Shown: positions 1 through 64,000 of the stretch, one piece after another
Layout of the letters: the number at the start of each line of letters is the position of its first letter
How positions within the stretch are numbered: position 1 is the first letter of the stretch
DNA from: Patescibacteria group bacterium
Lineage (GTDB): Bacteria > Patescibacteriota > Patescibacteriia > Veblenbacterales > UBA10138
Direction: 5' to 3'
Assembly (NCBI GenBank): GCA_018817715.1
Contig: JAHITT010000004.1
Location: 19,751 to 83,750 of the forward strand
DNA: 64,000 nucleotides
Translations under genes and position numbers: made by a program
Notes under the pieces: model-generated
Told to the model about the DNA's origin: nothing
Database searches by the model: none
What the model saw: the letters and a program-made list of their open reading frames with translations, nothing else

Positions 1-688
1 GAAATAGTTAAACCAGCTTCACCCACGGCCGTTAAAGCCGAGACCACCCAGGAAGTTGAACCGGCATCGGATTCACCGCCCGGCGCATAAGGCCAACCGC
101 CATCGTTGTTTTGAGCTTGCTTTAAATAATTAATAGCTGATTGCAAGGCACTATCGCTAGCCGACAAACCAGCGTACTTTAAAGACATTACTACGGCCGC
201 CGTATCATTAGTATCGGATTCACCGGCCTTAGCATAACTCCAACCGCCGTCGCTGTTTTGATTGCTAAGCAAATAAGCTTTAGCACCGCTGACAGAAGTA
301 TCACTTAAACTAACCCCAGCCTTAAGCAAAGCCATTAAACCCCAAGCATCATCATTTAACAAATCTTTATCACCTAATTGATTGTTATTAAACAAACCTT
401 TTAAGCCGGTTACCAAATCCACTCCAGCAAAGCTGGCTGGGTTTTGCCCCACCGCCTTAATAGCTAAAATTCTTTTAGCATAATCCGTGGCGGCCGTGCC
501 ACTAAAAGTTTTTAAATGATCTGTGGCCACCTGGCTTTGCCCGCCAGCTACAAGAGCCATAGTTAACCAATCATCAGCCGGCTGCTGCTTTAAATAATTA
601 ACTGCTTCGGGTACGCCACCCTGTACCACCATTGGTGGCGCCACTAAAAACAACAACAGTAAAAAGGCAATTATTTTTTTCTTATTCA
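1..688 (-). CDS. Secreted prenyltransferase/squalene-oxidase-repeat protein (alpha6/alpha6 barrel, transcobalamin alpha-domain-like); C-terminus lies beyond window start
   Basis: Minus-strand ORF starts at ATG 688-686 (MNKKKIIAFLLLLFLVAPP, signal peptide). Repeated GGW motifs (SDGGWSY, NDGGWPY) are typical of PT repeats. Runs off the window, so absent from the ORF track. Confidence 0.5.
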
Positions 689-777
689 TAAAATTTCTAA
701 TTAATAATTTAAAAAATAAAAGTAAATTAGGTTGGGCGGAAATATAAATTATTTATTCCCGCCCAGTTAAAATTGGC

Positions 778-1185
778 TTAAAAATTAACTTGATAAACTT
801 TAACTACCCGATTGTCCGAAAAATCATTAGGTAAAGGATTTACGGTGTTGGCTGATAAAAAACCCTTAAACAGCAAAAGCCCAGAACCTATTTTAACCAT
901 ATCCATACCAATTGACTGATAGTACCATTTGCCGTCATTGCCCTTTAAGTAATAAAGATAACTGGCTAATGTACCATCAAAAACTGTCAGCTGATAACTA
1001 TTAAAAGAGCTATTAAAAGTAAAAGTAATTTTATTGCCAAAATTACTGGCTAAATAATCTTTAACCAACATATCTTGACTGGCTTCTTCTGGCTCTACTA
1101 TTTGACCGCAGGCGCTAAAACCGCCCAAAGTTATAATTCCTAATCCAATTAAAGAACTTGTTTTAAAAAATCTCCGTCTGTCCAC
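778..1185 (-). CDS. Small lipoprotein (GTG start), downstream of B12 riboswitch
   Basis: ORF track 135 aa. Signal peptide plus lipobox-like GGFSAC. GGAGG RBS 8 nt upstream of GTG at 1185. Confidence 0.5.
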   Translation of the reverse strand: MDRRRFFKTSSLIGLGIITLGGFSACGQIVEPEEASQDMLVKDYLASNFGNKITFTFNSSFNSYQLTVFDGTLASYLYYLKGNDGKWYYQSIGMDMVKIGSGLLLFKGFLSANTVNPLPNDFSDNRVVKVYQVNF

Positions 1186-1250
1186 TTTCTACCTCCGTAG
1201 GATTGTTTGTATTTTTATTTTAGTGTTTTATTTTAAATTCACTTCTTACT

Positions 1251-1450
1251 AAAAAACCCGTTCTTAGCAAGAACGGGGAAGATTAGATGACACGACAAGT
1301 CTTAATTGTAGCGGATTCCAACCCTCTCCTTTCTCGCGAAGGAAGAGTGTATATCTATGTATCAATCATTCAGTAATCGGACTTGTCTTAAGCTTACTTA
1401 AAGACATACCGTAGCGGGACTGTGCTGGATTCTCACCAGCTTCCCTGAAT
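1251..1450 (-). ncRNA. Cobalamin (B12) riboswitch: aptamer plus intrinsic terminator expression platform
   Basis: Minus-strand read CAGGGAAGCUGGUGAGAAUCCAGCACAGUCCCGCUACGGUA matches the conserved B12-element core AGGGAA-n3-GGUGnAAnUCC-n3-RCnGnCCCGCnACnGUA. A long-range inverted repeat gacaagtcttaa/ttaagacaagtc is present. The 3' end is a hairpin cccgttcttgctaagaacggg followed by U6 (plus coordinates 1251-1277). Confidence 0.65.
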
Positions 1451-1456
1451 GATTAA

Positions 1457-2023
1457 TTATTTCAAAGAACTATTAGATAACACTTTAAACAAAGATAAAT
1501 GATAATTTTTTAATTTTACTAAATATAAAACCAAACTATAAACCCCGAATAAAACTCCGGTAAACATTAAATCTCCTATCATAGTGTTACGGAAAAAGGG
1601 AATGGCTAAAGTGTAAGCCATTATCAATCCTTCTAAAGTTTTAGGATACCAACTAGCTGTTGCCCAGACTGCCAAATTAGTTACTATAAAAAATAAAGTA
1701 GATGAGGCTAAAGAAAAAGCTACTAATTTTCCAGCTGAAAACTTTTTTAAATAAGCACCCATCAAACCAATAAAAGTAAAACTCCCATAAACAGCCAGCA
1801 TTACTGGCCAGTGATAAAAGCCAATTACTATATCCGCTAATAACATACCTGTCAGTGGCACGGCCAAGGCCCATTTTCTAGGCAATAAAGCACCAGCCAA
1901 AAGCGCCGCGGCCGCTACTGGTGCCACGTTCCAAATATGAGGCATTAAACGACTAACTACTATCAAACCTACTAAAATTAAACTAATGATTATTTTATTT
2001 TTCATAATTATACTTTTTGACAA
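1457..2023 (-). CDS. Integral membrane protein, Trp-rich, about 6 TM; possible vitamin/cobalamin transporter S-component
   Basis: ORF track 188 aa, hydrophobic throughout. Function inferred only from position in the B12 cluster. Confidence 0.45.
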   Translation of the reverse strand: MSKSIIMKNKIIISLILVGLIVVSRLMPHIWNVAPVAAAALLAGALLPRKWALAVPLTGMLLADIVIGFYHWPVMLAVYGSFTFIGLMGAYLKKFSAGKLVAFSLASSTLFFIVTNLAVWATASWYPKTLEGLIMAYTLAIPFFRNTMIGDLMFTGVLFGVYSLVLYLVKLKNYHLSLFKVLSNSSLK

Positions 2024-2091
2024 ATTCTTCCATACTTCCCAGTATCAAAGAGTTTTTCCTAATTCACAATTTATACTTCTTAATTCTATTC

Positions 2092-2541
2092 TTAAAACTC
2101 CGACTTTCTGAATGTCCACAAAATAGTTTCTCCGCCTTGCAGTTGATATTTATCAGCCGCCACCTGAGGCTGTAAGCCATTTACCCAATACTGCCAATAT
2201 TTTTGCCCGTCACTACCGTTAGCTTTATTTCCGATCTTTTTTATAAAAGCACCATAAACTGATTTATCCGGCCCGTCATAATCTAAAGCCAAAGCTTTTT
2301 CCTGATTAAGCATTACCAAAACATCCAAAATGCTTTGTCCGGGAGTTATTTCTATACCACCATAACTTATTAAGTTATCACCCGTGTCTACCAGTACAGC
2401 TACTTTGCTTAAAGCTTGTTCGGCCTGGTTGTCCGGCCGTAAATAAACGCTCTGACTTTTTTGACCAAAACTAAAACCCACTAAAAATAAACCTACCCCG
2501 GCCAATAAAGCCACTAAACTATAAATAATTCTTTGCTTCAT
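2092..2541 (-). CDS. DUF4430-like secreted protein (transcobalamin beta-domain-like B12-binding)
   Basis: Signal peptide. Motifs YGG..W..NG and KYWQYWVNG are typical of DUF4430. Adjacent to a PduO-type adenosyltransferase. Confidence 0.55.
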   Translation of the reverse strand: MKQRIIYSLVALLAGVGLFLVGFSFGQKSQSVYLRPDNQAEQALSKVAVLVDTGDNLISYGGIEITPGQSILDVLVMLNQEKALALDYDGPDKSVYGAFIKKIGNKANGSDGQKYWQYWVNGLQPQVAADKYQLQGGETILWTFRKSEF

Positions 2542-2552
2542 AAAATTATTAA

Positions 2553-3104
2553 TTAACTTCGACCCTGCCAGACTTTATCTGTTTGACCAGCTTGTTTATT
2601 AGCTAACCTGGCCAAGACGAATAAAAAATCAGACAAACGATTTAAATATTTAACGACTTCCTCTCTGACTTCTTCCATTTCCCTAAGTCTTACTACTTGA
2701 CGCTCAGCCCGACGGCAAACCGTGCGAGCCAAATGCAAACTAGCCGCCACTTTACTACCGCCTGGAAAAATAAATTGCTGTAAAGTGGGTAATTCTTTTT
2801 CCATTTTGTCTATTTGTTCTTCCAAATAAAGAATCTTATCTTCATTTACTAAAACTAAACCTTCTATAGTCTTATCTGGTGGTGTAGCCAATTCTGAAGC
2901 CAGCGTAAATAAATCTTTTTGTATATTTAGCAAAACTGCCTGATAATCATTTGCCCCATCTTCAGCTAATACCACGCCCAAAGCAGCATTAGTTTCATCC
3001 ACTGTGCCGTAAGCTTCCAATCTTAAATTACCTTTGGGCACTCTTAAACCGCCATAAAGACTGGTTTCGCCCCGATCACCGGTTTTAGTATAAATCTTAG
3101 ACAT
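2553..3104 (-). CDS. pduO: ATP:cob(I)alamin adenosyltransferase, PduO type
   Basis: N-terminus MSKIYTKTGDRGETSLYGG is the canonical PduO/MMAB signature. Confidence 0.85.
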   Translation of the reverse strand: MSKIYTKTGDRGETSLYGGLRVPKGNLRLEAYGTVDETNAALGVVLAEDGANDYQAVLLNIQKDLFTLASELATPPDKTIEGLVLVNEDKILYLEEQIDKMEKELPTLQQFIFPGGSKVAASLHLARTVCRRAERQVVRLREMEEVREEVVKYLNRLSDFLFVLARLANKQAGQTDKVWQGRS

Positions 3105-3118
3105 TAAAAATAATTAAA

Positions 3119-5416
3119 TTATTTTAATTCACAAGCACCGCTAATGCAGGCTAATTCTTTGGAACCCTGGGTTTCGTCATCATATTCGTAAGTTACTATT
3201 TTAGCAAAATCAATGTCAGGAAAATTCTTAACCAATTCTTCATAAGCTTCTTTGGTTATTTCCTCATAAGGCGCCAACTGATAAACATGCTCGTCTCGAG
3301 GCAAAAAAGACAAACCGCCCACCATTTCCCAATTCTCATAAACCCAGTTGCCTACCTTAAGCCAATCATCGCCGCCGACCGATATGGTAACTGACGGGTT
3401 ATGTTCAGTATAATTAATTTTTAAATTTTTCCAATGACCCAACAATTTCATAGCGGAAATATCACGCCTGACTATGGCCCCCTCGGGCGCTTTAATGGGA
3501 AATTCCAAAACATAAGTACTGGCTGTATCGGGTGACTGACCGACTTCGGGTTGATAAGGCACACCCATATCCTTAAGCATCAAAAATAAAGGGTTATGTC
3601 GTTCCACTCTAACTCGCCTAATATAATAAGGCGCGTGCCTGGGATGCATACCAGACGAAGAATCAAACAATTGTGAACCATTACCCGACGGCTTAACACA
3701 AGTTACGGCCGCCGAAGGATTAATACCGAATTTTTTAGCATATTCTTGATTTACTTTTACAGCCTCCTCGCGTAATTTTTTTAAAACCTCTTCTTGTCGT
3801 ACCGCCGGACAATCCCACTGACCAGTAATAGAAACTCCTAACAAAGCCTCGTCCTGGCAATTTTTTAACCAGTCCTTGGATAAATAAGGAAAATTCATCA
3901 AACTGGCTTGATAAGTTCCCAAAATAGTAGCCAGGCGAACTTTTCTTAATAAAGTTTCCTCGGTATCCTCGATCCGGGCCACTACTTCAGATAAATTACA
4001 AAACTGCTTAGATTTTAAAATAATTTCGCCACAAGGATTGGTACCGGAAGTGTGCATATCCGGAGCAAAAATCGGCCAACGTCTTTTGGGCAACTGTTTT
4101 TCCAAACTACCTCGATTAAATATACCCCGCTCGCCCGAGCCAGACTTCATAATATTTATCCACTCTTCCAAAAATTGGCTTAACTCCGGCTTAGTGTTAT
4201 AAGTCGCTGAGTTGTTGGCCATAGCTCTTTCCGGATGTTTTAAATAAAATTGACCGTCTTTGGCGTGACGCATTTCTAAATCATCCAAATCGGACAAAGA
4301 AATCAAAGCCGAACGCCTAACCCCACCCATTACCACTACCTCACCAATTTTACAAATTATATCGTGAGCATCTAAAGTGGTTAATCTTCTACCTTGGCGT
4401 TCCATCATTCTAGCGCGCACAAACTTCATTAAAGAAATTAAAGGTCCGGGGCCAGAAGCTCGTCCGCCCATTGTTTTAAGCCTAGCACCTTGTGGCCTAA
4501 TAGCAGAATAATCAAACTCAATATCTTGACCTTTAGACCAAGTAACCAAACCTAAGGCCAAAGCGTTACTCCAACCTTCTTTACTGTCTTCCACTAAATA
4601 CTTGGGTAATTTTTGGCCACCTTGCCTCTGAATAATGGGTAATTGCTCCACCGTCTGCCTTTCCACCGAAAAACCTACACCAGTACCACACATCAATACA
4701 TACATTATCTCAGCAAAATCCTGCCAAGCCTTGGGAGCGATAAAAGAACAATTATAAGCGCAAACATTAGTAGCTCGGGCCGCTTCACCAGCTCCCCACA
4801 AAAGACGCATTGAACCCAAAGCTTCCATATTACGAATACCCTCTCTAATCTCATCGTACTCAACTGTACTTAACTTATCTCCCAAATTTTCCCGCATAAA
4901 CCCAACATAACGATCAACTGTTTCCATCCAAGTTTCGCGTCGAGCTTTCTCTGGCAACCACCTGGAATAAGTACTGTAAAAAACATATTCCGAAAGTTGA
5001 TTACGAAAATATTTTTTACTAGTCTGAGCCAAATCTTTAACTTCTTGAGGTACTTCTGGACGATGACGTCTTAAATGCGCATGCTCTTCCCGGTAAACAA
5101 TATAAGCCCGAGCTGTTTTAAGCCACTTGGAACGCATTAATACCAATTCCACTATATCCTGAACCTGCTCGACTGTCGGTGTAGTGTGACCGTCATAAAT
5201 TTGTTCCAACTCCTCCGCCACTCTAAAAGCCAACCTAGCTGCTTCGGGCCGGCCGAATTCTCCTGTTTCTTTACCTGATTTAAAAATAGCCTCCACTATT
5301 TTAGTAGGATCAAACTCCACCGTCCGACCGTCACGTTTTATTATACGACTAAGTTTCAACTTGTTATTAGTTGTAGTAGTGGCGGTTGATTTAACAGACG
5401 AAGAGGTGTTAGGCAT
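3119..5416 (-). CDS. nrdJ: Ribonucleotide reductase, probably adenosylcobalamin-dependent class II (NrdJ) with N-terminal ATP-cone
   Basis: ATP-cone (KLSRIIKRDGRTVEFDPTKI), catalytic NPCGEI, C-terminal CISGAC redox pair. No beta-subunit gene nearby. PduO and B12-uptake genes are adjacent. Confidence 0.75.
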   Translation of the reverse strand: MPNTSSSVKSTATTTTNNKLKLSRIIKRDGRTVEFDPTKIVEAIFKSGKETGEFGRPEAARLAFRVAEELEQIYDGHTTPTVEQVQDIVELVLMRSKWLKTARAYIVYREEHAHLRRHRPEVPQEVKDLAQTSKKYFRNQLSEYVFYSTYSRWLPEKARRETWMETVDRYVGFMRENLGDKLSTVEYDEIREGIRNMEALGSMRLLWGAGEAARATNVCAYNCSFIAPKAWQDFAEIMYVLMCGTGVGFSVERQTVEQLPIIQRQGGQKLPKYLVEDSKEGWSNALALGLVTWSKGQDIEFDYSAIRPQGARLKTMGGRASGPGPLISLMKFVRARMMERQGRRLTTLDAHDIICKIGEVVVMGGVRRSALISLSDLDDLEMRHAKDGQFYLKHPERAMANNSATYNTKPELSQFLEEWINIMKSGSGERGIFNRGSLEKQLPKRRWPIFAPDMHTSGTNPCGEIILKSKQFCNLSEVVARIEDTEETLLRKVRLATILGTYQASLMNFPYLSKDWLKNCQDEALLGVSITGQWDCPAVRQEEVLKKLREEAVKVNQEYAKKFGINPSAAVTCVKPSGNGSQLFDSSSGMHPRHAPYYIRRVRVERHNPLFLMLKDMGVPYQPEVGQSPDTASTYVLEFPIKAPEGAIVRRDISAMKLLGHWKNLKINYTEHNPSVTISVGGDDWLKVGNWVYENWEMVGGLSFLPRDEHVYQLAPYEEITKEAYEELVKNFPDIDFAKIVTYEYDDETQGSKELACISGACELK

Positions 5417-5455
5417 AGTGATTTTTAAAAATAATAATGAAAATTTAAATTAAGT

Positions 5456-5938
5456 TTATTTTTTATCCGTTAAACGACGCTTAGCGGAACGAACATTCAA
5501 ACCTTTCAATTCTTTAGTAAAACTGTCTACATCTTGAAACGAACGATAAACCGAAGCAAATCTTATATAAGCCACTTGATCAAAATTTTTAAGCCTCTTC
5601 ATAACTATTTCACCAATATCGCGCGAAGTTATTTCTGGTTTACGTCGTCGTTGAATATCACGTTCAATTTTTTGCACTAACCCCTTAAAACGATCAGCCG
5701 TATAGGGCCTTTTTTCCAAAGAATGCCTTAAACCAACTGATAACTTTTCTTTATTATATGGCTCATGACTACCATCCCTTTTAATAACCGCCAAATCCAA
5801 TATTTCACTCTCTTCCACGGTTGAAAAACGAAAATTACATTTAGTACACTCCCGACGACGTCTAATATTCAAACCATCCGCTACAACGCGTGAATCAGTT
5901 ACTTTAGTGTCGTAATAATTACAAGAAGGACAATGCAT
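5456..5938 (-). CDS. nrdR: Transcriptional repressor NrdR (zinc ribbon plus ATP-cone); true start likely the internal Met at 5938, not the ORF-track 5974
   Basis: MHCPSCNYYDTKVTDSRV...ECTKCNFRFSTVE is the NrdR zinc-ribbon signature. Confidence 0.9.
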   Translation of the reverse strand: MHCPSCNYYDTKVTDSRVVADGLNIRRRRECTKCNFRFSTVEESEILDLAVIKRDGSHEPYNKEKLSVGLRHSLEKRPYTADRFKGLVQKIERDIQRRRKPEITSRDIGEIVMKRLKNFDQVAYIRFASVYRSFQDVDSFTKELKGLNVRSAKRRLTDKK

Positions 5939-5949
5939 ATTTATTATTC

Positions 5950-6002
5950 CTACTACAATATATAGTAGCACCAATAACTATTCTACCCCTATATGTAGTG
6001 GT
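5950..6002 (-). promoter_or_regulatory. Two tandem NrdR boxes upstream of nrdR-nrdJ
   Basis: ctaCTACAATATATAGTAg (5950-5968) and ccCCTATATGTAGtgg (5987-6002) both fit the acaCwAtATaTwGtgt consensus, with centres about 35 bp apart. Confidence 0.55.
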
Positions 6003-6148
6003 ACGTCAAAAATCGTCAAAACCTTTATTTTTGTTGGTTTTTTATAAAATAAGCAGCCAGTACATTCAAAATTGTGGATAAACCTAAAACCCGTCCTCAT
6101 AAAAGAGGGCGGGCTGTCAATTCTAGAGTCGTAAAATATTTAAAACTT

Positions 6149-7336
6149 TTACTTACCTAATTTTCTCCTAATAAAAGGCGGAATTTCATAATCATCTTCC
6201 ACTTTACTGGCCGGTTTGTCCTTAACAGTGGGATTGCTAACCATCGGCCGGCTAACCAGAGGTGAAGCTGGTTTTTCAAAAGGAATTTCTTCAGTTTTAA
6301 CAGTTGATTTAACTTCACCGCGAGCCAAAGACGAAGGCGTATAAGAATTATTCGGCAAAGGATTAATATTTTTCTTCGTTTTGGATTGTTCAGCAAAACC
6401 AGTCGCTATAACAGTTACCTTAAGCTGATCCTTCATACTCTCATCAATAACCGCACCAAAAATAATTTTAGCATTGGAATCAGCTGAACTAGTTATCACC
6501 CGAGCAGCTTCATTAACTTCATACATAGTCAAGCTAGGTCCGCCAGTAATAGTAAATAATATGCCCTTAGCACCATCAATACCAATTTCCAACAAAGGAG
6601 AATCAATAGCTGCCTTGGCTGCTTCCACCGCCCGATCCTCACCGCTGGCCTGACCAATACCCATTAAAGCTGAACCTGTTCCGCTCATAATAGCTTTAAC
6701 ATCAGCAAAATCCACGTTAATTAATCCTGGTATAGTAACCAATTCAGAAATACCCTGAACACCTTGCCGCAGAACTTCATCAACAATACTAAAAGAATCC
6801 AACAAAGAAGTCTTTTTATCTATTAATTGCAGCAAGCGATCATTAGGTATGGTAATAATAGTATCCACCTTATCCATTAGTTCATCATAACCTTGTTCAG
6901 CCACTCCTCGTCGCTGAGCACCTTCAAAACTAAAAGGCTTAGTTACAACAGCAATAGTTAAAGCGCCGGCTTCCTTAGCCAGTTCAGCTATTAAAGGTGA
7001 AGCACCTGTACCAGTACCCCCACCCAAACCACAAGTCAAAAATACCATATCGGCACCCTTTAAAGCCTCTTTTATCTCGTCCCGACTTTCTTCAGCGGCT
7101 TTACGCCCCAATTCTGGATCCATACCCGCTCCCAAACCACGGGTGATAGCCGAACCAATATGGATTTTGGTTGAAGCTCTGGAATAATGTAAAGCTTGAG
7201 CATCAGTATTAATAGCCAAAAACTCAACGCCTCTTATTTTTCCGGAAATCATGCGATTAACAGCCGAGCCGCCCGACCCCCCCACGCCAACGACTTTTAT
7301 TTTGGCCAATGTTTCAATTTCTGGTTTAACTTCCAT
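6149..7336 (-). CDS. ftsZ: Cell division protein FtsZ
   Basis: GGGTGTG tubulin signature (GLGGGTGTGASP). Confidence 0.95.
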   Translation of the reverse strand: MEVKPEIETLAKIKVVGVGGSGGSAVNRMISGKIRGVEFLAINTDAQALHYSRASTKIHIGSAITRGLGAGMDPELGRKAAEESRDEIKEALKGADMVFLTCGLGGGTGTGASPLIAELAKEAGALTIAVVTKPFSFEGAQRRGVAEQGYDELMDKVDTIITIPNDRLLQLIDKKTSLLDSFSIVDEVLRQGVQGISELVTIPGLINVDFADVKAIMSGTGSALMGIGQASGEDRAVEAAKAAIDSPLLEIGIDGAKGILFTITGGPSLTMYEVNEAARVITSSADSNAKIIFGAVIDESMKDQLKVTVIATGFAEQSKTKKNINPLPNNSYTPSSLARGEVKSTVKTEEIPFEKPASPLVSRPMVSNPTVKDKPASKVEDDYEIPPFIRRKLGK

Positions 7337-7360
7337 AAAAACTTGGTTAATAAAATAAAA

Positions 7361-8602
7361 TTAAGGAATAACTGATTTAAAAATTTTTTTAAAAACTCCA
7401 CTTACTTGTTTTATTTGTGAAAATCTAGGCCATTTAAATCCACTACTACCACTATCCGTCTGCTGATTAATTCCCCAACGTAATAAACCGATAGCCGTAG
7501 TAAAAGAAATATCATTAATTCTTTCTAAAGGACTAGTTACGTCCAAAGCATAACCTAAACTGGCGGGTAAACGAAATTTCTTCTTAGCTAAATCTAATAA
7601 TCCTGGCAATTTTGCCCCACCACCAGTTAAAACTATTCCAGCAGGTAATTTACCTGAACGATCCAATTTAATAAGTTCTTTATCAATCATTTCAAAAATA
7701 TCTTCTAACCTGGCTTCAATAATTTCCGCCACCTGCCGACGATTCACCCGACCTTCTTCATTAGAAAATTCAGATAAATCAATTTCCTCTCTTTTACCAA
7801 CTTCATCCGGCATGGCCTGACCATAATCCATTTTTAATCTTTCTGCGACATCAATAGAAGTTCGTAAACAAATTGCTATATCATTGGTAATGTGGCCAGA
7901 ACCTACTGGCAAGACAACAGCATGCAAAGGATCTCCTTCTTCTAAAACCAACAAACTAGTGGTAGAACCACCGATATTAACAACTGCCACACCCAATTCT
8001 TTTTGTCTTTTACTAACAACTGCCTCGGCGTTAGCTAAAATACCTAAAACCAAATCATCAATATCTACACCAGTACGATAAACACACTTTGTTAAATTTT
8101 TTATCTGAGCAGATTGACCTTGAATAATCTGCGCCTCCACCTCCAAACGAACACCAGTCATACCGACTGGATCTTTTATACCCGGCTGACTGTCCACACT
8201 ATAACTACGGGGTAAGACATGTAATATTTCATAATTAGGTGGCACTGCTACAGCCTGAGCCGCTTCCACTACACGTACAACATCATCTTCGCCGATTTCT
8301 CCGTTTGGTTTAGAAACAGCAATTACTCCGCGACTAGATTGAGAAACAATATGATTACCATTAATGCTAACTAAAACATGCTCGACTGGGGCGCCAAGCA
8401 TTCTTTCGGTTTTTTCTAAACAACTGGAAATAGAAGTAACGGCGTCTTCTATACTGGTTACCACACCACGATTTATTCCATCCGAAGGAACCTCGGCTAA
8501 ACCAATAATCTGTAACTGATCAGTCGAAGAAACTTGAGCAACCGCCAAACGAACATCGGTTGAACCTATATCTAATCCGGCAATAATACTTAGTTTGGCC
8601 AT
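7361..8602 (-). CDS. ftsA: Cell division protein FtsA (actin-like ATPase)
   Basis: IAGLDIGST actin fold N-terminus. Sits immediately upstream of ftsZ. Confidence 0.9.
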   Translation of the reverse strand: MAKLSIIAGLDIGSTDVRLAVAQVSSTDQLQIIGLAEVPSDGINRGVVTSIEDAVTSISSCLEKTERMLGAPVEHVLVSINGNHIVSQSSRGVIAVSKPNGEIGEDDVVRVVEAAQAVAVPPNYEILHVLPRSYSVDSQPGIKDPVGMTGVRLEVEAQIIQGQSAQIKNLTKCVYRTGVDIDDLVLGILANAEAVVSKRQKELGVAVVNIGGSTTSLLVLEEGDPLHAVVLPVGSGHITNDIAICLRTSIDVAERLKMDYGQAMPDEVGKREEIDLSEFSNEEGRVNRRQVAEIIEARLEDIFEMIDKELIKLDRSGKLPAGIVLTGGGAKLPGLLDLAKKKFRLPASLGYALDVTSPLERINDISFTTAIGLLRWGINQQTDSGSSGFKWPRFSQIKQVSGVFKKIFKSVIP

Positions 8603-8698
8603 GAGAACAATTAAAAAATAAATCTATATACTTTTTTAGTATACAACTTATTAAACCAATCTGCCAACTAAACCCATGAACAATTAAATTGTTCAGGT

Positions 8699-9058
8699 CT
8701 AGTTATTGAATATTAAAAAAAGCCCAACCACGACGGCTAAGCCAGCGGCCAAAAGTACCAAAGCTGCCAACATGTCCTTTAATCGACCTACTGCCTCGGA
8801 AAACTTGGGCTCCAAAAGATCCATTAATCTTTCCAAAATAGTATTTAATATTTCACCAGATAAAACAAAAAAACAAATCAATAATAATAATAACCAAGCT
8901 AATAAATCCCAGTTATTCCACCAAGCGTAGCCTACAACTAAAATAGCCGCTAAAATTTCCCAACGAAAACTAACCTCCCGACGCCACAAATAAACCAAGC
9001 CCCGACCAGCATAACTAAAACGCCTTAACCATTGTTTTGCTATTCTAAATATAAACAT
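8699..9058 (-). CDS. dgkA: Diacylglycerol/undecaprenol kinase family (DgkA)
   Basis: 119 aa, 3 TM. GEILNTILERLMDL matches the DgkA E..NTAIE motif. Confidence 0.7.
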   Translation of the reverse strand: MFIFRIAKQWLRRFSYAGRGLVYLWRREVSFRWEILAAILVVGYAWWNNWDLLAWLLLLLICFFVLSGEILNTILERLMDLLEPKFSEAVGRLKDMLAALVLLAAGLAVVVGLFLIFNN

Positions 9059-9060
9059 AA

Positions 9061-9483
9061 TTAAAATAAAATTCTTTTTTCTAAATCTCTCATTATTTTT
9101 CTTTCACTAACCACTAGATGATCATAACCGGCCAAATGAAGTAAACCATGACCAAAAAGAATGCTAAGTTCTTTAGCTAGAGAATGTTGGCGCCGTTTAG
9201 CTTGAATAATAGCTTGATCTAAACAAACAATAAGCTCCCCTACAATTGGCTCAACTTGATAAGTAAAAGATAAAATATCTGTTACTTTATTTTGATGACG
9301 GTGCCGAGTATTTAATTGACGCATCACTGGCCGACTAACAAAAACTAAAGACAATTCCTGCAAACTAAATCCGGTTACCAGATGAAATTTTTTTATAATT
9401 TTTTTGGTTTGCTTTAGAAAAGCGAACGGTATTACACCGCCGGCTAAATTATTATACTCAAAAACAAAACCAACTCCGAGCAT
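9061..9483 (-). CDS. ybeY: rRNA maturation endoribonuclease YbeY
   Basis: HGLLHLAGYDH metal-binding motif. Confidence 0.85.
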   Translation of the reverse strand: MLGVGFVFEYNNLAGGVIPFAFLKQTKKIIKKFHLVTGFSLQELSLVFVSRPVMRQLNTRHRHQNKVTDILSFTYQVEPIVGELIVCLDQAIIQAKRRQHSLAKELSILFGHGLLHLAGYDHLVVSERKIMRDLEKRILF

Positions 9484-9493
9484 TTATTTAAAA

Positions 9494-10807
9494 TTATAAA
9501 GCTGGTGGATTATTACCACCTGGTGGCAAATTAACAACATTCTTAACTACCTGAAAAGACTTAACCATAGCCTGAAACAAATGATAATAGGAAGCTTGCG
9601 TACGCGTTCCGATATTATAACTTAAAGTCACCAAACTATTATTCAAAGTCGTATACAAATTAAGCCCATCCAAACTTCTAGCCCAGGTTAAATCACCAAT
9701 AGTCACAATCGGAACCTCGGCAGGTTTTAAATTTGGCACCTGTTTAGCATACCAATCAACTGCTGTTAACTTCCCTGGATTATCCACTACTAAAACTTCA
9801 ATAAATTCACCTTCTGCTCCAGAAAAAATTACTTCCGTGGTCTCTTGGTCTGTAGCTTTAGCTAACCAAGCTAAGGGGTATAAAATATCATAATTAAATT
9901 TCTCATTCTTATACCAGGAAAATTTTTCCGAGTCTATTAATTTGGCACCATCGGCTTTAATTGGATCATAACCCTGATTAACTTCACTTCCATCCAAATA
10001 ACCGTCACTGTCACTGTCCGGCTTATTAACATCGGTACCAAAAATTGCCTCCTCCATATCCGTTAAACCATCTGCATCCTGATCACTAGTTAAACTAGGC
10101 GGTACGACTGACCGAACTTCTGTTATGGTTTCTTCTAATTGAACATTTATACCCAAAGGTCCAGCCAATTGTTCACCTGTTAACAAACCAGCCACCCCTT
10201 CTTCTAAAGAAAATTTTATAGTATAAACTAAACCGTCAGGGCTTTCATACAAATAAGGTAAACCGCCTGGTTCTGGATTAGTTGGCACTTTGTCCATATA
10301 CAAAGGTGGCTGAGCTACGGCCGTAAAACCAATGGCTGCTAAAACCTGATAAGGTTGGCTACCTAAAATTATCGGCTGAACTGCTAAAGGATAACGTTTT
10401 TGTTCAGCTTTATAAATTTCCAAAGCTGCTTGAATATTACGAATATCTTTGTAACGCAAACGATCTCGTTCAGCTGGGGTAGCTGGTGCTGGTTCTTCTA
10501 AAGTCTCAGACTCCGAGGGGTCCGATATATTTTGAATAGGTTGATTAACGGCAACTGGTAAATTATTAGGTGCAACTGATTGAGAATTACGCAATAAAAA
10601 ATATATACCAAAAGTAGCCGCCAAAACTACTGCTCCAATCGCCCCTAACCACCAATATTTCAAAAAAATATTATCTTTAGGTAAAGGAGCTTGATAAGTC
10701 ACAGGCATAGTATAAATTTGCCCCCAAACTGATTCCTTAGTATTCTCAAGCGGGTTAATTTCTTCCTTGTCTATATTATCAGTAGTTTGATTTTTTATAT
10801 TAAACAC
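9494..10807 (-). CDS. Pilin-like (pseudopilin-type N-terminal helix) surface protein with thrombospondin-type-3 Ca-binding repeats
   Basis: TM helix followed by RDRLRYKDIRNIQAALEIYKAEQKRYP (pilin alpha1 motif). DADGLTDMEE and DSDSDGYLDGSE are DxDxDG loops. Confidence 0.5.
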   Translation of the reverse strand: MFNIKNQTTDNIDKEEINPLENTKESVWGQIYTMPVTYQAPLPKDNIFLKYWWLGAIGAVVLAATFGIYFLLRNSQSVAPNNLPVAVNQPIQNISDPSESETLEEPAPATPAERDRLRYKDIRNIQAALEIYKAEQKRYPLAVQPIILGSQPYQVLAAIGFTAVAQPPLYMDKVPTNPEPGGLPYLYESPDGLVYTIKFSLEEGVAGLLTGEQLAGPLGINVQLEETITEVRSVVPPSLTSDQDADGLTDMEEAIFGTDVNKPDSDSDGYLDGSEVNQGYDPIKADGAKLIDSEKFSWYKNEKFNYDILYPLAWLAKATDQETTEVIFSGAEGEFIEVLVVDNPGKLTAVDWYAKQVPNLKPAEVPIVTIGDLTWARSLDGLNLYTTLNNSLVTLSYNIGTRTQASYYHLFQAMVKSFQVVKNVVNLPPGGNNPPAL

Positions 10808-10825
10808 AATTTTTTTAAAAATAAT

Positions 10826-11416
10826 TTAAGGTAATTCTAATAACTTTCCGTCACCCAAAGGATTATAACCATTAGTTACTTCTTGCCCATCAGAAAAACC
10901 ATCGCCATCCGTATCCGACAACAAAGGATCTGTTTTATAGACTTTAACTTCTTCTCGGTCATACAAACCATCGCCATCCGTATCCGACAAAAAAGCATTA
11001 GTACCTAAAACCCCTTCTTCACTATCGGTTAAACCATCACCATCCTGATCTGGTAAGGGAGTATCCGGCCTAATATCAACTGGCTGATTATTTGTATTAT
11101 CTACCACTGGCTCATTAGTGACAGATTCAGAAATTGAGTTTAAATTAGCCTGGCTACCATTACTAGAAGCGGATAACCAATAAATTAAACCGATAATTAC
11201 ACCGACGACGACGACAGCCACCACAAACCACAACCAACGTTGGCTAGCTAATTTTGTCTCCTCCAGATTGATTGTCCGAACTGGCGGAACAATTGCCGTA
11301 GCCGGATCCAAAGAAACTGAGGGTTGATTAGTAGCCGGACTATGACCAGAATCAGTATCTTTAAAAATATCTTCTACTGGAGCTTGATCGGCGCCAGGTT
11401 TAGTTTCTTCAAACAT
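10826..11416 (-). CDS. Membrane-anchored protein with three thrombospondin-type-3-like DxDxDG calcium-binding repeats
   Basis: [36 protein letters not shown]. Single TM helix. Confidence 0.5.
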
Positions 11417-11478
11417 AATTTAAAAGACTAATAATAACTAATTTGTATAATAGCAAAAAAATCCAACCAAGTCTTTAA

Positions 11479-14400
11479 TTATTCAACCGCCTCTAATTGC
11501 TTGGGGTCAATTTTTATATTTTGACTAGTTGAATTGTACTTATAACTATCACAATTATCATTGTTAGAAATTGTTACTTCGCCACTTGATAAGGACCAAA
11601 TAATGTTTTTATATTCAAAATTAGCTAATAAACTATAGCCAGTCAAACCACCCTGGCCATTATAGATATATTGATAAACATGTGAACCCAAAGAACACTT
11701 AAAATTCTTAATTACTTCATTCCAACAAGTATTAGCATTATAACCACTACCACAATCAACTAATTTATTTTTTGGGTCCACTGGCAAACCAGCACCTAAA
11801 ACATTGCCTAACTCCGATTGCCAAGACGGCCACGCACTGACTGTCCGCCCAGTTAAATAAGTTCCCGCTGATAAAACTGGATACGAACCTTTGGCTTGAT
11901 AATAATCTTCCAAAGCGGTTCTTATAGTTCTTAAATCGGTTAACCTTTGATAATCACGCTTCAATTTACTTATTGAATCAGTTGAAGATAAATTAATATT
12001 AAATTGCCAATTATTTATTAACTCATTGAATATTTGAGTCATTGATTGTCCAGCTGATTTATTATAAGACAACACATAAATATTAGAATAGGCTTTCCCA
12101 GCAGTTAAATTAACCGCTCCAACGTAAACGCTATTACCATCCTGAATAGCCGAATAATCATCCAAATTACCAATTAATTTAGGGTTGGCTTTAATAATAT
12201 CTGAACGGTTATTATACCAATCCATCGGATTTAACTGATTATTATTGCTATAAACTCTTAAACCAATAACATCCTCACTACCATCTATCCGCAATAAATA
12301 TTCATTTAATAAATCGCCTTGACCCGGCAAGGGACCGGCTTTGATTAACTCTGGTAAACCAGCACTAGAATCGTTCACTGTCACGGATCGACAATAGCGC
12401 AAACGAAAATTATACTTATTATCATCAGATTGCCAAGGTACTTCACATAAATAAACCTCCAACAAAGCTGAAGTGCTGGCCTGACCAGCTAATTGATTTG
12501 AAGCATCAGCAATTACTTGTAAGGCCGCCCGACCATTTTTATTACCAGATACAGCCACTACAGATTGCTCAGATACTAAACCTGATAAGCTAACCACCCC
12601 AGCCGCATCACTCTTGGTCCATTTGTAAGAAGCATTAACGGCTACATCCTCTTTATCCCGGGCTTGGGCATAAAATTCTTGACCCTGACCAGGTTTATTA
12701 TAAACATGATCTGCTGGATCAATAAAAACTTTATCAACCTGACAAACTTCCTGCCCAACTCTAAAATTCCACTGACAATTATTAACTGTGCCACAATCAA
12801 ACCGACCAGACGGCAAAAAGACTTGATAACTACTATGACTGCTATTGGGTGGCAATAAATTGTTTTTAGGCGTAAAAATCAAACGACTACCTCGTAAACT
12901 AGTAGTACCTAGTATAGTTTCTATAATCTCCGGACAAGCATCTTCATTACAACCCGTTTTTAATACTAAATCACTAGCCTTAACTTCATTGGCTAAAGGT
13001 GGACGGTTAAAAGTCGCCACCACCACAGCATTACGACAAACATTTTGCGCCGAACCTAAGGGCTCCACTTTTATTAAACGTAAAACCGTACTATCTGGAT
13101 CGCTTCCTACGTCTATATCTTTATCTGTTATATATAATCTACTTTGGTTTTCCTTATTCTCGCTAGAAATTTTAGCCTTAATCATAACTGGCTGATCAAC
13201 CGCCGTCCAATCTTTAGCCGTCGCTCGAGATTTAAAACTATTAGATAAGGGAGTTACTGTAGCTTTAGTAGTATTATCGCTAGACCATTGCCAACTATAA
13301 CCACTAGGCGACAAAATATTACAGTTACTTGCCACTGCCTGACCAATAAAATCTTTGGTATTATTAGGAGTCGTCAAACTAGAAATTTTAGCCTGGCTGG
13401 GTGACACCAAAACTTTATCTAAACTACAACTGCCAGTTGGTTTAACCCGCCATTGCCATACATAATCCTCAGCCAAATTTAATCCAACTAAGCTGACTAC
13501 CGACTGCTTAATAGTTGCCTGATACCAATAACCAGGCTGTAAATTAGCTACCGATTTGGCTGTAAAACCCTCAGCACCGCTTTGACTACTAGGCAGTATT
13601 TCAATAGTTTCCCAATTAATTTCCGTTTGACAATCTGATTGATTAAATATATCAGCCTGGCCACAGACTCGTAATTTTATATTAGCGACCGTCAGACTAC
13701 TTGCTAACATACTTTCGGTAAAACGAACCGACACCAAAGTATTGTTGCAGCTTAAATCATTCAAAGCCGGACTAGGACTCTGCGTACCAGATAAACAGGC
13801 AGTATATTCCACAACTTTAGGTTGTTTAACCACTGTTTGTCCGGCACCCGAAACCTGCAAAATCTTACAATTTGATTTTAATCCGTTAGAAGTAACACAA
13901 ACCTGATGACGACCAGCTGCTAAAGCATTAAGAGCTCCTAAAACTGGCGTCTGAGTATAAATTTCATCATCTTGCCAATAAAATTCTGGACTAAACTTAT
14001 TCGCCAAAAAATCACTAAATGATAATTTATTACCTATGGACTGATTACCAAAACGTTCACCTGTCACCTTAACCGCCAGCGGCAACTCCTCTATCGCAAC
14101 TTGATTAGGAGCTAAAGAACAAATACCTGGTCCAACCGGATTATTATTAACTGTAAAATTTTCTAAGTTGCTAGGCTTATTAGAACTATTAGTACCAGTT
14201 GAGGCAGTTGTTAATTGCAACATGTAATCACCCAGTGGCAAACCTTGAGGAACTTTTACGGTAATATCCGTCTCTTGCCACCAATTACTACACTGACCGG
14301 GCGCCTCAGCTATCCAAGAATTACTGCCCGACCAAAATTTAACTACACCTGGTTGATCACCAAAATTATATCCTTGCAAACTAATAAATTGATCAGACGC

Positions 14401-16014
14401 CCCCTGATTAGGCGACACCTTATCTAAATAAGGACTTAAAGATTTAAAAGATAATTCATTAGATTTGCTGAAGCCAACCCTTAGACTAACTCGACCACCT
14501 TTAGCTGTTAAACCGTCCTGATCATAAGCCGGACCAGTATCTGTACCCACAGGCAAACGCACCTTAACCTGTCCGTCAACACAAGCAACCCGTAAACTAT
14601 GGCCTACTGGATAATGAGATTGTCCATTCCAACATAAAATATTCTCTAAATTATCAAAACTATTATTACCTGACAGCAAACCATTAAAGTCGACTTCCCC
14701 ATCTAAAAATAAATTCTCACCAGCCAGAGTCACAGTTTGTCCGTAATTAGTCGCTGACGGCTCAACCGAACTTAATATCGGACTACACTGTAAAGTTAAA
14801 CCTGTAGTAAACTGCCAAATATAATCATCACCACTGCCATCTGCTTGGCCGTTACTATTACCATCTAAAGGATTACCACAAGTATCTGTTATCCCTTCTG
14901 GTCCGCTTTTCAGAATTACCTCATACTGAGTACTGGCCGATAAACTTAATCTCTGTCCACCACTAGTCTGAGCATAAAAAGTAACAATCTGGAAATTATT
15001 ACCAAAAGAGGGCTGACTTAATTGCATAACTGAAGTTGGATTGTCTTTTTCTCTTAATATAACATTGCCGTAAAAACTAGCAGCGTCCATTGGTTCATTA
15101 AACGCAATTTGAATAGGTGTTTCCCGACAAACTTCAGTCTTATTTTCAGCAGGTTCGGTAGTAACCACTTTAGGCAATTGGCTGTCAGACTGTGTACCAG
15201 TAGTAAATTGCCAAGTTTTACCCGGATCAAGTTTAAACCGTAAGCTATTAACGCTTACTATACCAGCGCTACCACCCTGCAAACTAACCTCATATTGTGT
15301 ATTGGGTGAAAAATCTTGACCTAAATGACGATAAGAAATAATTGCCGCGTCACTGCTTGGAAAAAATTGGCCACCACTAAAAGCCTCCCCGTCCGATATT
15401 TTAACTATTTTAAAACTATTAACATTTACCTGATCACGTTTAACTGATTGATTAAACTCCACCTGAACATTGCTACACAAACTTACACCAGTACCCCCAG
15501 GGTAAGTTCTTTTTGTTTGCAAGTACTGTGCCCCAGCTGTTGGTAAACAAGGGGGTAGGCTACCATCAGGACACAAACTACTGTCACCTGGACCACCATC
15601 ACCATTATTATTTATCGCACCTGTTAAACGATTAAAAATAAAAGTCGCTATACCAAAAGAAGCCAAAATAATTACCAAACCAATAACAGCTGAAGATAAT
15701 ATTTTTTTTGCTTGAGTAATTTTTTCTTCATTACCTTGCGAAGTCAACCAAATATAGCCGGCATAAATAATTAAAACAACGGCTATAATACCCAAAACAC
15801 CTAAAAATATATTTATAATATTAGCCACCGTTTCAATTAACGGCTGATTACCTAAATTAACATTACCTTGCTCTAAATTATCTAAACCGAACTCTTGGGC
15901 GTAAACGACATAATAACTAAAAATAAAAGCAGACAAACCAACCAACCAACCGGTTGATTTAGTCAAAATTTTTTTGACTGAAATAATAAAAAAATTTGGT
16001 TTGTAAAACGTCAT
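11479..16014 (-). CDS. Giant (1511 aa) surface protein: VirB2/TrbC-like double-TM N-terminus, Ig-like repeats, pilin-like motif near the C-terminus
   Basis: N-terminus has two hydrophobic helices separated by a short loop. Long Ser/Thr/Asn-rich beta-rich middle region. C-terminal RDYQRLTDLRTIRTALEDYYQAKGSYP pilin motif. Confidence 0.6.
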   Translation of the reverse strand: MTFYKPNFFIISVKKILTKSTGWLVGLSAFIFSYYVVYAQEFGLDNLEQGNVNLGNQPLIETVANIINIFLGVLGIIAVVLIIYAGYIWLTSQGNEEKITQAKKILSSAVIGLVIILASFGIATFIFNRLTGAINNNGDGGPGDSSLCPDGSLPPCLPTAGAQYLQTKRTYPGGTGVSLCSNVQVEFNQSVKRDQVNVNSFKIVKISDGEAFSGGQFFPSSDAAIISYRHLGQDFSPNTQYEVSLQGGSAGIVSVNSLRFKLDPGKTWQFTTGTQSDSQLPKVVTTEPAENKTEVCRETPIQIAFNEPMDAASFYGNVILREKDNPTSVMQLSQPSFGNNFQIVTFYAQTSGGQRLSLSASTQYEVILKSGPEGITDTCGNPLDGNSNGQADGSGDDYIWQFTTGLTLQCSPILSSVEPSATNYGQTVTLAGENLFLDGEVDFNGLLSGNNSFDNLENILCWNGQSHYPVGHSLRVACVDGQVKVRLPVGTDTGPAYDQDGLTAKGGRVSLRVGFSKSNELSFKSLSPYLDKVSPNQGASDQFISLQGYNFGDQPGVVKFWSGSNSWIAEAPGQCSNWWQETDITVKVPQGLPLGDYMLQLTTASTGTNSSNKPSNLENFTVNNNPVGPGICSLAPNQVAIEELPLAVKVTGERFGNQSIGNKLSFSDFLANKFSPEFYWQDDEIYTQTPVLGALNALAAGRHQVCVTSNGLKSNCKILQVSGAGQTVVKQPKVVEYTACLSGTQSPSPALNDLSCNNTLVSVRFTESMLASSLTVANIKLRVCGQADIFNQSDCQTEINWETIEILPSSQSGAEGFTAKSVANLQPGYWYQATIKQSVVSLVGLNLAEDYVWQWRVKPTGSCSLDKVLVSPSQAKISSLTTPNNTKDFIGQAVASNCNILSPSGYSWQWSSDNTTKATVTPLSNSFKSRATAKDWTAVDQPVMIKAKISSENKENQSRLYITDKDIDVGSDPDSTVLRLIKVEPLGSAQNVCRNAVVVATFNRPPLANEVKASDLVLKTGCNEDACPEIIETILGTTSLRGSRLIFTPKNNLLPPNSSHSSYQVFLPSGRFDCGTVNNCQWNFRVGQEVCQVDKVFIDPADHVYNKPGQGQEFYAQARDKEDVAVNASYKWTKSDAAGVVSLSGLVSEQSVVAVSGNKNGRAALQVIADASNQLAGQASTSALLEVYLCEVPWQSDDNKYNFRLRYCRSVTVNDSSAGLPELIKAGPLPGQGDLLNEYLLRIDGSEDVIGLRVYSNNNQLNPMDWYNNRSDIIKANPKLIGNLDDYSAIQDGNSVYVGAVNLTAGKAYSNIYVLSYNKSAGQSMTQIFNELINNWQFNINLSSTDSISKLKRDYQRLTDLRTIRTALEDYYQAKGSYPVLSAGTYLTGRTVSAWPSWQSELGNVLGAGLPVDPKNKLVDCGSGYNANTCWNEVIKNFKCSLGSHVYQYIYNGQGGLTGYSLLANFEYKNIIWSLSSGEVTISNNDNCDSYKYNSTSQNIKIDPKQLEAVE

Positions 16015-16046
16015 TTTTTAATAATGGCTAATAATTTTATAAAAAT

Positions 16047-16508
16047 TTAATTCTTTAAACTTTCAACCACTAAAGCGCTGACAGTTCCACCATCCACCGA
16101 ACCTTGATAATAATCCAAAACAGCTTTGGTTAATTTACCGCGATCCTTATCTTGAGACAAAGCTAACTCATTTTTCAATTTAATAATTTGTTTTTTAATA
16201 TCCTCCAAGGCCGGGGCCGGCGGCAAGTAAGTAACCAGAACTTTATCTTCGGCTAATTCTTTATTGGCTAAATCAACTCGACCAGCCTCCTTGTAAAGCT
16301 GGGCCGCTTCTTTACGTCTTTTACTTTCCCGCCGAATAATTTGCATACTATTAGCTTCAGTTAACTCCTTATTTTGTGCTCTTAAAGAAATTACTTCATT
16401 AGCCAAAGCGGCCTTAAGCATTCGCAAGACTTGAAGGTCTTCCGAATGCCCCCGGGCCGCTTTTTTTATATCTTCGACTAAGCGCTCACTAATTGTCTGA
16501 TTAGACAT
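16047..16508 (-). CDS. yqeY: GatB/YqeY domain protein
   Basis: 153 aa, downstream of rpsU as in many bacteria. DIKKAARGHSEDLQVLRMLKAAL region. Confidence 0.65.
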   Translation of the reverse strand: MSNQTISERLVEDIKKAARGHSEDLQVLRMLKAALANEVISLRAQNKELTEANSMQIIRRESKRRKEAAQLYKEAGRVDLANKELAEDKVLVTYLPPAPALEDIKKQIIKLKNELALSQDKDRGKLTKAVLDYYQGSVDGGTVSALVVESLKN

Positions 16509-16513
16509 ATTAA

Positions 16514-16789
16514 TTAACGTAAGGTTCTTTTAATAAGAGCTTTAATCTTAGGGTTACGACTGCGCAAATCTTCTTCCGTTAATTGACCAGTTTTGCGCAA
16601 ATACTCCTTACGTCCCCTAATTTTCTGACGACGAACAGCATCCACCCTTTGCTCCCCTTTACTTTTCGTCGGCTCAAAACGTTGGCGCTTTTTAGTACGC
16701 AGTATAATGCCTGATTGCTGGACTTTTTTAGAAAAACGACGAATCAGTCCTTCGACCGATTCTCCATCTTTTCTTTTCACTTCTATCAC
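16514..16789 (-). CDS. rpsU: 30S ribosomal protein S21
   Basis: Basic 91-aa protein. VKRKDGESVEGLIRRFSKKVQQSGIILRTKKRQRFEPTKSKGEQRVDAVRR resembles S21. Confidence 0.8.
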   Translation of the reverse strand: MIEVKRKDGESVEGLIRRFSKKVQQSGIILRTKKRQRFEPTKSKGEQRVDAVRRQKIRGRKEYLRKTGQLTEEDLRSRNPKIKALIKRTLR

Positions 16790-16943
16790 TTTGCGTCACC
16801 TCCTTTTTAAAATAAGGTACTAATCTTTAAAGCTTTCAATTTGAAAGCACCCTAATTGTACCGATTTTTTTGCCCTAAGTCAAGGCAAAAAACTCTCCCA
16901 AAACCTAATCCAAAAGAACTAAATGATTTATCAATTATTTATT

Positions 16944-18350
16944 TTATTTACCCAAAACATCTTGAGCCAAAGAAACTTCAGTCCGATAAGCCACTAAACG
17001 CTTCTTTACTTCATTGACTATTTTTTTAAGATCAACCGTTTCCTGAATTCCGTTTTCCATATCTCTCACAATTACCGTACCATCCATCATTTCTTTTTGA
17101 CCTAAAACCAAAGTATACTTAACACCTAAACGATTAGCACTCTCCAATTGAGCCTTTAAACCATCCTTAGCAAAATTTTCTCCAACCCTCACACCCTGAT
17201 TTTTTAAATCTTCAAATAGTTTCAAAGCTAATTTTTTAGCTTCATTACCTAAACAAGCCAAAAACACATCCGGATTATTAGGAGCTGGTAAGTCTACTTG
17301 ACGTTGTTTCATTTCATTAACTAAACGATCCACACCTGCAGCAAAACCGACGGCTGCTGTTTCTTGCCCACCTAATTCAGCTATTAAATTATCATAACGA
17401 CCACCCGCCGCCAAAGCGGTTTGACCTCCTTCATCATCTTGACTCCAAATTTCAAAAACCGTTCTAGTATAATAATCCAAACCTCGCACCAAATAAGGAT
17501 TCAATTGATAAGTCAATTCCACGCCATCCAAGTATTCCAAAACAGTCACAAAATGCTGGCGGCAATTTTGACATAACGAATCTACCAACTGAGGAGCGTT
17601 TTTGGTCAAATCTCGACAAGCTGGTTCTTTACAATCCAACAAACGTAAAGGATTACGTTGCAATCTTTTTTTACAATCCTCGCATAAATCTGATTTTTTA
17701 GTTCGATAATAATCCTGCAAAGCCTGGCGATAATCCACTCGACAATCCGGACAACCAACACTATTTATTTGAACCGTTACCGGCAAACTCAAGCTTTGAC
17801 ACAAAGACAAAGCTGTTAAAATTATCTGACTGTCGGCCATGGCCGAAGGGTCACCTAATATTTCATAGTCAATCTGCCAAAAGCTTCTATACCGACCAGC
17901 TTGCGGACGTTCATGCCTAAAAATTGGCCCTAAAGAATATACTTTAACTGGCTGAGGCCAAGCTAACATACCATGCTCTATATAAGCCCTAGCTAAACCT
18001 GCCGTGTATTCCGGCCGTAAGGTTAAATGATCACCTGACTGGTCTACAAAAGAATACATTTCTTTCTCGACAATATCCGTGGCCGTACCAATTGCTCGAG
18101 TAAACAAAGAAGTCTTTTCTAAAATTGGCGTTTCCAAACGACTATAACCATAAATATCAGCCTGCTTAACTATCTGCTCATTAATATAATTCCACCACAA
18201 CCAATCAGTTGGCATAATATCATGCATCCCTCTAACTAACTGAGGAGTAGAAATTCTTTTCTGCTTCACACCAGACTTAGCCGCCAAAGCCAAAGCCTCC
18301 TTTTCTGAACGACTAGTTTTTTTATTAGAATTTTTATTGTTAAACATCAT
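16944..18350 (-). CDS. hisS: Histidine--tRNA ligase with a Cys-rich (4x CxxC) insertion
   Basis: Class II aaRS motifs including AAGGRYDNL. Insertion CPDC...CEDC...CKEPAC...CQNC. Confidence 0.9.
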   Translation of the reverse strand: MMFNNKNSNKKTSRSEKEALALAAKSGVKQKRISTPQLVRGMHDIMPTDWLWWNYINEQIVKQADIYGYSRLETPILEKTSLFTRAIGTATDIVEKEMYSFVDQSGDHLTLRPEYTAGLARAYIEHGMLAWPQPVKVYSLGPIFRHERPQAGRYRSFWQIDYEILGDPSAMADSQIILTALSLCQSLSLPVTVQINSVGCPDCRVDYRQALQDYYRTKKSDLCEDCKKRLQRNPLRLLDCKEPACRDLTKNAPQLVDSLCQNCRQHFVTVLEYLDGVELTYQLNPYLVRGLDYYTRTVFEIWSQDDEGGQTALAAGGRYDNLIAELGGQETAAVGFAAGVDRLVNEMKQRQVDLPAPNNPDVFLACLGNEAKKLALKLFEDLKNQGVRVGENFAKDGLKAQLESANRLGVKYTLVLGQKEMMDGTVIVRDMENGIQETVDLKKIVNEVKKRLVAYRTEVSLAQDVLGK

Positions 18351-18356
18351 AGGCTC

Positions 18357-18917
18357 TTAATTGATTACCGATAGATTAAAAATAGCTAACCGATCAAATG
18401 GCCAAGCTCTTAGCCAACTACGGCCAACTATCTCCCTTTTAATAATCGGCCCAAAACTCCGGGAGTCCAAACTAGCACCTCGGTTATCCCCCAAAACATA
18501 ATACTGATCAATTTGCAAAGTAATATCCTGATCACCTTGAGTAATTACACCCGTTGGCAAATAATCTTCCGTTATTTTTTCCAATGACTGTCCATTTATT
18601 GCCAACCAAACAGCCCCTTCTTTAATAACCACCCGGTCATGAGGCAAACCAATTATTCTTTTTATAAAAAATTCCCTTTCATTTCTAGGATATCTCAATA
18701 CTACTACTTCACCGCGTTTCACTTCTCTAAAGCGAAAACTTATTTCATCAATCAATAAATAATCACTATTCAAATAAGTCGGCTCCATTGATTCACCTTT
18801 AACATAAAAAGGTTGCACTAAAAAATAACGAACTGGCAAAATAATCGCCAATGATATCAAACCGACTTTAATTACTTCGCTTAAAAATTGTCCAGTCTCT
18901 TTCCAATAATTAGACAT
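18357..18917 (-). CDS. lepB: Signal peptidase I
   Basis: GESMEPTY and VLGDNRGASLDSR boxes. Confidence 0.85.
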   Translation of the reverse strand: MSNYWKETGQFLSEVIKVGLISLAIILPVRYFLVQPFYVKGESMEPTYLNSDYLLIDEISFRFREVKRGEVVVLRYPRNEREFFIKRIIGLPHDRVVIKEGAVWLAINGQSLEKITEDYLPTGVITQGDQDITLQIDQYYVLGDNRGASLDSRSFGPIIKREIVGRSWLRAWPFDRLAIFNLSVIN

Positions 18918-19007
18918 AGTTTAATAGAATTACGAATTACGAATAATGAATCAAGACTAAACTTATAAACACTAAATTCTTAATTCTCTATTCTTAATTC
19001 TAAATTA

Positions 19008-19084
19008 TGGTGGACGCACCTGGATTCGAACCAGGGACCTTTGCAATGTGAATGCAACGCTCTAACCAACTGAGCTATGCGTCC
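19008..19084 (-). tRNA. tRNA-Val (anticodon CAC), CCA encoded
   Basis: Reverse complement GGACGCATAGCTCAGTTGGTTAGAGCGTTGCATTCACATTGCAAAGGTCCCTGGTTCGAATCCAGGTGCGTCCACCA folds as a cloverleaf with anticodon loop TTCACAT. Confidence 0.85.
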
Positions 19085-19135
19085 TTAACTCTTCACTTTA
19101 CGACCACTATTATAATTGACACAGAAACATAGCTA

Positions 19136-20527
19136 ATGCTACCATTTTTTTTACTAACTGTAAAGATACTTATGGCGGAATTTAAAGACTTACCAACTAA
19201 CTCAATCAGTTATCATGAACCACCAGCCGCTCGGGGGAAATTTTTTTTGTATGGGGTTTTTATTCTGCTAAGTCTAACGGTAATTTGGCTAGCCAGACAA
19301 CCTCATGTTCAAGCAACTTTTATTGATTGGAATAATTATTCATTATGGGAAAACGTTAAACGTTTAACTAGTAGTGAAGACAAAGCCTTGCTCGGTGAAA
19401 ACGACGGCCGGATAAATTTTTTGCTGCTCGGCCAAGGTGGTCCAGGACATGACGGACCGTATTTAACCGATACAATTATGCTAGCCAGCTTAGACACCAA
19501 GCATAAAAATGTTGGTTTGTTGTCTTTGCCACGAGACTTAGTAGTTAATATACCCGGTTTTGGTGCCCGTAAAATAAACAATGCCAACGCTTTTGGTGAA
19601 TTAAAAGGCAATGGTTTGGGCCCCTTATTAGCTAAAGAAACTATTAGCCAACTTTTAGACCAACCAATTCATTATTATGTCCGCTTAGATTTTTCTAGTT
19701 TCGTTTCTTTGGTGGATGATTTAGGTGGTTTGCCAATTAATATAGAACAAAGCTTCACCGATAGTCAGTATCCAGGGCCAAACTATAGTTTTACTGTTGT
19801 TAATTTTGAAACCGGTCAACAAACTTTATCTGGCGAAAAAACTTTACAATATGTTCGCTCTAGGCATGGTAGTAATCAACAAGGCTCTGATTTTTCACGA
19901 GCTAAACGTCAACAACAAGTTCTACTAGCTCTAAAAGATCAATTATTATCTGCTAAAACATTATTTAATCCGCGTAAAATTCTCCATCTTTATCAAGATA
20001 TTTCCCAAGGACTACTAACCGATATTACCGCCCAAGAAACAGTTCGGCTAGCTAATTTATTAAGCGGCCTAAAAACCCAAAATATCCGACATCGAATAAT
20101 CGACACTTCACCCGGCGGCCTGCTTAAAGAAGCTACCGGCGGTGACGGAGCTTATTTACTCCTACCTAAAACAGCTGACTATTCTGATATTAAAAAATTA
20201 GCCGCTGATTTACTGGCTAATTCCGGCCCATTGGCCGAAAACCCCTACTTAATCATTGAAAATGGCACCACCATACCTGGTCTAGCTGAATCAGTTACCC
20301 AAACCTTAAAAAATAAAGGCCTAACCAATATAATCTTTGGCAATGCTAATCGCCGTGATTTCCCCCGCACGATATTGTATGATTACAGTGGTGGACAAAA
20401 ACCAGACAGTCGCCAACTACTGGAATCATTTTTCGGTCTAAACGCCGTAACTTTAGAACCAGTAACTACTAATTCCGAACAGGCGGATTTTCGTCTTATT
20501 TTAGGACGTGATCGAGCACCTAACTAA
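19136..20527 (+). CDS. LytR-CpsA-Psr (LCP) family cell-envelope phosphotransferase
   Basis: TM anchor followed by YLTDTIMLASLD...SLPRDL, the LCP signature. Confidence 0.8.
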   Translation: MLPFFLLTVKILMAEFKDLPTNSISYHEPPAARGKFFLYGVFILLSLTVIWLARQPHVQATFIDWNNYSLWENVKRLTSSEDKALLGENDGRINFLLLGQGGPGHDGPYLTDTIMLASLDTKHKNVGLLSLPRDLVVNIPGFGARKINNANAFGELKGNGLGPLLAKETISQLLDQPIHYYVRLDFSSFVSLVDDLGGLPINIEQSFTDSQYPGPNYSFTVVNFETGQQTLSGEKTLQYVRSRHGSNQQGSDFSRAKRQQQVLLALKDQLLSAKTLFNPRKILHLYQDISQGLLTDITAQETVRLANLLSGLKTQNIRHRIIDTSPGGLLKEATGGDGAYLLLPKTADYSDIKKLAADLLANSGPLAENPYLIIENGTTIPGLAESVTQTLKNKGLTNIIFGNANRRDFPRTILYDYSGGQKPDSRQLLESFFGLNAVTLEPVTTNSEQADFRLILGRDRAPN

Positions 20528-20533
20528 AATTTT

Positions 20534-21829
20534 ATGTCTAGACCAGTCAGACCACAAGTATTATTAATCGGCCGAACTAATGTCGGTAAATCCACTTTAT
20601 TGAATCGTCTATCTAGCCAAGGACAATCTCTGGTCTCAGCTGAAAAAGATACCACCCGAGACAATAATTTGGGTTTGGCTAATTGGCGAGATAAAAGTTT
20701 TTTTATTGCTGACAGCGCTGGCTGCTCAGCGAATTTTATCAAACAAACAAAGGATTCACCAACTCATAAACTAATTAAAGAAGTTGATGTGGTGGTAATG
20801 GTTATTGATGGACAAACTGGATTAAGTGACTTAGAAATAAACCTAGCCAAATGGCTTTATCGTTTAAAAAAACCAGTCATCCTGGCGATTAATAAAATAG
20901 ATGGTCAGGCTTGGCGTAATCAAGCGGCCAATATTCATCTAGGTTTTAAAGAAAAAATAATGGTCTCAGCTAAAACCGGCGTCGGCCTGGGTGATTTATT
21001 GGATTTAATCTACAAACACTTAAAAGAAAGCCATCTGCCCAAAGCCAGTTATTGTTTTACTTTAATTGGTAAAACTAATGTCGGTAAATCCTCCTTATTT
21101 AATAAGCTTCTTAGACAAGAAAGAAGTTTAGTGTTGGAAACACCCCATACCACGCGAGATCGACAAACTGATTGGTTTAATTGGCAAGGCAAACTTTTAG
21201 AATTAAGAGATACTGCCGGTGTTAGGCGTCAGCTTCAAGCGGCTCCCCATTTAGAAAAACAAAGTGTCAAACAAACTAAACACAGCTTCACTGATAGTGA
21301 TGGCTTACTGCTAGTTCTAGATGGAAACGAGCCAGCCACCTGGCAAGATCAAAGATTAGCTGGCGAAATAAAAAATAGCGGCTTACCGATTGTTGTACTA
21401 TTAAATAAATCCGATTTAATCAAGGACCAAGAAGATAGAAAATTAGTAAGTAAAAACTTAAGTCACTATTTTCCCTTTATTTCCTTCAGTCCACTACTGT
21501 GGGTGTCGGCGCACAGCCACCAAGGACTAAAAAACGTCATTCCCACACTACTCCAAGTCAGACAAAACGCCGAAAGACAGTTGACCGAAACGGAATTAAA
21601 AAAGTTTTTTGCTTTTTTGAAAAAAACTGAACCAACTCGTAACTTAACTCTAAAAAGTTTCACCCAAACCAGTACGGTACCACCACGTTTTGTTTTAGCA
21701 GTAAAAACCAGAGAACGACTGCCTCAAGCTTTGGGCAACTGGGTGGAAAGTAAACTTAGGCGTCTGTTTGATTTTACTGGCACGCCTATTAAAGTTCGCT
21801 TGCAGGGTGTACGCCAAACTAATACTTAA
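20534..21829 (+). CDS. der: Ribosome-biogenesis GTPase Der (EngA), tandem GTPase domains
   Basis: Two P-loops, GRTNVGKSTLLN and GKTNVGKSSLFN. Confidence 0.9.
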   Translation: MSRPVRPQVLLIGRTNVGKSTLLNRLSSQGQSLVSAEKDTTRDNNLGLANWRDKSFFIADSAGCSANFIKQTKDSPTHKLIKEVDVVVMVIDGQTGLSDLEINLAKWLYRLKKPVILAINKIDGQAWRNQAANIHLGFKEKIMVSAKTGVGLGDLLDLIYKHLKESHLPKASYCFTLIGKTNVGKSSLFNKLLRQERSLVLETPHTTRDRQTDWFNWQGKLLELRDTAGVRRQLQAAPHLEKQSVKQTKHSFTDSDGLLLVLDGNEPATWQDQRLAGEIKNSGLPIVVLLNKSDLIKDQEDRKLVSKNLSHYFPFISFSPLLWVSAHSHQGLKNVIPTLLQVRQNAERQLTETELKKFFAFLKKTEPTRNLTLKSFTQTSTVPPRFVLAVKTRERLPQALGNWVESKLRRLFDFTGTPIKVRLQGVRQTNT

Positions 21830-21832
21830 TTT

Positions 21833-22423
21833 ATGAGTCGTCCCACACCAGACAATTCGCTACTACTGGTCGGCCTAGGCAATCCCGGCTCAGCTTATAA
21901 ATTAACTAGACATAATTTCGGGTGGTTAGTCTTGGACGCCTTAGCTAAAAAACAACAAGCTACCTGGCTTAAACAAAATAAATTTTCTGGAGAATTAGCC
22001 TCTTTTAAACTGGCTAGCCAAACCATTCGTCTACTTAAACCTCTAACGTTTATGAATCAATCTGGTTTAAGCGTTAAACTGGTAACAGATTATTTTAAAA
22101 TCAAAAAAAATAATATCTGGTTATTACATGATGATTTAGACTTACCCTTAGGTAGTATTCGGTTATCCTATCAAGCCAGTGCCGCCGGACACAATGGCGT
22201 CCAAAGCATCTTTAAGGCTTTAGATAAAATAATTGATTGGCGGTTCCGTTTAGGTTTAGGCCGATCAGATCAAAATATACCTACTGAATCTTTTGTTTTA
22301 CAAAAATTTTCAACAACCGAACAAAAAATAGTAAAAAAAACGATTACTCTAGCTGTGGCTCTTTTGGAACAAAGTTTGGCCACCAGCCAACCAACTTCAC
22401 AAACTAGAACAATCAACAAATAA
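21833..22423 (+). CDS. pth: Peptidyl-tRNA hydrolase
   Basis: LLVGLGNPGSAYKLTRHNFGW signature. Confidence 0.9.
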   Translation: MSRPTPDNSLLLVGLGNPGSAYKLTRHNFGWLVLDALAKKQQATWLKQNKFSGELASFKLASQTIRLLKPLTFMNQSGLSVKLVTDYFKIKKNNIWLLHDDLDLPLGSIRLSYQASAAGHNGVQSIFKALDKIIDWRFRLGLGRSDQNIPTESFVLQKFSTTEQKIVKKTITLAVALLEQSLATSQPTSQTRTINK

Positions 22424-22712
22424 TTTTACTATCCTTCTTTAAAAAAATTAAAAATACCAACCCTATAAAAAGGTTGGCTTATAAACTGGTTTATAATTTT
22501 TGTGCTTAAGTCTACTTATCAGCGTTAAACGATCCAGAAAACTGGTTCAGCCTAACTTTGCAGATGTCTCTCATTAAGGAGGGGTCACAAGAGGCATCAC
22601 TGACAAGTAGACCAAAACACACAAAATATATTAGTAGGCAAAATCTTATCACAAGATTAAGCTACTGTCAACAGTATAACAAACAAATTAGTCAAACAAA
22701 AACCTATTATTC

Positions 22713-25700
22713 ATGCTTAAAAATAACCTGCCTAACAACCTGTCGGCCCAGGCTTATTTTATCGCCAATCTCCCCCCCACCGCTCTTAATAACGGTGTTT
22801 TGTGGTACTTAACCAACGCCAAATTACAACCAGTCGCCCAAGCCTTATTAAAATTTTTTATCAAACTTAATCAACAGCCAATCAAACTATTTAATTGGCC
22901 AGAAAACTTTATTGATTGGCTGGCAACCAACCAACACCCACAAGCTAATATTTTAACTCTGCCAGCTGAATACCTAAACTTAAGTTTACCTAATGCTACT
23001 AGTTTATCTAAAGGCCAAATTATTCTGAAAGTAGGCCAAATTATAAAACCCCTAGCTGTCCTAAATCATTTGCAATCGGTCGGTTATCAACCTGGACCCT
23101 TAGTGGACCAAGGCGGTTGGTTTGTAAAAAAAGGCGGTCTGTTGCAGATAACTGATCAAGCAACTAGTTGGCTTATATCTTGGAACAACAATACCATCGA
23201 AAACATTCAACAATTTAATTTGGAAACCGAAAGCCCTCTTAAACAAATAAGCGCTATTACTCTAGCGCCCCTAAGACTGACTGCCGATCCTAACTGCACA
23301 ATAAAAAACTTTCTTAAACCAACCAGCCAACTAATAGCGGCGCCAATAAATTTAGACTGGTCTAGAATTAAACGTCTTAACTGTGATCCCCTACAACCTT
23401 CTCCCAGCTTTACCAACTTGCCTCGTTTTGGCAAACAATGGGATTTATTTTACTCTTATTTGCAAAATCAATTGGCTCAAGGCCAAACTATAAAAATAAT
23501 AACTGCCGAACCAATCGACCTAAAATACCACCTCCAAGACTATTTAAACAAAGTTGAATTAATCGAAGCACCAGCTGATTTAATAAATGAGCTAACTGGT
23601 TTTAAAGATTTGATTAAACAAACTATTTTTTTAACCGACCGAGAAATCATCGGCCTAAGTCAAAGACAAAAAACAACCGGCCTTAAATCTTATGAAAAAA
23701 TTTCCGCTGGTGATTATCTCGTTCATATTGACCATGGCATTGGACGCTTTGAGGGATTAAATGAACAAACAGTTGACGGCCTAACCCGAGAATACTTTGC
23801 CTTAAGCTATGCCGATGATGATAAACTTTATGTACCCATTGAACATACCGACCGTTTATCGCGTTATTTGGGCAATCCCCACCCTAAACTACAACGTCTT
23901 AGTAGCGCCAGTTGGTGGCAAATAACCAAAAAAGTAAAAGCTGAAGCTATGGCTTTAGCTAGTGAACTTTTACAACTCTATGCCCAGCGCCAACAAAGTC
24001 AAACTAAAGCTTGGCAACAATTTCCCGAAGAAGAAGTACTAGCTGCTTCTTTCCCCTGGCCGCTGACCGCCGACCAATTAAAAACCTGGCAGGATATTAC
24101 AGCTGATTTAGAACAAAATAAACCCATGGATCGGCTAATTTGTGGCGACGTTGGTTTTGGTAAAACTGAACTAGCTGTCCGAGCCAGTTTAAAAGCAATT
24201 CTGAACGGTTACCAAGTGGCCCTACTGGCCCCGACGACTATTCTAGCTCAACAACATTTTGACACTTTTAGTCAAAGGTTAAAAAAATTTCCTATAACTT
24301 TAGGCCTACTGACCAGAGCTCAAGGCTCAGCAACTATTAAACAGATTAAACAAAATTTAACCAATCAAAAAATTGACATTGCTATAGGTACGCACGCTTT
24401 ATTATCCAATGATGTAATCTTTAAAAAATTAGGCTTATTAGTAATTGATGAAGAGCAACGATTCGGCGTTAAACAAAAAGACCAGCTTAAAAAAATCCGG
24501 CCCGACTTACATGTTATCTCCTTGTCCGCCACACCTATACCCAGAACTTTAAATTTAGCCTTAGCTAACATTCGAGATTTATCCCTTATTAATACTCCAC
24601 CTAGCAACCGCTTATCCATAAAAACTTTGGTCCAACCTGAAAGTAACCAACTTATTAAACAAGCTATTACTTTAGAAATTAATCGTGGGGGACAAGTTTT
24701 TTATTTAGTCAACCGCATTAAGGATTTGCCAGCCGTCCAAAATAAATTAAAAAAACTACTACCTCATTTAACCCTAGGGGTCATCCACGGCCAAATGTCA
24801 CCTAAAAATGTCGCTGACACCATGCACCGGTTTGACCAAGGACAATTAAGCTTACTCTTGGCCACAGCCATGATAGAACACGGATTGGATTTTCCTAACG
24901 TTAATACTTTACTGGTAGAAAAAGCTGACCGGTTTGGTTTGGCTGATTTATACCAATTGCGTGGTCGCGTTGGCCGCAGTTCCACCCAAGCCTATGCTTA
25001 TTTTTTAATTGGCCCCAAACCAACCAGCCAGGCCACCAACCGGCTAAACAGTTTACTAGAAGCAGAAAGTTTAGGTAGTGGCTTAAGCTTGGCTTTAAAA
25101 GATATTGAATTGCGAGGCGCTGGTGCTATTTTAGGCAAAGAACAACATGGCAATGTATCGGCGGTTGGCCTGCATCTTTACGGCCAGCTTCTCCAACAAG
25201 CGGTGGCTGAAATAAAAAATAACCAACCTTCTCCCACTATACCCGAAGTTATGTTGCGTTTACCTTTGGAGGCCAGACTTAGCCCACAATTAAACCTAAG
25301 CCAAAGTGCCAGGCTAAACCTGTATCAAAAATTAGCCGCTGTTCGCCAACCAAACGAATTACTAAACGAAGCAACTACTTTATTAGGTCGACCTTTAAAT
25401 AACGACCAACCAGATCAATTACTTAAAAATTTACTAACCCTGCTAGAAATAAAACTTTTAGCCGAACAAGCCAGACTGCGAGAAGTCTCTTGTCAAAGCG
25501 GTTCCCACTTTGGTCAATTTATTTTGCGTTGGTTAGAAAAACCCTCGCCAGAAATTAACCAACGATTAAAAAATTTCGACCCCAGCTGGCGCCAAACAGA
25601 AACTGGTTGGCAAGCTCATCATCCTTTAGCCGCCGGCGCTTGGCTTCCCTGGCTTAAAGAAAGTCTGCGACAAATTAAAAAATCAACCTGGCTTAACTAA
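22713..25700 (+). CDS. mfd: Transcription-repair coupling factor Mfd (shortened N-terminus)
   Basis: DYLVHIDHGIGRF (RNA polymerase-interaction domain), GDVGFGKTE motif I, DEEQRFG, superfamily 2 helicase C-terminal domain. Confidence 0.85.
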   Translation: MLKNNLPNNLSAQAYFIANLPPTALNNGVLWYLTNAKLQPVAQALLKFFIKLNQQPIKLFNWPENFIDWLATNQHPQANILTLPAEYLNLSLPNATSLSKGQIILKVGQIIKPLAVLNHLQSVGYQPGPLVDQGGWFVKKGGLLQITDQATSWLISWNNNTIENIQQFNLETESPLKQISAITLAPLRLTADPNCTIKNFLKPTSQLIAAPINLDWSRIKRLNCDPLQPSPSFTNLPRFGKQWDLFYSYLQNQLAQGQTIKIITAEPIDLKYHLQDYLNKVELIEAPADLINELTGFKDLIKQTIFLTDREIIGLSQRQKTTGLKSYEKISAGDYLVHIDHGIGRFEGLNEQTVDGLTREYFALSYADDDKLYVPIEHTDRLSRYLGNPHPKLQRLSSASWWQITKKVKAEAMALASELLQLYAQRQQSQTKAWQQFPEEEVLAASFPWPLTADQLKTWQDITADLEQNKPMDRLICGDVGFGKTELAVRASLKAILNGYQVALLAPTTILAQQHFDTFSQRLKKFPITLGLLTRAQGSATIKQIKQNLTNQKIDIAIGTHALLSNDVIFKKLGLLVIDEEQRFGVKQKDQLKKIRPDLHVISLSATPIPRTLNLALANIRDLSLINTPPSNRLSIKTLVQPESNQLIKQAITLEINRGGQVFYLVNRIKDLPAVQNKLKKLLPHLTLGVIHGQMSPKNVADTMHRFDQGQLSLLLATAMIEHGLDFPNVNTLLVEKADRFGLADLYQLRGRVGRSSTQAYAYFLIGPKPTSQATNRLNSLLEAESLGSGLSLALKDIELRGAGAILGKEQHGNVSAVGLHLYGQLLQQAVAEIKNNQPSPTIPEVMLRLPLEARLSPQLNLSQSARLNLYQKLAAVRQPNELLNEATTLLGRPLNNDQPDQLLKNLLTLLEIKLLAEQARLREVSCQSGSHFGQFILRWLEKPSPEINQRLKNFDPSWRQTETGWQAHHPLAAGAWLPWLKESLRQIKKSTWLN

Positions 25701-25774
25701 ATAAATAACTTGCCCATAAACCAGTTATTTATTTATAATCACTAATATAAGCAGTCTAAATTTAGGAGGAATTT

Positions 25775-26860
25775 ATGACTAATTTAACAGAAGAGCGCTT
25801 GTACTATCTGGCCTGGTCTTGGTTTTATAAAGTTGGACCAACTAAAATAAACCAGCTAACAAAAAAATTCGGCAGTTTAACCAAAGCCTGGCACGGCTCA
25901 ACCAGCGCTTTTAATAAATTAGGCTGGGAAGAAAAATTAATAGCCGACTTTTTAACTTATCGCCAATCAACCGAACCTAGTGCCCTTAAAGCTAAATTGC
26001 AACAACTTAATATAGATTTTTGCACGCCGCTAGATAAAGCTTACCCCGACTTACTTAAACAAATTTGTTCCCCGCCGACTGTTATTTACTACCAAGGCGA
26101 TATTACCATTTTAAGTAAACGTTGTTTGGCAATTGTTGGCAGCCGGCGCCCCACCGCTTACGGACAAAGATTAACCGAAGAATTAGCTTCAGCTGCGGCT
26201 CGAGCCGGTTTAACCATTGTTTCTGGTTTGGCTTATGGTATTGATGCCATTGCCCACTTAGCTTGTCTAAAACAAAACGGCTCAGCAGCTGCTGTACTGG
26301 CCGGTGGCTTGGATGATATTTATCCCAAAATCAATTATCACCTGGCCCAAAAAATAATAGACTGCAGTGGACTACTGCTTAGCGAATATCCACCGGGCAC
26401 ACCTTCGCTAAAACAACATTTCCCTTTGCGTAACCGTCTGATTGCCGGACTTAGCCAAGCCATTTTAATAACTGAAGCCGCGGCCAATTCTGGTTCTTTA
26501 ATTACTGCTCGTTTGGGGCTGGATTACAATCGGGAAATCGCCGCCGTACCCGGTAGTATTTATTCTGCCTTATCCCAAGGCTGCTTGGAGCTTATTAAAC
26601 AAGGTGCTAAAACTATTTGTTCAACCAAAGACCTTCTGGAAATTTTTAATTTGGTGGCCAGTGACCATCAACCAACCGAATCTCTAACTTTAGACGAAGA
26701 AAAATTTTTAAAAGATTTACCTTTGCAAAGTCTGCCTTTAAAACAAATTATGGAACTAACCGGCCAATCAGCCAGTCAAGTTTTAGCCAACTTATCCGTC
26801 TTGGAAATAAAAGGTTATATTAAATCCTTGGACGGCGAAAATTTCTCGCGTTTATACTAA
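25775..26860 (+). CDS. dprA: DNA-processing protein DprA
   Basis: AIVGSRRPTAYG, GLAYGIDAIAH. Confidence 0.85.
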   Translation: MTNLTEERLYYLAWSWFYKVGPTKINQLTKKFGSLTKAWHGSTSAFNKLGWEEKLIADFLTYRQSTEPSALKAKLQQLNIDFCTPLDKAYPDLLKQICSPPTVIYYQGDITILSKRCLAIVGSRRPTAYGQRLTEELASAAARAGLTIVSGLAYGIDAIAHLACLKQNGSAAAVLAGGLDDIYPKINYHLAQKIIDCSGLLLSEYPPGTPSLKQHFPLRNRLIAGLSQAILITEAAANSGSLITARLGLDYNREIAAVPGSIYSALSQGCLELIKQGAKTICSTKDLLEIFNLVASDHQPTESLTLDEEKFLKDLPLQSLPLKQIMELTGQSASQVLANLSVLEIKGYIKSLDGENFSRLY

Positions 26861-26944
26861 AATCTTAATGAACCAGTTTGACAAGTGGATAAAGCTGTAG
26901 TATCTGTTAGAAATGATTAGGTTTGATAATTTATTTATATTTTT

Positions 26945-29497
26945 GTGGCTAATAACTTAGTTATCGTTGAATCTCCTACCAAAGCCAGAACCATTGGCAA
27001 ATTTTTAGATTCCTCTTACCAAGTGGTGTCGTCCTACGGGCATATTCGTGATTTACCTAAATCCAAATTGGGTATTGATTTGGAAAACAACTTCTCACCC
27101 GATTATATTATTTCACCAGGAGCCAAAAAAAATGTCACGGCCTTAAAAAGTCAAATCAAAAAAATCGATATAGTTTATTTGGCAACAGACGAAGACCGCG
27201 AAGGTGAAGCCATTGCCTGGCATTTAGCTGAAGTTTTGGCTTTAAAACCTAAGCAAACCAAAAGAATTGTTTTTCACGAAATCACTCAAGAAGCTATTAC
27301 TGCCGCTTTACAAAAACCTCGGCAAATTAATGATAATTTAGTCAAAGCCCAAGAAGCTAGGCGTTTGCTGGACAGATTATATGGCTATAGTGTCTCGCCG
27401 ATTCTGTGGCGCAAAATAAAACCCGGTTTATCAGCCGGCCGAGTGCAAAGTGTAGCGGTTAAACTTATTGTGGAACGAGAAAAATTACGCCTTAAATTTA
27501 AATCCAGTCAATTTTGGGATATTGCGGCTGACTTTATGGCTAAAGGCGGACAATTCCAAGCCCAACTAACCGAATTTAATAACCAACCAGTAGCCAGCGG
27601 CAAAGATTTTAACGCCGACACTGGACAACTTAAAAATAAGCTAGCTGTTTGGTTAAAACAAACTGAAACGGAAAAATTAATTCAAGATTTACAAAACCAA
27701 ACCGGTACTATTAGCCAAGTCGACAGTAAACCGTTTAACGAAAACCCTTGGCCACCTTTTACCACCAGTACCTTACAACAAGAAGCAAACCGCAAATTAA
27801 GATACTCGGCCAGGCGCACCATGCAATTAGCCCAAAGTTTATATGAACAAGGTTACATTACCTACATGCGTACCGATTCCACCTTGCTGTCTCAACAAGC
27901 TTTAACCGCCGCCCGGCAATGGATTAAAGAACAATACGGCGATAAATATTTAAGCCCGCAAGTCAGACAATACCAAACCACTAGCAAAAACGCTCAAGAA
28001 GCTCACGAAGCCATTCGACCAGCTGGTTCAACTTTCCAACCTTTAACTCTAGTTAAACAACAAGTCGACGAAGACGCTTTTAAACTTTACGAACTAATTT
28101 GGAAAAGAACTGTGGCTTCGCAAATGGCTTCCAGTCAAGGTGTACGCTTAACCGTTAAAGTAACTGTTAGTCAGGCGATTTTTACAGCCAAAGGAAAAAC
28201 TTTTAGTTTTGATGGCTACCGCCGAGCCTATATAGAAGGTTCCGATGACCCAGAAACCGATTTAACCGAACTGGAAACCGTTCTGCCACCCTTAACCAAA
28301 AACGAATCAGTTAAAGCCTTGGCCATGCAAGCCAAAGAACATCTTACCCAACCGCCCAACCGTTTAACTGAAGCGGCTTTGGTAAAAGAAATGGAAACTC
28401 GCGGTATTGGCCGACCATCTACTTACGCCGCCATTATTGAAACAATCCTGCGCCGTGAATATGTAAATAAAAAAGGCACAGCCTTAGTACCGACCTTTAC
28501 CGCCTTTGCTGTTACTAATTTATTAGATCAATATTTAAGCCAATTTATTGATTACAATTTTACCGCGCAGATGGAAGATAAATTGGACAATATTGCTTTA
28601 GGTCAAGGCGACCATAAAGATTACTTACGCGACTTTTACTTTGGCAATAATCAAACCGGACTACAACCGATTTTAGAACATGTTAAAGATCAAATAGATC
28701 CCCGCTTAACCAGCGGCGTAACCATTGGCCAAAAAGACGACCAACCGATTGAAGTGCGCATTGGCCGTTATGGCCCCTTTATCCGCTGGCAAGATAAAAC
28801 CGTTAGCCTGCCTATAGATATTACGCCCGACGAATTAACAGTGGACAAAGCCTTAGAATTATTACAAACCGGTGGCAACGGCCCTAAAGAATTAGGCACC
28901 CATCCTGATAACGGACAAACTATTTATGTTAAAGTGGGCAGGTTCGGCCCCTATGTTCAATTGGGCGAAACACCGACCAAAACTGGCGATAAAGCCAAAG
29001 ACAAATTATTACCTAAACCCAAAATGGCTTCTTTGCTTAAAGATATGTCGCCGGACACGGTTACTTTAGAACAAGCTTTAGAATTATTAAGCTTACCCAA
29101 AGAAATCGGTCTTAATCCTAAAAATAACGAAATCATTTGGGCCGCCAACGGACGATTCGGTCCTTATATTAAATGCGGAATAGACACCAGAAGTTTAAAC
29201 AATGGCTTAACACCTCTTAATGTTACTTTAGAACAAGCTTTAGAACTTTTGGCTCAAGATAAAAAAACCAGCCGTCGCACCGCCGAAACTCTTAAAGAAC
29301 TAGGCCAGAGCGAAGACGGTAAAACCATTAAAGTAATGAACGGCCGCTACGGCCCTTATGTGTCAGATGGCAAAACCAATGCCACCCTGCCCAAAAACGA
29401 ATCCGCTGAAACAATTACTTTAGCTAAGGCTTTGGAACTGATACAAGAAAAACAAGGCAAGCCTAAAAAAAGACGCCGTAGTAAGAAATCTGAATAA
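26945..29497 (+). CDS. topA: DNA topoisomerase I
   Basis: Toprim N-terminus LVIVESPTKARTI. C-terminal repeated GRFGPY/GRYGPY modules. Confidence 0.9.
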   Translation: MANNLVIVESPTKARTIGKFLDSSYQVVSSYGHIRDLPKSKLGIDLENNFSPDYIISPGAKKNVTALKSQIKKIDIVYLATDEDREGEAIAWHLAEVLALKPKQTKRIVFHEITQEAITAALQKPRQINDNLVKAQEARRLLDRLYGYSVSPILWRKIKPGLSAGRVQSVAVKLIVEREKLRLKFKSSQFWDIAADFMAKGGQFQAQLTEFNNQPVASGKDFNADTGQLKNKLAVWLKQTETEKLIQDLQNQTGTISQVDSKPFNENPWPPFTTSTLQQEANRKLRYSARRTMQLAQSLYEQGYITYMRTDSTLLSQQALTAARQWIKEQYGDKYLSPQVRQYQTTSKNAQEAHEAIRPAGSTFQPLTLVKQQVDEDAFKLYELIWKRTVASQMASSQGVRLTVKVTVSQAIFTAKGKTFSFDGYRRAYIEGSDDPETDLTELETVLPPLTKNESVKALAMQAKEHLTQPPNRLTEAALVKEMETRGIGRPSTYAAIIETILRREYVNKKGTALVPTFTAFAVTNLLDQYLSQFIDYNFTAQMEDKLDNIALGQGDHKDYLRDFYFGNNQTGLQPILEHVKDQIDPRLTSGVTIGQKDDQPIEVRIGRYGPFIRWQDKTVSLPIDITPDELTVDKALELLQTGGNGPKELGTHPDNGQTIYVKVGRFGPYVQLGETPTKTGDKAKDKLLPKPKMASLLKDMSPDTVTLEQALELLSLPKEIGLNPKNNEIIWAANGRFGPYIKCGIDTRSLNNGLTPLNVTLEQALELLAQDKKTSRRTAETLKELGQSEDGKTIKVMNGRYGPYVSDGKTNATLPKNESAETITLAKALELIQEKQGKPKKRRRSKKSE

Positions 29498-29517
29498 TTA
29501 ATCAAATTTTATTTAAC

Positions 29518-29550
29518 CAACCCCTTGCCTAGCAAAGGGTTGGTTTTTTA
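29518..29550 (+). terminator. Intrinsic terminator after topA
   Basis: Hairpin ccaaccccttgcctagcaaagggttgg followed by tttttta. Confidence 0.6.
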
Positions 29551-29567
29551 TTTCTGCCTTTATCAAC

Positions 29568-29856
29568 TATGTCATTGCAAGCGTAAATGACTTGTCCGCT
29601 TGTCATTGCGAGGAATGTAATGACGAAGCAATCTAAATCTTATGAACAACTTACTTAATCAAACCTGTCAGCCTTGCGAAGGAGGAAGCAATCCAGATCG
29701 CCTCAGTCCCCCGCGGCCGCGGGGTCTTTCGCGATGACAAAAAGAATATGTCACTACGAGGAAGAGGTCTCGCGCGTACGCGGGGGACGACTGACGTGGC
29801 AATCTAGACTGCCATGTTTCACCCGCCTTTGGCAGATTCGCTCGCAGTGACATAAT
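29568..29856. other. GC-rich nested-palindrome element (structured ncRNA or MITE-like), unidentified
   Basis: About 290 bp, far more GC-rich than flanking sequence. Terminal inverted repeats tatgtcattgcaagcg / cgctcgcagtgacata. Internal copies of GTCAYYGCGAG in both orientations. Perfect palindromes cccgcggccgcggg and cgcgtacgcg. Segment GCGAAGGAGGAAGCAAUCCAGAU loosely resembles SRP RNA domain IV. Confidence 0.35.
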
Positions 29857-29908
29857 GATTTATAGTTTTATTTCATCTTTTAAATTCTAAGTTTATTCAA
29901 CTAACCAT

Positions 29909-29940
29909 TGACAAATCCCCCATTTAGGTGTATTATATAT
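29909..29940 (+). promoter_or_regulatory. Sigma70-like promoter (TTGACA, 17-nt spacer, TATTAT)
   Basis: ttgacaaatcccccatttaggtgtattatat read directly. Confidence 0.4.
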
Positions 29941-30108
29941 AGTTATTTATTATGCCCAAGTCGTAATAAATAGCCAGTTTTTTAACAAACATTTATCTTG
30001 GTTGATTTATTAAGGGGAAAAGAATAGCTAACTGACCAAACCGGTTATAACTAGTTTGACTCAGCTGGGCTATTTATTTAATTAAACAGTTTTTTAAAAC
30101 AAAGTTTA

Positions 30109-30771
30109 ATGGCTTCCCCTAATAAACTAATCAAGATAAATTATAAATCACAAAAACACAGGAAGGACAAAATGAAAATATTAATTAAAAAACAAGACGG
30201 CGGAATTAAACGCCGTTCAGAAATTACAGCAACGGTAGGTAAAATCTGCCACGGTAATCCTCGAGAAAACGGCGATCTGGAAATTTCTATTATTAATGGC
30301 TCAGCCGAAGACTTAGTTAAATTAACCAATGCTGGCATTCCATTTATGGTCGTTATAGAAAATTCTAAAAAACTTAAAAAGAAAAATTATGAAATATTTT
30401 TCTTTTTCTTGGTAATAATCATAGGTCTAATCTTGGCCATAACAAGTCCTCACTTAGCCAATGAAAACAAATTTGTTTCCATCGGCGGTGGAGCTTTGTA
30501 TTTAATTTTTAGTACTTTGTTTTTATACTACCGTAAAACAAAAATTTCCGGACCAGCCAGAATATTATTCTACTCATGCAGTTTATTCCTTACCCTAATT
30601 GGTACTTACGGCGTTGTTAAATTTCCTTTAATAAACAGCCTAGACCAAATGGGTTTACTGATAAAAATTCTGGAATGGATACTGTCATTATTCATCCTTG
30701 GGGTTACTATTCAAATAAGTTTAAAACACTTAAAAATCAATAACACAACATTCCCCGGCGCCGAGGACTAA
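30109..30771 (+). CDS. Hypothetical membrane protein (start more likely the internal Met near 30172)
   Basis: ORF track 220 aa. C-terminal half has multiple TM helices. Confidence 0.45.
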   Translation: MASPNKLIKINYKSQKHRKDKMKILIKKQDGGIKRRSEITATVGKICHGNPRENGDLEISIINGSAEDLVKLTNAGIPFMVVIENSKKLKKKNYEIFFFFLVIIIGLILAITSPHLANENKFVSIGGGALYLIFSTLFLYYRKTKISGPARILFYSCSLFLTLIGTYGVVKFPLINSLDQMGLLIKILEWILSLFILGVTIQISLKHLKINNTTFPGAED

Positions 30772-30790
30772 ATCGGGCAAGGAGAAAAAA

Positions 30791-31513
30791 GTGAAAAAGG
30801 TAAATTTATTCTTTTATCTGTTAACAGTAATCGCAATAATTTCCTTTTCTGGTTGTAGTAATGATGACGGAGTTGATGTCGTTAATGACATCACACCAGT
30901 TAATAACTGGTCGCCGGCTAAATTAGCGGTGCTAGACAGTTTAAAAAACGTACCAGTTACCAACAGACAAAATTATCTGCAGGCAAATTGGCCATCATTA
31001 AGCACCGACCTGGTTTTATTCTTGAAAAACCGCAACAAAATACCATCCACTGCCGCTATTGATTCAATCGTCTATAAATACGGCAGCGCCAAAGAAATTA
31101 AAGCCGAAGACGGTTCGGGAACAATTCATCAGGGGTATTTCGACAACCAACTGGTAGCCTATGTTTACGTTAAAAATTCTAAAAAACCTTTAACTATATT
31201 GGTGCGATGTACTAACGGTATGTTCAGCCTACCCGAAGATCTTGAATACGTAAAAACCGATACCAATTTCGAATTTACCATTGAAAAAACCAAAGGTATT
31301 GCCTACTACGTCGGTACCAATGAAACAGCCATCAATCTGGCAGAACACTTCGGCCTTAACCTTTATAAAGGCAAAGGCATTAACAAAAAAAGGTTAATCT
31401 CCCCGATACAGGCTAGATTGTTAAACACCAATGAAATTCAATTAACTGTCTTGGTATATACTGGCGATTATTTTAACTTAAACACCATGACCTATCGCTC
31501 AGCTAAAAAATAA
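30791..31513 (+). CDS. Hypothetical lipoprotein
   Basis: Signal peptide with lipobox ISFSGC. Confidence 0.55.
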   Translation: MKKVNLFFYLLTVIAIISFSGCSNDDGVDVVNDITPVNNWSPAKLAVLDSLKNVPVTNRQNYLQANWPSLSTDLVLFLKNRNKIPSTAAIDSIVYKYGSAKEIKAEDGSGTIHQGYFDNQLVAYVYVKNSKKPLTILVRCTNGMFSLPEDLEYVKTDTNFEFTIEKTKGIAYYVGTNETAINLAEHFGLNLYKGKGINKKRLISPIQARLLNTNEIQLTVLVYTGDYFNLNTMTYRSAKK

Positions 31514-31534
31514 AATTAACTAACATATTTTATC

Positions 31535-31570
31535 TCAGCGGCTTAAAACTTATAGCCGCTGTTTTTTATT
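31535..31570 (+). terminator. Intrinsic terminator
   Basis: cagcggcttaaaacttatagccgctg followed by ttttttatt. Confidence 0.6.
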
Positions 31571-31589
31571 TCCCATTTTCCCTGCGGGG

Positions 31590-31621
31590 ATTTATGTCCA
31601 GGTGGACATAAATCCCCACAA
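31590..31621. promoter_or_regulatory. Perfect 14-bp inverted repeat with 4-nt loop upstream of the rel-like gene
   Basis: ggggatttatgtcc-aggt-ggacataaatcccc. Confidence 0.4.
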
Positions 31622-31719
31622 ACACTTTTTAACTCCTAATTTTACCTTCTATCTTCCATTATTCAACCTCTTGCTTTTTAACTTAGTTAGTGTTATAGTA
31701 CTGTGTTATCATAAATGTT

Positions 31720-33195
31720 ATGACTACTTTCTCAGATATTAAACAATTAGTCCTAAAAAACAATCCTAACGCCGATACCACTATGCTGGAATTGGCGTAT
31801 GACTTCGCTGTTAAGGCCCATGCCGGCCAAAAAAGGTTAGATGGTACTGATTACATCCAACACTCCTTAGAAACAGCTTATACTTTAGCTCACATGAACC
31901 TGGATTTATCCACGGTTATTGCCGGCCTGCTACATGACGTGCCCGAAGATACACCCATAACTTTGGAAGAAGTTGCCAAAGAATTTGGTCCCGAAGTCGG
32001 TAAACTGGTTAAAGGTATTACTAAATTAAGCAAACTTAAATATCGTGGGTTGGAACGTTATGCGGAAAATTTAAGAAAAATGTTCGTAGCTATGGCCGAA
32101 GACGTGCGGGTGGTGCTTATTAAGCTGGCTGACCGACTGCATAATTTGTCCACTCTCTCGGCCCTGCCACCAGTAAAACAACAGCGTATTGCTCGGGAAA
32201 CTTTAGAAATTTATGCTCCCATAGCCAATCGCTTGGGTATTGGTGAACTAAAAGGTCAATTAGAAGACTTAGCTTTTAAATATGTTTATCCAGAAGAATA
32301 TGCCTGGGTGGTTAAAACCTCTACCAGTAGAATGGAAGACCAAATCTCCTACAGCCAAGATTTAATTAAAGAAGTTATTAAATTATTAGAAAAAAATAAC
32401 ATTGCCTATAATTCCGTACACGGCCGGGTTAAACATCACTACAGTTTATATAAAAAACTGCTGCGCAAAGACATGGATATTAGCAAAGTTTACGACCTAG
32501 TAGCCCTAAGAGTAATTGTGCCTGATGTAGCCGCTTGCTACCAAGCCTTAGGGGCTGTCCACAGCCGCTGGAAACCAATGACCGGTCGCATTAAAGATTA
32601 TATTGCTCAACCCAAACCCAATGGTTACCGTTCTTTGCACACCACAGTATTTTGCGACCAAGGACGTATTGTAGAATTTCAAATTCGCGATCAACAAATG
32701 CACGATAATGCTGAATATGGTATTGCCGCCCACTGGAAATTCAAAGATTCCAGCAAGGCCCAATTAAGCATTCCGCCCGAACAATTAAAATGGATTAAAG
32801 AACTACTAGATTGGCAAAAAGAAATCACCGACAATGATCAATACTTAAAAGCTTTAACTATTGATATTTTTCAAAACCGTATTTTTGTTTTTACACCCAA
32901 AGGCGATGTTATAGATTTGCCCGAAGAAGCCACGCCAGTGGATTTTGCCTATCATATTCATTCCGATATTGGTAACCATTGCTCCGGTGCCCGAATCAAC
33001 GAAAAAATTGCCCCTCTAGAAACTAAATTATTAAGTGGCGATTTGGTAGAAATAATTGTTGATAAAAATCGTGGTGGCCCCAGCGAAGATTGGCTAAAGT
33101 TTATAAAAACCAATCAGGCCAAAAATCATATTAAAAGTTATTATAAGAAAAAACGCCGCAACTTCCTAAATATTTTTTCCCGAACTAAAGAATAA
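31720..33195 (+). CDS. rel: (p)ppGpp synthetase/hydrolase, RelA/SpoT family (HD, synthetase and TGS domains; no ACT domain)
   Basis: HD motif LLHDVPEDT. Synthetase domain. TGS domain IFVFTPKGDVIDLPEEATPVDFAYHIHSDIG. Only 491 aa. Confidence 0.85.
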   Translation: MTTFSDIKQLVLKNNPNADTTMLELAYDFAVKAHAGQKRLDGTDYIQHSLETAYTLAHMNLDLSTVIAGLLHDVPEDTPITLEEVAKEFGPEVGKLVKGITKLSKLKYRGLERYAENLRKMFVAMAEDVRVVLIKLADRLHNLSTLSALPPVKQQRIARETLEIYAPIANRLGIGELKGQLEDLAFKYVYPEEYAWVVKTSTSRMEDQISYSQDLIKEVIKLLEKNNIAYNSVHGRVKHHYSLYKKLLRKDMDISKVYDLVALRVIVPDVAACYQALGAVHSRWKPMTGRIKDYIAQPKPNGYRSLHTTVFCDQGRIVEFQIRDQQMHDNAEYGIAAHWKFKDSSKAQLSIPPEQLKWIKELLDWQKEITDNDQYLKALTIDIFQNRIFVFTPKGDVIDLPEEATPVDFAYHIHSDIGNHCSGARINEKIAPLETKLLSGDLVEIIVDKNRGGPSEDWLKFIKTNQAKNHIKSYYKKKRRNFLNIFSRTKE

Positions 33196-33293
33196 GCCCT
33201 AATAAATCACAAATTTTAAATCCTAATTTCTAAATAATCCCCAATACTCAATTTTGGGAATTATTTAAGATTTAGATTTTAGGATTTAGGATT

Positions 33294-34205
33294 TTATTCC
33301 CCTGCTTTCTTAATTTTTTCCACCAAACCCATTAAATCCTCACTGGAATAAAATTCCAAAATTATTTTACCCTTGTTTAAACTACCGCTAATTTTTACCT
33401 TGGTGCCTAAAATATTTTGCAATTGTTGTTGCCAAGCTTTTAATTGAACCGAGGTGGTTGGTACAACCGCTGTTTTGTTAGCTTTTAAACTATGAACCTT
33501 AGCTTCGGCCAAACGAACCGGCAAACCTTCCAAAGTTATTAACCTAAAAAACTTTTCCTGTTCAAAGGGCGTGTCCAAACTCATTATTACTTTAGCGTGA
33601 CCAAAAGTTATTTTACCCTCACTTAAAGCCTGCTTGATGCTATCGGGTAAATCTAACAAACGCAAAGTATTGGCAATTTGCGGACGCGATTTACCAACTC
33701 GCTGGGCAATTTGTTCCTGCGTTAAACTGAACTCTTCTTGCAATTGTTTATAAGCCACGGCTTCTTCCAAAGGATTTAAATTCTGGCGTTGAATATTTTC
33801 CACCAAAGCCAACTCCAATCTTTCCTGATCTTTAACCTGCCTTAAAATGGCTGGCACTTGTTTTAAACCGGCTGTTACAGCGGCGCGTAAACGCCGCTCC
33901 CCAGCAATTAGCTCGTATTTACCGCTCGGCAACTGACTAACTGTCAAAGGCTGCAAAATACCGTGAGTCTTTACCGAAGCTACTAAATCAGCCAAATCCT
34001 CGGCATTAAAATTTTGCCTAGGCTGGCGTGAATTAGCCGCAATCTCTTTAGGATTTAAATAATGTACCCGCTCCCCACCGCCACCGCTGGCAGCCACCTC
34101 TGGCGGTTGAGGGGTAGCTTCGTTACCCCAATAATTCGTACTACCGGATTTTTTTTGCGGTATTAAGGAATTTAATCCCTTACCCAATTTAAATGGTTTG
34201 GCCAT
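33294..34205 (-). CDS. parB: Chromosome partitioning protein ParB
   Basis: ELIAGERRLRAA ParB box. Confidence 0.9.
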   Translation of the reverse strand: MAKPFKLGKGLNSLIPQKKSGSTNYWGNEATPQPPEVAASGGGGERVHYLNPKEIAANSRQPRQNFNAEDLADLVASVKTHGILQPLTVSQLPSGKYELIAGERRLRAAVTAGLKQVPAILRQVKDQERLELALVENIQRQNLNPLEEAVAYKQLQEEFSLTQEQIAQRVGKSRPQIANTLRLLDLPDSIKQALSEGKITFGHAKVIMSLDTPFEQEKFFRLITLEGLPVRLAEAKVHSLKANKTAVVPTTSVQLKAWQQQLQNILGTKVKISGSLNKGKIILEFYSSEDLMGLVEKIKKAGE

Positions 34206-34980
34206 AAGTTGTTTGTGATTCTAATATTTTTAAAACTTCCTCGGCTAGCAACCGATAAGCTTCGGCGCCCCGTGAAGCCGCGTCGTACACCATAACAGGC
34301 TGGCCATAGCTAGGGGCTTCGGCCAGGCGCACATTGCGCGGTATCATAGTCATAAATAATTTATTAGGAAAATGATTTTTTAACTCCTGCACCACCGCAT
34401 TAGCCAAACGATTCCTAGAATCGTACATGGTTACCAAAGCGCCCAAAATATCCAAACTGTTGTTTAAATGTTCCTGAATCAAATTAATTGTATTCATTAA
34501 CTGACCCAAGCCTTCCAAAGCATAATATTCAGCCTGAATGGGTATTAAAACTTGCTGAGCAGCTGTTAAACCATTAACTGTTAATAAACCCAAAGAAGGC
34601 GGGCAATCAATTAAAATATAATCATAATCAGCACTCACTTTTTCTAAAGCCTCTTTAAGTTTGTATTCCCTGTTCTCGGCGCCAACCAATTCTACAGCCG
34701 CGCCAGCTAAATCGGCCTGAGCCGGTAAAATAGATAAATTTTCATAACTGGTTTTTTGAATAACTTCTTTAATACTGTTAGGTTCTAGCAAAACATGATA
34801 AACATGGGGCTGTTCCGTTTCGTTATTAGCGCCTACGCCGGCCGAGGCATTACCCTGCGGATCTATATCCACTAACAAAATTCTTCGGCCAGCCCGGGCA
34901 AAATAAGCCGCCAGGTTAACTGCTGTTGTTGTTTTACCTACGCCACCTTTTTGATTTACTAAAGCAATAATTTTTGACAT
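34189..34980 (-). CDS. parA: Chromosome partitioning ATPase ParA/Soj
   Basis: Deviant Walker A KGGVGKTTTAVNLA. Confidence 0.9.
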   Translation of the reverse strand: MSKIIALVNQKGGVGKTTTAVNLAAYFARAGRRILLVDIDPQGNASAGVGANNETEQPHVYHVLLEPNSIKEVIQKTSYENLSILPAQADLAGAAVELVGAENREYKLKEALEKVSADYDYILIDCPPSLGLLTVNGLTAAQQVLIPIQAEYYALEGLGQLMNTINLIQEHLNNSLDILGALVTMYDSRNRLANAVVQELKNHFPNKLFMTMIPRNVRLAEAPSYGQPVMVYDAASRGAEAYRLLAEEVLKILESQTTYGQTI

Positions 34981-35080
34981 AACACCTTATTAGTATAATG
35001 TCCCACAGCCTCTTTGACAATTCAATCAAGTCTTATTATTATAAGGTATGCTTAAAAAGATACAGTTCTTTTAGTTTTTA

Positions 35081-35165
35081 GGGCATGTGGCGGAACTGGT
35101 ATACGCATACGACTCAAAATCGTACGGAGAAATCCATGTGGGTTCGACTCCCACCATGCCCACCA
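35081..35165 (+). tRNA. tRNA-Leu (anticodon CAA), long variable arm, CCA encoded
   Basis: GGGCATG acceptor, anticodon loop CTCAAAA, extra arm, T-arm GGTTCGACTCC, 3' CATGCCCACCA. Confidence 0.85.
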
Positions 35166-35262
35166 AAATAGTTTCTAATTTATAGTCAATAGTTAGTGGC
35201 CAATGGCTAATGGCTTGTCAGACAAATTCAAATAAGCTATCTTTAAGCAGTTAGTTTAATAT

Positions 35263-35337
35263 CGCGGGGTGGAGAAGTGGCATCTCGCCTGGCTCATAAC
35301 CAGGAGATCGCGGGTTCAAGTCCCGCCCCCGCAACCA
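35263..35337 (+). tRNA. tRNA-Met (anticodon CAT), probably the initiator (C1xA72 mismatch)
   Basis: 5' CGCGGGG / 3' CCCCGCA-A-CCA gives a C1-A72 mismatch. Anticodon loop CTCATAA. T-arm GCGGGTTCAAGTCCCGC. Confidence 0.75.
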
Positions 35338-35471
35338 AGCACCACTCGCTCTTTCTAAGAGCTTCGGATGCTTGGCAAGCCAAATCATTAATGATAAGGC
35401 CTGCCATAAGTGTTTATAAGGGAGAGTGATGCTTGCAGTGAACCCATAGTGGTTCACTGTTATCAAATACA

Positions 35472-35756
35472 ATGACAAAGTCTTTTTATTACGTTTACGT
35501 ATTACTAAGCCTTAAAGATAGAAGGTTTTATATTGGTTTAACCAGTAATTTAAAGAAAAGATTTACTGACCATAATAAGGGCAGAAATATATCAACGGCA
35601 GGGCGTTTACCTTTCCAATTAATATTCTATGAATCCTTTTTAGATAAAATCGATGCCCTGCGTCGGGAAAGATATTTTAAAACCAGCAAAGGTAAAATAA
35701 CTTTACGATTAATGTTAAAAGAATATTTGTTAAGGCAGGGTAGCTCAGTTGGTTAG
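35472..35756 (+). CDS. GIY-YIG nuclease family protein
   Basis: YYVYVLLSLKDRRFYIGLTSNLKKRFTDHNKG matches the GIY-YIG core. The 3' end overlaps the following tRNA. Confidence 0.7.
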   Translation: MTKSFYYVYVLLSLKDRRFYIGLTSNLKKRFTDHNKGRNISTAGRLPFQLIFYESFLDKIDALRRERYFKTSKGKITLRLMLKEYLLRQGSSVG

Positions 35757-35810
35757 AGCGAGGGACTCATAAGCCCTAGGCCGTGGGTTCGATCCCCACC
35801 CCTGCTACCA
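35734..35810 (+). tRNA. tRNA with CAT anticodon (elongator Met or Ile2-lysidine)
   Basis: GGCAGGGTAGCTCAGTTGGTTAGAGC D-arm, anticodon loop CTCATAA, GGTTCGATCC T-arm, 3' CCCTGCTACCA. Confidence 0.75.
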
Positions 35811-35952
35811 TAGGAATTTGATGAAAAGAGCCTGTTTTTACAGGTCTTTTTTCATTTGGGGAGGAAAGCGAACTCGTGGCGTTGACCACCAGTTGCCCAA
35901 AACATTTTTTATTTGCTAACATAAAGGCGACAGAGTATTAATTCTAAACCTT

Positions 35953-36414
35953 ATGTACCTAACAATTCACGCCGCTGCTGGACTTACTCTAGCCAAATAC
36001 ATTCCCAATCCTTTTATAGCTTTTATCGCTGGGGTACTGTCCCACCTTATTTTAGATGCCATACCGCACGGCGATGAATATTTAAACGATAGCAGTTTAG
36101 TCGCCTGGCTCAGGCGCCGCAGGTTTTTAGGCGCCGCCATTTTAGACAGCGTAACCATGCTAGGCTTTGTTCTACTTTATTTGTCCAATTTTCCCATAGC
36201 CAACAATAATACCGTCTTAGCCGCCGTGTTTGGCGCTTTGCTCCCCGACATTGTACAAGGCCTGCACTTTTTATCGCGCCGTAAGTGGCTTAAAAAATAT
36301 CATGCTTTCCATGCTGAAAAAATTAACAACTTGCCCAAACTTAATTTAAGCTGGCAAGTCGGCCTGCTAGTCCAAGTAATGACTTTAACTGCTCTATGGC
36401 TTTTAGCCATTTAA
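35953..36414 (+). CDS. Hypothetical membrane protein
   Basis: 153 aa, several TM helices. Confidence 0.45.
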   Translation: MYLTIHAAAGLTLAKYIPNPFIAFIAGVLSHLILDAIPHGDEYLNDSSLVAWLRRRRFLGAAILDSVTMLGFVLLYLSNFPIANNNTVLAAVFGALLPDIVQGLHFLSRRKWLKKYHAFHAEKINNLPKLNLSWQVGLLVQVMTLTALWLLAI

Positions 36415-36424
36415 AAATCAAAAG

Positions 36425-37702
36425 CTAGGGTTTATACAAATTGCGCGGAAAAAATATGTTCCAGGTCCACTCCCAAGCCACCTGAATTTTTTTGCGCCCA
36501 GATAATAATTTGCTTAAATAAACTGTCCGCCACAACCACCAGGCTACTGGCCCTTCAAAAAACCAATTGCCTATTTCGGCCAAGGCTAGCCACTGGCCCA
36601 GGGAAACTAAATTGCCTTTGGATTTATAAACAAATTCCTTAAGCGGCTTATTTTTACGCTCCGCCCATAAATTATGGGCGGTAATTTTAGCCTGCCCAAC
36701 CGCCACCTGAGCCAGCTGTGGCAATAACTTATTAGTCTCCTTGTCCAGCAAAGCCGCGCTATCACCCAACACATAAACATTGGAATAATTAAACAATTGC
36801 AAATTAGATTGTATTTTTATTCGGCCGTTATTAACCATATCTAAATCACCTTGCCAAGCAATGGCTACTGGTTTTACCCCGGCTAACCAAATAACCAACT
36901 GACTGTTTATAAATTCACCAGACTTTAATTGTAAGCCAACCTGGTTAACCAAAGTAACTTCGGAATTAAATTTTATACTAACTCCTTGGGCAGTTAGTTT
37001 CTGCCTGGCCTGCTGACCAAACCTAGGGCTAAACTCTTTTAACAATTCCGAGCCGCGTTGCACTAAAATTATTTTTATCTTAGCGGCTAAAGCCGGATAC
37101 AGTTTAACTACTGTGCCTTTTACCAAATGGCTTAATTCCGCCGCCATTTCCACGCCGGTCGGTCCGCCGCCCACTATAACCCAAGTCAAAAGTTTTTCCA
37201 GCTTTAATTGTTGCTGGCTATCCTCCCATAAATTAGTAGCCTGCTCCAAATTAGCTATCAGCTGATTTTTTATAGCTAAAGCCTCAGCCAAAGTTTTTAA
37301 AGGCCAACTATTTTCTAAAGCACCCGACACTTTAAACCAATTAGTCCTAGTACCGGGCGCCACTACTAAATAATCATAAACCAAGGACCGGCCGGCTTTA
37401 GTAACTACTTGGCGACTGTCTAAATTTACAGTTTTAACTTCGTCTAAAATTATTTTTATGTTAGCCGGAAATTTATTTCTTAACGGCTCTACCACATTAC
37501 CAGCCGACAAACTACCAGCGGCCACTTCATGAAGCAATGGCGTAAACAAAAAATAATTAACCGACGTTATTAAACTTATATCAAAATCTGGCCAGCCACC
37601 TTGTTTTTTTAAATACCATAGACTATATAAACCAGCAAAACCACTACCAATTATTAACAACCGAGGTTTAGTTAATCTACCTGGATTAATCATAGTCCCC
37701 AT
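36425..37702 (-). CDS. ndh: FAD/NAD(P)-binding oxidoreductase, type II NADH dehydrogenase-like
   Basis: Two Rossmann motifs, IIGSGFAGL and VIVGGGPTGVEMAAEL. Confidence 0.7.
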   Translation of the reverse strand: MGTMINPGRLTKPRLLIIGSGFAGLYSLWYLKKQGGWPDFDISLITSVNYFLFTPLLHEVAAGSLSAGNVVEPLRNKFPANIKIILDEVKTVNLDSRQVVTKAGRSLVYDYLVVAPGTRTNWFKVSGALENSWPLKTLAEALAIKNQLIANLEQATNLWEDSQQQLKLEKLLTWVIVGGGPTGVEMAAELSHLVKGTVVKLYPALAAKIKIILVQRGSELLKEFSPRFGQQARQKLTAQGVSIKFNSEVTLVNQVGLQLKSGEFINSQLVIWLAGVKPVAIAWQGDLDMVNNGRIKIQSNLQLFNYSNVYVLGDSAALLDKETNKLLPQLAQVAVGQAKITAHNLWAERKNKPLKEFVYKSKGNLVSLGQWLALAEIGNWFFEGPVAWWLWRTVYLSKLLSGRKKIQVAWEWTWNIFFPRNLYKP

Positions 37703-37765
37703 TATAAACTATAAGCCCCTTATCGTGCTATAATAAATCTACTAAGTTTTAACCAAACTAAGCCT

Positions 37766-38665
37766 ATGTTAAAAAATATGTTAAGTAAAAAAAATCTCTG
37801 GCTGGCAGCCTTGGTTTTATTAACAACTGGTTTTCTAGTACCTTTTTTCAGCCAAGCCAGTGAAGAAGCTGTAACCACCGAAGCGGAAAATGTTATTATT
37901 TCCGAACAAGATGCCCCCTTAGTTAGGCAAGCTAAATTAAAGCAAGCCTGGGTTATTTATCGTGAAGTAGGCAGTCAGGATATTTATGCCTTAACCAAAA
38001 ATAAAACTAAACGAGCTATTAAAACTTTAGATTTTTTTACCGCCTATAATGCTAATTATCATCTAAAAGTAGTAGCTAAAGATCGCCTAACTGCTTACGC
38101 CACAGCCGAACCAATTAACTCGGAAACAATTTTAAATCCCGAAGATTTTATTAAAGCTGGCTGGCACTGGCGCTTAATTAAGGCCCAGGGCGACCCGGCT
38201 GTTTATTTGTTAGCCCCCGACGGAACTAAAAAACCAATCTTAGCTGAAGGAGTTTTCCACCGTTTCGGTTGGGAATTCAGAGACGTAGAAGAATTAACCA
38301 AAGAAGCTGTGGCTGCCCTGCCGACCGGCACCACCATTACCGACAATACTTTATTTGACGAAGAAATAATTGTTAGTTCCACCAACCAACGTTTAGAAAA
38401 AGAAACCTTACAAAAAAGACTGGAACTAAAAGGCAAGACTCAAGTAAAAACCCGTTTAATAAAAGCTATCGGTGATAACAAAGTCTATGTAATGGACGGC
38501 CAAGGCAATAAACATTTAGTAACCAATGAAAAAGCCGCTCAGAAATTTAAACTTAATTTTAAAAATATTACCGAAGTAACGGCCCAAGAACTTAAAGCTC
38601 TACCATTAGGCGGCCAAATTAACGAAACAACCACTTCAGTTAATTTAGAACAAATTATTAAATAA
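37766..38665 (+). CDS. Hypothetical secreted protein
   Basis: Signal peptide. Followed by a terminator hairpin at about 38673-38705. Confidence 0.5.
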   Translation: MLKNMLSKKNLWLAALVLLTTGFLVPFFSQASEEAVTTEAENVIISEQDAPLVRQAKLKQAWVIYREVGSQDIYALTKNKTKRAIKTLDFFTAYNANYHLKVVAKDRLTAYATAEPINSETILNPEDFIKAGWHWRLIKAQGDPAVYLLAPDGTKKPILAEGVFHRFGWEFRDVEELTKEAVAALPTGTTITDNTLFDEEIIVSSTNQRLEKETLQKRLELKGKTQVKTRLIKAIGDNKVYVMDGQGNKHLVTNEKAAQKFKLNFKNITEVTAQELKALPLGGQINETTTSVNLEQIIK

Positions 38666-38705
38666 TTTCTTACTCCTTACCAACTCCGTCCTGTTACCAG
38701 GGCGG

Positions 38706-38764
38706 AGTTTTTAAATTAAAAAAATAAATGTGCTATAATAGCCAAACTATGTTATTAAAAAAGA
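38706..38764 (+). repeat. Copy 1 of a 57-bp direct repeat carrying an extended -10 promoter (TGcTATAAT) and a leaderless ATG
   Basis: Near-identical to 41054-41112, with 2 mismatches. Confidence 0.7.
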
Positions 38765-38775
38765 TTTTGATATTG

Positions 38776-38850
38776 CAAATATAAATTACCAGAAGTATTA
38801 AAACTGTCATACTAATAAAAAGTGATTCCCTCATTAGTTTTTTAGGTTTT
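38776..38850 (-). pseudogene. Decayed fragment of the internal repeat of the adjacent 643-aa surface-protein gene
   Basis: attgcaaatataaattaccagaagtattaaa...aaaagtgattccctcattagtttttt aligns with 40600-40680 and 40214-40270. The minus-strand reading NEGITFY*YDSFNTSGNLYLQ contains a stop. Confidence 0.6.
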
Positions 38851-39059
38851 ATATAGCCTTTGCCGTTCTTAACTTACTAATGTTAATAATTATTTGGATT
38901 GGCAGGTTGGCGCTTAAAATGTTATTTTAAAATTTCCGACCACTTCTTAATCTCTCCAATAATATCCTTCAAATTTTCGGAAACATCAGACTTTAAGACT
39001 ACTTTATAAAAACAACTCAATCATTGAGTTGTTTTTATAATTTAGTTTAAATTTTATAT

Positions 39060-40991
39060 TTATCTACTCGCTCCCGAATAAGTAATCGCTTGCATTATAT
39101 TCCAATCTTCAGTAGAACTTGGTGTATGCCCGTAAATAGCTTTAAAGATCTTGATGCCGTTAGTTTCACTATTCAAATTCCTATTCTCAGCTTTTTGTCT
39201 AAGACCATAAGCCATAACAGTCACAGCTGCGTTATCATTGGCATTGCTCATATCAGCTACTCTTTTGTAGATCTTTTGAAATTGTTCTTTAGCTTTGTTC
39301 TCAGCCCCTTGATTAGTAATACTTGGCCAACGACCGTTAGCGATTTTAATGGCGTCAGTTAATTCCTCTTCTGTCTCTGGCAATTTATTAAAAGCGTTCT
39401 TATAAGAATACATAACTGCTGCTCTTTCGCCGGCTCCTAATTTTTGAGTGTTTGTATCTGCCCCATAAGTAATAAAACTATTTATGGCCGTTTCCATTTT
39501 AGCTGATAACTTTTCAACATTATTAGTTAAGTTTTCAAAATACTTAATTTTAGTTGCCTGCTCTTTAACAATATCTCTTAACTGTTTAAGTTCCGCTAAT
39601 ACCTCGCTTAATTTATCATCATACAGTCTATTAGCACTAACAGCCGCTTCGGTTATTTTAATAGTCGGTTTTATTATTTCGTTAGCAGTATCAGGGGCTA
39701 AAACCGGACTATCTGTCCCAGGATAGTTTTTATCAATTGTTATTATACCTGAATAATTATTATTGGATTCATTTAATTCATCTAACTCATTTCCATTATC
39801 TACAGTATATTCGAGATAATAATTATTAATTTTAGTAAATTTACCCAACCAAAGGCGAGAAATTGACTCGCCGGGCATTAAAGGATAGTCCGTTGTCGGC
39901 AATGGTCTATTAGTCTTCAAACTAACTATTGGGGTTTCAGAGTTAAATAAAAAGTTTTGATTAGATAAATTGAAGTATGTATTTAATAGACCCTTAGAAC
40001 TAGTTAGTAGTGCCGTGCCATTATTTTTAATAGTAACTGAGATTGTTCCAACTTGGTTAGCATAATTTGTAGAAAAAGTAATACCAGTAACTGTTAAATC
40101 TGGTTTTTTATCAACATTATTAATCGAATCATTAATAACAATTGATTTTGAAAGAGTGTTGTTATTTTCATTTGATTCATCTAATTCGTTAGCGTTATCA
40201 ATTGTAAACTGAAGATATAAATTACCAGAAGTATTAAATTTTCCTACCCAAGAAAAAGTGATTGACTCCTCCTTTTTTAAAGGGTTCGAAATGGTTGGAT
40301 CTGGACGATTAGCACGGTAAGCAAGAATCGAGGGTGTTTCACTACTAAAAATAAAGTTTTGTGCCGATAGATTATTATACCAATTAAATAATCCTTGGCC
40401 GCTAGTTAGATCCCCGCCTAAATTTTTAACCGTTACGGATAGTGTTCCGTTTTCATTTTTTACAGATGAACTGAAGTTTATATTTGTTACAGTTAAATCT
40501 GGTTTAGAAATAATCGCACCGATCGAAATACTGACGCTTAAACTATTGTTATTCTCGTTGGTCTCCACCAACTCATTAGCATTATCGACTGTATATTGTA
40601 AATATAAATTACCAGAAGTATTAAATTTTCCTACCCAAGAAAAAGTGATTGACTCATTAGTTTTTAATGGATTATTGGTTGAAAGATCCGGCAGAGCTCT
40701 ATCAGTTTTAAATTGAGTAGCTGAAGGAGTTGAGCTATCAAAGACAAAATTTTGAAAACTAAAATTATTGTAAGTGTTAAGTAGGCCTGCAGTGTTGTTT
40801 AAATCACCACCTAAATTTTTTATAGTAACTGCTAATTTTCCGGTTTCTCCCTGTTGGGAGCCAGAAAAAGTAATACCAGTAACCGTTAAATCCGGGTTGC
40901 CTGTTTCGGCTTGAGTTTTTGTAGCAAAAAAGAAACCGCAAACCCCAAAAATTATAAATAACACCGAAACCGACTTTTTAAAATTAAACAT
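39060..40991 (-). CDS. Secreted surface protein with three tandem ~130-aa Ig/CARDB-like repeats, coiled-coil region and a C-terminal domain
   Basis: Signal peptide. Repeat unit KPDLTVTGITFS...SITFSWVGKFNTSGNLYLQ(Y/F)T(V/I)DNANEL occurs three times. Terminator hairpin at 39008-39037. Confidence 0.6.
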   Translation of the reverse strand: MFNFKKSVSVLFIIFGVCGFFFATKTQAETGNPDLTVTGITFSGSQQGETGKLAVTIKNLGGDLNNTAGLLNTYNNFSFQNFVFDSSTPSATQFKTDRALPDLSTNNPLKTNESITFSWVGKFNTSGNLYLQYTVDNANELVETNENNNSLSVSISIGAIISKPDLTVTNINFSSSVKNENGTLSVTVKNLGGDLTSGQGLFNWYNNLSAQNFIFSSETPSILAYRANRPDPTISNPLKKEESITFSWVGKFNTSGNLYLQFTIDNANELDESNENNNTLSKSIVINDSINNVDKKPDLTVTGITFSTNYANQVGTISVTIKNNGTALLTSSKGLLNTYFNLSNQNFLFNSETPIVSLKTNRPLPTTDYPLMPGESISRLWLGKFTKINNYYLEYTVDNGNELDELNESNNNYSGIITIDKNYPGTDSPVLAPDTANEIIKPTIKITEAAVSANRLYDDKLSEVLAELKQLRDIVKEQATKIKYFENLTNNVEKLSAKMETAINSFITYGADTNTQKLGAGERAAVMYSYKNAFNKLPETEEELTDAIKIANGRWPSITNQGAENKAKEQFQKIYKRVADMSNANDNAAVTVMAYGLRQKAENRNLNSETNGIKIFKAIYGHTPSSTEDWNIMQAITYSGASR

Positions 40992-41053
40992 AAATTTTAT
41001 TATTTTTAACTAATAATGTTGTAATAATGTATCACAAATATTCTTAAATGTCA

Positions 41054-41112
41054 AATTTTTAAACTAAAAAAATAAATGTGCTATAATAGCCAAACTATGC
41101 TATTAAAAAATA
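41054..41112 (+). repeat. Copy 2 of the 57-bp promoter/start repeat (native promoter of the downstream carboxypeptidase gene)
   Basis: See 38706-38764. Confidence 0.7.
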
Positions 41113-42017
41113 AATTTTTTCTTGTTTTATTGCTAATTGGTCTTAACTTAGCGCCTATTCACGTAGTGGCTCAATCCACTATTAATAAAAATTCTTCTTA
41201 TCAAGATTTTGGCGCTTGGTATCAAAAAAATTATAAGCTTAAAGCCTTGCCTTTTCGGGCCGTAGCTCTAATAGATGCCCAAACCTTGCAACCACTATAC
41301 TATTACCAAGAAAGCACGACCATGCCCACAGCCAGCTTAATGAAAATGCTGGCGGCGGGCGCCTTTTTAAGCTATGGCTCACCAGATTGGTTTAAATTGG
41401 TGGATTTAACTGAACAAGAAAACGAAACTCTTTTACGGCCTTATGTGGAACCTAAAGATAATTTTGCCTTGCTACGATTAAAAGCTGGAGAAAAAATAAG
41501 CTTAGAACAAGCTTTTGCCACTATGCTCATGGGTTCAGCCAACAACATTGCTGTAGCTTTGCCTCGTTATTTGGGTATCAGCCGGACTGATTTTATCAAC
41601 CGCATGCAACAAACTGCCCTAAATTGGGGTATGAACCAAACAATTGTGGATGAACCCAGTGGTTTATCTTTAAACAATGTTTCTTCAGCCAAAGATTTAG
41701 CCCTAGGCACCTGCCAGGCTTTTGGTAATTTTATGACCAGCTATTATGGTAGCCAACCTTACCTAACTTACGATACCGATATTAAAACCCACAAAATCAT
41801 TAGTCACACGGTGCATGATGTTAGAAATTATTCTCAAAAATACTGGGGAGCTAAAACCGGTTACTTAAGAGAAACACAATATCATTTAGCCGCCGGTGTT
41901 ATAACGCCTCAGGGTCGTAAACTGTGCTTAACTGTTTTAACCTCGCCCAGTCGCGCCCTGTCCGAACAAACCGGCGAAGCTTTACGACAATGGGCGGATA
42001 AAATGTATCAATGGTAA
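41076..42017 (+). CDS. D-alanyl-D-alanine carboxypeptidase (peptidase S11 / PBP-like); true start plausibly the second ATG at 41097 (leaderless)
   Basis: SxxK (ASLMK), SxN (GSANN), KTG (GAKTGY). Signal peptide begins at MLLKNKFFLVLLLIG. Confidence 0.7.
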   Translation: MCYNSQTMLLKNKFFLVLLLIGLNLAPIHVVAQSTINKNSSYQDFGAWYQKNYKLKALPFRAVALIDAQTLQPLYYYQESTTMPTASLMKMLAAGAFLSYGSPDWFKLVDLTEQENETLLRPYVEPKDNFALLRLKAGEKISLEQAFATMLMGSANNIAVALPRYLGISRTDFINRMQQTALNWGMNQTIVDEPSGLSLNNVSSAKDLALGTCQAFGNFMTSYYGSQPYLTYDTDIKTHKIISHTVHDVRNYSQKYWGAKTGYLRETQYHLAAGVITPQGRKLCLTVLTSPSRALSEQTGEALRQWADKMYQW

Positions 42018-42113
42018 AAACTCAAAATTAAAAAACAATTTACAATATACTAATCAAAAAATCCACCTATCCGGTGGATTTTTTTAAATGAATTTTCTAA
42101 TCTTTACATTCTA

Positions 42114-42881
42114 CTAACCCTTTTTTAATCTGTCATTATTTTTTAAAATATCTTCCACAAACCCAGCTTGATAGCCTAAATCCTTAGCCGCTTTAGCTAT
42201 AGCTTCTAAATCTTTAGGCAGACATTTACCACTAAAACCGGGCTTATCTGGATAAACAAAAGTATGGTAACGGCTCATCCTAGGATCCATTAACCAAGCT
42301 TCCCTAACCATATGCCAATCCGCGCCAAAAACCTGACAAATATTATAATATTCATTAACCAAAGTAACCATATTAGCTACTGCTGTGTTAGTCATATATT
42401 TGGCAATTTCCGCTTCGGTCGCGCTTAAAAACATTATTTTTACACCAGAGTTATAAACCGATTGGTAAAGTTCCACTGCTTTAGCACAATTATCCTTGGC
42501 CCCGCCTAATATTAAAAAAGTTTTTTTACTTTCATCGGCTAAAGGATGCGCCACGGTTTCACCAATATATTCTGGTTGGAAAATAATTTTTTTATTAGGA
42601 TATTTATCAATCAATTTTTGAGTGGTTCCTGGTTTAACTGTGGAGCGAATTATTATTAAATCGCTCTCTAGCCAAGCGATTGTTTCTTCCACTATGGAAG
42701 TATCACAACCACCGTCGGCCAAAGAATTGGTTGGCACACAAACAAAAACCACCTGACAAGAATTTATTTCCGCCTGACTAGATGATTCTTCGGGCAAAGC
42801 CGGATCGTATATTAAAGCCTCGCTAAATAACTTTTTAATCGCTTTACCTACAAAACCATAACCAACTATACCAATTTTCAT
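42114..42881 (-). CDS. Short nucleotide-sugar dehydrogenase family protein (UDP-glucose/GDP-mannose dehydrogenase-like)
   Basis: N-terminal Rossmann KIGIVGYGFVGKA. GFSGKCLPKD resembles the UDPGDH catalytic-Cys motif. Only 255 aa. Confidence 0.5.
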   Translation of the reverse strand: MKIGIVGYGFVGKAIKKLFSEALIYDPALPEESSSQAEINSCQVVFVCVPTNSLADGGCDTSIVEETIAWLESDLIIIRSTVKPGTTQKLIDKYPNKKIIFQPEYIGETVAHPLADESKKTFLILGGAKDNCAKAVELYQSVYNSGVKIMFLSATEAEIAKYMTNTAVANMVTLVNEYYNICQVFGADWHMVREAWLMDPRMSRYHTFVYPDKPGFSGKCLPKDLEAIAKAAKDLGYQAGFVEDILKNNDRLKKG

Positions 42882-43342
42882 ATTTCGTCCTCTTCTTTGT
42901 TAATATTTAATTCTTTTAATAAATCTAAAGGATAATAAACGCCTTGCAAATAAGCTTGAACTGCTTGGTAATAAGGCTCATACCAAAAATCCTCTTGTTT
43001 TAAAGAAGCTAACTCTAAACGGCTAAACCATTTGGCTTTTTTAACCTCACCAATAGCTAATTTTAAATCACCACTTTGCCACTGGCCCACAAAATAAAAA
43101 CGCAAGGTAGGTTTATCTTTTTTATTCTTATATTCTTGAATTTGTACCAAACCAGTCGGCTGAACAACAAAATTCACCTCTTCGACTACTTCTCTTAATA
43201 AACCTTGGCAAATTGTTTCACCTTTTTTTAAACCGCCGCCTGGCAGTTTCCAACCTGGGGAACGCTCATCTTCGGTTAGTAAAACCGCCTCACCTTTAAC
43301 TATAAAACAATAAGCCTTAGTACGTATTAAAGTTGCTGCCAT
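42878..43342 (-). CDS. NUDIX hydrolase
   Basis: Nudix box GETICQGLLREVVEEVNF. Confidence 0.8.
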   Translation of the reverse strand: MAATLIRTKAYCFIVKGEAVLLTEDERSPGWKLPGGGLKKGETICQGLLREVVEEVNFVVQPTGLVQIQEYKNKKDKPTLRFYFVGQWQSGDLKLAIGEVKKAKWFSRLELASLKQEDFWYEPYYQAVQAYLQGVYYPLDLLKELNINKEEDEI

Positions 43343-43397
43343 AATAGTAAAAATACTAGCAGATAATCAAAGAAAAATAAATACCAAAGAAAAACTA

Positions 43398-43444
43398 TTG
43401 ACAAAAATAATTAATTGCTCTATAATTAGATATATATCTAATTA
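43398..43444 (+). promoter_or_regulatory. Promoter (TTGACA-17-TATAAT) with overlapping 22-bp perfect palindrome operator
   Basis: ttgaca at 43398-43403, tataat at 43421-43426, palindrome taattagatatatatctaatta at 43423-43444. Confidence 0.5.
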
Positions 43445-43456
43445 TCTAAATATTCC

Positions 43457-43729
43457 ATGCCTTTAAGCCAAACCCTAGCCGCTCTAGCCGACCCTAATCG
43501 GCAAAAAATAATTGACCTACTAAAAAAAGGTGAACGAGCTGTAGCCGATTTAGGCCACTACCTTAATATTACCCCACCAACCCTATCGCATCATTTGGAT
43601 ATTTTAAAACGGGCTGATTTAATAAGCGCTCGTAGGCAAGGTCAACAAATTTTTTATTCTCTTAACTTAAGCGTACTGGAAGAATTGGTGGAAAAATTTT
43701 CTAAATTTTTAAATACTTCTAAAAAATAA
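43457..43729 (+). CDS. ArsR/SmtB-family transcriptional regulator (SdpR-like)
   Basis: Winged-HTH region ADLGHYLNITPPTLSHHLDILKRADLI. Confidence 0.8.
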   Translation: MPLSQTLAALADPNRQKIIDLLKKGERAVADLGHYLNITPPTLSHHLDILKRADLISARRQGQQIFYSLNLSVLEELVEKFSKFLNTSKK

Positions 43730-43741
43730 CCTGTTTATTTT

Positions 43742-44425
43742 ATGAATTCCCCTCTTAAACTATCTGTTAAAAGCGAAATTTGGCCACTCTTAATGATTGC
43801 TATCACTATAGGTATAAGTTATTATTTTTATCCCAGTTTACCTGAAACTGTGGCCAGTCATTGGGATTTCCGCGGCCAAGTGGACGGCTGGACTAGTAAA
43901 CAAATCCATAGCTTGCTGTTACCAGGAATAATGGCCGGAATATATATTTTATTTTTAATCCTGCCGTACTTTGATCCTAAAAAAGAACGTTACCAAGAAT
44001 TTGCCAAGGTTTATCATATTTTTAAATCCTTAATAATAACAACTTTTTTAATAGTTTATTTAGCCACTACTTTATATAATGTCGGCTATGACCTAAACAT
44101 CGGTTTAATAATAGCCTCAACTATTGGTTTGCTAATGATAATTATAGGTAACTACATGGGCAAAATAAAAAAGAATTGGTTTGTCGGTATTCGCACACCT
44201 TGGACCTTATCCAATGAAAATGTTTGGAATAAAACCCATCGAGTTGGTGGCTGGATGTTTATAATTTTCGGTTTAGTTATAATACTCGCTCCCAATTTAC
44301 CAGCTAATTTGGCTTTGTATGTGTTTATCAGTGGTGCCCTGCTAACTACTTTAGGTACTTTTGCCTATTCCTACTTTGCCTGGCGGCAAGAAAAAAAGAA
44401 TAACCCCACTAACGACCATGCCTAA
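43742..44425 (+). CDS. SdpI/YhfL-family membrane protein
   Basis: Multi-TM. WTLSNENVWNKTHRVGGWMFIIFG matches the SdpI family. Confidence 0.65.
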   Translation: MNSPLKLSVKSEIWPLLMIAITIGISYYFYPSLPETVASHWDFRGQVDGWTSKQIHSLLLPGIMAGIYILFLILPYFDPKKERYQEFAKVYHIFKSLIITTFLIVYLATTLYNVGYDLNIGLIIASTIGLLMIIIGNYMGKIKKNWFVGIRTPWTLSNENVWNKTHRVGGWMFIIFGLVIILAPNLPANLALYVFISGALLTTLGTFAYSYFAWRQEKKNNPTNDHA

Positions 44426-44963
44426 AATTACTTTAAAAAAACTTCATTTAATACTAATCGCCGGTCATGTAGGTAGTGGCAAAACCCATTTAGCTAAAAA
44501 ACTAGCTAAAAAAATAAATTGCCTAAGGATCGACAAAGATATTATAGATGATTCTTTTACCACCAGCCGGCTTAGTAATCTTTACCAATCAGCTGCCCGA
44601 CCCTACATCCATAAAATAATGTACAATCTGGCCGAAAGTAATTTGTCCGATAATACTTCAGTGATTATCGACGCGCCTTATACTAAAGCCGAAAAATATT
44701 TAAACAATCCAACCTGGCTTAAATTAATCAAAAATATAGCCAAAAAACATAAAGCCACTATTAAATTAATCTGGTGTACAGCTGATAATAAAACACGCCA
44801 ACACAGAATTCTTAAAAGAAACCATGAACGCGACCAGGAAAGAAAAGATCAATTCAAAAGATATGTTGGCGCCGGGCATTTAATACCCATACCTTTTAAA
44901 CATTTGCTCTTTGATTCTACTAAAGATTCTTTAAATAAAGTTATTAAATTCTTGGCTGACTAG
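44418..44963 (+). CDS. P-loop NTPase (AAA_33/kinase-like); ORF-track start 44361 overlaps the upstream gene, so start placed at MPKITLKK
   Basis: Walker A GHVGSGKTH. Walker B-like VIIDAPY. Confidence 0.5.
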   Translation: MPKITLKKLHLILIAGHVGSGKTHLAKKLAKKINCLRIDKDIIDDSFTTSRLSNLYQSAARPYIHKIMYNLAESNLSDNTSVIIDAPYTKAEKYLNNPTWLKLIKNIAKKHKATIKLIWCTADNKTRQHRILKRNHERDQERKDQFKRYVGAGHLIPIPFKHLLFDSTKDSLNKVIKFLAD

Positions 44964-44973
44964 CAAACCATTA

Positions 44974-45492
44974 CTATATATTACGGCTATCATAAGCCCA
45001 ATGTAATAAAGCTTGACGTTGTTTGCGACGACAATTTAAATCTTTAGGATGGCAATATTTTTTTATAGCACCGGCATGGCGGCTAATGGCTCGCCAACGT
45101 TTTATTTGCCTTATGTCTTCTTTAGGTAAACGCCTCCCCAAATAATAACGACAATACCACTGAAACCAACCTCTGGGATCCACTGGATTTATCCAACCTT
45201 TTTGTTGCCAACTTTCCAAAGGCAAACTGGCATCTACACCAAAATAATTTAACTTATAATTTTTCCTGCCAGGCGATAACCTAGCCCCAGTAAACCAACT
45301 TTTAGGAAATTCTTTACGGCAATCTGTTAAATACTTACCACCAAACACCCCCAGTTTAAGCATCTGCCGAGGTGTTAGTTGCGGTTTGAAATCAGTTAAA
45401 AAGTTTTTACCAGCCGGTTCAATTAAATAATAGCGATAACCTTGCTGCATTTTATCATTTACAACCACTAATTTTTTTACCCGCCGAGGCAT
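44974..45492 (-). CDS. Conserved hypothetical protein (Trp/Arg-rich)
   Basis: ORF track 172 aa. No motif recognised. Confidence 0.4.
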   Translation of the reverse strand: MPRRVKKLVVVNDKMQQGYRYYLIEPAGKNFLTDFKPQLTPRQMLKLGVFGGKYLTDCRKEFPKSWFTGARLSPGRKNYKLNYFGVDASLPLESWQQKGWINPVDPRGWFQWYCRYYLGRRLPKEDIRQIKRWRAISRHAGAIKKYCHPKDLNCRRKQRQALLHWAYDSRNI

Positions 45493-45493
45493 A

Positions 45494-46606
45494 TTAATTA
45501 AAATTAATCACTACTATTTCACTACTACTACCCAAACGTTGTGGTGGCCCCCAAGTACCTACACCACTAGTAGTTATTAACTGCCCCTCGCCTACCTTAT
45601 GCCAGCCGTAATCCAGGCCTTTGTATACTGCTCGGGCTAGGTAATTAAATGGCCACATCTGGCCAACATGGGTATGGCCCGATAAAACCAAATCAACACC
45701 AGCCTCAGTTGCCGTATCAACCACAAAAGGCACGTGCTTTAATAAAACAGTGGGCTTAGCTTTATCTAAATTTAAATTCGACATTAAGTCTGCTAGACCG
45801 TCTGAACTATTAGAATCTTTAAAAGTTACGCCAGCTATTTGTAAACCCTTAACTTCCACTGATTTATTATTAAGTATGGTAATACCAGCTCCGGCCAAAG
45901 CTTTGGTATAAGGCGAACTATCGCCGAATTCTTCATGGTTACCATTGCTAAAATAAATTCCTAAGGGCGTTTGCAAATTTTTCCAAGGTTCAGCCAATTT
46001 AATATAATCAGCTGGCGGTCCATCATAAAAATCTCCTGGTATAAAAACCGCTGCTGGTTTAAGGTTGTTTACTAGTTTAACTATTTTAGCCGACCTGCCA
46101 ACCCCATAAATATTACCTAAATGACTATCGGACAATAATATAGCCTTTTGTCCTTGCCAGGCGGCTGGCCAATTAATCCCCGCTATATCGTACTGTTTTA
46201 TTTTTATAGCCTGAGAATTATAAACACTATAAACACTTAATATAACAGCCACTATAAAAAAAGACGCCCCAGTTATGCCCCAGTTAAAATTAACCGGCCA
46301 CCAAAAACTTATTATTTTTACCAACCCATAAGCCAAACTGGCCAGCACCAAAAAATGCAAAGTGCCCAACCAAACAGCCGCTCCAGTATAAAACCAATCA
46401 ATTAGTGGGTTTATAAAACGATTAGCTAAAAGTGAAGCTACTAAAAAACTTATTGATAAAATAAAAAAAACAATTTTCAAACGAACAATTCCACCATCAC
46501 TTAAACTACCCCAAAAATTAACCAAGGTTTTATAAACTAAAAAATGGCCTAACCAAAGAATCACTTGAATAACGGATAAAAAAATTAAAACTTGCCAAAG
46601 CCTCAT
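45494..46606 (-). CDS. Membrane-anchored calcineurin-like metallophosphoesterase
   Basis: N-terminal TM helices, then motifs LSDSHLG, GDFYDG, GNHE. Confidence 0.75.
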   Translation of the reverse strand: MRLWQVLIFLSVIQVILWLGHFLVYKTLVNFWGSLSDGGIVRLKIVFFILSISFLVASLLANRFINPLIDWFYTGAAVWLGTLHFLVLASLAYGLVKIISFWWPVNFNWGITGASFFIVAVILSVYSVYNSQAIKIKQYDIAGINWPAAWQGQKAILLSDSHLGNIYGVGRSAKIVKLVNNLKPAAVFIPGDFYDGPPADYIKLAEPWKNLQTPLGIYFSNGNHEEFGDSSPYTKALAGAGITILNNKSVEVKGLQIAGVTFKDSNSSDGLADLMSNLNLDKAKPTVLLKHVPFVVDTATEAGVDLVLSGHTHVGQMWPFNYLARAVYKGLDYGWHKVGEGQLITTSGVGTWGPPQRLGSSSEIVVINFN

Positions 46607-46611
46607 AATGT

Positions 46612-47082
46612 CTAAAAATTAAGTTGCCAAATAGTAAAATTCAAATAAGCCGCAAACATTACCCAAACAGCATAAGGTGCCAATAAAACAGCAGCCAAAC
46701 GAGAAGTGCGACCAATTAAAATTATCAAATAAATAATGGAAAAAAATAACAACCAAATTTCTATGGCCGCCAGCCCTATCATTTGTTGCCCAAAAAATAA
46801 CCAACTCCAACCAACGTTTAAAAATCCGTTAAGTACTAGCATAACCAAAGTCAAACGAAAATTTTTATATCTAATCGATTGATTATAAAAAATTAAAACA
46901 GCCCCGGCTATCAAAATAAACAAAACTGTCCAGGCTAAGCCAATAAACCAACCCGGCGGAGTAAAATCGGGCTTAAGTAAATTTTGGTACCAAACCGTGT
47001 CGGGACTGGTAAACTGGCCGCCCCACCAAGCTACTAACCAAACCAACATCGGTATAACAAAATAATTAATTTTTAACTTCAT
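46612..47082 (-). CDS. tspO: TspO/MBR family tryptophan-rich membrane protein (start at internal Met; ORF track extends to 47157)
   Basis: WYQNLLKPDFTPPGWFIGLAWTVLF, Trp-rich, 5 TM. Confidence 0.65.
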   Translation of the reverse strand: MKLKINYFVIPMLVWLVAWWGGQFTSPDTVWYQNLLKPDFTPPGWFIGLAWTVLFILIAGAVLIFYNQSIRYKNFRLTLVMLVLNGFLNVGWSWLFFGQQMIGLAAIEIWLLFFSIIYLIILIGRTSRLAAVLLAPYAVWVMFAAYLNFTIWQLNF

Positions 47083-47157
47083 ATATACATAATGTCTTAT
47101 TTTACTACTAAAAGCAAAACCTCCTGTTAAATTATACAGGAGGTTTTTAATTACCAT

Positions 47158-47330
47158 TTAGGCGCCGAAGCTAATTCGATTTGCGCCAACTTTCTTTTAA
47201 GTGGTGGCACTATAAACTTAAGACCATAAAGTATTAAACTATACACACCAAAAACCGTGAATAAAACTATTAAGGCTATTAAATATAATAAGCCACTTAA
47301 TATTTTAAAAATTATTTTTGTTTTAGACAT
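47158..47330 (-). CDS. Possible small membrane protein (57 aa)
   Basis: Minus-strand ORF MSKTKIIFKILSGLLYLIALIVLFTVFGVYSLILYGLKFIVPPLKRKLAQIELASAPK, below the ORF-track cutoff. Followed by hairpin aaacctcctgt...acaggaggttt at 47118-47147. Confidence 0.3.
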
Positions 47331-47578
47331 TTTGTCCTCCTGTTTTTTAGAAAATTGTTTTTATTTTTATAAAACAAAAAACCCGCATCTTTATTTAAGA
47401 TACGGGCTAAGTTTGGTTTAATTAAAAAATTCTAAACAATCCAAGCTTGTCCCTAAGGGGCCGGCGGTACTATTAACACAAATTGGCTGTTTAAAAAATT
47501 CATAATGTAAAATTAAGTATAAATTACTAACTTAACTTTGTCAAAAAAATCTTTATACTTAGCCATTTTTTCCTCCCT

Positions 47579-47604
47579 AGGCTTATTCGTACGAATAAGC
47601 CTAT
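47579..47604. promoter_or_regulatory. 26-bp perfect palindrome TAGGCTTATTCGTACGAATAAGCCTA upstream of lexA
   Basis: Read directly. No U-tract on either side, so more likely an operator than a terminator. Confidence 0.45.
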
Positions 47605-47632
47605 GTTATCCACAAGGGTAGGCTATTGACAT

Positions 47633-47650
47633 ATTGTACGTTCGTACAAT
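47633..47650. promoter_or_regulatory. Palindrome ATTGTACG-TT-CGTACAAT between TTGACA and TATAAT hexamers; candidate SOS (LexA) box
   Basis: GTAC-n4-GTAC core. Shares the heptamer TTCGTAC with the upstream palindrome. Overlaps the probable lexA promoter. Confidence 0.45.
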
Positions 47651-47694
47651 ATACTTATAATATAAAATAAAATCTAAATCTTAAACAAAAACTT

Positions 47695-48270
47695 ATGCCT
47701 CCAGAACACCAACAGCAGATTTTCAAAGTTAAACAATTTTACTGGGAAAATCACCGTATGCCCAGTTACGGCGAATTAGCCGATATTTTAAATTTTAAAT
47801 CCAAATATTCAGCTCAATATCTGGTAAAAAAATGGCTTAAAGTTGGCATTGTTAACCGCGATTACAAAGGCAAAATAACTCCGGGTAAATTGTTTATGCC
47901 TTTAAAACTCCTGGGTACTATTCAGGCCGGTTTGCCTACTCCGGCCGAAGAACAGGATTTGGACAGTATTTCTTTGGACGACTGGCTGATAAATAAAAAG
48001 TCTGATAATTTTATGCTAAAAGTTACCGGCGATTCTATGATAGAGGCTGGTATTCAGCCGGACGATCAAGTTATTGTGGAGCGGGGACGCGCTCCTAAAA
48101 ACGGTGACATCGTCGTAGCTGAGGTAGATAACGAATGGACTCTTAAATATTTTGAAAAACGAAATAATCAAACCAGGCTAATACCGGCCAATAAAAACTA
48201 TAAACCTATCATACCCCGCCAAGAATTAAAAATCGGCGGCATCGTCACGGCTGTAGTTAGAAAATATTAA
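47695..48270 (+). CDS. lexA: LexA repressor
   Basis: Cleavage site IQAG. S24 peptidase motifs GDSM...K. Confidence 0.9.
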   Translation: MPPEHQQQIFKVKQFYWENHRMPSYGELADILNFKSKYSAQYLVKKWLKVGIVNRDYKGKITPGKLFMPLKLLGTIQAGLPTPAEEQDLDSISLDDWLINKKSDNFMLKVTGDSMIEAGIQPDDQVIVERGRAPKNGDIVVAEVDNEWTLKYFEKRNNQTRLIPANKNYKPIIPRQELKIGGIVTAVVRKY

Positions 48271-48272
48271 AA

Positions 48273-49037
48273 TTACCAAATTTTATTGGGACCTTGGGTT
48301 AATTGCTTATAAATTTCCTGATTAGAGGCAATAAAGTTGGTATTGCGATAATCATAATTTTTGCTACCTAAATTATTTACTACCCCACCAGCTTCTCTAA
48401 CCAACAATGACCCGGTAGCAAAATCATAATCTTTACCATAAGGATTAAAGCATAATCGGGCATCTAATTTACCAGTTGCTACCATGGCGAATTCCCAGCC
48501 GGCGCTGATAGTTTTTAATAAAACAGTCTGTTTTTTTAGACGTTCAAAAATTTGTCTGTCTGTTTCATTGTCCAACCGGCTTTCGTAAGAAACATAAGCC
48601 TGGCTTAAATTACGACTGCTAACACTTAACCTAGTCTGCTCACAATAAGCCCCACCATTTTTTTTGGCCCAATACATTAGATCATTTACAAAATCATAAA
48701 TTGCGCTAAAAACTACTTGCCCCTCCTCCACTAAAGCAATCATACAAGTACAAAAAGGTAACCCCCTGACAAAATGACCAGTAGCATCTATTGGATCCAT
48801 TAACCAAAATCTATCTGCCTTTCGGTTGCCACCAAATTCCTCTCCCACAAAATCTATAGTTGGATATATTTTTTTAAGTTCCGCCGAAACAAATTCTTCT
48901 ACTTGTAAATCCAGCTTTGTTACAACATTAACAGCTGAATCATCTTTTTGCTTTATAATAGCCGACTGGCCAAAACCAGGTAGTAATAAATCCTTAGTCT
49001 GGCGCAAAATTGGCAGAACTTTTTTAGAATAATCCAT
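48273..49037 (-). CDS. suhB: Inositol monophosphatase family protein
   Basis: WLMDPIDATGHFVRGLPF metal-binding motif. Confidence 0.8.
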   Translation of the reverse strand: MDYSKKVLPILRQTKDLLLPGFGQSAIIKQKDDSAVNVVTKLDLQVEEFVSAELKKIYPTIDFVGEEFGGNRKADRFWLMDPIDATGHFVRGLPFCTCMIALVEEGQVVFSAIYDFVNDLMYWAKKNGGAYCEQTRLSVSSRNLSQAYVSYESRLDNETDRQIFERLKKQTVLLKTISAGWEFAMVATGKLDARLCFNPYGKDYDFATGSLLVREAGGVVNNLGSKNYDYRNTNFIASNQEIYKQLTQGPNKIW

Positions 49038-49198
49038 ACTAGCTAATCATAACCCAAATTAACTAAATAACAAAAATATTTTACCTTAGTTAAAAACTTG
49101 ACAACTCAGCCAATTTATAATAATTTATCATTTACCTTAACTTTGTTAGTTATGGTAAAAATAAAAAAAATCAAATAACTTTAACATAGGAGTTAGTT

Positions 49199-49552
49199 AT
49201 GGAAGTTGCAGCCTACGACCCGACCAAATGTCAAATTTTAAATCCTGAAAACTTTACAGTTGAAGGAGCTAGTTGGCAAGGAATAATAGAAAAAATTATT
49301 TATTCCAGCAAAGCCAACAGATTAACAACAAGTAGAACTAACGGGACAATCCTATTGGTTGACATTACCAAAGGAACTGTCAATTTAACTAGCAAAGAAA
49401 TAGAAATATTTGCTAATGGCAAAAAAATTTTTGACAGTATGGTTCGCTTGGAAAAAAATAAAAACGAAATCTACGCAGGCAAACCAGGCGATAAAGTAGG
49501 TATATGTCTAAAAAAGACGCTGGTAAAAGAATTTGCCAAACTCCTTAATTAA
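49199..49552 (+). CDS. Hypothetical protein
   Basis: ORF track 117 aa. Followed by terminator hairpin acggcgcgac...gtccgccgt plus T-run. Confidence 0.4.
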   Translation: MEVAAYDPTKCQILNPENFTVEGASWQGIIEKIIYSSKANRLTTSRTNGTILLVDITKGTVNLTSKEIEIFANGKKIFDSMVRLEKNKNEIYAGKPGDKVGICLKKTLVKEFAKLLN

Positions 49553-49669
49553 CTAAAATTAAAAATATTTTCATTACTACGGCGCGACTTAACAAAGTCC
49601 GCCGTTATTTTATTTAATAAATTTTTTAACCAAAGTCTAATAGCTATAAATTTAAAATATATCTAAATA

Positions 49670-50647
49670 TTATAAATTAACCAAACCCGTCAAATTAAAC
49701 AAATAACCAGTAAAGATAATTCCCAGGCCAATCACCCCAGCAAAAATTAAAATCAACTTAACCTTCATTACTTTTTTTAAAATCATAAATTCCGGTAATG
49801 ATAAGGCAGTAACAGCCATCATAAAAGCCAAGGCTGTGCCCAAAGCTACCCCTTTTTCCATTAAAACAGCTACCAAGGGAATAACCCCGGCAGCATTAGT
49901 ATAAAGCGGAATACCAATCAAAACCGCCAAGGGTACAGCATACCATTTATCGGCCCCGACATAGCTGGCCAAAAAATCCATAGGCACATAACCATGAATC
50001 AAAGCACCTAAACCAATACCAACAGCCACATAAGGCCACACCTTTTTTACAATATCCTTAGTATATTCTTTAGCATAAAGGAATCTACCCGACCAACCTA
50101 TGGACCTATTTTCATAAACCAAAGATGCTTGAGGTTTAAAAATAAAATCAGCCACTAAACTTTCCGGATTTAATTTTCCTATTATCAAACCAGTTAAAAT
50201 TGCGATAATTAAACCACTAACAATATAAAATAAAGCTATTTTCCAACCAAATAAACCAACCAGTAAAATTAAAGCCACTTCATTAATCATAGGTGAAGCC
50301 ACTAAAAAAGAAAAAGTAACTCCTAAAGGCACACCAGCTTCTACAAAACCTAAAAAAAGCGGTACAGCACTGCAAGAACAAAAAGGGGTAATAATTCCCA
50401 AAATAGCGGCCATAGTATGGCCAATTAATTTGTTTCTATTTAGCAAGATTAAACGTATTCTAGCTGGCGGCCAAAAAGAACGAACCAAAGAAACTATAAA
50501 AATTATAAAAACTAACAATACCAATATCTTAATAAAATCATAAATAAAAAAATTGACTGCTTGGGCCACCACCATATCGCCAGCCAAATTTAATACCTTA
50601 AAAGTTACCCAATCAGCCAATAATTTTATGGGATAAAAAATATCCAT
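49670..50647 (-). CDS. arsP: ArsP/DUF318-family permease (organoarsenical efflux-like)
   Basis: TPFCSCSAVPLF motif. Multi-TM. Confidence 0.7.
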   Translation of the reverse strand: MDIFYPIKLLADWVTFKVLNLAGDMVVAQAVNFFIYDFIKILVLLVFIIFIVSLVRSFWPPARIRLILLNRNKLIGHTMAAILGIITPFCSCSAVPLFLGFVEAGVPLGVTFSFLVASPMINEVALILLVGLFGWKIALFYIVSGLIIAILTGLIIGKLNPESLVADFIFKPQASLVYENRSIGWSGRFLYAKEYTKDIVKKVWPYVAVGIGLGALIHGYVPMDFLASYVGADKWYAVPLAVLIGIPLYTNAAGVIPLVAVLMEKGVALGTALAFMMAVTALSLPEFMILKKVMKVKLILIFAGVIGLGIIFTGYLFNLTGLVNL

Positions 50648-50650
50648 AAA

Positions 50651-50902
50651 CTAAAAATTGTCTTGAATTAATTTTTTAATTTTTTTAATATCCGAAGTAA
50701 AACCAACTAAAACAGCTTGGCCGTTCACCACTAAAACCGGACTTTGCATTAACCCAAAATCCAATATTCTTTGAAGATCCTTAATATATTCAACCGTTAC
50801 ACTTAAACCTAAGTCCTTAACAACCTGCTGCGTTAATTTATATAATTTTTGACAAGCTGGGCAACCAGAACCTAAAACCTGAATATTTTTTAAATTATTC
50901 AT
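50651..50902 (-). CDS. Thioredoxin-fold redox-active disulfide protein 2
   Basis: 83 aa, GSGCPACQ CxxC. Typical partner of DUF318 permeases. Confidence 0.7.
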   Translation of the reverse strand: MNNLKNIQVLGSGCPACQKLYKLTQQVVKDLGLSVTVEYIKDLQRILDFGLMQSPVLVVNGQAVLVGFTSDIKKIKKLIQDNF

Positions 50903-51209
50903 ACTTTTGTAAAAAATGCTTTAACAATAAATTAAATTCTCTTAGCTGCTTTTTGTTTATTGAATAAATCATATTCAAACCCTTTTTTTGGGAATTAATT
51001 AAGCCTGCTTGCTTAAGAACCTTTAAATGGTGGGAAACCAAATTCTGAGGAATCGCCAAATCTTGTCGAATATCACAAACACACCGTTCCCCTTTTTGTA
51101 GACTACATAAAATCTTAAGACGATTTTTTTCGGCTATGATTTTTAAAAAATTAGCTGTCTGGCTAATTTGGGTAAGAATTTTTTTATTTAAACAACACTT
51201 GGACTTCAT
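50895..51209 (-). CDS. arsR: ArsR-family metalloregulator with CVC metal site
   Basis: ILCSLQKGERCVCDI. HTH LVSHHLKVLKQAGLI. Confidence 0.8.
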   Translation of the reverse strand: MKSKCCLNKKILTQISQTANFLKIIAEKNRLKILCSLQKGERCVCDIRQDLAIPQNLVSHHLKVLKQAGLINSQKKGLNMIYSINKKQLREFNLLLKHFLQKYE

Positions 51210-51210
51210 A

Positions 51211-51234
51211 CTATATCAATTTATATTGATATAG
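51211..51234. promoter_or_regulatory. Candidate ArsR operator (11-2-11 inverted repeat) directly upstream of arsR
   Basis: ctatatcaat-tta-tattgatatag. Confidence 0.5.
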
Positions 51235-51319
51235 TAACAAACTCAATATTCCCAGTCAATAACCTTAACATAAACCTTTAAAACCATGCCAACGCCACAA
51301 GAAGGCCTAAATGTTAAGT

Positions 51320-51613
51320 TCAAAGTTTCTTATAATAAACACCTTGACCGGCTTGGCCGATTTGTTTAATTTTGCCCTGCTGTTCCAGTTCGTTTAAATA
51401 ACGCTCGGCCGTGGCATCGCTAACGCCCAGCAATTCCTCCACGTTATTATTAGTTACCTGTTCCTGGTCAGCAAACATAGCCCAAACTTTTTGCAAATTC
51501 TGCTCTTTTTGATTAATCGCCTCCGGCGACTTTTTTGATTCTACTTTTACCAAAATCAAAGCCAACACCAAACCCACTACCACACCAAGAGCTAAAGATA
51601 AAATTAAAGTCAT
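51320..51613 (-). CDS. Small membrane-anchored protein with C-terminal HTH-like domain
   Basis: N-terminal TM. EELLGVSDATAERYLNELEQQGKI. Confidence 0.4.
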   Translation of the reverse strand: MTLILSLALGVVVGLVLALILVKVESKKSPEAINQKEQNLQKVWAMFADQEQVTNNNVEELLGVSDATAERYLNELEQQGKIKQIGQAGQGVYYKKL

Positions 51614-51813
51614 AAATGCTTAATTTATTAGCTATTTTAGCTGAACGGCTCAAAAAAATAAGGTATTGAGGCGTTCAGTAGCTAAGCTAATTTTACCTAA
51701 ATTTTACCTAAATTAACAGTCTACTTAAAACCCTTGCCAAGCTATAGTGTTTTAGGTAGGATATATGTCGTGCCCTATAGGGCATTTTAAAAACAAAAAT
51801 TGTTAACTTATAT

Positions 51814-51888
51814 TCCGGGGTAGCTCAGTGGTAGAGCAGTTGGCTGTTAACCAATTGGTCGTGGGTTCGAGTCCCACCCCCGGAGCCA
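51814..51888 (+). tRNA. tRNA-Asn (anticodon GTT), CCA encoded; likely integration site
   Basis: TCCGGGGTAGCTCAGTGGTAGAGC...CTGTTAA...GGGTTCGAGTCCCACCCCCGGAGCCA. Confidence 0.85.
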
Positions 51889-53490
51889 GATAGGATTAAC
51901 ATCAGCGAAAGCTGGTGTTTTTCCTTTATTGACGGGCTCTTTTGGCGGTTCGAAAGTCTTTTTTTCGTCTATTTTTTCTCCCAACATCTCGATTACTCGG
52001 TTAGAGATGATTTTGAAGGCTTTCTGGTATGAAATCTCGATTTTCTTGCCATTTATGGTCGGGTTCGAAAATAAAAGGGACAATAATACTTTTTTGTCGT
52101 CGACCATGTCGAAGGTGCTTCGGTTTATGTAAATCTTTCTTGCATCCTTGGCCATTTGGAGAAATGTCGATCCCATATCGTAATACTTAAGGTTGGCATT
52201 TTTATGCTTGTTGAGGCTGTCCATCACTTCCTCCTGCTCAATCTTGTATTGCTGGTACTTTTTCTGATAGAAGTCCTCGCTGATTTTGCCGTCGATCTTG
52301 TCGTCATATATTTTATCTAGTCTCTGCGTGGCTACCTGGTAGCGTCGCTCGAGTTCGCCGGTAGCCTTTTCCCTGAATTCTATCTCCTCACCGTGGCTTT
52401 CCTTGAGAGCCTCTTGGACCCAAGTGAGCATATTCTCTATGGCTTCATCGTGATTAGAGCTCAAGAGCTCGATATTCTCCGTTACTTGTATATCGATATT
52501 TTCTTGCTTCACCCATTCTCTTTGTTTGCAATTTTTGTAATGGTTGCAGTGACCGTACCAATGACCTTTCTGTATCTCCCAAGTTATCCGACCCTTGCAT
52601 TCGTCACAGTGGAAGATGTTTTTGAACAGTGGGTTGTGCTTGTTATATTTTGGCGTCCCGTTGCTATGCATGATATCTTGGCACCGCATGAATAATTCTT
52701 TGGTGATCAGTGGCTCGTGTTCACCTTTGCCAACTTTGCCGTTCCAACGATTCATTCCGTAATAGAATGGATCACCGAGAAGCTGGTGGACTCGCGAGTG
52801 ACTCACTTTGTTGCCTCCTCGAGATCGCATACCGAGCCTGTACATTTCATCGGCAAGTTTCTTGGTCGAGCTTACGTTGGTGGCATAGAGGTCAAACATT
52901 TTCTTAACCATCGGTGCTTTGTCCTCATCTATCACATGGATTTTATGTCCTTTCTCACCAATCGTTTTATATCCGAGTGGTGGTTTGCTCGGCAACCATC
53001 CTTGAGCGAGTTTTTCTTTCTGGCCTTTCTTTACGTTTTCGGACAAAAGGCGGATGTAATATTCGGCCGTGGCCACTTTCACTCGCCACATAAACCATTC
53101 ATGCGACTTGGAGTCTTTGTGAAGCGTACATCCTTCTTTGACCAAGTGGATCGTATGCTTTTCGTCCGCTAGTATCCATTCGTCAATTACCGGCACATCG
53201 GCAAAATTACGGGTCAGGCGATCGGTTGTCTCCACGAAGACTGTATTGATCTTGGACTTGGTCACGTATTCCAACATTTCGTGAAATATTTTGCGCTGGA
53301 TTTTTCCAGCGGCCGACTCCTGAATGGCAAAAACCTTTACGAGCTCGTAGCCGTTGCGGTCGGCGTAGTCTCGCAAAAGTTTCTCTTGAGCCGGAAGCGA
53401 ATAGCCGGTGTCCTCCTGATCTTTGGAAGACACCCGGGCGTAGCCTACGGCTTGCATCGATTGATTTTCTTGATTCATTGTCATAATCAT
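51847..53490 (-). CDS. Large serine recombinase (resolvase-type catalytic domain, recombinase domain, zinc ribbon)
   Basis: AVGYARVSSKDQ catalytic Ser motif. The C-terminal 14 codons are read through the tRNA-Asn 3' half (…GWDSNPRPIG). Confidence 0.85.
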   Translation of the reverse strand: MIMTMNQENQSMQAVGYARVSSKDQEDTGYSLPAQEKLLRDYADRNGYELVKVFAIQESAAGKIQRKIFHEMLEYVTKSKINTVFVETTDRLTRNFADVPVIDEWILADEKHTIHLVKEGCTLHKDSKSHEWFMWRVKVATAEYYIRLLSENVKKGQKEKLAQGWLPSKPPLGYKTIGEKGHKIHVIDEDKAPMVKKMFDLYATNVSSTKKLADEMYRLGMRSRGGNKVSHSRVHQLLGDPFYYGMNRWNGKVGKGEHEPLITKELFMRCQDIMHSNGTPKYNKHNPLFKNIFHCDECKGRITWEIQKGHWYGHCNHYKNCKQREWVKQENIDIQVTENIELLSSNHDEAIENMLTWVQEALKESHGEEIEFREKATGELERRYQVATQRLDKIYDDKIDGKISEDFYQKKYQQYKIEQEEVMDSLNKHKNANLKYYDMGSTFLQMAKDARKIYINRSTFDMVDDKKVLLSLLFSNPTINGKKIEISYQKAFKIISNRVIEMLGEKIDEKKTFEPPKEPVNKGKTPAFADVNPIWLRGWDSNPRPIG

Positions 53491-53587
53491 TTAGTTAATA
53501 ATTTGTTGGTTCGAATGCGACTTTTCGTACCACGACACACCCTATACTAATTTTTTGGACAAGCTAAGCTCGAGTTGCCCACAGCAG

Positions 53588-54124
53588 TTATTCTCCGGTG
53601 TCGACCCACTTTTTTATTATTTCCGCTTTCGCATCGGGATACTGATTGCGTGCGAGTGCTAGTTGCATTTCATAAGGGATAAATTCCCAGCGATCACTTG
53701 GAGTCATCTCGCTGAAGTTGATCTTGTTTAGTTGAAGAGTTTCTTTTGGATGGCCCTCCACACGATCAAGTAGTTCTTTGATGGCCGCCAGTTTTACGTT
53801 ATCGTTTTGGCTTCCCATAAGCGCAACCAGCATCTCGTTGGCCAGACGAAAGTTTTGCTCACGAATACGCACACCGGCTTTCCGGACTATGTCCACAGTT
53901 TCCTGATGGATCGCATCCATTTCCTGTTCATACAACTCATAGGTTTCTCGTAGTGTTCCCGATTGTCTGAACCAGTCTTTGACCGTTTGCTCAGTGAATT
54001 TGGCTTTTCTACTTTTTTCAAACCGGTGATTGATATCCTCGGCAATGTTTTGGTAGGAATAGCCTTTATATTTCAGCTCAAGCGCGCGTTCGTGATATTT
54101 TGTTATGGTTTTCAACTTGGCCAT
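53588..54124 (-). CDS. Hypothetical protein with N-terminal HTH (terminase-small/sigma-like)
   Basis: GYSYQNIAEDIN. Lies on the integrated element. Confidence 0.35.
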   Translation of the reverse strand: MAKLKTITKYHERALELKYKGYSYQNIAEDINHRFEKSRKAKFTEQTVKDWFRQSGTLRETYELYEQEMDAIHQETVDIVRKAGVRIREQNFRLANEMLVALMGSQNDNVKLAAIKELLDRVEGHPKETLQLNKINFSEMTPSDRWEFIPYEMQLALARNQYPDAKAEIIKKWVDTGE

Positions 54125-54147
54125 AAAAGTGGGGTTTAGTGGAGTCC

Positions 54148-54339
54148 TTATTCCTTGATCGTGATGATGAGGAGTGCTCTGCCGGTTACCCGTTCGATGA
54201 TGTAAGCGGCCGCATGTGCTCGCACCTCAACATCTTTGGATTCCAGAAGCGAGATCAGAACTTTCGCCGCTTTTGGCAGATTCTTTTTGAGTATCTCGTC
54301 TGAGATTTCGACTTCCGTTTTCTTTTTATGCTTGCTCAT
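54148..54339 (-). CDS. Hypothetical small protein
   Basis: ORF track 63 aa. Confidence 0.3.
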   Translation of the reverse strand: MSKHKKKTEVEISDEILKKNLPKAAKVLISLLESKDVEVRAHAAAYIIERVTGRALLIITIKE

Positions 54340-54350
54340 AGGTGTGTTGG

Positions 54351-54938
54351 TTAGTAGTTACGTTTATGTCGGTTCGACGAGAACGACATCCTGGCGACAA
54401 GGTCGGCTTTCATCTGGTTTATTTTCTTGATCTGGTTTTGGCCGTTAACTTCTTTATAATTTTCTTTAATTTCTTTTAATCCCTTAGCTTCTATATCATC
54501 GCCGTCGGACGCAGTGTGCGTGTCATGCCGTTCGGCATTTCGTGCTGATCGGCCACCGTCCTGCTTCAGATGTAGGATGGATAGCAAAGTGATGCTTCGG
54601 GGTTTGAATTTGGCATCATCGCCTCGGATTTTTGTGATCGCGACAAAAGCCCACTCTTCGAGCTTGTCCAAACACTTCTTAATCGTTCGCCAATCTTTCA
54701 GGCCAGAGTAAAGCCGAAGCGTCTTGTTGGATGCTTCTATGGTCTGGCTCGCTTTGTTTGAAGCGATCTCGGTCAAAGCACAGTAGACATTACGCAGATT
54801 GCGATATGCATCGTCGCTTACATGCTTATCGAGCCACTGCTGACGCATAAACCGCAAAGCCGGTTTGTCTTGATAGGCAAACGGGGCTTCGCGGTAATCT
54901 CGGACCTTATACTTCTTGTCGCTTTGGTACATTGTCAT
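54351..54938 (-). CDS. Hypothetical protein (possible replication/wH protein)
   Basis: ORF track 195 aa. Confidence 0.35.
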   Translation of the reverse strand: MTMYQSDKKYKVRDYREAPFAYQDKPALRFMRQQWLDKHVSDDAYRNLRNVYCALTEIASNKASQTIEASNKTLRLYSGLKDWRTIKKCLDKLEEWAFVAITKIRGDDAKFKPRSITLLSILHLKQDGGRSARNAERHDTHTASDGDDIEAKGLKEIKENYKEVNGQNQIKKINQMKADLVARMSFSSNRHKRNY

Positions 54939-55206
54939 ATGGCTCTATGAGCGTTCGACCACTGGTGATGTCCTCGATGTAGAATCGCGACAAAGCATCG
55001 TAATAACTTACGAGATTGAATGCGATGTCGTGCAGGTCTTGGTCATTCACTTCCTGCCCGAAGTCTCTTTTGAGAATCACGCGGAGCTTCTCCAGCGTTT
55101 CCGGTTTTATTTTCACAGGTCTTAGTTCTCGGCGTAAATCCGTACCTTGACCTGTTTGACCTCGTTGAAGAACGCTTGAGGCTCGACTTGAAGCTCGCGG
55201 CTCCAA
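54907..55206 (-). CDS. Hypothetical small protein; N-terminus low complexity, real start probably internal
   Basis: Overlaps 55122-55364 in another frame. Confidence 0.25.
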   Translation of the reverse strand: MEPRASSRASSVLQRGQTGQGTDLRRELRPVKIKPETLEKLRVILKRDFGQEVNDQDLHDIAFNLVSYYDALSRFYIEDITSGRTLIEPYDNVPKRQEV

Positions 55207-55364
55207 TATCGCTTCACCAGAGAATCCAAGTCCGGGCTCTTGCCGAAGCAGAAGAGCACCTTGTGCGGATTTCCCCGATCCACGACCTCAAGAGAATCAG
55301 GAATAAATAATAAAAGCACCGCGACCAATGCCAGGTCGGCGGTTTTGTAGTAATTGTTTTCCAT
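55122..55364 (-). CDS. Hypothetical small protein
   Basis: ORF track 80 aa. Confidence 0.3.
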   Translation of the reverse strand: MENNYYKTADLALVAVLLLFIPDSLEVVDRGNPHKVLFCFGKSPDLDSLVKRYWSRELQVEPQAFFNEVKQVKVRIYAEN

Positions 55365-55527
55365 ATGTTGGCATTTTCATCGTCATTAACTTCCTCTCAC
55401 ACGCTTTTATTTTGGCAAACGAGTCGCTATGCCTTACATACTCCGCAAAGAAATTTGCGCAAACAAAAAACGCCCATTTTTCGGGCGTGCCGCTTAAGTT
55501 ATTAACACTACTTGAGGAATACGAGTG

Positions 55528-56208
55528 TCACCGCAGGAAAATTCTATATTCCGGATTGATCCGGTAGCCGTCGGTGCGACGACCCTCAATCAGTTTGCCG
55601 ATTTTCAAATCATTTTTAGCTTTGGCGTTTATTTTCATAATTGCCGAGCGTACCGAATAATCGCTTCCGGCTTCAGTAGCCATGCGGATATCTGGCGTGG
55701 TCTGGTAGGTTTTGCCGATCAGGTATTTCAGTATCCGATACCGGAGCAACTCTTTACCCATGTGGTAGCAGTATTTGCTTTTCGGATCACGGTACAGGTC
55801 GGCATCGGCCGACAAGTGGAGAATGGTCTGTTTAAGATCAGGTTTTGCTTTTCCTTGCGCAAAGTATTCGGCAAAAGAGATAGCCGCTTCACGTGCGAAT
55901 GTTTTTATAAAATGCTGATCATACTCGGTCAGTCCCTCAAACTTGCTCGTCCGGTGTTCCAAGAGGGACCGGATACTTTTGACCTCGAGCTTTGTTTCGA
56001 TTATTTCTCTGGTTAGATCACCGACGGCTGATTTGTTGTTCTGGATGATCTTATCCCCATCGGCTATACCAGCCGTTTTCATCGACGATCGGAGTATTTT
56101 CTCGGTGGTAACGATTGAGAGACGATAGGTTTGCGCCATCGTCACCGGTTTTCTGATATTGAATTTGTGCCTAGTGGCCAAAGAGGCCTTTTTCATTTTC
56201 ATACTCAT
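55528..56208 (-). CDS. Hypothetical DNA-binding protein (C-terminal winged-helix-like)
   Basis: 226 aa. Divergent from the 56395 gene across a 186-bp intergenic region. Confidence 0.35.
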   Translation of the reverse strand: MSMKMKKASLATRHKFNIRKPVTMAQTYRLSIVTTEKILRSSMKTAGIADGDKIIQNNKSAVGDLTREIIETKLEVKSIRSLLEHRTSKFEGLTEYDQHFIKTFAREAAISFAEYFAQGKAKPDLKQTILHLSADADLYRDPKSKYCYHMGKELLRYRILKYLIGKTYQTTPDIRMATEAGSDYSVRSAIMKINAKAKNDLKIGKLIEGRRTDGYRINPEYRIFLR

Positions 56209-56394
56209 TTTTGTACTGGAACGTAGCTTTAGCGTAACTTCCAGTTAAAGTTTAGTGAATAGAACCCGTTTTCTACTCTTCATTCACTACTAAGCAATTT
56301 TGCTTATTTGCCCATACCCATTGCTTTAATCCTAAGTATAGCATATAATGTAATCCATAAGTAACATTTTGCGTAACCTTTTAGATTATAACCT

Positions 56395-56991
56395 ATGACC
56401 CAGCGAATAGACATCATGAATACACTCCTCCGATCCAAGCAGTCAGTATTTACGTTCAAGGAAGTAAACTTGCTTGCTGGAGGTGAAATCAGCCCAGCTC
56501 TATTGCGACGCCGGGTGAGCTATTACATTCAAAAAGATCAACTGCATCCGCTTCGACGCGGCATTTATGCCAAAGATAAAAAATATGACAAATTCGAATT
56601 GGCAAATCGAATTTATACCCCCTCGTATATAAGCTTTGAGACTGTTCTCAGTCGAGCAGGTGTTATTTTTCAATCATACGGGCAAATATTTATTGCATCT
56701 TATCTTACACGCGAACTGAAAATTGATGACCAGATATATTCTTACAGAAAAATTAAGGACGACATCCTAATGAGAACTCAACTGCCTATAGGCATCGAAC
56801 ATAAAGGCACTTATTCCATTGCTACTCCTGAACGGGCATTTTTAGACGTGGTTTATCTTTCCAAAGATTATCACTTCGACAATTTGTCCGCTTTAAACTG
56901 GGAGAAGGTATTTGAGATTCTCCCAATTTTTGAAAATGTCGAGATGGAAAAACGGGTCAAGGCATATTACGAGCTGTTCAAGCATAGTTAA
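56395..56991 (+). CDS. AbiEi-like antitoxin/regulator N-terminal wHTH domain protein
   Basis: LHPLRRGIYAKD and TPSYISFETVLSRAGVI resemble the AbiEi family (L.RGvY ... PSYvSlesAL). Confidence 0.5.
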   Translation: MTQRIDIMNTLLRSKQSVFTFKEVNLLAGGEISPALLRRRVSYYIQKDQLHPLRRGIYAKDKKYDKFELANRIYTPSYISFETVLSRAGVIFQSYGQIFIASYLTRELKIDDQIYSYRKIKDDILMRTQLPIGIEHKGTYSIATPERAFLDVVYLSKDYHFDNLSALNWEKVFEILPIFENVEMEKRVKAYYELFKHS

Positions 56992-57022
56992 GCCTGAATC
57001 ATGAGTATGAAAATGAAAATGT

Positions 57023-59971
57023 ATGAAAATCACTGACCATCACGCAAAATACTTTGCCTACGAACTCACCAAGCGATGTCCATCGGACAGCTTGGAGAAA
57101 TTGTCGTCTACGCTTTCCAACGCACAAGTTGATCTTAATCCTCATCAGATAGAGGCGGCGCTGTTTGCATTTCGATCGCCACTCTCTAAAGGAGCTATCC
57201 TTGCTGATGAGGTTGGTCTTGGAAAAACAATTGAGGCAGGACTCGTGCTCTCGCAAAAATGGGCTGAAAGAAAACGAAAGATACTGCTTATCTTGCCCTC
57301 GAGTTTACGTAAGCAATGGAACGCTGAATTGCAAGAGAAATTCTTTTTGCCATCGATTATTTTAGAAGCAAAATCATTTAATCAGTATATTAACGGCGGT
57401 AACCTCAATCCATTCGAGCAGGAAGATGTGATCGTTATTTGCTCGTATCACTTCGCTCGATCAAAGGCGGCCTATATTAAAAAAATTAAATGGGACCTGG
57501 CAGTTATTGATGAAGCACACCGACTTCGTAATGTGTATAAAACCAACAATAAAATCGCTCGGGAAATTAAGAATGCACTCTCCGAAGTTCCGAAAATTCT
57601 TCTTACAGCAACACCACTTCAAAATTCACTGCTTGAGCTCTACGGATTAGTGAGCATCATTGATGATCATGTGTTCGGAGACCTTACGAGTTTTAAAGTG
57701 AACTATGCCCGTCTTTCACGTGAGCAGGACGTGTATGACGGCGAAGCTGGATTTGTTGAACCACGACAGGAGATGTTCATGGATTTACGCAACCGGCTCA
57801 AGCAGGTATGTACCCGAACACTTCGTAGGCAGGTTTTGGAGTATATAAAATATACCAAGCGTATCCCACTCACTCAGGACTATATTCCGACCGAAGATGA
57901 GATCCGGCTTTATGATGGCATGTCCGAATATCTGCAAAGACCCAAGCTTTTCGCATTGCCTTCCAGTCAACGACAGCTGATCACGCTTATCCTACGTAAG
58001 CTTCTCGCCTCATCGTCCTTTGCTATTGCCAGCACTCTCAACAGTTTGGTATTTAAACTTTCTGCGCTGATTGAGGAGGCCGAGAAAGCAAAAACAGTTA
58101 AGGAAACCGGTATCGCCGGACTCGAAGACAACTTTGAGAACCTTGAGGAAATATCGGACGAGTGGGTTGACGATGAAGAGAGTGATGAGGAGTCCGAAAA
58201 AGATGCGCCGAAAATAAAATACACCGACGAGGATATCGCGCTGATGAGGACGGAAAAAGCTGATCTGGAAAAATTCCGAGATATGGCCAAGAAGATTCTC
58301 AAGAACTCTAAAGGAGAGGCTTTACTTATTGCCCTCGAAAAAGGTTTTGAGATGACAAATAAGTTGGGAGCAAAAAAGAAAGCTATCATATTTACCGAGT
58401 CGACCATTACTCAGAATTACTTGTATTCCGATCTCCTTTCAAAGGGTGGGTATGACGGCAAAATAGTTCTCTTTAACGGATCGAACAACGACGATAAATC
58501 AAAGCAGATTTATGCCGACTGGATCAGGGTTAATAAAGACACGGATAAAATAACCGGCTCAAAAACCTCGGACATGCGCGCCGCGCTCGTTGACTACTTC
58601 CGTGATGAGGCGGAAATAATGATTGCGACCGAAGCGGCGGCCGAGGGCGTGAACCTCCAGTTCTGTTCACTGCTGATCAACTACGACCTCCCTTGGAACC
58701 CTCAGCGTATTGAACAGCGTATCGGCCGATGCCACCGTTACGGCCAGAAGCATGACGTTGTGGTTATTAACTTCGTGAACCGTAAAAATGCGGCCGATCA
58801 GCGTGTCTACGACCTGCTCGATCAGAAGTTCAGCCTGTTCAAGGGCGTATTCGGAGCAAGCGATGAAGTGCTTGGTGGCATCGAGTCCGGAGTTGATTTT
58901 GAGAAGCGTATCGCGGCCATTTATCAGTCGTGCCGAACCGAAGAAGAAATCACTGGTGCGTTTGATACCCTGCAAAAACAGATGGACGAGAGCATTCAAA
59001 ATAACCTCCGTGATACTCGTCAGAAATTGCTGGAAAACTTCGATGCGGAAGTACATGAAAAACTCAAAGTTAACCTTAAAGAAAGCAAGGCTTATCTGGA
59101 TACTTATACGAGCTGGCTTTGGGACGCCACAAAATATTATCTTGGCGATAACGCGGAGTTTGCGGAGCACGAATATTCATTCACGCTTAAAAATAATCCC
59201 TTCCCTAATGAGCAGATCGACCCGGGACCTTATAAGATTGGTAAAAATATAGACGACGCACATATTTATCGTCCTGGACATCCTCTAGCACAAAAGATTC
59301 TTGGCGAGATTAAAGCCAAGGTATTTGACGATGCTGAAATCACTTTTGACTACTCAAGCAACTCCACGATTATTTCTATTCTAGAACCTCTTGTCGGCAA
59401 GAGTGGTATTTTGAAAGTGTCCAATTATACCGTTGAGGCCTTTGAGGCCGAGGATGCGGTGGTTGTATCGGCTATTGATGAATCAGGAAATCCGGTAGAT
59501 GGAGAAATAGCTAAGAAACTTTTTTCTATCGCAGCTCAAACTGTGAAGACCGCCACACTTTCTCCGGAAGAGAAAACAAAGCTCGGCGAACTCGAAGACC
59601 AGACTGTTGGGATTGTTTCTACTCGAATTGCCGAGCGCAACAGCGAGTTTTTTGACAATGAGGTAGACAAGCTCGATAAGTGGGCGGAGGATATGAAAAA
59701 AGCTGTTGAGCTTGATCTCAAGAAGCTGGATGTTGACATTAAAATTTCCAAGACCAACGCCAAGAAAATCTTAAACCTCGATGAGAAATTGAAAGCCCAA
59801 CGAGGTATTAAGGATATGGAGAAGAAGCGCAATGAGATGCGCAAAAAGTTATATGAGGCTCAGGACGATGTGGAAGGCAGAAAAGAAAAACTTATCGGAG
59901 AAGTGGAGGCTCAATTGAAACAAAAATCAAAACTTGAGTCGCTGTTCACCATCCGGTGGAGAGTCGTTTAA
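57023..59971 (+). CDS. SNF2-family ATPase/helicase with acidic insertion and ~340-aa C-terminal coiled-coil extension
   Basis: Motif I LADEVGLGKTIEAG, motif II DEAHRLRN, motif III LLTATPLQNS, motif VI QRIGRCHRYGQ. Acidic DEWVDDEESDEESE stretch. Lys/Glu-rich heptad-like C-terminus. Confidence 0.85.
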   Translation: MKITDHHAKYFAYELTKRCPSDSLEKLSSTLSNAQVDLNPHQIEAALFAFRSPLSKGAILADEVGLGKTIEAGLVLSQKWAERKRKILLILPSSLRKQWNAELQEKFFLPSIILEAKSFNQYINGGNLNPFEQEDVIVICSYHFARSKAAYIKKIKWDLAVIDEAHRLRNVYKTNNKIAREIKNALSEVPKILLTATPLQNSLLELYGLVSIIDDHVFGDLTSFKVNYARLSREQDVYDGEAGFVEPRQEMFMDLRNRLKQVCTRTLRRQVLEYIKYTKRIPLTQDYIPTEDEIRLYDGMSEYLQRPKLFALPSSQRQLITLILRKLLASSSFAIASTLNSLVFKLSALIEEAEKAKTVKETGIAGLEDNFENLEEISDEWVDDEESDEESEKDAPKIKYTDEDIALMRTEKADLEKFRDMAKKILKNSKGEALLIALEKGFEMTNKLGAKKKAIIFTESTITQNYLYSDLLSKGGYDGKIVLFNGSNNDDKSKQIYADWIRVNKDTDKITGSKTSDMRAALVDYFRDEAEIMIATEAAAEGVNLQFCSLLINYDLPWNPQRIEQRIGRCHRYGQKHDVVVINFVNRKNAADQRVYDLLDQKFSLFKGVFGASDEVLGGIESGVDFEKRIAAIYQSCRTEEEITGAFDTLQKQMDESIQNNLRDTRQKLLENFDAEVHEKLKVNLKESKAYLDTYTSWLWDATKYYLGDNAEFAEHEYSFTLKNNPFPNEQIDPGPYKIGKNIDDAHIYRPGHPLAQKILGEIKAKVFDDAEITFDYSSNSTIISILEPLVGKSGILKVSNYTVEAFEAEDAVVVSAIDESGNPVDGEIAKKLFSIAAQTVKTATLSPEEKTKLGELEDQTVGIVSTRIAERNSEFFDNEVDKLDKWAEDMKKAVELDLKKLDVDIKISKTNAKKILNLDEKLKAQRGIKDMEKKRNEMRKKLYEAQDDVEGRKEKLIGEVEAQLKQKSKLESLFTIRWRVV

Positions 59972-59973
59972 TT

Positions 59974-60000
59974 CAGTTGTCCGGAATTTCCGGACAACTG
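59974..60000 (+). terminator. 27-nt perfect hairpin (13-bp arms) right after the SNF2 stop; terminator or operator
   Basis: cagttgtccggaa-t-ttccggacaactg followed by moderately U-rich gtagaattatt. Confidence 0.4.
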
Positions 60001-60029
60001 GTAGAATTATTAACAATTAACTTAAAATT

Positions 60030-60869
60030 ATGACAGAAAACAACAACAAACTCATCGCAATCTTTGAAGACCAGCCAGTACGCCGCACTTGGGATGGAAA
60101 GGCGGAAAAGTGGCTTTTTAGCGTCGTGGACATAGTCGGAATCTTGAGTCAGAGTGCTGACCCAAGGAACTACTGGAAAGTGCTAAAAAACCGTTTAAAT
60201 AAGGAAGGAAGTGAAGTGGTTACAAAATGTAACCAGTTGAAAATGCTAGCCCCAGACGGCAAGATGCGCGAAACCGATGCGGCAGACGTGGAGACAATAT
60301 TCCGCCTTGTGCAATCGGTGCCCTCTCCCAAAGCGGAGCCCTTTAAGCTTTGGCTCGCAAAGGTCGGTTATGAGCGCATGCAGGAAACAGTTGACCCTGA
60401 ATTGGCGGTAAGTCGCGGACGTAAAAATTGGCAGGCGATGGGACGAAGCCAGAAATGGATTGAGCAAAGGATGTTAAGCGTAGAGACTAGAAATAAACTG
60501 ACTGATTACTGGTCGGATCATGGAATCAAAAAAGGCGAGGAGTTCGCTAAGCTGACAAATATAATCCACCAAGAATGGAGCGGTCTTTCCGTAAAAAGTC
60601 ATAAAAATCTCAAGAACTTGAAGTCGCAGAACTTACGTGACCACATGAGTGAGGCCGAGATAATTTTTACCTCATTGGCTGAACTGTCCACACGGCAGAT
60701 TTCTGAAAAAGAAAAGTCGGAGGGTTACGGACAGAACGAAGTCGTGGCGCGAAAAGGCGGACAGATTTCCGGCAATGCACGCAAAGCCCTGGAGGAACAA
60801 ACTGGCAAAAAGGTCGTGAGCTCGGAAAATTTCTTGCCGACAAAAAAAGAACCAAAGAAGCTGAAATAA
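60030..60869 (+). CDS. Bro-N domain protein, DinD-like
   Basis: IAIFEDQPVRRTWDGKAEKWLFSVVDIVGIL matches the Bro-N core. Stop TAA at 60867-60869 abuts the ATG of the methyltransferase at 60871. Confidence 0.65.
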   Translation: MTENNNKLIAIFEDQPVRRTWDGKAEKWLFSVVDIVGILSQSADPRNYWKVLKNRLNKEGSEVVTKCNQLKMLAPDGKMRETDAADVETIFRLVQSVPSPKAEPFKLWLAKVGYERMQETVDPELAVSRGRKNWQAMGRSQKWIEQRMLSVETRNKLTDYWSDHGIKKGEEFAKLTNIIHQEWSGLSVKSHKNLKNLKSQNLRDHMSEAEIIFTSLAELSTRQISEKEKSEGYGQNEVVARKGGQISGNARKALEEQTGKKVVSSENFLPTKKEPKKLK

Positions 60870-60870
60870 T

Positions 60871-62457
60871 ATGACTAATAAAAAGCAAAAACTGGAGTTA
60901 ACGTGGATCGGCAAAGACGAAGAGCTCAAGCTTGAGCCGAGGATTTTGATTGAGGACCCGGACAAGTCCTACGGCGACAAGTCGGCCGAGAATATGCTCA
61001 TCCACGGCGATAACCTCCTCGCGCTCAAAGCCCTCGAGCAGGACTTCGCCGGACGTATTAAATGCATCTATATCGATCCTCCGTATAACACAGGCAGTGC
61101 GTTTGAACATTATGACGATAATCTTGAGCACTCCACATGGCTCAGCTTAATGAGACCAAGACTAGAGATTTTAAAGAACCTTTTGCATAAAGATAAGGGT
61201 AGTATTTGGATTTCAATTGATGCAGACGAAAGTCATTATCTGAAAGTACTTTGTGATGAGATTTTTGGAAGGTCTAACTTTATAGATGAAGTTATTTGGC
61301 AACGATCATATGCACCAATAAATTTAAAGAAAACATTTTCTAGAAATCACGACGCTATTTTAGTCTATGCAAAAAACAGTTCCGGTTTTGAATTAAATAA
61401 ACTAGAAAGATCAGAAAAATTAAATGATAGTTTTACTAATCCTGATAATGATCCAAGAGGACCTTGGGCATCAGGCCCCATACAAGTTGGACCGCGTGTT
61501 GAGTCTAGGGTTTATGAGATAAAAACTACAAATGGACGAGTTATTGTGCCGCCCCCACAAGCTTGTTGGAGATTCTCTGAGGAAAAATATAAAGAAATGG
61601 TTGCGGATAATCGGATATATTTTGGACCTAACGGGGACAATGTCCCCCGTGTAAAGAGATTTTTATCCGAAGTTAAAGACGGGGTTGTACCGATGACTCT
61701 TTGGTTAAGAGATGATGTTGGAGATAACCAAGAAGCAAAAAAAGAAATCAAGAAATTATTTACCGATGATGTCTTTGATACACCAAAGCCAGAACGTCTC
61801 ATAAAACGAATTCTTGATCTTGGTTCTAATAACGGAGATTGGGTTTTAGATTCTTTCCTTGGTTCCGGTACTACTTCCGCCGTGGGGCATAAAACTGGAA
61901 GGAAGCATATCGGAATTGAATTCGGCGATCATGCCGATACACATTGCTTACCTCGATTGAAAAAGGTTGTTGATGGTACTGATGGACTTAAACTCTCCGA
62001 AGAACTTGATTGGAAAGGTGGCGGTGGATTTAAGTTTTATAATCTTGCGCCGAGCCTGCTTCGCAAGGATTCTTTCGGCAACTTCGTGATCGATGAAAAC
62101 TATAACGCTAATATGCTGGCCGCGGCCATGTGCAAACATGAGGGTTTCAAATTCTATCCGGACGAAGCTCTTTACTGGAAGCATGGCAAGTCCACCGAGA
62201 CCGACTTCATTTTCGTAACCACCGGATTCATCACTGCCGAGCAGTTAGATAAGGTAAATAGCGAAATGAAAGCTGGCGAGAGTCTGCTTATTTGTGCCAA
62301 ATCATTCGCACCCGAATGCGAAAACCGTTTTGCTAATATCACGGTCAAGAAAATTCCACAGATGATCTTGGGCAAATGCGAATTCGCCAAGGATAACTAC
62401 GACTTGAACATCATCAAAGCCACGGAAGCGCAGGCGGAAGAATCTAACGAAGCCTAA
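60871..62457 (+). CDS. mod: DNA methyltransferase, Type III Mod-like (beta-class N6A/N4C)
   Basis: ELTWIGKDE N-terminus. DPPYNTG catalytic motif early in the protein. FxGxG AdoMet motif LDSFLGSGTT late. Confidence 0.8.
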   Translation: MTNKKQKLELTWIGKDEELKLEPRILIEDPDKSYGDKSAENMLIHGDNLLALKALEQDFAGRIKCIYIDPPYNTGSAFEHYDDNLEHSTWLSLMRPRLEILKNLLHKDKGSIWISIDADESHYLKVLCDEIFGRSNFIDEVIWQRSYAPINLKKTFSRNHDAILVYAKNSSGFELNKLERSEKLNDSFTNPDNDPRGPWASGPIQVGPRVESRVYEIKTTNGRVIVPPPQACWRFSEEKYKEMVADNRIYFGPNGDNVPRVKRFLSEVKDGVVPMTLWLRDDVGDNQEAKKEIKKLFTDDVFDTPKPERLIKRILDLGSNNGDWVLDSFLGSGTTSAVGHKTGRKHIGIEFGDHADTHCLPRLKKVVDGTDGLKLSEELDWKGGGGFKFYNLAPSLLRKDSFGNFVIDENYNANMLAAAMCKHEGFKFYPDEALYWKHGKSTETDFIFVTTGFITAEQLDKVNSEMKAGESLLICAKSFAPECENRFANITVKKIPQMILGKCEFAKDNYDLNIIKATEAQAEESNEA

Positions 62458-62458
62458 T

Positions 62459-64000
62459 ATGAATACTAAAGCACAAGCAATCAAAAATAGGTTAAGCCTC
62501 CGCAAGCCACAAGCGGATAGTTTGGAAATTCTAGAAAAACTAGCGGATGTTTTGGAGTTGAAAAAGGACGCAGATGTAGTCAGCGAGCTTTCCAAAGTGC
62601 GAGCCTTGTATCCAACATGCGCTGATTTTGAACGAGACTTTCCATCAGTTTGTTTTTCTTTGGCAACAGGTGTCGGCAAGACTCGGCTTATGGGTGCATT
62701 TATTTCCTATCTCTATGCCGCCAAAGGTGTAAAGAATTATTTTGTATTGGCTCCCAACCTTACCATTTACAACAAGCTCATCGATGATCTCTCAAATCCG
62801 CGAAGCCCTAAGTATGTTTTTCGTGGCATAAGTGATTTTGCCATAACAGCACCACGAATCATTACCGGTGATAACTATGCCGAAGCTCGCCAAAGCACTT
62901 TGTTTAAGGAGTCAGTAAAGATAAACATTTTCAATATCTCGAAGATCAATTCTGAAGTCCGTGGAGGCAAGGAGCCGAGGATCAAACGTCTTTCGGAATA
63001 CCTTGGCGAGTCATATTTCAATTATCTTTCCGAATTGCCAGACCTCGTACTTTTGATGGACGAGTCGCACCACTATCGAGCTGATTCTGGACTCCGAGCA
63101 ATCAATGAGCTCAAGCCAATTTTGGGTCTTGAACTCACCGCAACGCCAATCGATACTAAGGGCGTTAAATTTAAGAATGTTGTTTTTGATTATCCGCTTG
63201 CTCGAGCACTACAAGACGGTTTCGTAAAAGAACCGGCAGTCGCTACACGCCGCGATTTCAACCCTGACCAGTATCGCAACGATCCGAAAGAACTTGATCT
63301 TATAAAGCTTGAGGACGGAGTGCGTATTCACGAAGACACCAAGGTGGCTTTGGATATTTACGCTCGAGATAGCGGTAATCGTTTGGTTAGGCCGTTCGTG
63401 TTAGTTGTCGCTCGAGATACCGATCACGCCAAAGAGATTCGTGGCTTGATTGAGTCGGACCGGTTCTTTGAAGGCCGGTATACCGGCAAGGTGATGGAGA
63501 TTCATTCAAACCAGCGCGGTGAAGAAAAAGAGGAAAATGTACAGAGGCTCATTGATCTGGAAAAGCCGGAAAACCCGATTGAGATTGTTGTACATGTAAA
63601 TATGCTCAAAGAGGGTTGGGACGTTACTAATCTCTACACCATTATTCCTTTGCGTGCGGCCAACTCCCAGATTCTTACCGAGCAGACCATCGGCCGTGGT
63701 TTGCGATTGCCTTATGGCGCACGGACCGGCGTTGAAAAGGTAGACAAGCTCACCATCATCGCTCACGATCGTTTTCAGTCCATCGTGGATGCGGCCAATG
63801 ATCCAAACTCTATAATCCGACAGGAGAATATCATCGAGATTGATCCGGATGCGTTGCCGGAGGCGCAGGAGGTTATTACTGCTTCCTCGGTAATGGAAGA
63901 GGCACTAGCTCTCAAACGCACGGAGATTGCGACTATTGTAAATGAGGCGGATCGCCAAAAAGCGGGCTTGGTTTTAGAGGCCGAACAACTGATCACTGAA
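62459..64000 (+). CDS. res: DEAH-box helicase, Type III Res-like (or DISARM DrmA-like), truncated by window end
   Basis: ATG at 62459, 2 nt after the mod stop. Motif I LATGVGKTRL, motif II LLMDESHHY. The frame stays open to the end of the window. Confidence 0.7.
   Translation, partial: MNTKAQAIKNRLSLRKPQADSLEILEKLADVLELKKDADVVSELSKVRALYPTCADFERDFPSVCFSLATGVGKTRLMGAFISYLYAAKGVKNYFVLAPNLTIYNKLIDDLSNPRSPKYVFRGISDFAITAPRIITGDNYAEARQSTLFKESVKINIFNISKINSEVRGGKEPRIKRLSEYLGESYFNYLSELPDLVLLMDESHHYRADSGLRAINELKPILGLELTATPIDTKGVKFKNVVFDYPLARALQDGFVKEPAVATRRDFNPDQYRNDPKELDLIKLEDGVRIHEDTKVALDIYARDSGNRLVRPFVLVVARDTDHAKEIRGLIESDRFFEGRYTGKVMEIHSNQRGEEKEENVQRLIDLEKPENPIEIVVHVNMLKEGWDVTNLYTIIPLRAANSQILTEQTIGRGLRLPYGARTGVEKVDKLTIIAHDRFQSIVDAANDPNSIIRQENIIEIDPDALPEAQEVITASSVMEEALALKRTEIATIVNEADRQKAGLVLEAEQLITE

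Follow-up and report, generated by a model that had tools for sequence, protein, structure and literature searches.

Secreted bacterial proteins that combine a toroid with an SLBB domain, the 'transcobalamin-like clade', were predicted to scavenge B12 by Burroughs, Balaji, Iyer and Aravind in 2007 (PMC1796856). In Lactobacillus delbrueckii, the transporter component CbrT is encoded in an nrdJ-cbrS-cbrT-pduO cluster (PMC5997447; PDB 6FNP), and on its own CbrT failed to sustain B12 uptake by E. coli (PMC5997447). A split toroid/SLBB pair of L. sakei, Lsa1839/Lsa1840, has been claimed for haem uptake (bioRxiv 10.1101/864751). Our literature search returned nothing relevant on DUF6580, CbrS, SLBB domains together with riboswitches, or cobalamin riboswitches in Patescibacteria/CPR. 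The genomes of this group are minimal, and its members presumably rely on other cells for their cofactors.

We analyzed a 64-kb stretch of DNA from one such bacterium (hereafter, the window). The genes around a cobalamin riboswitch on its minus strand probably make up one half of a system by which this Patescibacteria (CPR) bacterium salvages corrinoids (vitamin B12), namely the half responsible for regulation and for the extracellular steps. The evidence consists of the riboswitch and the two competing folds of its leader, the domain composition of a secreted protein and the folds that it matches, the homologies of the neighboring genes and a family-wide linkage between riboswitch and operon. 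A first-pass annotation had proposed a B12-capture role for this locus, which our results support, with corrinoid binding and transport being the parts that we infer.

A cmscan of the whole window yielded a single match to the cobalamin clan, a full-length AdoCbl (class I cobalamin) riboswitch aptamer at 1316–1471 on the minus strand (RF01482; 66.4 bits with a gathering score of 50, E = 5.4e-10, model positions 1–149). The cobalamin-riboswitch core that the first-pass annotation had recognized at 1409–1450 of the minus strand forms this aptamer's conserved core. The element exceeds the curated gathering score and is thus a member of the cobalamin riboswitch clan (CL00101), as anticipated, while the top family was RF01482 and not RF00174, the family named in advance, which belongs to the same clan and in which overlapping matches of lower score are suppressed in the cmscan output. 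The 5′ end of the aptamer shares 15 nt with the 3′ end of the DUF6580 ORF, and the aptamer is kept at the equivalent position in the orthologous loci L001 (75 bits) and L003 (65 bits).

The expression platform extends over 1247–1348 on the minus strand and is composed of the P13 region (∼1317–1348), a linker hairpin and an intrinsic terminator. A terminator scan placed the terminator stem at 1277–1257 of this strand (9 bp, including five G-C pairs, with a 3-nt loop) and the subsequent TTTTTT at 1256–1251; the first-pass annotation had given an intrinsic terminator at 1251–1277. In an alternative fold, 1317–1348 pairs with 1256–1287 as an antiterminator. ViennaRNA suboptimal folding of 1245–1352 gave −32.9 kcal/mol for the antiterminator fold and −32.2 kcal/mol for the fold with P13 and the terminator, so the two competing leader folds are nearly isoenergetic in silico (≤0.7 kcal/mol apart). 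The terminator stem is preserved in L001 via a compensatory G:C to A:T change, and 41 of 52 related loci have a similar hairpin with a T-run separating the aptamer from the ORF. The terminator and its competing antiterminator fold support in silico the earlier proposal of a transcriptional OFF switch, and we predict that the B12 riboswitch acts in this manner.

The linkage between riboswitch and toroid gene was measured in 80 species-representative Patescibacteria genomes encoding a toroid-DUF4430 protein. Because the Rfam gathering thresholds miss many divergent CPR riboswitches, a custom covariance model was used and cross-checked in Rfam at an E-value threshold. This model detected a same-strand riboswitch within 1.5 kb upstream of the toroid gene in 61 loci at E < 0.01 and in 70 loci at E < 1, with a median gap of 103 nt between riboswitch and gene; 75 matches were on the strand of the toroid gene versus one on the other strand. 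In the Rfam check, nine of ten sampled loci had a cobalamin-clan match at the same place, six of which were at or above the gathering score, and a strict B12-box regular expression recovered only about 15 loci. Across 61 related elements, 91.9% of alignment cells were paired, versus 65.7% in shuffles and at most 49% with slid partners. Compensatory changes were found in 21 of 25 riboswitch pairs in this 61-sequence alignment, which was fitted to the model.

The usual operon in these genomes comprises the toroid-DUF4430 gene and genes for an Ig-like membrane-anchored protein, a solo DUF4430 protein and a DUF6580 protein. The Ig-like partner (d178) was found in 56 of the 80 loci, solo DUF4430 in 39 and DUF6580 in 33, and in about 25 loci DUF6580 follows the toroid gene in a riboswitch-preceded string. 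Further downstream, the loci orthologous to the window encode two proteins, the Ig-like protein with its membrane anchor (about 178 aa) and a membrane protein of 120 aa. Fusions were also observed between DUF6580 and the toroid (L082) and between the Ig-like protein and DUF4430 (L027 and L051), and NrdJ, PduO and NrdR recur near the toroid loci. No ECF or ABC ATPase was found within 8 kb of the operon in the loci, excluding two or three unrelated cases, only 3 of 84 loci had any ABC ATPase in their flanks, and UvrA was the only exception to the lack of ABC ATPase or EcfT-like genes in the 64-kb window. What had been described as a non-textbook arrangement in one organism with a reduced genome is instead a family-wide Patescibacteria operon and, since the same arrangement recurs across the group, we predict that it is the apparent standard B12-scavenging route of Patescibacteria.

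The first gene past the riboswitch encodes a lipoprotein of 135 aa (778–1185, minus strand), as the first-pass annotation had noted, with a GTG start, a Tat-like RRRFFK motif and a downstream FSAC (LNAC in orthologues). This protein had no Pfam or NCBIfam match. Close homologues among 5.8 billion proteins numbered only four, all in Patescibacteria, and in an HMM scan of 1.84 billion representatives, some giant repeat proteins and a single 151-aa relative devoid of Pfam domains were the only matches outside the lipoprotein's own cluster. Judged from these searches the lipoprotein is a clade-specific orphan; its AF2 model, built from a five-sequence alignment, had a pLDDT of 42 and was unusable.

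Between the lipoprotein and toroid genes, a conserved hairpin was read from the sequence at 734–764 of the minus strand (GGGCGGGAA...TTCCGCCC, then a T-rich stretch), and it is nearly invariant across the window, L001, L003 and L005. This hairpin may be a partial terminator or RNA stabiliser and could limit read-through from the lipoprotein into the toroid gene. The riboswitch in this genome might then control the lipoprotein alone, with the toroid gene transcribed from its own promoter past the hairpin, and both the sharing of the hairpin and T-rich tract by all four clade members with sequence there and the promoter-like hexamers at 770–741 and 699–670 of the minus strand fit such an arrangement. 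However, the hairpin was not called as a terminator in the terminator scan, promoter-like sites were not above shuffle expectation (11 found versus 8.7 expected), and at least 60 other genomes have the toroid gene directly after the riboswitch without an intervening lipoprotein. We consider separate transcription of the toroid gene unlikely. Given those same genomes, the lipoprotein looks inserted into a pre-existing riboswitch-toroid unit.

The toroid gene itself (1–689, minus strand) runs off the end of the window, which covers only the first 229 codons, encoding a signal peptide and most of an α/α toroid. The ORF with prenyltransferase/squalene-cyclase repeats previously placed at 1–688 is present, with its ATG at 689, and matched Pfam SQHop_cyclase_N, SQHop_cyclase_C and Prenyltrans with E-values of about 1e-10. 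Syntenic orthologues share 80% identity with the 229 residues visible here and are single chains of 705–712 aa in which the toroid is followed by PKD, DUF4430 (SLBB) and two Ig-like domains; the PKD domain, of about 100 aa, lies between toroid and DUF4430 in the clade of the window. The DUF4430 part of the window protein is deduced from these orthologues, and because they carry it at the C-terminus of the same chain, we regard the product as a fused transcobalamin-like protein. The 'split two-gene transcobalamin' of the first-pass annotation was accordingly rejected, as the orthologous toroid protein has its own C-terminal DUF4430 and the ORF in the window is cut by the window end.

We evaluated the fold on a model of the orthologue P0038 (pLDDT 87). 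Foldseek TM-scores were 0.61–0.63 for intrinsic factor, about 0.5–0.56 for transcobalamin and haptocorrin, and 0.29 for squalene-hopene cyclase (SHC). Only intrinsic factor (318 residues) and transcobalamin (275 residues) were aligned over both domains, and alignments to cyclases and prenyltransferases were limited to about 210–258 residues. The protein has the N-terminal α6/α6 toroid of transcobalamin, intrinsic factor and haptocorrin, and in the orthologues a C-terminal β-grasp domain (SLBB/DUF4430) of the same chain is predicted to pack on the toroid, a juxtaposition taken from the AF2 model. By sequence profile, the DUF4430 parts match the β domains of TC2, haptocorrin and intrinsic factor. 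The toroid is closest by sequence to SHC in a profile search of the PDB (E = 3e-36), in which matches to transcobalamin, intrinsic factor and haptocorrin came from the β domain only, and Pfam PF01122 (Cobalamin_bind) had no match to the toroid protein even at E up to 10. The SHC sequence DVDDTA aligns to D-T-N-D-T-A in the toroid, departing from the DXDD motif of class II terpene cyclases. The earlier view of the toroid as transcobalamin-like rather than a terpene cyclase is upheld, and modeling suggests a cell-surface protein built like transcobalamin/intrinsic factor.

DUF6580, PduO, class II ribonucleotide reductase and NrdR are all encoded upstream on the same strand and had not been interpreted in the earlier reading. 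They belong to a string of the order nrdR-nrdJ-pduO-DUF4430-DUF6580, the first gene of which encodes the NrdR repressor (5456–5974, minus strand; from the ORF list, with an L001 orthologue containing Zn_ribbon_NrdR and ATP-cone). No match to the NrdR box (ACACTATATATAGTGT, ≤3 mismatches) was found in the window. The next genes on this strand encode a class II AdoCbl-dependent ribonucleotide reductase, NrdJ, with an ATP-cone (3119–5416; Pfam ATP-cone, RNR_Alpha and RNR-II_ins_dom; TIGR02505 (RTPR), E = 2.6e-86) and a PduO-type ATP:cob(I)alamin adenosyltransferase (2553–3104; Cob_adeno_trans, E = 4e-62; TIGR00636, 210.8 bits with a cut-off of 108). From these homologies, the predicted PduO product, AdoCbl, would be both the riboswitch ligand and the NrdJ cofactor.

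The solo DUF4430/SLBB protein of 149 aa, with an N-terminal membrane anchor, is encoded at 2092–2541 (minus strand) and was confirmed as such by Pfam (DUF4430, E = 2.7e-13). Single-sequence searches of the PDB gave only noise for this protein and a profile was required; that of 37 solo members matched haptocorrin (4kki residues 330–431, E = 8.3e-5), intrinsic factor (E = 6e-4) and the TC2 β domain, bearing out the proposed homology to the transcobalamin β domain. In related loci the solo DUF4430 gene always adjoins DUF6580, with which it is also paired in this genome. Since both genes are located upstream of the riboswitch here, they are outside its control, contrary to the earlier assumption that the DUF4430 gene was regulated by it.

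DUF6580 is a membrane protein of 188 aa (1457–2023, minus strand; Pfam DUF6580, E = 8.5e-46). A single-sequence search of the PDB found nothing, and with a profile of 33 members the single PDB match was CbrT (6fnp_A, E = 7.7e-5, 114 profile positions), with which DUF6580 has R..PN..P and GF motifs in common. The window protein matched ECF-ribofla_trS weakly (E = 0.78) and did not match PF12822, the Pfam family of CbrT. On profile evidence, DUF6580 is remotely homologous to CbrT, the ECF S-component specific for B12, and is a candidate corrinoid translocator.

The toroid-DUF4430 protein might instead have haem, a corrinoid precursor (for example, cobinamide) or some other tetrapyrrole or cofactor as its cargo, with the riboswitch coupling the uptake of that cargo to B12 status. 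Precedents exist, as the β- and α-like proteins Lsa1839 and Lsa1840 of L. sakei adjoin an ECF transporter and are tied to haem uptake (bioRxiv 10.1101/864751), ECF-CbrT also carries cobinamide (PMC5997447), and archaeal members may scavenge a distinct metabolite according to Burroughs et al. (PMC1796856). On the other hand, an AdoCbl-class riboswitch directly precedes the toroid gene in most family genomes, the toroid gene lies in a cluster with nrdJ and pduO, the operon showed no haem-related genes, and the use of cobinamide would need CobU/S/T-type genes, none of which was visible among the window genes. A ligand other than B12 is, in our judgment, quite improbable.

It is very unlikely that the toroid is an extracellular enzyme or protease-trap type protein (terpenoid cyclase, prenyltransferase, glycoside-hydrolase-like toroid or α-2-macroglobulin thioester domain) with DUF4430 and Ig domains as mere tethers, given that the riboswitch control is B12-specific, that the secreted protein is away from isoprenoid substrates and that alignment over both domains was exclusive to the two B12 carriers. 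Of its variants, the terpene cyclase was rejected on the basis of Asn at the general-acid position of DXDD in 57 of 62 family members and of one toroid instead of the two of class II cyclases, the prenyltransferase on the finding that none of the toroid columns of 62 aligned sequences has a Cys or His that is invariant or nearly so, as a Zn site (Asp, Cys, His) would require, and the thioester protein on the P0038 toroid region, which contains zero Cys and therefore neither a thioester nor a Zn-Cys site.

Under the B12 salvage reading, the locus would operate as follows. When AdoCbl is plentiful, it would bind the class I riboswitch (1316–1471, minus strand) and stabilise the P13 arm, upon which the terminator at 1257–1277 would form and transcription would stop. 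When AdoCbl is scarce, pairing of the P13 region with the terminator region would produce the antiterminator, allowing transcription to continue into the downstream genes. The products would be the Tat-type lipoprotein and the secreted multidomain protein, and in orthologues also the Ig-like and 120-aa membrane proteins. The corrinoid would presumably be sandwiched at the cell surface and handed to the membrane-anchored solo DUF4430 and the CbrT-like DUF6580 for translocation; binding, this order of hand-off and transport by DUF6580 are the steps that we infer. PduO would then adenosylate the corrinoid, and the resulting AdoCbl would be used by the B12-dependent NrdJ.

A conserved operon of four to five genes, a B12 riboswitch and a B12-dependent ribonucleotide reductase are here tied together into a concrete candidate uptake route, which gives candidate functions to DUF6580 and to bacterial DUF4430, both uncharacterised as Pfam families. 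The large and diverse set of bacterial toroid+SLBB proteins can also be used to test whether the way in which intrinsic factor and transcobalamin hold cobalamin predates animals. More speculatively, Patescibacteria as a group may rely on a riboswitch-gated 'B12 piracy' apparatus, in which the receptor is genuinely related to animal intrinsic factor/transcobalamin in both structure and evolution and DUF6580 with solo DUF4430 is an unrecognised corrinoid transporter without an ECF module; we hold this only tentatively and think it rather doubtful. If it were true, episymbionts could strip corrinoids from hosts or neighbors, and animal B12 carriers would originate in a broad bacterial family, not only in Firmicutes.

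Compared with the eukaryotic carriers intrinsic factor, transcobalamin and haptocorrin, which have PF01122 and DUF4430, the window toroid lacks a PF01122 match and is nearer to squalene-cyclase repeats, and the protein of the window's clade has a PKD insertion between the two domains and two extra C-terminal Ig-like domains. The Patescibacteria protein is also bacterial and riboswitch-controlled, and its corrinoid binding is a prediction. BtuG of Bacteroides is a β-propeller. The BtuG/BtuH system (PMC6143338) resembles the present one in logic, as a riboswitch-linked, high-affinity surface capture of corrinoids feeding a membrane transporter, but this is an analogy only, with an unrelated fold and a diderm outer membrane with TonB-dependent BtuB. 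The riboswitch shares with class I AdoCbl riboswitches that use transcription termination the conserved core, the P13 arm and a terminator competing with an antiterminator, and is otherwise ordinary, with a 5′ overlap of ∼15 nt with the stop of the preceding gene.

The nrdJ-cbrS-cbrT-pduO cluster of L. delbrueckii is paralleled by nrdJ-pduO-DUF4430-DUF6580 in the window, with nrdJ, pduO and a small partner gene in common. CbrT is the only solved structure matched by the DUF6580 profile, whereas CbrT is in PF12822 and DUF6580 forms a separate Pfam family, near which no EcfA/A′/T was found. As in the 2007 clade (PMC1796856), the Patescibacteria proteins combine a toroid with SLBB, are secreted and often carry Ig-type domains, and they are of a kind found in B12 auxotrophs, often with a second paralogous SLBB protein in the same operon. 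While the 2007 operons carry CbiO/CbiQ-type (ECF module) genes, the Patescibacteria loci have no adjacent ECF module and have DUF6580 as the membrane partner, together with a conserved Ig-like membrane-anchored partner and documented riboswitch control, in a group outside the 2007 coverage. As B12 scavenging by such proteins was already predicted for Gram-positive bacteria in 2007, the concept is not new, and what makes the present locus valuable is the regulatory proof that ties it to B12, together with its new partners and its phylogenetic breadth.

The first 6 kb of the window carry a minus-strand gene string that reads, 5' to 3', nrdR (5974-5456), nrdJ for a class II B12-dependent ribonucleotide reductase (5416-3119), a PduO-type adenosyltransferase gene (3104-2553), a DUF4430 protein of 149 aa whose N-terminus carries a membrane anchor (2541-2092), a DUF6580 membrane protein of 188 aa (2023-1457), a cobalamin riboswitch (1316-1471), a 9-bp G+C-rich terminator hairpin with a T-run behind it (1277-1257), a 135-aa lipoprotein (1185-778) and a prenyltransferase/squalene-cyclase-repeat (toroid) ORF that starts at 689 and continues past the window end. 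All features listed in the first-pass annotation were present, with corrections to the aptamer span, the best-scoring clan family and the toroid start codon (ATG at 689). When the whole window was scanned with cmscan, RF01482 (AdoCbl) was the single cobalamin-clan element, matching over the full model with 66.4 bits (gathering score 50 bits; E 5.4e-10), and the core sequence from which a riboswitch had been proposed (1409-1450) falls within this match. Riboswitches at the equivalent position in lipoprotein-bearing orthologous loci scored 75 and 65 bits.

The expression platform was folded with ViennaRNA over 1245-1352 (minus strand). In one fold (-32.9 kcal/mol) the P13 region (~1317-1348) pairs with 1256-1287, which uses up both terminator arms and would thus act as an antiterminator; in the other, nearly isoenergetic fold (-32.2 kcal/mol) the terminator forms alongside the P13 hairpin and a linker hairpin. 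The P13/L13 arm of class I AdoCbl riboswitches is stabilised on ligand binding, via a kissing loop with L5, so AdoCbl would favour the terminator state and switch expression off. The terminator is kept in three loci of related genomes (L001, L003 and L005), with a compensatory G:C to A:T change in L001. The conserved terminator and the competing folds support, in silico, the transcriptional OFF switch suggested earlier for this element.

The toroid gene and the DUF4430 gene at 2092-2541 had been regarded as a split two-gene system. In orthologous loci, the toroid gene product is a single chain of 705-712 aa matching the Prenyltrans/SQHop toroid, PKD and a DUF4430 of its own, and the window fragment aligns gap-free over all 229 residues, at 80% identity, with P0038, the full-length orthologue in L001. 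The apparent split thus arises from where the window ends, and the protein downstream of the riboswitch is predicted to unite the two parts of a transcobalamin-like architecture. For P0038, an AF2 model built from an alignment of 62 sequences (mean pLDDT 87) placed a signal peptide before a toroid (residues 26-271), a PKD/Ig domain (294-386), a beta-grasp domain (398-490) and two additional beta-sandwich domains. With Foldseek, the model matched intrinsic factor (3kq4/2pmv; TM 0.61-0.63, E 3e-9), haptocorrin (TM 0.56), transcobalamin (TM about 0.5-0.55) and squalene-hopene cyclase (SHC; TM 0.29), and two of the carrier alignments were long enough for both domains. The family profile matched the transcobalamin-2 beta domain via DUF4430 (E 1.7e-5), and a profile of the solo DUF4430 proteins matched the haptocorrin beta domain (E 8.3e-5) and intrinsic factor (E 6e-4), with a conserved YWQ-aromatic motif aligned; Pfam Cobalamin_bind gave no match at the sequence level. 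The most conserved residues, NDD-W, SDTNDTA and SD-G-STAW, lie where the predicted helices 111-123, 160-172 and 209-221 of the model begin; these would be helices of the inner barrel that face the central cavity, as does the surface holding the corrin in transcobalamin.

The toroid repeats also matched SHC in the family profile (E 3e-36), and a squalene-cyclase-type enzyme was considered. We rejected it because the DVDDTA position of SHC reads DTNDTA here, the general-acid residue is Asn in 57/62 family members (Asp in 5/62) and the protein has one toroid instead of two, in keeping with the earlier preference for a carrier-like protein over a terpene cyclase. A prenyltransferase and a macroglobulin-type thioester protein were both rejected since the toroid has neither Cys nor a conserved His, excluding a zinc site in the former case and, for lack of Cys, a thioester in the latter.

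A search with the full-length orthologue returned 170 relatives, mostly toroid-DUF4430 proteins of ~600 aa from Patescibacteria and a few archaea, annotated solely as 'DUF4430 domain-containing'. A scan of one genome per species gave 80 loci, which we searched with a custom covariance model built from seven Rfam-confirmed elements. A same-strand match lay within 1.5 kb upstream of the toroid gene in 61/80 loci at E<0.01 and in 70/80 at E<1, with a median gap of 103 nt between aptamer and gene; 75 matches were on the strand of the gene and 1 was on the opposite strand. The remaining loci included several without upstream sequence or with the element one gene farther upstream (L017). Of 10 sampled loci, 9 gave a cobalamin-clan match at this position when Rfam was run with an E-value threshold; 6 of these reached the gathering score, and one, L036, had escaped the custom model. 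In an alignment of 61 elements, itself fitted to the model, 91.9% of cells were paired, compared with 65.7% in shuffles and 49% or less after the partners were slid, and 21 of 25 pairs showed compensatory changes. The stretch from aptamer to start codon held a hairpin followed by a T-run in 41 of 52 loci.

The sole opposite-strand match (L026:7497-7652, minus; 33.6 bits) is a short way upstream of the true plus-strand element (7760-7914) and could be either due to chance or a second riboswitch in divergent orientation. L022:7645-11041 holds two riboswitch-toroid units in tandem. In the first, a 60-bit riboswitch precedes a short toroid ORF of 333 aa; in the second, a 48-bit riboswitch precedes a full-length toroid-DUF4430 gene. 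Several typical Patescibacteria-type operons occur in MAGs titled 'uncultured Gammaproteobacteria' and a few in Aminicenantia or Bathyarchaeia (L027, L036, L037, L039, L051 and L056), which could reflect mislabelled bins or true spread beyond Patescibacteria.

Classifying the ORFs of every locus by HMMs seeded from the window and L001, we found the commonest order to be riboswitch, toroid-DUF4430, an Ig-like protein of ~178 aa, solo DUF4430 and DUF6580. The Ig-like partner (56/80 loci) has a signal peptide, an ASH/Cep192/PapD-type domain and a C-terminal membrane helix; solo DUF4430 occurs in 39/80 loci and DUF6580 in 33/80, and nrdJ (15), nrdR (9) and pduO (8) recur in the flanks. In the clade of the window (L001, L003, L005, L006, L007, L011, L015 and L031), the solo DUF4430-DUF6580 pair is relocated upstream of the riboswitch, behind nrdJ-pduO. 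Directly behind nrdJ-pduO-DUF4430 in L082, a 1090-codon ORF (6493-9765) joins DUF6580 (residues 45-200) to an SQHop toroid, PG_binding_1 and a bacterial surface Ig-like domain, and in L027 and L051 the Ig-like protein is fused to DUF4430. Such fusions support physical cooperation of the operon products.

In L001-L005, the closest relatives, and in the window itself, the orphan lipoprotein (778-1185, minus) sits between riboswitch and toroid gene. It had only four close homologues, all in Patescibacteria, whose contigs share the order nrdR-nrdJ-pduO-DUF4430-DUF6580, riboswitch, lipoprotein, toroid gene. Its twin-arginine (Tat-type) signal, RRRFFK, hints that the protein is exported already folded, perhaps loaded with a cofactor, and is odd for a lipoprotein gene whose sole known context is a B12 riboswitch. 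A further hairpin (GGGCGGGAA...TTCCGCCC) with a T-rich tract separates the lipoprotein and toroid genes (734-764, minus); it is nearly invariant across the window, L001, L003 and L005, and L005 has an insertion of ~150 nt immediately behind it.

Elsewhere in the window, a tRNA (51814-85, plus) and the gene of a large serine recombinase (51847-53490, minus; Resolvase and Recombinase) overlap, the latter with its 3' end. Farther downstream come an SNF2 helicase (57023-59971), a Bro-N protein, an N6/N4 DNA methylase (60871-62457) and a ResIII helicase (from 62459). The region 51814-64000 resembles an integrated island of the mobile or restriction-defence kind. We also noted a 1511-aa protein with an N-terminal T4SS_pilin domain and Big_5 Ig-like repeats (11479-16014, minus), a CARDB-repeat surface protein (39060-40991) and an ArsP-type permease adjoining ArsR-like and thioredoxin-like genes (49670-51209).

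The DUF6580 profile (33 members) had one PDB match, 6FNP chain A (E 7.7e-5), with the common motifs R..PN..P and S(D/N)..(I/L)GF. This entry is ECF-CbrT, the vitamin B12 ECF transporter of Lactobacillus delbrueckii (PMC5997447), and its chain A was taken as CbrT from its length (182 aa). The aligned CbrT fragment belongs to Pfam ECF_trnsprt and the window protein to DUF6580, with a weak ECF-ribofla_trS match; by these family assignments DUF6580 is a distinct, remote relative of S-components. R25, P28, H29, N32, D64, G68, T115, N116, Y126, P142 and F143 are invariant or nearly so in the alignment (window 1457-2023, minus). By analogy to BtuM, where a Cys is the ligand (PMC6072759), the conserved His of R-L-x-P-H-x-x-N-F-x-P may be the axial ligand of cobalt. 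Apart from UvrA, a search for ECF/ABC ATPases found none in the window, and the loci had almost none; DUF6580 acts either alone or with an ECF module whose genes lie elsewhere. CbrT alone gave no uptake support in Escherichia coli (PMC5997447).

Taken as a whole, the riboswitch of the first-pass annotation was confirmed, its predicted OFF switch and transcobalamin-like capture role were supported and its split architecture was not. The function is very probably B12 salvage. With moderate confidence, the most likely mechanism would be an AdoCbl OFF riboswitch gating surface corrinoid capture, with predicted hand-off to solo DUF4430/DUF6580 and then to PduO and NrdJ.

The scavenging concept is already published, as a prediction. 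The SLBB superfamily was defined by Burroughs et al. (2007; PMC1796856), who reported secreted bacterial toroid+SLBB proteins, often combined with Ig-type domains and accompanied in the operon by another, paralogous SLBB gene, in B12 auxotrophs and usually adjoining CbiO/CbiQ genes; they judged B12 scavenging probable and animal transcobalamin to have been acquired from low-GC Gram-positives. Our literature searches found no publication on DUF6580 or on cobalamin riboswitches in Patescibacteria. New here are the B12 linkage shown by regulation across the whole superphylum, the DUF6580 and Ig-like partners with no adjoining ECF module, and the PKD-inserted variant and orphan Tat-lipoprotein in the clade of the window. 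In L. sakei, a split alpha/beta pair adjoins an ECF transporter and was read as a haem system (bioRxiv 10.1101/864751), and in L. delbrueckii the CbrT gene lies within an nrdJ-cbrS-cbrT-pduO cluster (PMC5997447), which parallels the nrdJ-pduO-DUF4430-DUF6580 order of the window.

Follow-up and report, generated by a model that had tools for sequence, protein, structure and literature searches.

How did a promoter and start codon come to stand in two places, on either side of a surface-protein gene, in the genome of a Patescibacterium? The locus lies in a 64-kb stretch of DNA, the whole of which was analyzed and is called the window here, and it raises the further question of how a gene of probable foreign origin could enter a very compact intergenic region and leave both neighboring genes intact.

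A duplicated promoter and start codon

Sequence self-comparison defines a direct repeat of 55 bp, with copy 1 at 38708-38762 and copy 2 at 41056-41110, both on the plus strand. The copies are identical at 53 of 55 positions, and the two mismatches (38716/41064 and 38752/41100, T versus C in both) divide the alignment into exact runs of 8, 35, and 10 nt. When up to three mismatches are allowed, a 34-nt core of the repeat occurs exactly twice in the 64-kb window, against 0.00 occurrences expected from shuffles. The first-pass annotation had described a repeat of 57 bp; the near-identical duplication is real and not due to chance, but its length is 55 bp. Each copy contains TTTAAA, 18 nt, and TGcTATAAT, followed after 9 nt by ATG.

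Copy 2 precedes and opens a 306-aa gene (41097-42017, plus strand) for a Peptidase_S11 D-Ala-D-Ala carboxy/endopeptidase, referred to below as S11 (PF00768; 72.8 bits, cutoff 27.6). All NCBIfam equivalogs scored far below their cutoffs, and the assignment is one of Peptidase S11 family membership only. Orthologues of S11 in relatives L003 and L012 are 83% and 81% identical, respectively, and the orthology to both includes copy 2, from TGTGCTATAATA on through the coding region. From this we infer that copy 2 is the native, working extended -10 promoter and start of S11, in agreement with the earlier description of the carboxypeptidase gene. The arrangement of TATAAT, 9 nt, and ATG is common to the window, L003, and L012, and L011 has TATACT, 8 nt, and ATG; no Shine-Dalgarno sequence precedes the S11 start in any of the four, and a GGAG-type motif is absent. 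Because the 8- to 9-nt gap between the -10 element and ATG is conserved and a Shine-Dalgarno sequence is absent, the S11 mRNA is probably leaderless, as had been predicted.

Copy 1 lies directly 3′ of the terminator of a gene for a secreted protein of 299 aa (37766-38665, plus strand), the upstream neighbor of the insertion site, whose product gave no match in Pfam and NCBIfam searches. The intrinsic terminator of this gene (38682-38709, plus strand) has a stem of 12 pairs, 7 of them G-C, and then TTTAAATT, and its T-tract provides the first bases of copy 1. The remainder of copy 1 is an orphan S11 promoter (TTTAAA-18-TGcTATAAT), the ATG, and the next 11 nt. The duplicated start codon opens the dead 11-codon open reading frame (ORF) noted in the first-pass annotation, which reads MLLKKILILQI* (38749-38784, plus strand; the asterisk is the stop). 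Its first 14 nt match the S11 start at 13 of 14 positions, and the remainder consists of junction and relic sequence.

A candidate third, older promoter copy at 37726-37777, heading the 299-aa gene, was rejected as a duplicate. This segment is the best non-self match to the repeat in the window, with a score of 37.5 that 0 of 2,000 shuffles reached (background maximum, 29.5), and TGCTATAAT occurs three times in the 64 kb, all three at this locus. The series TGCTATAAT...TACTAA...AAGCCTATG also precedes a homologue of the 299-aa gene in L095, where S11 is not adjacent. Because promoter and leader are thus conserved with L095 away from S11, they are the 299-aa gene's own. The gene itself may have been lost from L003 and L012 by recombination between two TGCTATAATA boxes, or it may have been gained in the window.

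The source is a metagenome contig, in which such a duplication might in principle result from misassembly or from the joining of two strains in a chimera. This explanation is very unlikely here: the 55-bp repeat is shorter than the final assembler k-mer of 141 (a value taken from the contig name), and the copies differ at two positions. A second assembly (NCBI MAG, 251,707-bp contig) keeps the gene order, with the adjacent locus tags KKC17_01810 and KKC17_01815. Logan assemblies use a k of 31, and Logan contig L002 begins exactly at 41070, the leftmost position from which a 31-mer still reaches the copy-2-specific base 41100. Such a start would be expected if both copies exist in that read set.

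Contents and origin of the insert

Within the insert (38763-41055), the sole real ORF encodes a 643-aa surface protein on the minus strand (39060-40991), consisting of a signal peptide, three CARDB domains, and an all-helical C-terminal domain of ~210 aa. The protein matches PF07705 over three stretches (105.5 bits, cutoff 22.7, E = 1.8e-30), and the repeat period in the gene is 387 to 399 nt, bearing out the initial view of a tandem-repeat surface protein on the opposite strand. Three tandem CARDB domains after a signal peptide are as in other cell-surface proteins of PF07705, but the C terminus is a Patescibacteria-specific feature with no Pfam family. Its model is helical, with moderate confidence (pLDDT 72); fold comparison with the PDB gave no match, and a PDB sequence search gave nothing significant. 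The gene has a predicted sigma-70-type promoter (41026-41054, minus strand; TTGACA-17-TACATT with TG). This promoter and copy 2 stand back to back, and the TTGACATTT box of the former is conserved in L008 and L009, the relatives of the cassette. A bidirectional hairpin terminator, an inverted repeat of 17 pairs at 39004-39040, ends the CARDB mRNA.

The repeats had been thought to flank only the surface-protein gene, but they also enclose its promoter and terminator, a gene relic, a 69-nt stretch, and an 81-nt element. The relic (38770-38852, core 38770-38842, minus strand) begins 7 nt past copy 1, and holds ~24 codons of CARDB domain 1 with one TAG (KTNEGITFY*YDSFNTSGNLYLQY). Its core is 86.5% identical to 40593-40665 and has the same orientation as the CARDB gene. 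Alignment of the relic to domain 1 of L009 (87.7%) and of L008 is ungapped, with a TGG-to-TAG nonsense change, whereas alignment to domain 1 of the resident gene needs gaps, indicating that the relic derives from a different paralogue. The stop-containing relic reported just inside copy 1 is therefore present, but the resident gene, named earlier as its source, is not where it came from. It is best read as the broken end of incoming DNA.

The 69-nt spacer (38853-38921) has no detectable homologue: neither the 93 loci compared nor any other part of the window gave a match. The 81-nt element that follows (38922-39002, minus strand; GTAGTC...TAA, with the frame VVLKSDVSENLKDIIGEIKKWSEILK*) is present once in the window and, in both L008 and L009, on both sides of the CARDB gene. 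No fold is supported for it (-7.8 kcal/mol, covariation -0.14), and the region that includes it gave no Rfam match. No recombinase with the 81-nt tail as its native C terminus was found: a reconstructed protein had no relative in viral contigs, and when the 32-aa peptide that the element encodes in the window was searched against representatives, only ORFs of 32 and 39 aa matched.

The cassette is absent from the orthologous site in five relatives, consistent with the original proposal that it was inserted at the 5′ end of the carboxypeptidase gene. NDH2 directly adjoins S11 in L003 and L012, and the gene order in L005 is NDH2-DoxX-S11. The synteny comparison that the first-pass annotation had called for also recovered the 299-aa and S11 genes as neighbors: in L013 and L011, a homologue of the 299-aa gene is the immediate upstream neighbor of S11, in the same orientation, and is followed by terminator, promoter, and S11 without anything between. 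This arrangement serves as an empty site. The nearest relatives, L003 and L012, are also without the 299-aa gene, so that a true empty site is known from the distant L013 and L011 only, and their intergenic sequences are not alignable with that of the window. The pre-insertion sequence is a reconstruction, since no donor or closer relative (>83% S11 identity) was available. Searches with the promoter pattern returned nothing from JGI metagenome contigs, only the MAG of L003 from GTDB genomes, and no strain variants; searches including these two collections gave no donor sequence with the cassette beside S11.

The cassette differs in composition from its surroundings, with a G+C content of 31.8% versus 39.0% for the window and a GC3 of 0.25 versus 0.31 to 0.39 for the neighboring genes, although its low G+C content could stem partly from the Asn/Ser/Thr-rich composition of the protein. 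Its closest relative, L008, is 87.4% identical in nucleotides over 2,039 nt (39028-41066), and the homologue in L009 is 77 to 83% identical; homology to the two ends at 41063-41066, just inside copy 2. Both homologues lie in mobile-element-rich contexts unrelated to the window, and in L008 the gene shares its array with a REP protein and two methyltransferases, as well as with a large serine recombinase and remnants of tRNA 3′ ends. Neither L008 nor L009 shares housekeeping genes with the window, so the donor lineage cannot be placed. The comparison of origins covers 64 of the ~252 kb of the contig, and an intragenomic source is possible. The insert matched nothing in phage, plasmid, or viral collections. 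It has no terminal inverted repeats (score of 16, below the shuffle mean of 18.2) and contains no transposase or recombinase ORF, and it thus differs from an insertion sequence or transposon. Nor does it resemble an integron cassette, there being no structured attC-like fold in the 81-nt element and no recombinase ORF in the insert.

Junctions and the route of insertion

The two junctions differ in kind. On the left, the truncated CARDB fragment is separated from copy 1 by a 7-nt filler, GATTTTG (38763-38769), which in junction alignments matches neither the S11 nor the CARDB genes. On the right, there is a 7-nt microhomology, TTTTTAA (41056-41062), which forms the first 7 nt of copy 2. Neither junction has a recombinase core. 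Because the leftmost 7 nt of copy 2 are shared with relatives of the cassette, the true target duplication is 48 to 55 bp.

From the anatomy of the locus, its junctions, and its relatives, we infer that a linear foreign fragment was probably inserted here by illegitimate recombination, possibly facilitated by homology, and that 48 to 55 bp of target sequence were duplicated in the process. The original intergenic region would have been very compact, running from terminator hairpin to T-tract, A-rich stretch, TGcTATAAT, 9 nt, and ATG. A linear fragment of ~2.3 kb (~38763-41055) would have entered between the 299-aa and S11 genes, carrying the entire CARDB adhesin gene together with the promoter and terminator that belong to it, the 81-nt mobile-element junction, and the broken end of a second paralogue. 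Its ends would have joined the chromosome at staggered points, 48 to 55 bp apart: the right end through the TTTTTAA microhomology, at approximately -42 of the promoter, and the left end just past position +14 of the coding sequence of S11, where the 7 nt of filler were added. Such staggered joining would explain why the promoter and the first 14 nt of S11 stand on both sides of the insert. It might have taken place across sister copies at a replication fork, or by homology-facilitated illegitimate recombination anchored in the S11 gene. Because of the overlap between terminator and promoter, both neighbors could stay functional only if the insertion duplicated the module. After the event, S11 would be driven by copy 2 and the CARDB gene would be transcribed divergently from its own promoter, leaving copy 1 as an orphan promoter whose output would be limited to the 11-codon peptide and an RNA of ~290 nt ending at the bidirectional terminator. 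Against this reading, a target duplication of 48 to 55 bp is unusual for a simple illegitimate insertion, and the internal loss between the relic and the 81-nt element requires an extra event.

Direct repeats that bound an insert exactly, here with 53 of 55 positions identical, are also what a site-specific integrative element would produce. The repeats would then be attL and attR, with the 5′ end of S11 as the target, and the element would have brought a replacement promoter and start, its recombinase having since been lost or acting in trans. Relatives of the cassette do sit in stacked units beside large serine recombinases at tRNA genes, and the window has such a recombinase at tRNA-Asn (51847-53490). 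Nevertheless, this origin is unlikely. That recombinase is the nearest, 10 kb off, and none lies in or beside the insert; the GTAGTC core of the related units, which corresponds to a tRNA 3′ end, is inside the insert and at neither junction; a truncated gene with filler on the left and a 7-nt microhomology on the right are hallmarks of illegitimate joining; and the repeat itself is host sequence with orthologues in L003 and L012 and no further copy in the 64 kb. A broader reading, which we regard as improbable, is that the cassette belongs to a Patescibacterial cassette system that has yet to be described. A unit of this system would have the GTAGTC core, the 81-nt tail (a remnant of a recombinase C terminus), one cargo gene, and a terminator hairpin. 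Units would be stacked beside tRNA genes, and large serine recombinases, with a 3′ end that itself extends across the att core, would move them; the insertion in the window would then be an off-target or secondary capture of a unit. If this were true, the repeats could permit a surface adhesin to be gained and lost reversibly.

The position of the second-paralogue relic downstream of the resident gene, with the 81-nt element between them, could instead reflect turnover in situ, and the same element precedes the CARDB promoter in L008 and L009. Two tandem CARDB genes would have stood between the 299-aa and S11 genes, the second would have decayed, and the scar of the deletion would have been patched, by templated repair or gene conversion, with a copy of the promoter and start of S11. 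We think this improbable too: an earlier insertion is still needed because the relatives have no CARDB gene at the site, an unselected patch of 55 bp must be added as a further event, and copy 1 abuts the terminator of the 299-aa gene exactly as in an undisturbed native intergenic region. The window also contains no further CARDB paralogue, and this also weighs against the ongoing expansion or contraction of paralogous repeat genes that had been offered as an alternative at the outset. Still less probable is that copy 1 is maintained as a functional duplicate, producing a small regulatory RNA or the 11-aa peptide, or serving as a phase-variation-like switch for loss of the adhesin. Its promoter hexamers and ATG are intact, it differs at only 2 of 55 positions, and a terminator lies ~290 nt downstream, but a recent event explains the high identity equally well. 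The transcript would consist of junction filler, pseudogene fragment, and antisense of the 81-nt element, the region lacks an Rfam match, and no relative shows a homologous arrangement.

Related systems and biological meaning

Homology-facilitated illegitimate recombination, like the formation of orphan arrays by successive insertions, is described in PMC5361080 and in papers cited there; for homology-facilitated and double illegitimate recombination, these are de Vries and Wackernagel (2002), Prudhomme et al. (2002), and Meier and Wackernagel (2003). The process resembles the insertion favored here in that a linear foreign fragment is integrated without site-specific machinery, one junction showing microhomology and the other a broken end or filler, and the conserved S11 gene could have been the anchor. 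The 48- to 55-bp target duplication sets the present case apart from the more usual deletion or replacement. In the Rhs/CDI/T6SS effector-immunity orphan arrays (PMC5361080), an incoming module likewise leaves a duplicated constant piece and an orphaned fragment beside the new gene. The constant region in those arrays is coding sequence of the same family, the orphans are toxin tips or immunity genes, and displacement is successive, whereas here the duplicated constant region is the promoter and start codon of an unrelated neighbor and a single event is documented. Some integrative elements restore the end of their target gene (e.g., a tRNA 3′ end) through their att sites, and they also leave an insert bounded by direct repeats of host sequence and an intact target; the insert in the window differs in having no integrase, junctions of the illegitimate type, and no GTAGTC core of the related elements at those junctions.

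As a scar left by the acquisition of a gene, the locus is neat but ordinary, and it opens no new category. Homology-facilitated or double illegitimate recombination of foreign DNA is not known from Patescibacteria. Read as such a scar, the locus offers a clean, datable case in which a genome-reduced, uncultured Patescibacterium would have gained a surface adhesin gene without dedicated mobile machinery. A putatively leaderless promoter-plus-start module of ~50 bp is small enough to be duplicated in a single event, and insertion into an intergenic region with zero slack then spares both neighbors. The repeats also provide a predicted built-in route for precise gene loss: their 35-nt perfect core makes precise excision of the cassette by RecA-mediated recombination plausible. 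Copy 1, for its part, is liable to mislead annotation as well as assemblers that use a short k. The main added value of the locus is as a lead: it points to cassette-like units that, in related genomes, are stacked at tRNA genes.

Direct repeat around the CARDB gene

Two direct-repeat copies of 55 bp, at 38708-38762 (copy 1) and 41056-41110 (copy 2), lie on either side of a minus-strand gene (39060-40991) for a 643-aa protein with three CARDB domains. The copies are identical at 53 of 55 positions; the two differences, at 38716/41064 and 38752/41100, are both T/C. Their longest exact core (35 nt) is present two times in the 64 kb and no more, where shuffles predict 0.00 occurrences. Each contains TTTAAA-18 nt-TG-c-TATAAT, then 9 nt, then ATG. 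The promoter-plus-start duplication reported in the first-pass annotation is therefore real and confined to two copies in 64 kb, but it spans 55 bp rather than 57 bp.

The described locus begins on the left with NDH2 (36425-37702, minus), followed by the gene for a 299-aa secreted protein of no known family (37766-38665, plus) and its terminator hairpin (38682-38709); copy 1 begins with the T-tract of this hairpin. An 11-codon open reading frame (ORF) starts in copy 1 (38749-38784). The repeat is followed directly by seven filler nucleotides and by a relic of a CARDB gene, 24 codons long and interrupted by one TAG (38770-38852); next are 69 nt lacking a homologue, an 81-nt element (38922-39002, minus), and a bidirectional terminator (39004-39040). 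Beyond the CARDB gene are its own promoter, TTGACA-17-TACATT (41026-41054), copy 2, and the Peptidase_S11 gene (S11; 41097-42017).

The window sequence matches metagenome contig ENA ERZ27247128 k141_1622344 (251,903 bp), and in an independent NCBI assembly (251,707-bp contig) the neighboring locus tags KKC17_01810 and KKC17_01815 belong to the 299-aa gene and the CARDB gene. The assembler k-mer exceeds the repeat in length, and two positions differ between the repeat copies. Logan contigs are built with a k of 31; Logan contig L002 begins at 41070, the leftmost 31-mer with the copy-2-specific base at 41100, as expected if the read set holds both copies.

Best available empty site and probable insertion joints

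None of the five related loci compared (L003, L012, L005, L013, and L011) carries a CARDB gene at the S11 site. In the two closest relatives found, L003 (GCA_049319925.1; S11 83% identical) and L012 (GCA_964619435.1; 81%), NDH2 directly adjoins S11, and in L005 (63% identical) the order is NDH2-DoxX-S11. The 299-aa protein has its nearest homologue (60%) in L013, where a YdjM-like gene, the 299-aa gene, a terminator, a promoter, and S11 follow one another uninterrupted on the same strand, and L011 has the same 299-aa/S11 pair, which is the best available empty site. These uninterrupted pairs and the lack of a CARDB gene at this site in all five loci support an insertion at the 5' end of S11. 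The other option first raised, ongoing turnover of paralogues, is not supported: the 64-kb window holds no second CARDB paralogue.

Upstream of S11 in L003 and L012 is TGTGCTATAATA, then 8 nt and ATG, with colinear coding sequence beyond, confirming that copy 2 is the native S11 promoter and start; the more distant orthologue in L011 has TGTGCTATACT, 8 nt, and ATG. No Shine-Dalgarno motif was found before the S11 start, which, together with the short conserved gap, fits a leaderless or near-leaderless mRNA. Copy 1 abuts the 299-aa terminator just as a native intergenic region would, and copy 2 abuts S11; therefore, the copies represent the two sides of a single ancestral intergenic region of 84 nt, of which 48-55 bp became duplicated.

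A promoter resembling that of S11 at 37726-37777 was considered as an older third copy and rejected. In locus L095 the 299-aa homologue, far from any S11 gene, has this promoter and leader in front of it, so the promoter belongs to the 299-aa gene itself. Beside NDH2 (window 37690-37740, L003 1645-1700, and L012 62-115), two -10 boxes stand back to back at a conserved distance (ATTATAAACYAT-N13-TGCTATAAT). This divergent promoter drives S11 in L003 and L012 and the 299-aa gene in the window; either a loss between two TGCTATAATA boxes removed the 299-aa gene from L003 and L012, or the gene was acquired in the window. In L003 and L012, 7 nt separate the NDH2 -10 box from an ATG; in the window, the box marks the second ATG (37693) as the true start of NDH2, probably a leaderless one.

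At the right joint, homology to the closest CARDB-gene relatives of the cassette (metagenome loci L008 and L009) crosses the CARDB -35 box and stops at 41063-41066. The 7-nt TTTTTAA (41056-41062) is common to these relatives and the copy 1 terminator T-tract, marking this joint as microhomology. At the left joint, S11 sequence ends after base +14, and the relic starts mid-domain after the 7 unmatched nucleotides. The relic aligns ungapped to domain 1 of L009 (87.7%) and L008, with a TGG-to-TAG difference, whereas gaps are needed against domain 1 of the resident gene; it thus derives from another paralogue and not, as first proposed, from decay of the resident gene's repeat. It looks like the broken end of the incoming fragment.

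ORF searches and an inverted-repeat test of the insert found no recombinase, transposase, or terminal inverted repeats, and the core of the related units described below is missing from both junctions. Together with the joint anatomy, this favors an illegitimate route. A linear fragment could have inserted with staggered joints, or homology-facilitated illegitimate recombination could have been anchored in S11; the latter process, with leftover orphan fragments, is described in PMC5361080 and papers cited there.

Origin of the cassette and the 81-nt element

The closest cassette relative is L008 (ENA ERZ27247363 k141_1810936; L014 from JGI is the same contig), with a protein 91% identical and DNA 87.4% identical across 39028-41066, followed by L009, on a 911-kb contig (77-83% nucleotide identity). 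Both CARDB genes lie in neighborhoods unrelated to that of the window, and the L008 array includes two DNA methyltransferases, a REP protein, and a large serine recombinase. These mobile contexts, the low G+C content of the cassette (31.8%, versus 37.8-40.6% in neighboring genes and 39.0% in the window), the lack of a window paralogue, and the lack of anything similar in phage, plasmid, and viral collections favor horizontal transfer from a lineage that carries the CARDB gene on mobile DNA. An unseen source within the same genome is possible.

The C-terminal domain of about 210 aa (39063-39692, minus; residues 434-643) is the best-conserved part of the CARDB protein. More than 40 metagenome loci encode it at 55-79% identity, joined to varied N-terminal domains. 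It is predicted to be all-helical (pLDDT 72) and matched no Pfam family or PDB fold.

The 81-nt element occurs in L008 (942-1022, 2253-2333, and 4665-4745) and L009 (7831-7911 and 9601-9681), flanking the CARDB gene in both, and has a single copy in the window, downstream of the gene. Conservation begins sharply at GTAGTC, always directly after a differing terminator hairpin. Its open frame (VVLKSEIYQNFNEIIGEIEKWAEILG and a stop) has no start codon; frame and stop are conserved in four of six copies, and variable columns fall 10/5/15 by codon position, a coding-like pattern. An RNA fold test gave no supported structure, and no long protein ending in this sequence was found among viral contigs or in a representative-protein search. 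Serine-recombinase elements may have this sequence as their far-end junction.

tRNA 3'-end relics (GTAGTCCCTAGGGGAATT) punctuate the L008 array and occur in L009; after each, G+C is high for about 170 nt although the locus is AT-rich. The last 12 codons of the L008 recombinase (VVPRGIEPLLTG and a stop) are antisense of a tRNA gene. These features lie at L008 2036-2215, 4429-4625, and 10824-12353 and at L009 10353-10400. Units of one gene each seem to be stacked in the manner of cassettes (SpoU; CARDB; and a 7.6-kb unit holding REP plus two methyltransferases), and such units beside serine recombinases at tRNA genes are the more novel lead, outside the window. Within the window, a 547-aa XisF/CcrB-like large serine recombinase (51847-53490, minus) ends inside tRNA-Asn (antisense ...GWDSNPRPIG and a stop), and G+C climbs from about 0.31-0.38 to 0.43-0.48 between 52 kb and the window end (64000); this region (51814-53490 and on to 64000) is probably an integrated element at tRNA-Asn. 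Within 35263-35810, a 94-aa GIY-YIG protein gene (35472-35756) lies between two tRNA-Met genes, and L005 carries the same gene at the corresponding place.

Inferred present working and age of the duplication

After insertion, copy 2 would drive S11, the CARDB gene would use its own promoter, adjacent to copy 2 and facing away from it, and the 299-aa gene would retain its terminator. Copy 1 would be an orphan promoter whose only possible products are the 11-aa peptide and an RNA of about 290 nt ending at the 39004-39040 hairpin; the region matched no RNA families. Homologous recombination through the perfect 35-nt core could, on rare occasions, delete the cassette and nothing else. Set beside about 21% nucleotide divergence between S11 and its L003 orthologue, two substitutions in the 55-bp repeat make the insertion much younger than the separation from the closest relatives known.

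Of about 50 window genes encoding 100 aa or more, no more than a handful show a GGAG-type motif before the start codon, and several have TGnTATAAT within 20 nt of the ATG; leaderless or Shine-Dalgarno-poor initiation seems common in this genome.

Foreign-gene insertion with target duplication is a known type of event, of which this is a new instance. Since promoter and terminator T-tract overlap at the insertion site, a non-duplicating insertion would have harmed one neighboring gene, and the need to spare both plausibly explains why so unusual a duplicating outcome survived. What is duplicated is a complete promoter-start module, apparently of the leaderless kind.

Follow-up and report, generated by a model that had tools for sequence, protein, structure and literature searches.

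A 17,740-bp integrative element has very probably been inserted by its own predicted large serine recombinase (LSR) through site-specific recombination at the 3′ end of a tRNA-Asn gene of a Patescibacteria group bacterium. The window, i.e., the whole stretch of 64,000 nucleotides that was analysed, holds the left 12.1 kb of the element (51889..64000), delimited by a compositional shift, by its absence from a related genome and by a remnant of the recombinase gene at the far border. The right end lies ~5.6 kb past the window and was read on the source contig L001, which is identical to the window across the overlap. The attachment site of the element, attP, appears to be located inside the recombinase gene.

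tRNA-Asn target, borders and empty site

The integration target, which provides the B arm of attB, is a tRNA-Asn(GTT) gene at 51814..51888 on the plus strand, found by ARAGORN and by the Rfam tRNA model (75.1 bits) and still intact after integration. The tRNA body is assigned to the host and not to the element because recombinases that are 87–93% identical adjoin tRNA-Asn genes differing in sequence. The junction at attL reads ...CCCCCGGAGCCA|GATAGGATT (window 51883-51888) and that at attR ...GCAGGGCGAGCCA|TAACAAAAGAC (window-equivalent 69623-69628, corresponding to L001 18753-18758). The sole sequence common to both is the 6-bp GAGCCA, placed at 51883..51888 by comparison of attL, attR, and attB, which comprises the final two acceptor bases, the discriminator and CCA. 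When 11 further attL/attR pairs and consensus sequences are compared, the minimal core shrinks family-wide to GAGC (GCTC on the recombinase strand), to which the predicted crossover dinucleotide is assigned.

The sequence-only reading had placed an integrase beside attL in an element of more than 12 kb, with the right end outside the window and a direct repeat of the tRNA 3′ end beyond position 64000. The junctions agree with all of this, the element ending at window-equivalent 69628, except that the repeat is only 6 bp long. A longer copy of the tRNA 3′ end (16–25 nt, at most 3 mismatches) was sought in L001, and none was found; a generic repeat search yielded chance pairs only. A 6-bp repeat is consistent with a serine recombinase, for which it is normal, unlike the long repeats of tyrosine integrases. 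GGCCAG at about L001 18664 was initially taken as a candidate attR and then dropped, since the in-frame tail remnant described below and the empty site fix attR at 18753-18758.

The empty site was found in a related genome, L108, where the tRNA 3′ end is fused to the outer DNA of the attR side (...CCCCCGGAGCCA|TAACAAAAGAC), giving CCCCCGGAGCCATAACAAAAGACATCACC as the sequence of empty attB; the comparison with relatives lacking the insertion, proposed in the earlier reading, thus came out as anticipated. L108 is a relative and not the same strain; its flanks are ~82% identical to those of the window on both sides, and the gene upstream of the tRNA differs. Two other contigs with these host flanks, L003 and L107, end at or before the junction and were set aside as uninformative. 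An exact-match metagenome scan with the predicted attB 20-mer returned two matches, both in unrelated coding sequences without a tRNA.

The composition of the region is not uniform, in line with the GC-richer segment claimed earlier. In 1-kb windows, the GC content is 0.377 ± 0.029 in the host (n = 53) and 0.430 ± 0.041 in the element (n = 17; Mann–Whitney p = 3.5e-6), and the k-mer scan shows tetranucleotide usage correlating at r = 0.97 between host segments but only at 0.65–0.68 between host and element.

The recombinase and its half-sites

The recombinase gene occupies 51847..53478 on the minus strand and encodes, in the integrated form, a protein of 543 aa; the minus-strand ORF 51847-53490 gives 547 aa, with the gene-caller start located four codons later. 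The gene reads 42 nt into tRNA-Asn, so that its final 13 codons, WLRGWDSNPRPIG, together with the stop codon lie antisense to the CCA end, the acceptor strand, the T-arm and the anticodon loop; past the residues W-L, the last 11 codons are encoded by the tRNA. That the last codons of an LSR are antisense to the tRNA end was the starting observation of the sequence-only reading, and it is confirmed by ARAGORN, Rfam, and Pfam. Pfam recognises the Resolvase (85.4 bits; cutoff 23.3) and Recombinase (63.3 bits) domains, and the NCBIfam matches to XisF and CcrB-like proteins stay under their cutoffs. In an alignment of 43 sequences, R15, S17, and S18 are invariant, as are C291, C294, and C317, with H310 and C311 nearly so. 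The architecture past the recombinase domain was modelled on a full-length homologue, P0037, and not on the window protein. In the AlphaFold model of P0037, a disordered linker leads from the catalytic, recombinase, zinc-ribbon, and coiled-coil domains to a short helical tail; beta strands at residues 293-315 are followed by long helices at 329-427, disorder at 504-524 and helices again at 526-552. Taken together, the sequence and the model of the homologue characterise the window protein as an LSR, with an N-terminal resolvase-type catalytic domain bearing a nucleophilic serine, a recombinase domain and a predicted zinc ribbon with a coiled coil.

The attachment sites point in the same direction. 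It has been proposed that attB and attP half-sites of LSRs share an outer motif shifted by 5 bp (PMC3783163). Here, the motif TCGAAC begins 12 nt from GCTC in 45 of 45 tRNA (B) arms, and in the element (P) arm, whose consensus is GCTC-GCcCGa-TGGGAC-GATTT-TCGAAC, it begins 17 nt from the same core. TCGAAC, which belongs to the tRNA T-loop, is a predicted recognition motif of the zinc-ribbon domain, and the 12 versus 17 nt spacing would represent the 5-bp offset that separates attB from attP in LSRs. Short attP and attB, a small core and a 5-bp motif shift, all read here from the predicted sites, are the features of LSR attachment sites. The symmetry between the P′ and P arms is slight (10 of 28 positions at best). 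Farther inside the element, a conserved heptamer GTTCGAA (51948..51954; TTCGAAC on the recombinase strand, codons F-E-P) lies 61 nt from the core, and exactly this distance is found in 40 of 45 loci; TTCGAAC is used in 68 of 76 loci, though the commoner Phe codon is TTT.

By insertion, the host's own terminator of the tRNA gene has been displaced to attR. In its place, a terminator scan finds at 51898..51929 (plus strand) a hairpin supplied by the element, AACATCAGC-GAAA-GCTGGTGTT, followed by a T-run and encoded within the recombinase CDS on the opposite strand; this hairpin probably takes over as the intrinsic terminator of tRNA-Asn. Hairpins with differing stem sequences occur at the matching position in 42 distinct relatives, with a mean z of −4.2 when each sequence is folded separately and scored against shuffles. 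RNAalifold gives no consensus structure for 32 element-side sequences because the hairpin registers differ slightly.

The well-studied LSRs of A118/LI, Bxb1, phiC31, and TP901-1 are alike in domain set, in the very short core and in the 5-bp motif offset (PMC3783163). They differ from the present recombinase in that its target is formed by the last bases of a tRNA gene and not by an ORF, its attP appears to lie inside the integrase's own coding sequence, the probable replacement terminator is carried on the opposite strand of that gene, and its host range is Patescibacteria. The choice of the target is unusual in itself, since serine integrases usually integrate within ORFs, and it is tyrosine integrases that usually do so at tRNAs (PMC9303363). 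As attB, attP, attL, and attR can be read straight from genomes, with the universal, conserved end of a tRNA as the target, and as the tRNA is imitated by the attP arm at the 5-bp offset that the model predicts, the family offers a natural test of the site-discrimination model. For genome engineering, it supplies many new integrase/att-site pairs.

A probable attP inside the recombinase gene and the predicted exchange of the tail

Just inside attR, 37 codons that continue the recombinase ORF are kept in frame on the same strand. An HMM trained on 17 long tails from elsewhere in the family, with the studied element left out, matches this remnant at L001 18752-18657 on the recombinase strand (E = 1.8e-8). 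In 11 further integrated loci, the same HMM finds a match that is located upstream of the recombinase and invariably on the recombinase strand, and the element spans set by these remnants are 5–10.7 kb. All 12 remnants lack internal stops until a stop codon at a similar length, a count that is biased by the similarity-based detection of remnants. The intact 37-codon remnant at attR argues that attP sits within the recombinase ORF, a location that would also explain the overlap between the recombinase and the tRNA. In the excised circle, with the predicted attP junction GCAGGGCGAGCCAGATAGGATTAAC, the recombinase would have ~569 aa and a short helical tail behind a disordered linker, and integration would exchange this native tail for 11 tRNA-encoded residues. 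No excised circular form was detected: a viral contig collection, scanned twice, yielded no exact match to the predicted attP or to the P′ arm, and terminal repeats were found in 0 of the 26 whole-contig loci tested. Long-tailed recombinases were considered as possible free forms; this was rejected, since several of them are older members of tandem arrays.

Free and integrated forms would thus be expected to differ at the C-terminus. A comparable situation is known from the integration-dependent immunity of mycobacteriophage BPs and relatives; in BPs, a tyrosine recombinase serves as integrase, attP is in the 3′ part of the repressor gene, and the change of C-terminus has been shown to control stability via an ssrA-like tag (PMC4557955). 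The likeness consists in the position of attP in the 3′ part of a gene and in the C-termini differing between free and integrated forms, as in a BPs-type switch; here, however, it is the serine recombinase whose own gene contains the predicted attP, and the change of C-terminus is predicted from attL, attR and the tail remnant. In archaeal integrases of the SSV1 type, which are tyrosine recombinases with a tRNA target, attP is also in the integrase gene, and SSV integration cuts this gene into two non-functional parts, whereas here the exchange would be limited to the final 37 codons, with all recognisable domains kept in one ORF.

It is possible, though we hold it with considerable doubt, that the C-terminus records the state of the element (a helical 37-residue tail when free and none when integrated) and that the cell or the element relies on this difference to control in which direction, or how much, recombination occurs. 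If true, a serine integrase would here carry a self-contained switch that depends on integration, combined with a tRNA-mimicking attP arm and a regenerating target at which elements stack at tRNA-Asn across Patescibacteria. In any case, the layout with attP in the gene permits asking whether a serine integrase senses its own integration state. We give a slightly better than even chance to a neutral exchange, in which the recombinase works equally with or without the native 37 residues, attP has drifted into a dispensable 3′ end of the gene, and the tail is conserved solely through DNA-level selection acting on the P half-site. In favour of neutrality, the P-arm motif TGGGAC-GATTT-TCGAAC codes for W-D-D-F-R-T, the best conserved residues of the tail; the tail comes after a disordered linker, with a pLDDT of only 52–76 in the model; and the tRNA-encoded replacements vary, some being shortened by stop codons to 2 residues. 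Against neutrality, the tail alignment shows conserved residues past the ~25-bp half-site, namely W (+11), P-E (+18/19), and Q-x-K-x-L-L (+24 to +29); being separated from the core by over 30 bp, these positions hint that the peptide is under selection. The stop-free remnants, with the detection bias mentioned above, speak on the same side.

Backbone, probable defence cargo and the recombinase family

Beside the recombinase, a backbone of small genes on the minus strand (53588..56196) keeps its order in 5-50 related loci. It consists of p178 (53588-54124), p63 (54148-54339), p195 (54351-54938), DUF5659 (55122-55364), which is the only backbone gene with a family match, and p222 (55528-56196). 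These genes are candidate regulators or directionality factors, and no directionality factor was recognised among the five in Pfam, NCBIfam, or PHROG. The earlier description of small regulatory or replication-like ORFs is therefore retained in its first half only: no replication or transfer gene was identified in the element, and no replication-like function can be assigned to the small ORFs.

The genes that follow, all on the plus strand, encode what appears to be anti-phage defence cargo. An AbiEi-like protein (56395..56991; PADLOC AbiEi, 203 bits) precedes an SNF2-family, DrmD-like helicase (57023..59971) matched by Pfam SNF2-rel_dom and Helicase_C and by PADLOC DrmD (697 bits). An AbiE toxin–antitoxin pair was considered for the former and rejected, as AbiEii is absent and the downstream gene is the helicase; likewise, DISARM was rejected, since the SNF2 protein alone matches DrmD and the element contains no DrmA, DrmB, or DrmC. 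Next come a Bro-N domain protein, the PADLOC candidate PDC-S13 (60030..60869), a type III Mod methyltransferase (60871..62457; Pfam N6_N4_Mtase, PADLOC MTase_III, 627 bits) and the N-terminal part of a type III Res (62459..64000). The full Res protein (PADLOC REase_III, 637 bits) has 883 aa, its gene extending to window-equivalent 65110, and combines Pfam ResIII with a C-terminal endonuclease-like domain. With Mod and Res adjacent on the same strand, a type III restriction–modification system is present, and the restriction and helicase genes named in the sequence-only reading are thereby matched to families.

None of the 16 element genes matches a relaxase, a coupling protein or a type IV secretion gene in Pfam, NCBIfam, or PHROG, which leaves the element outside the ICE/IME class. 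Capsid, portal, tail, and lysis matches are equally absent from the 16 genes, and the only terminase match in the element is a weak PHROG small-terminase hit of a 63-aa ORF (E = 8e-4), so that it does not classify as a prophage. A viral origin of the region, as a prophage or a phage satellite instead of a non-viral island, accordingly seems improbable to us, the more so as no relative in the viral contig collection exceeds 41% identity and the att sequences of the element do not occur there; what speaks for it is that LSRs are common as phage integrases, that the Bro-N protein matches a PHROG family and that the contig of L111, a distant family member, also carries Phage_rep_O and repressor-like genes. 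We attach next to no probability to the view that the region is ancestral, immobile chromosome with an ORF–tRNA overlap due to chance read-through. The undetected circular form and the absence of recognisable transfer genes would fit it, but it is already contradicted by the empty site in L108, by the sharp compositional difference and by a same-frame overlap that recurs in most of 80 loci. It is also at odds with the backbone, ~3.6 kb of which is 88% identical in DNA to two other loci (L006 and L028), in MAGs labelled as different Patescibacteria lineages. Insertion by the predicted LSR therefore remains the preferred reading.

Homologues of the recombinase number 2,439, and at least 484 related loci were found in species-representative genomes; the family patterns were counted on the best 80 of these. 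Almost all of the 80 are labelled Patescibacteria, and most are located at tRNA-Asn in the same layout: in 44, ARAGORN detects a tRNA-Asn on the opposite strand that overlaps the 3′ end of the recombinase gene, and the remainder include at least 6 intron-split tRNA-Asn, 5 tRNA-Gln, and 1 tRNA-Leu. Patescibacteria have tiny genomes, and to our knowledge, few mobile elements have been described in them. An element family present in hundreds of species-level genomes and carrying restriction and other defence genes is hence a plausible route of gene flow and defence-gene exchange, given its spread, its cargo and the near-identical backbones of MAGs labelled as different Patescibacteria lineages.

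Integration leaves the half-site in the tRNA in place, so that additional elements could insert beside the tRNA; the regenerated half-site would permit repeated insertion resulting in tandem arrays. In streptococcal ICE/IME arrays, tandem accretion at tRNA sites is driven by tyrosine recombinases with long direct repeats. The two systems are alike in that the target half-site is regenerated and elements accumulate in tandem, but here the P arm of the newcomer becomes the new C-terminus of the older recombinase. Tandem arrays at the target were found in three loci (L109, L051, and L048), and in L109, the older recombinase bears the tail of the newer element, while the newer recombinase enters the tRNA.

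Boundaries of the element at tRNA-Asn

The tRNA-Asn(GTT) gene at 51814–51888 (+) (ARAGORN; Rfam, 75.1 bits) overlaps a gene for a large serine recombinase at 51847–53478 (−), a protein of 543 aa matching the Pfam families Resolvase (85 bits) and Recombinase (63 bits). The ORF is open from 53490 to 51847 (−), its start being called at 53478 on the source contig, and it includes 42 nt of the 3′ part of the tRNA, which bears out the sequence-only reading that the last recombinase codons are the reverse complement of the T-arm and acceptor. The codons for the protein end W-L-R-G-W-D-S-N-P-R-P-I-G-stop are complementary to the tRNA from CCA and the discriminator through the acceptor strand and T-arm to the anticodon loop, from which the TAA stop codon derives. 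Recombinases 87–93% identical to that of the window adjoin tRNA-Asn genes of differing sequence (with tails such as RDLDSNQ.., RG*DSNL.., and RRQGSNL..); thus, the tRNA body is host DNA, with the crossover at the W-L codons (the CCA/discriminator end). At locus L009 (1745–1919), a 93%-identical recombinase with a frameshifted 3′ end adjoins a 79-nt gene called "tRNA-Stop(tta)" by ARAGORN, which is probably a mis-called tRNA-Asn.

The window lies within a 251.9-kb metagenome contig (ENA ERZ27247128, k141_1622344), and the right side was followed in L001, a stretch of the same contig that spans window positions 50871–72457 and agrees base for base with the window where they overlap. The element had been said to be GC-richer than the host, longer than 12 kb, and to end outside the window, all of which holds. 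Per 1-kb segment, GC is 0.377 ± 0.029 in the host (n = 53) and 0.430 ± 0.041 in the element (n = 17; Mann–Whitney p = 3.5e-6), returning to 0.37 near 18.5–19 kb of L001; tetranucleotide usage, likewise non-uniform, gives a correlation of r = 0.97 for one host segment against another and of 0.65–0.68 for host against element. An attR repeating the tRNA 3′ end had also been anticipated. The right junction does exist, but repeat searches of L001 revealed no extended repeat of the tRNA 3′ end downstream, and only the 6-bp core GAGCCA, which bounds the element, is common to both ends. The junction was found instead through the recombinase family, by a tail remnant described below, at L001 18753–18758 (window-equivalent 69623–69628). 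At attL, ...gtcccacccccggagcca is followed by GATAGGATTAACATC..., and at attR, ...gttgagcagggcgagcca is followed by TAACAAAAGACATCACC..., while a relative lacking the insertion (L108; contig JBMORS010000043.1, assembly GCA_049319925.1) joins the tRNA 3′ end, ...gtcccacccccggagcca, directly to the right-hand flank, TAACAAAAGACATCACC.... Both L108 flanks are about 82% identical to those of the window, with a nitroreductase 90% identical, and on this sequence comparison L108 is an unoccupied site. From the three junctions, the element therefore measures 17,740 bp, from 51889 to window-equivalent 69628. The original observation is confirmed, and its interpretation as an integrative element at tRNA-Asn is supported.

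No circular form was seen, either as terminal repeats in 26 whole-contig loci or in exact-match attP/P′-arm scans of viral contigs. An independent Logan assembly of SRR6514274 (L003) with an identical host flank stops mid tRNA-Asn (its position 1, window-equivalent 51839); such a break would be expected if the sample holds more than one junction variant.

A probable attachment site inside the recombinase gene

About a dozen family members without a tRNA-like end carry a conserved tail after W-L, x-x-W-(D/N)-(D/E)-F-R-T-x-x-W...P-E....Q-x-K-x-L-L. An HMM of 17 long tails, with the window's element left out, matches L001 18752–18657 on the recombinase strand (E = 1.8e-8), just inside the right junction, where the remnant reads W-L-A-L-L-N-D-F-R-T-F-D-W-A-E-E-Y-K-Y-P-T-V-V-L-D-Q-M-K-G-L-L-A-K-Y-E-N-L-stop. 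Remnants were detected in 11 further integrated loci, all upstream of the recombinase and on its strand, always in the order host DNA (usually a terminator hairpin), core, remnant, and implying element spans of 5–10.7 kb. The simplest reading of these sequences is that attP lies inside the recombinase ORF: the free element would join ...P-I-W to the tail, giving a recombinase of about 569 aa, and on integration 11 codons encoded by the tRNA would take the place of its last 37. An AlphaFold model of a full-length homologue, P0037 (mean pLDDT 81.6), comprises catalytic, recombinase, zinc-ribbon, and coiled-coil domains and an extra C-terminal domain, with a disordered linker at residues 504–524 and short helices at 526–552 (pLDDT about 52–76). 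In P0037, the equivalent of the W-L junction (A-L-L-L) falls at the linker end, so that core-proximal DNA signals lie where the protein is least constrained. Conservation of the tail outside the 25-bp half-site is an indirect sign that the peptide may be functional.

On the recombinase strand, the B arm (tRNA side) reads GCTC-CGGGGG-TGGGAC-TCGAAC, with TCGAAC starting 12 nt after GCTC at all 45 of 45 loci; the consensus of the P arm (element side) is GCTC-GCcCGa-TGGGAC-GATTT-TCGAAC, and the window element's own P arm is GCTC-GCCCTG-CTCAAC-GATTT-TCGAAC. Comparison of the B arm with the P-arm consensus shows the inner TGGGAC in the same register and the outer TCGAAC moved by 5 bp. The same relation is known for serine integrases, where the recombinase domain contacts identical positions in attP and attB, and the zinc-ribbon-domain motif occupies attP half-site positions 16–24 and is shifted 5 bp centreward in attB (PMC3783163). 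The likeness between W-D-S-N of the integrated and W-D-D-F-R-T of the free form thus follows from one half-site mimicking the other in its DNA sequence. Throughout the family, the shared core is GCTC on the recombinase strand, or GAGC on that of the tRNA. Exactly 61 nt from it at 40 of 45 loci stands the heptamer TTCGAAC (codons F-E-P; window 51948–51954), used in 68 of 76 loci although TTT is preferred for Phe. It is too distant from the core for a canonical half-site and could be a candidate accessory site; together with a nearby GAGCC, it resembles the 3′ end of a tRNA in inverted orientation.

In the empty site, a hairpin with a T-run, ACATCAC-cttgc-GTGGTGT-TTTTT, begins 10 nt past the tRNA, and in the window this host hairpin sits at attR. 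At attL, 9 nt past the tRNA (51898–51929), there is an element hairpin, AACATCAGC-GAAA-GCTGGTGTT and then TTTCCTTTAT, within the recombinase CDS, where it codes for K-T-P-A-F-A-D-V. In 42 distinct relatives, the corresponding segments fold far better than shuffled sequences (mean z −4.2; z < −2 in 81%). The stems vary, e.g., GAGCAGAGC/GCTCTGCTT and GAACGGACG/CGTCCGTT. The attL hairpin is probably a replacement terminator for the tRNA, supplied by the element.

Backbone and cargo genes

The recombinase and five small genes, p178, p63, p195, DUF5659, and p222 (53588–56196, −), form a conserved backbone whose order is kept in related loci; about 3.6 kb of DNA is 88% identical to L006 and L028, from MAGs labelled Harrisonbacteria and Paceibacterota. 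Among the five, DUF5659 alone has a family match. The small ORFs of the sequence-only reading are present, but no replication gene of the kind it suggested was recognised among the element genes. Nor were genes for capsid, portal, tail, lysis, relaxase, or secretion recognised there, nor any directionality factor or replication or transfer function found; as for packaging, there is a single weak match, between the 63-aa ORF and a small-terminase PHROG (E = 8e-4).

The restriction and helicase cargo that had been read from the sequence is there, all on the plus strand: an AbiEi-like protein (56395–56991; PADLOC, 203 bits), an SNF2 helicase (57023–59971; DrmD model, 697 bits), a Bro-N/PDC-S13 protein (60030–60869; domain and PADLOC matches), and type III Mod (60871–62457; 627 bits) and Res (62459–65110; 883 aa, 637 bits). 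Neither DISARM nor AbiE is complete in the element. Directly 3′ of Res, a 753-aa ORF (65112–67373, +; L001 14242–16503) with GC of 0.29–0.35, well below the rest of the element, has three weak sub-cutoff Pfam matches (best DUF2254, E = 8e-5), and PHROGs, NCBIfam, and PADLOC gave no match; the ORF is probably cargo that was acquired independently. The remaining plus-strand genes are a 102-aa ORF (67411–67719) and 51- and 155-aa ORFs (68745–69381), all without family match, and a TspO fusion (67722–68732; L001 16852–17862; Pfam TspO_MBR). Cargo varies among elements: L012 alone shares the cassette of SNF2, Bro-N, Mod, and Res, and methylases or restriction genes are frequent in others. TspO is also host-encoded (46612–47157, −), the element's second copy being fused to a Cys-rich C-terminal extension. 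The window also contains an AdoCbl (cobalamin) riboswitch at 1316–1471 (−) (Rfam RF01482, 66.4 bits).

The recombinase family, its targets, and known systems

The recombinase has 2,439 database homologues, and at least 484 related loci were found in species-representative genomes, the best 80 of which were kept, nearly all labelled Patescibacteria. All homologues share the C-terminal ...P-I-W-L, beyond which the sequences diverge. According to ARAGORN, an opposite-strand tRNA-Asn(GTT) overlaps the recombinase 3′ end at 44 of the 80 loci, tRNA-Gln at 5 (a clade 43–45% identical to the window protein), and tRNA-Leu at 1; 29 have no tRNA there, and 1 more has an odd "tRNA-Stop" call. Seven of the 29, chosen for a tRNA-like recombinase tail, were scanned with Rfam, and in six a group I intron directly follows the tRNA 3′ exon; the target of these six is therefore again tRNA-Asn, intron-split. 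In intron-bearing hosts, the recombinase ORF runs on into the intron, hence extra-long "proteins" such as P0002.

Such introns (RF00028, 55–86 bits) split the tRNA-Asn(GTT) anticodon loop in several Patescibacteria genomes (L108 957–1560, with an HNH endonuclease ORF at 1023–1343; L011 11640–12032; L015 11639–11923; L018 11630–11914; L040 11624–11820; L041 3730–3926; L043 11633–11933; L109 from about 18560 onward), and the window tRNA-Asn has none. Relatives 45–52% identical (L057, L059, L061, L063, L069, and several loci labelled Gammaproteobacteria or Pseudomonadales) lie on MAG contigs labelled archaea, Bacteroidota, or Proteobacteria; some of these have a long tail without a tRNA. The labels may reflect mis-binning, loose naming, or a truly wider distribution.

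At L109 (10001–18656), one recombinase has a non-tRNA tail; next to it comes an element of 5 kb, and the recombinase of that element runs into a tRNA-Asn split by an intron. Related patterns are seen at L051 (2210–3770), L048 (1087–1180 and 11573–11674), L077 (992 and 3052), and L024. These arrays suggest tandem stacking: with the tRNA half-site left intact, a newcomer could insert again beside the tRNA, and the P arm of the newcomer would become the tail of the older recombinase. Given such tail donation, a long tail on a chromosomal contig is no proof of a free element.

A full-text literature search, incomplete in coverage, found no description of this recombinase family, though an earlier one is possible. 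As a genuine large serine recombinase element, it belongs to a known kind; four features are unusual: the tRNA 3′-end target, a probable attP in the integrase gene, a probable terminator encoded antisense to the recombinase CDS, and the wide spread of the family in Patescibacteria. SSV-type tyrosine integrases are among the nearest analogues of an attP inside the integrase gene. The other is the BPs-type repressor system (PMC4557955). By published description, serine integrases typically target ORFs and tyrosine integrases tRNAs (PMC9303363), whereas the target here is a tRNA 3′ end.
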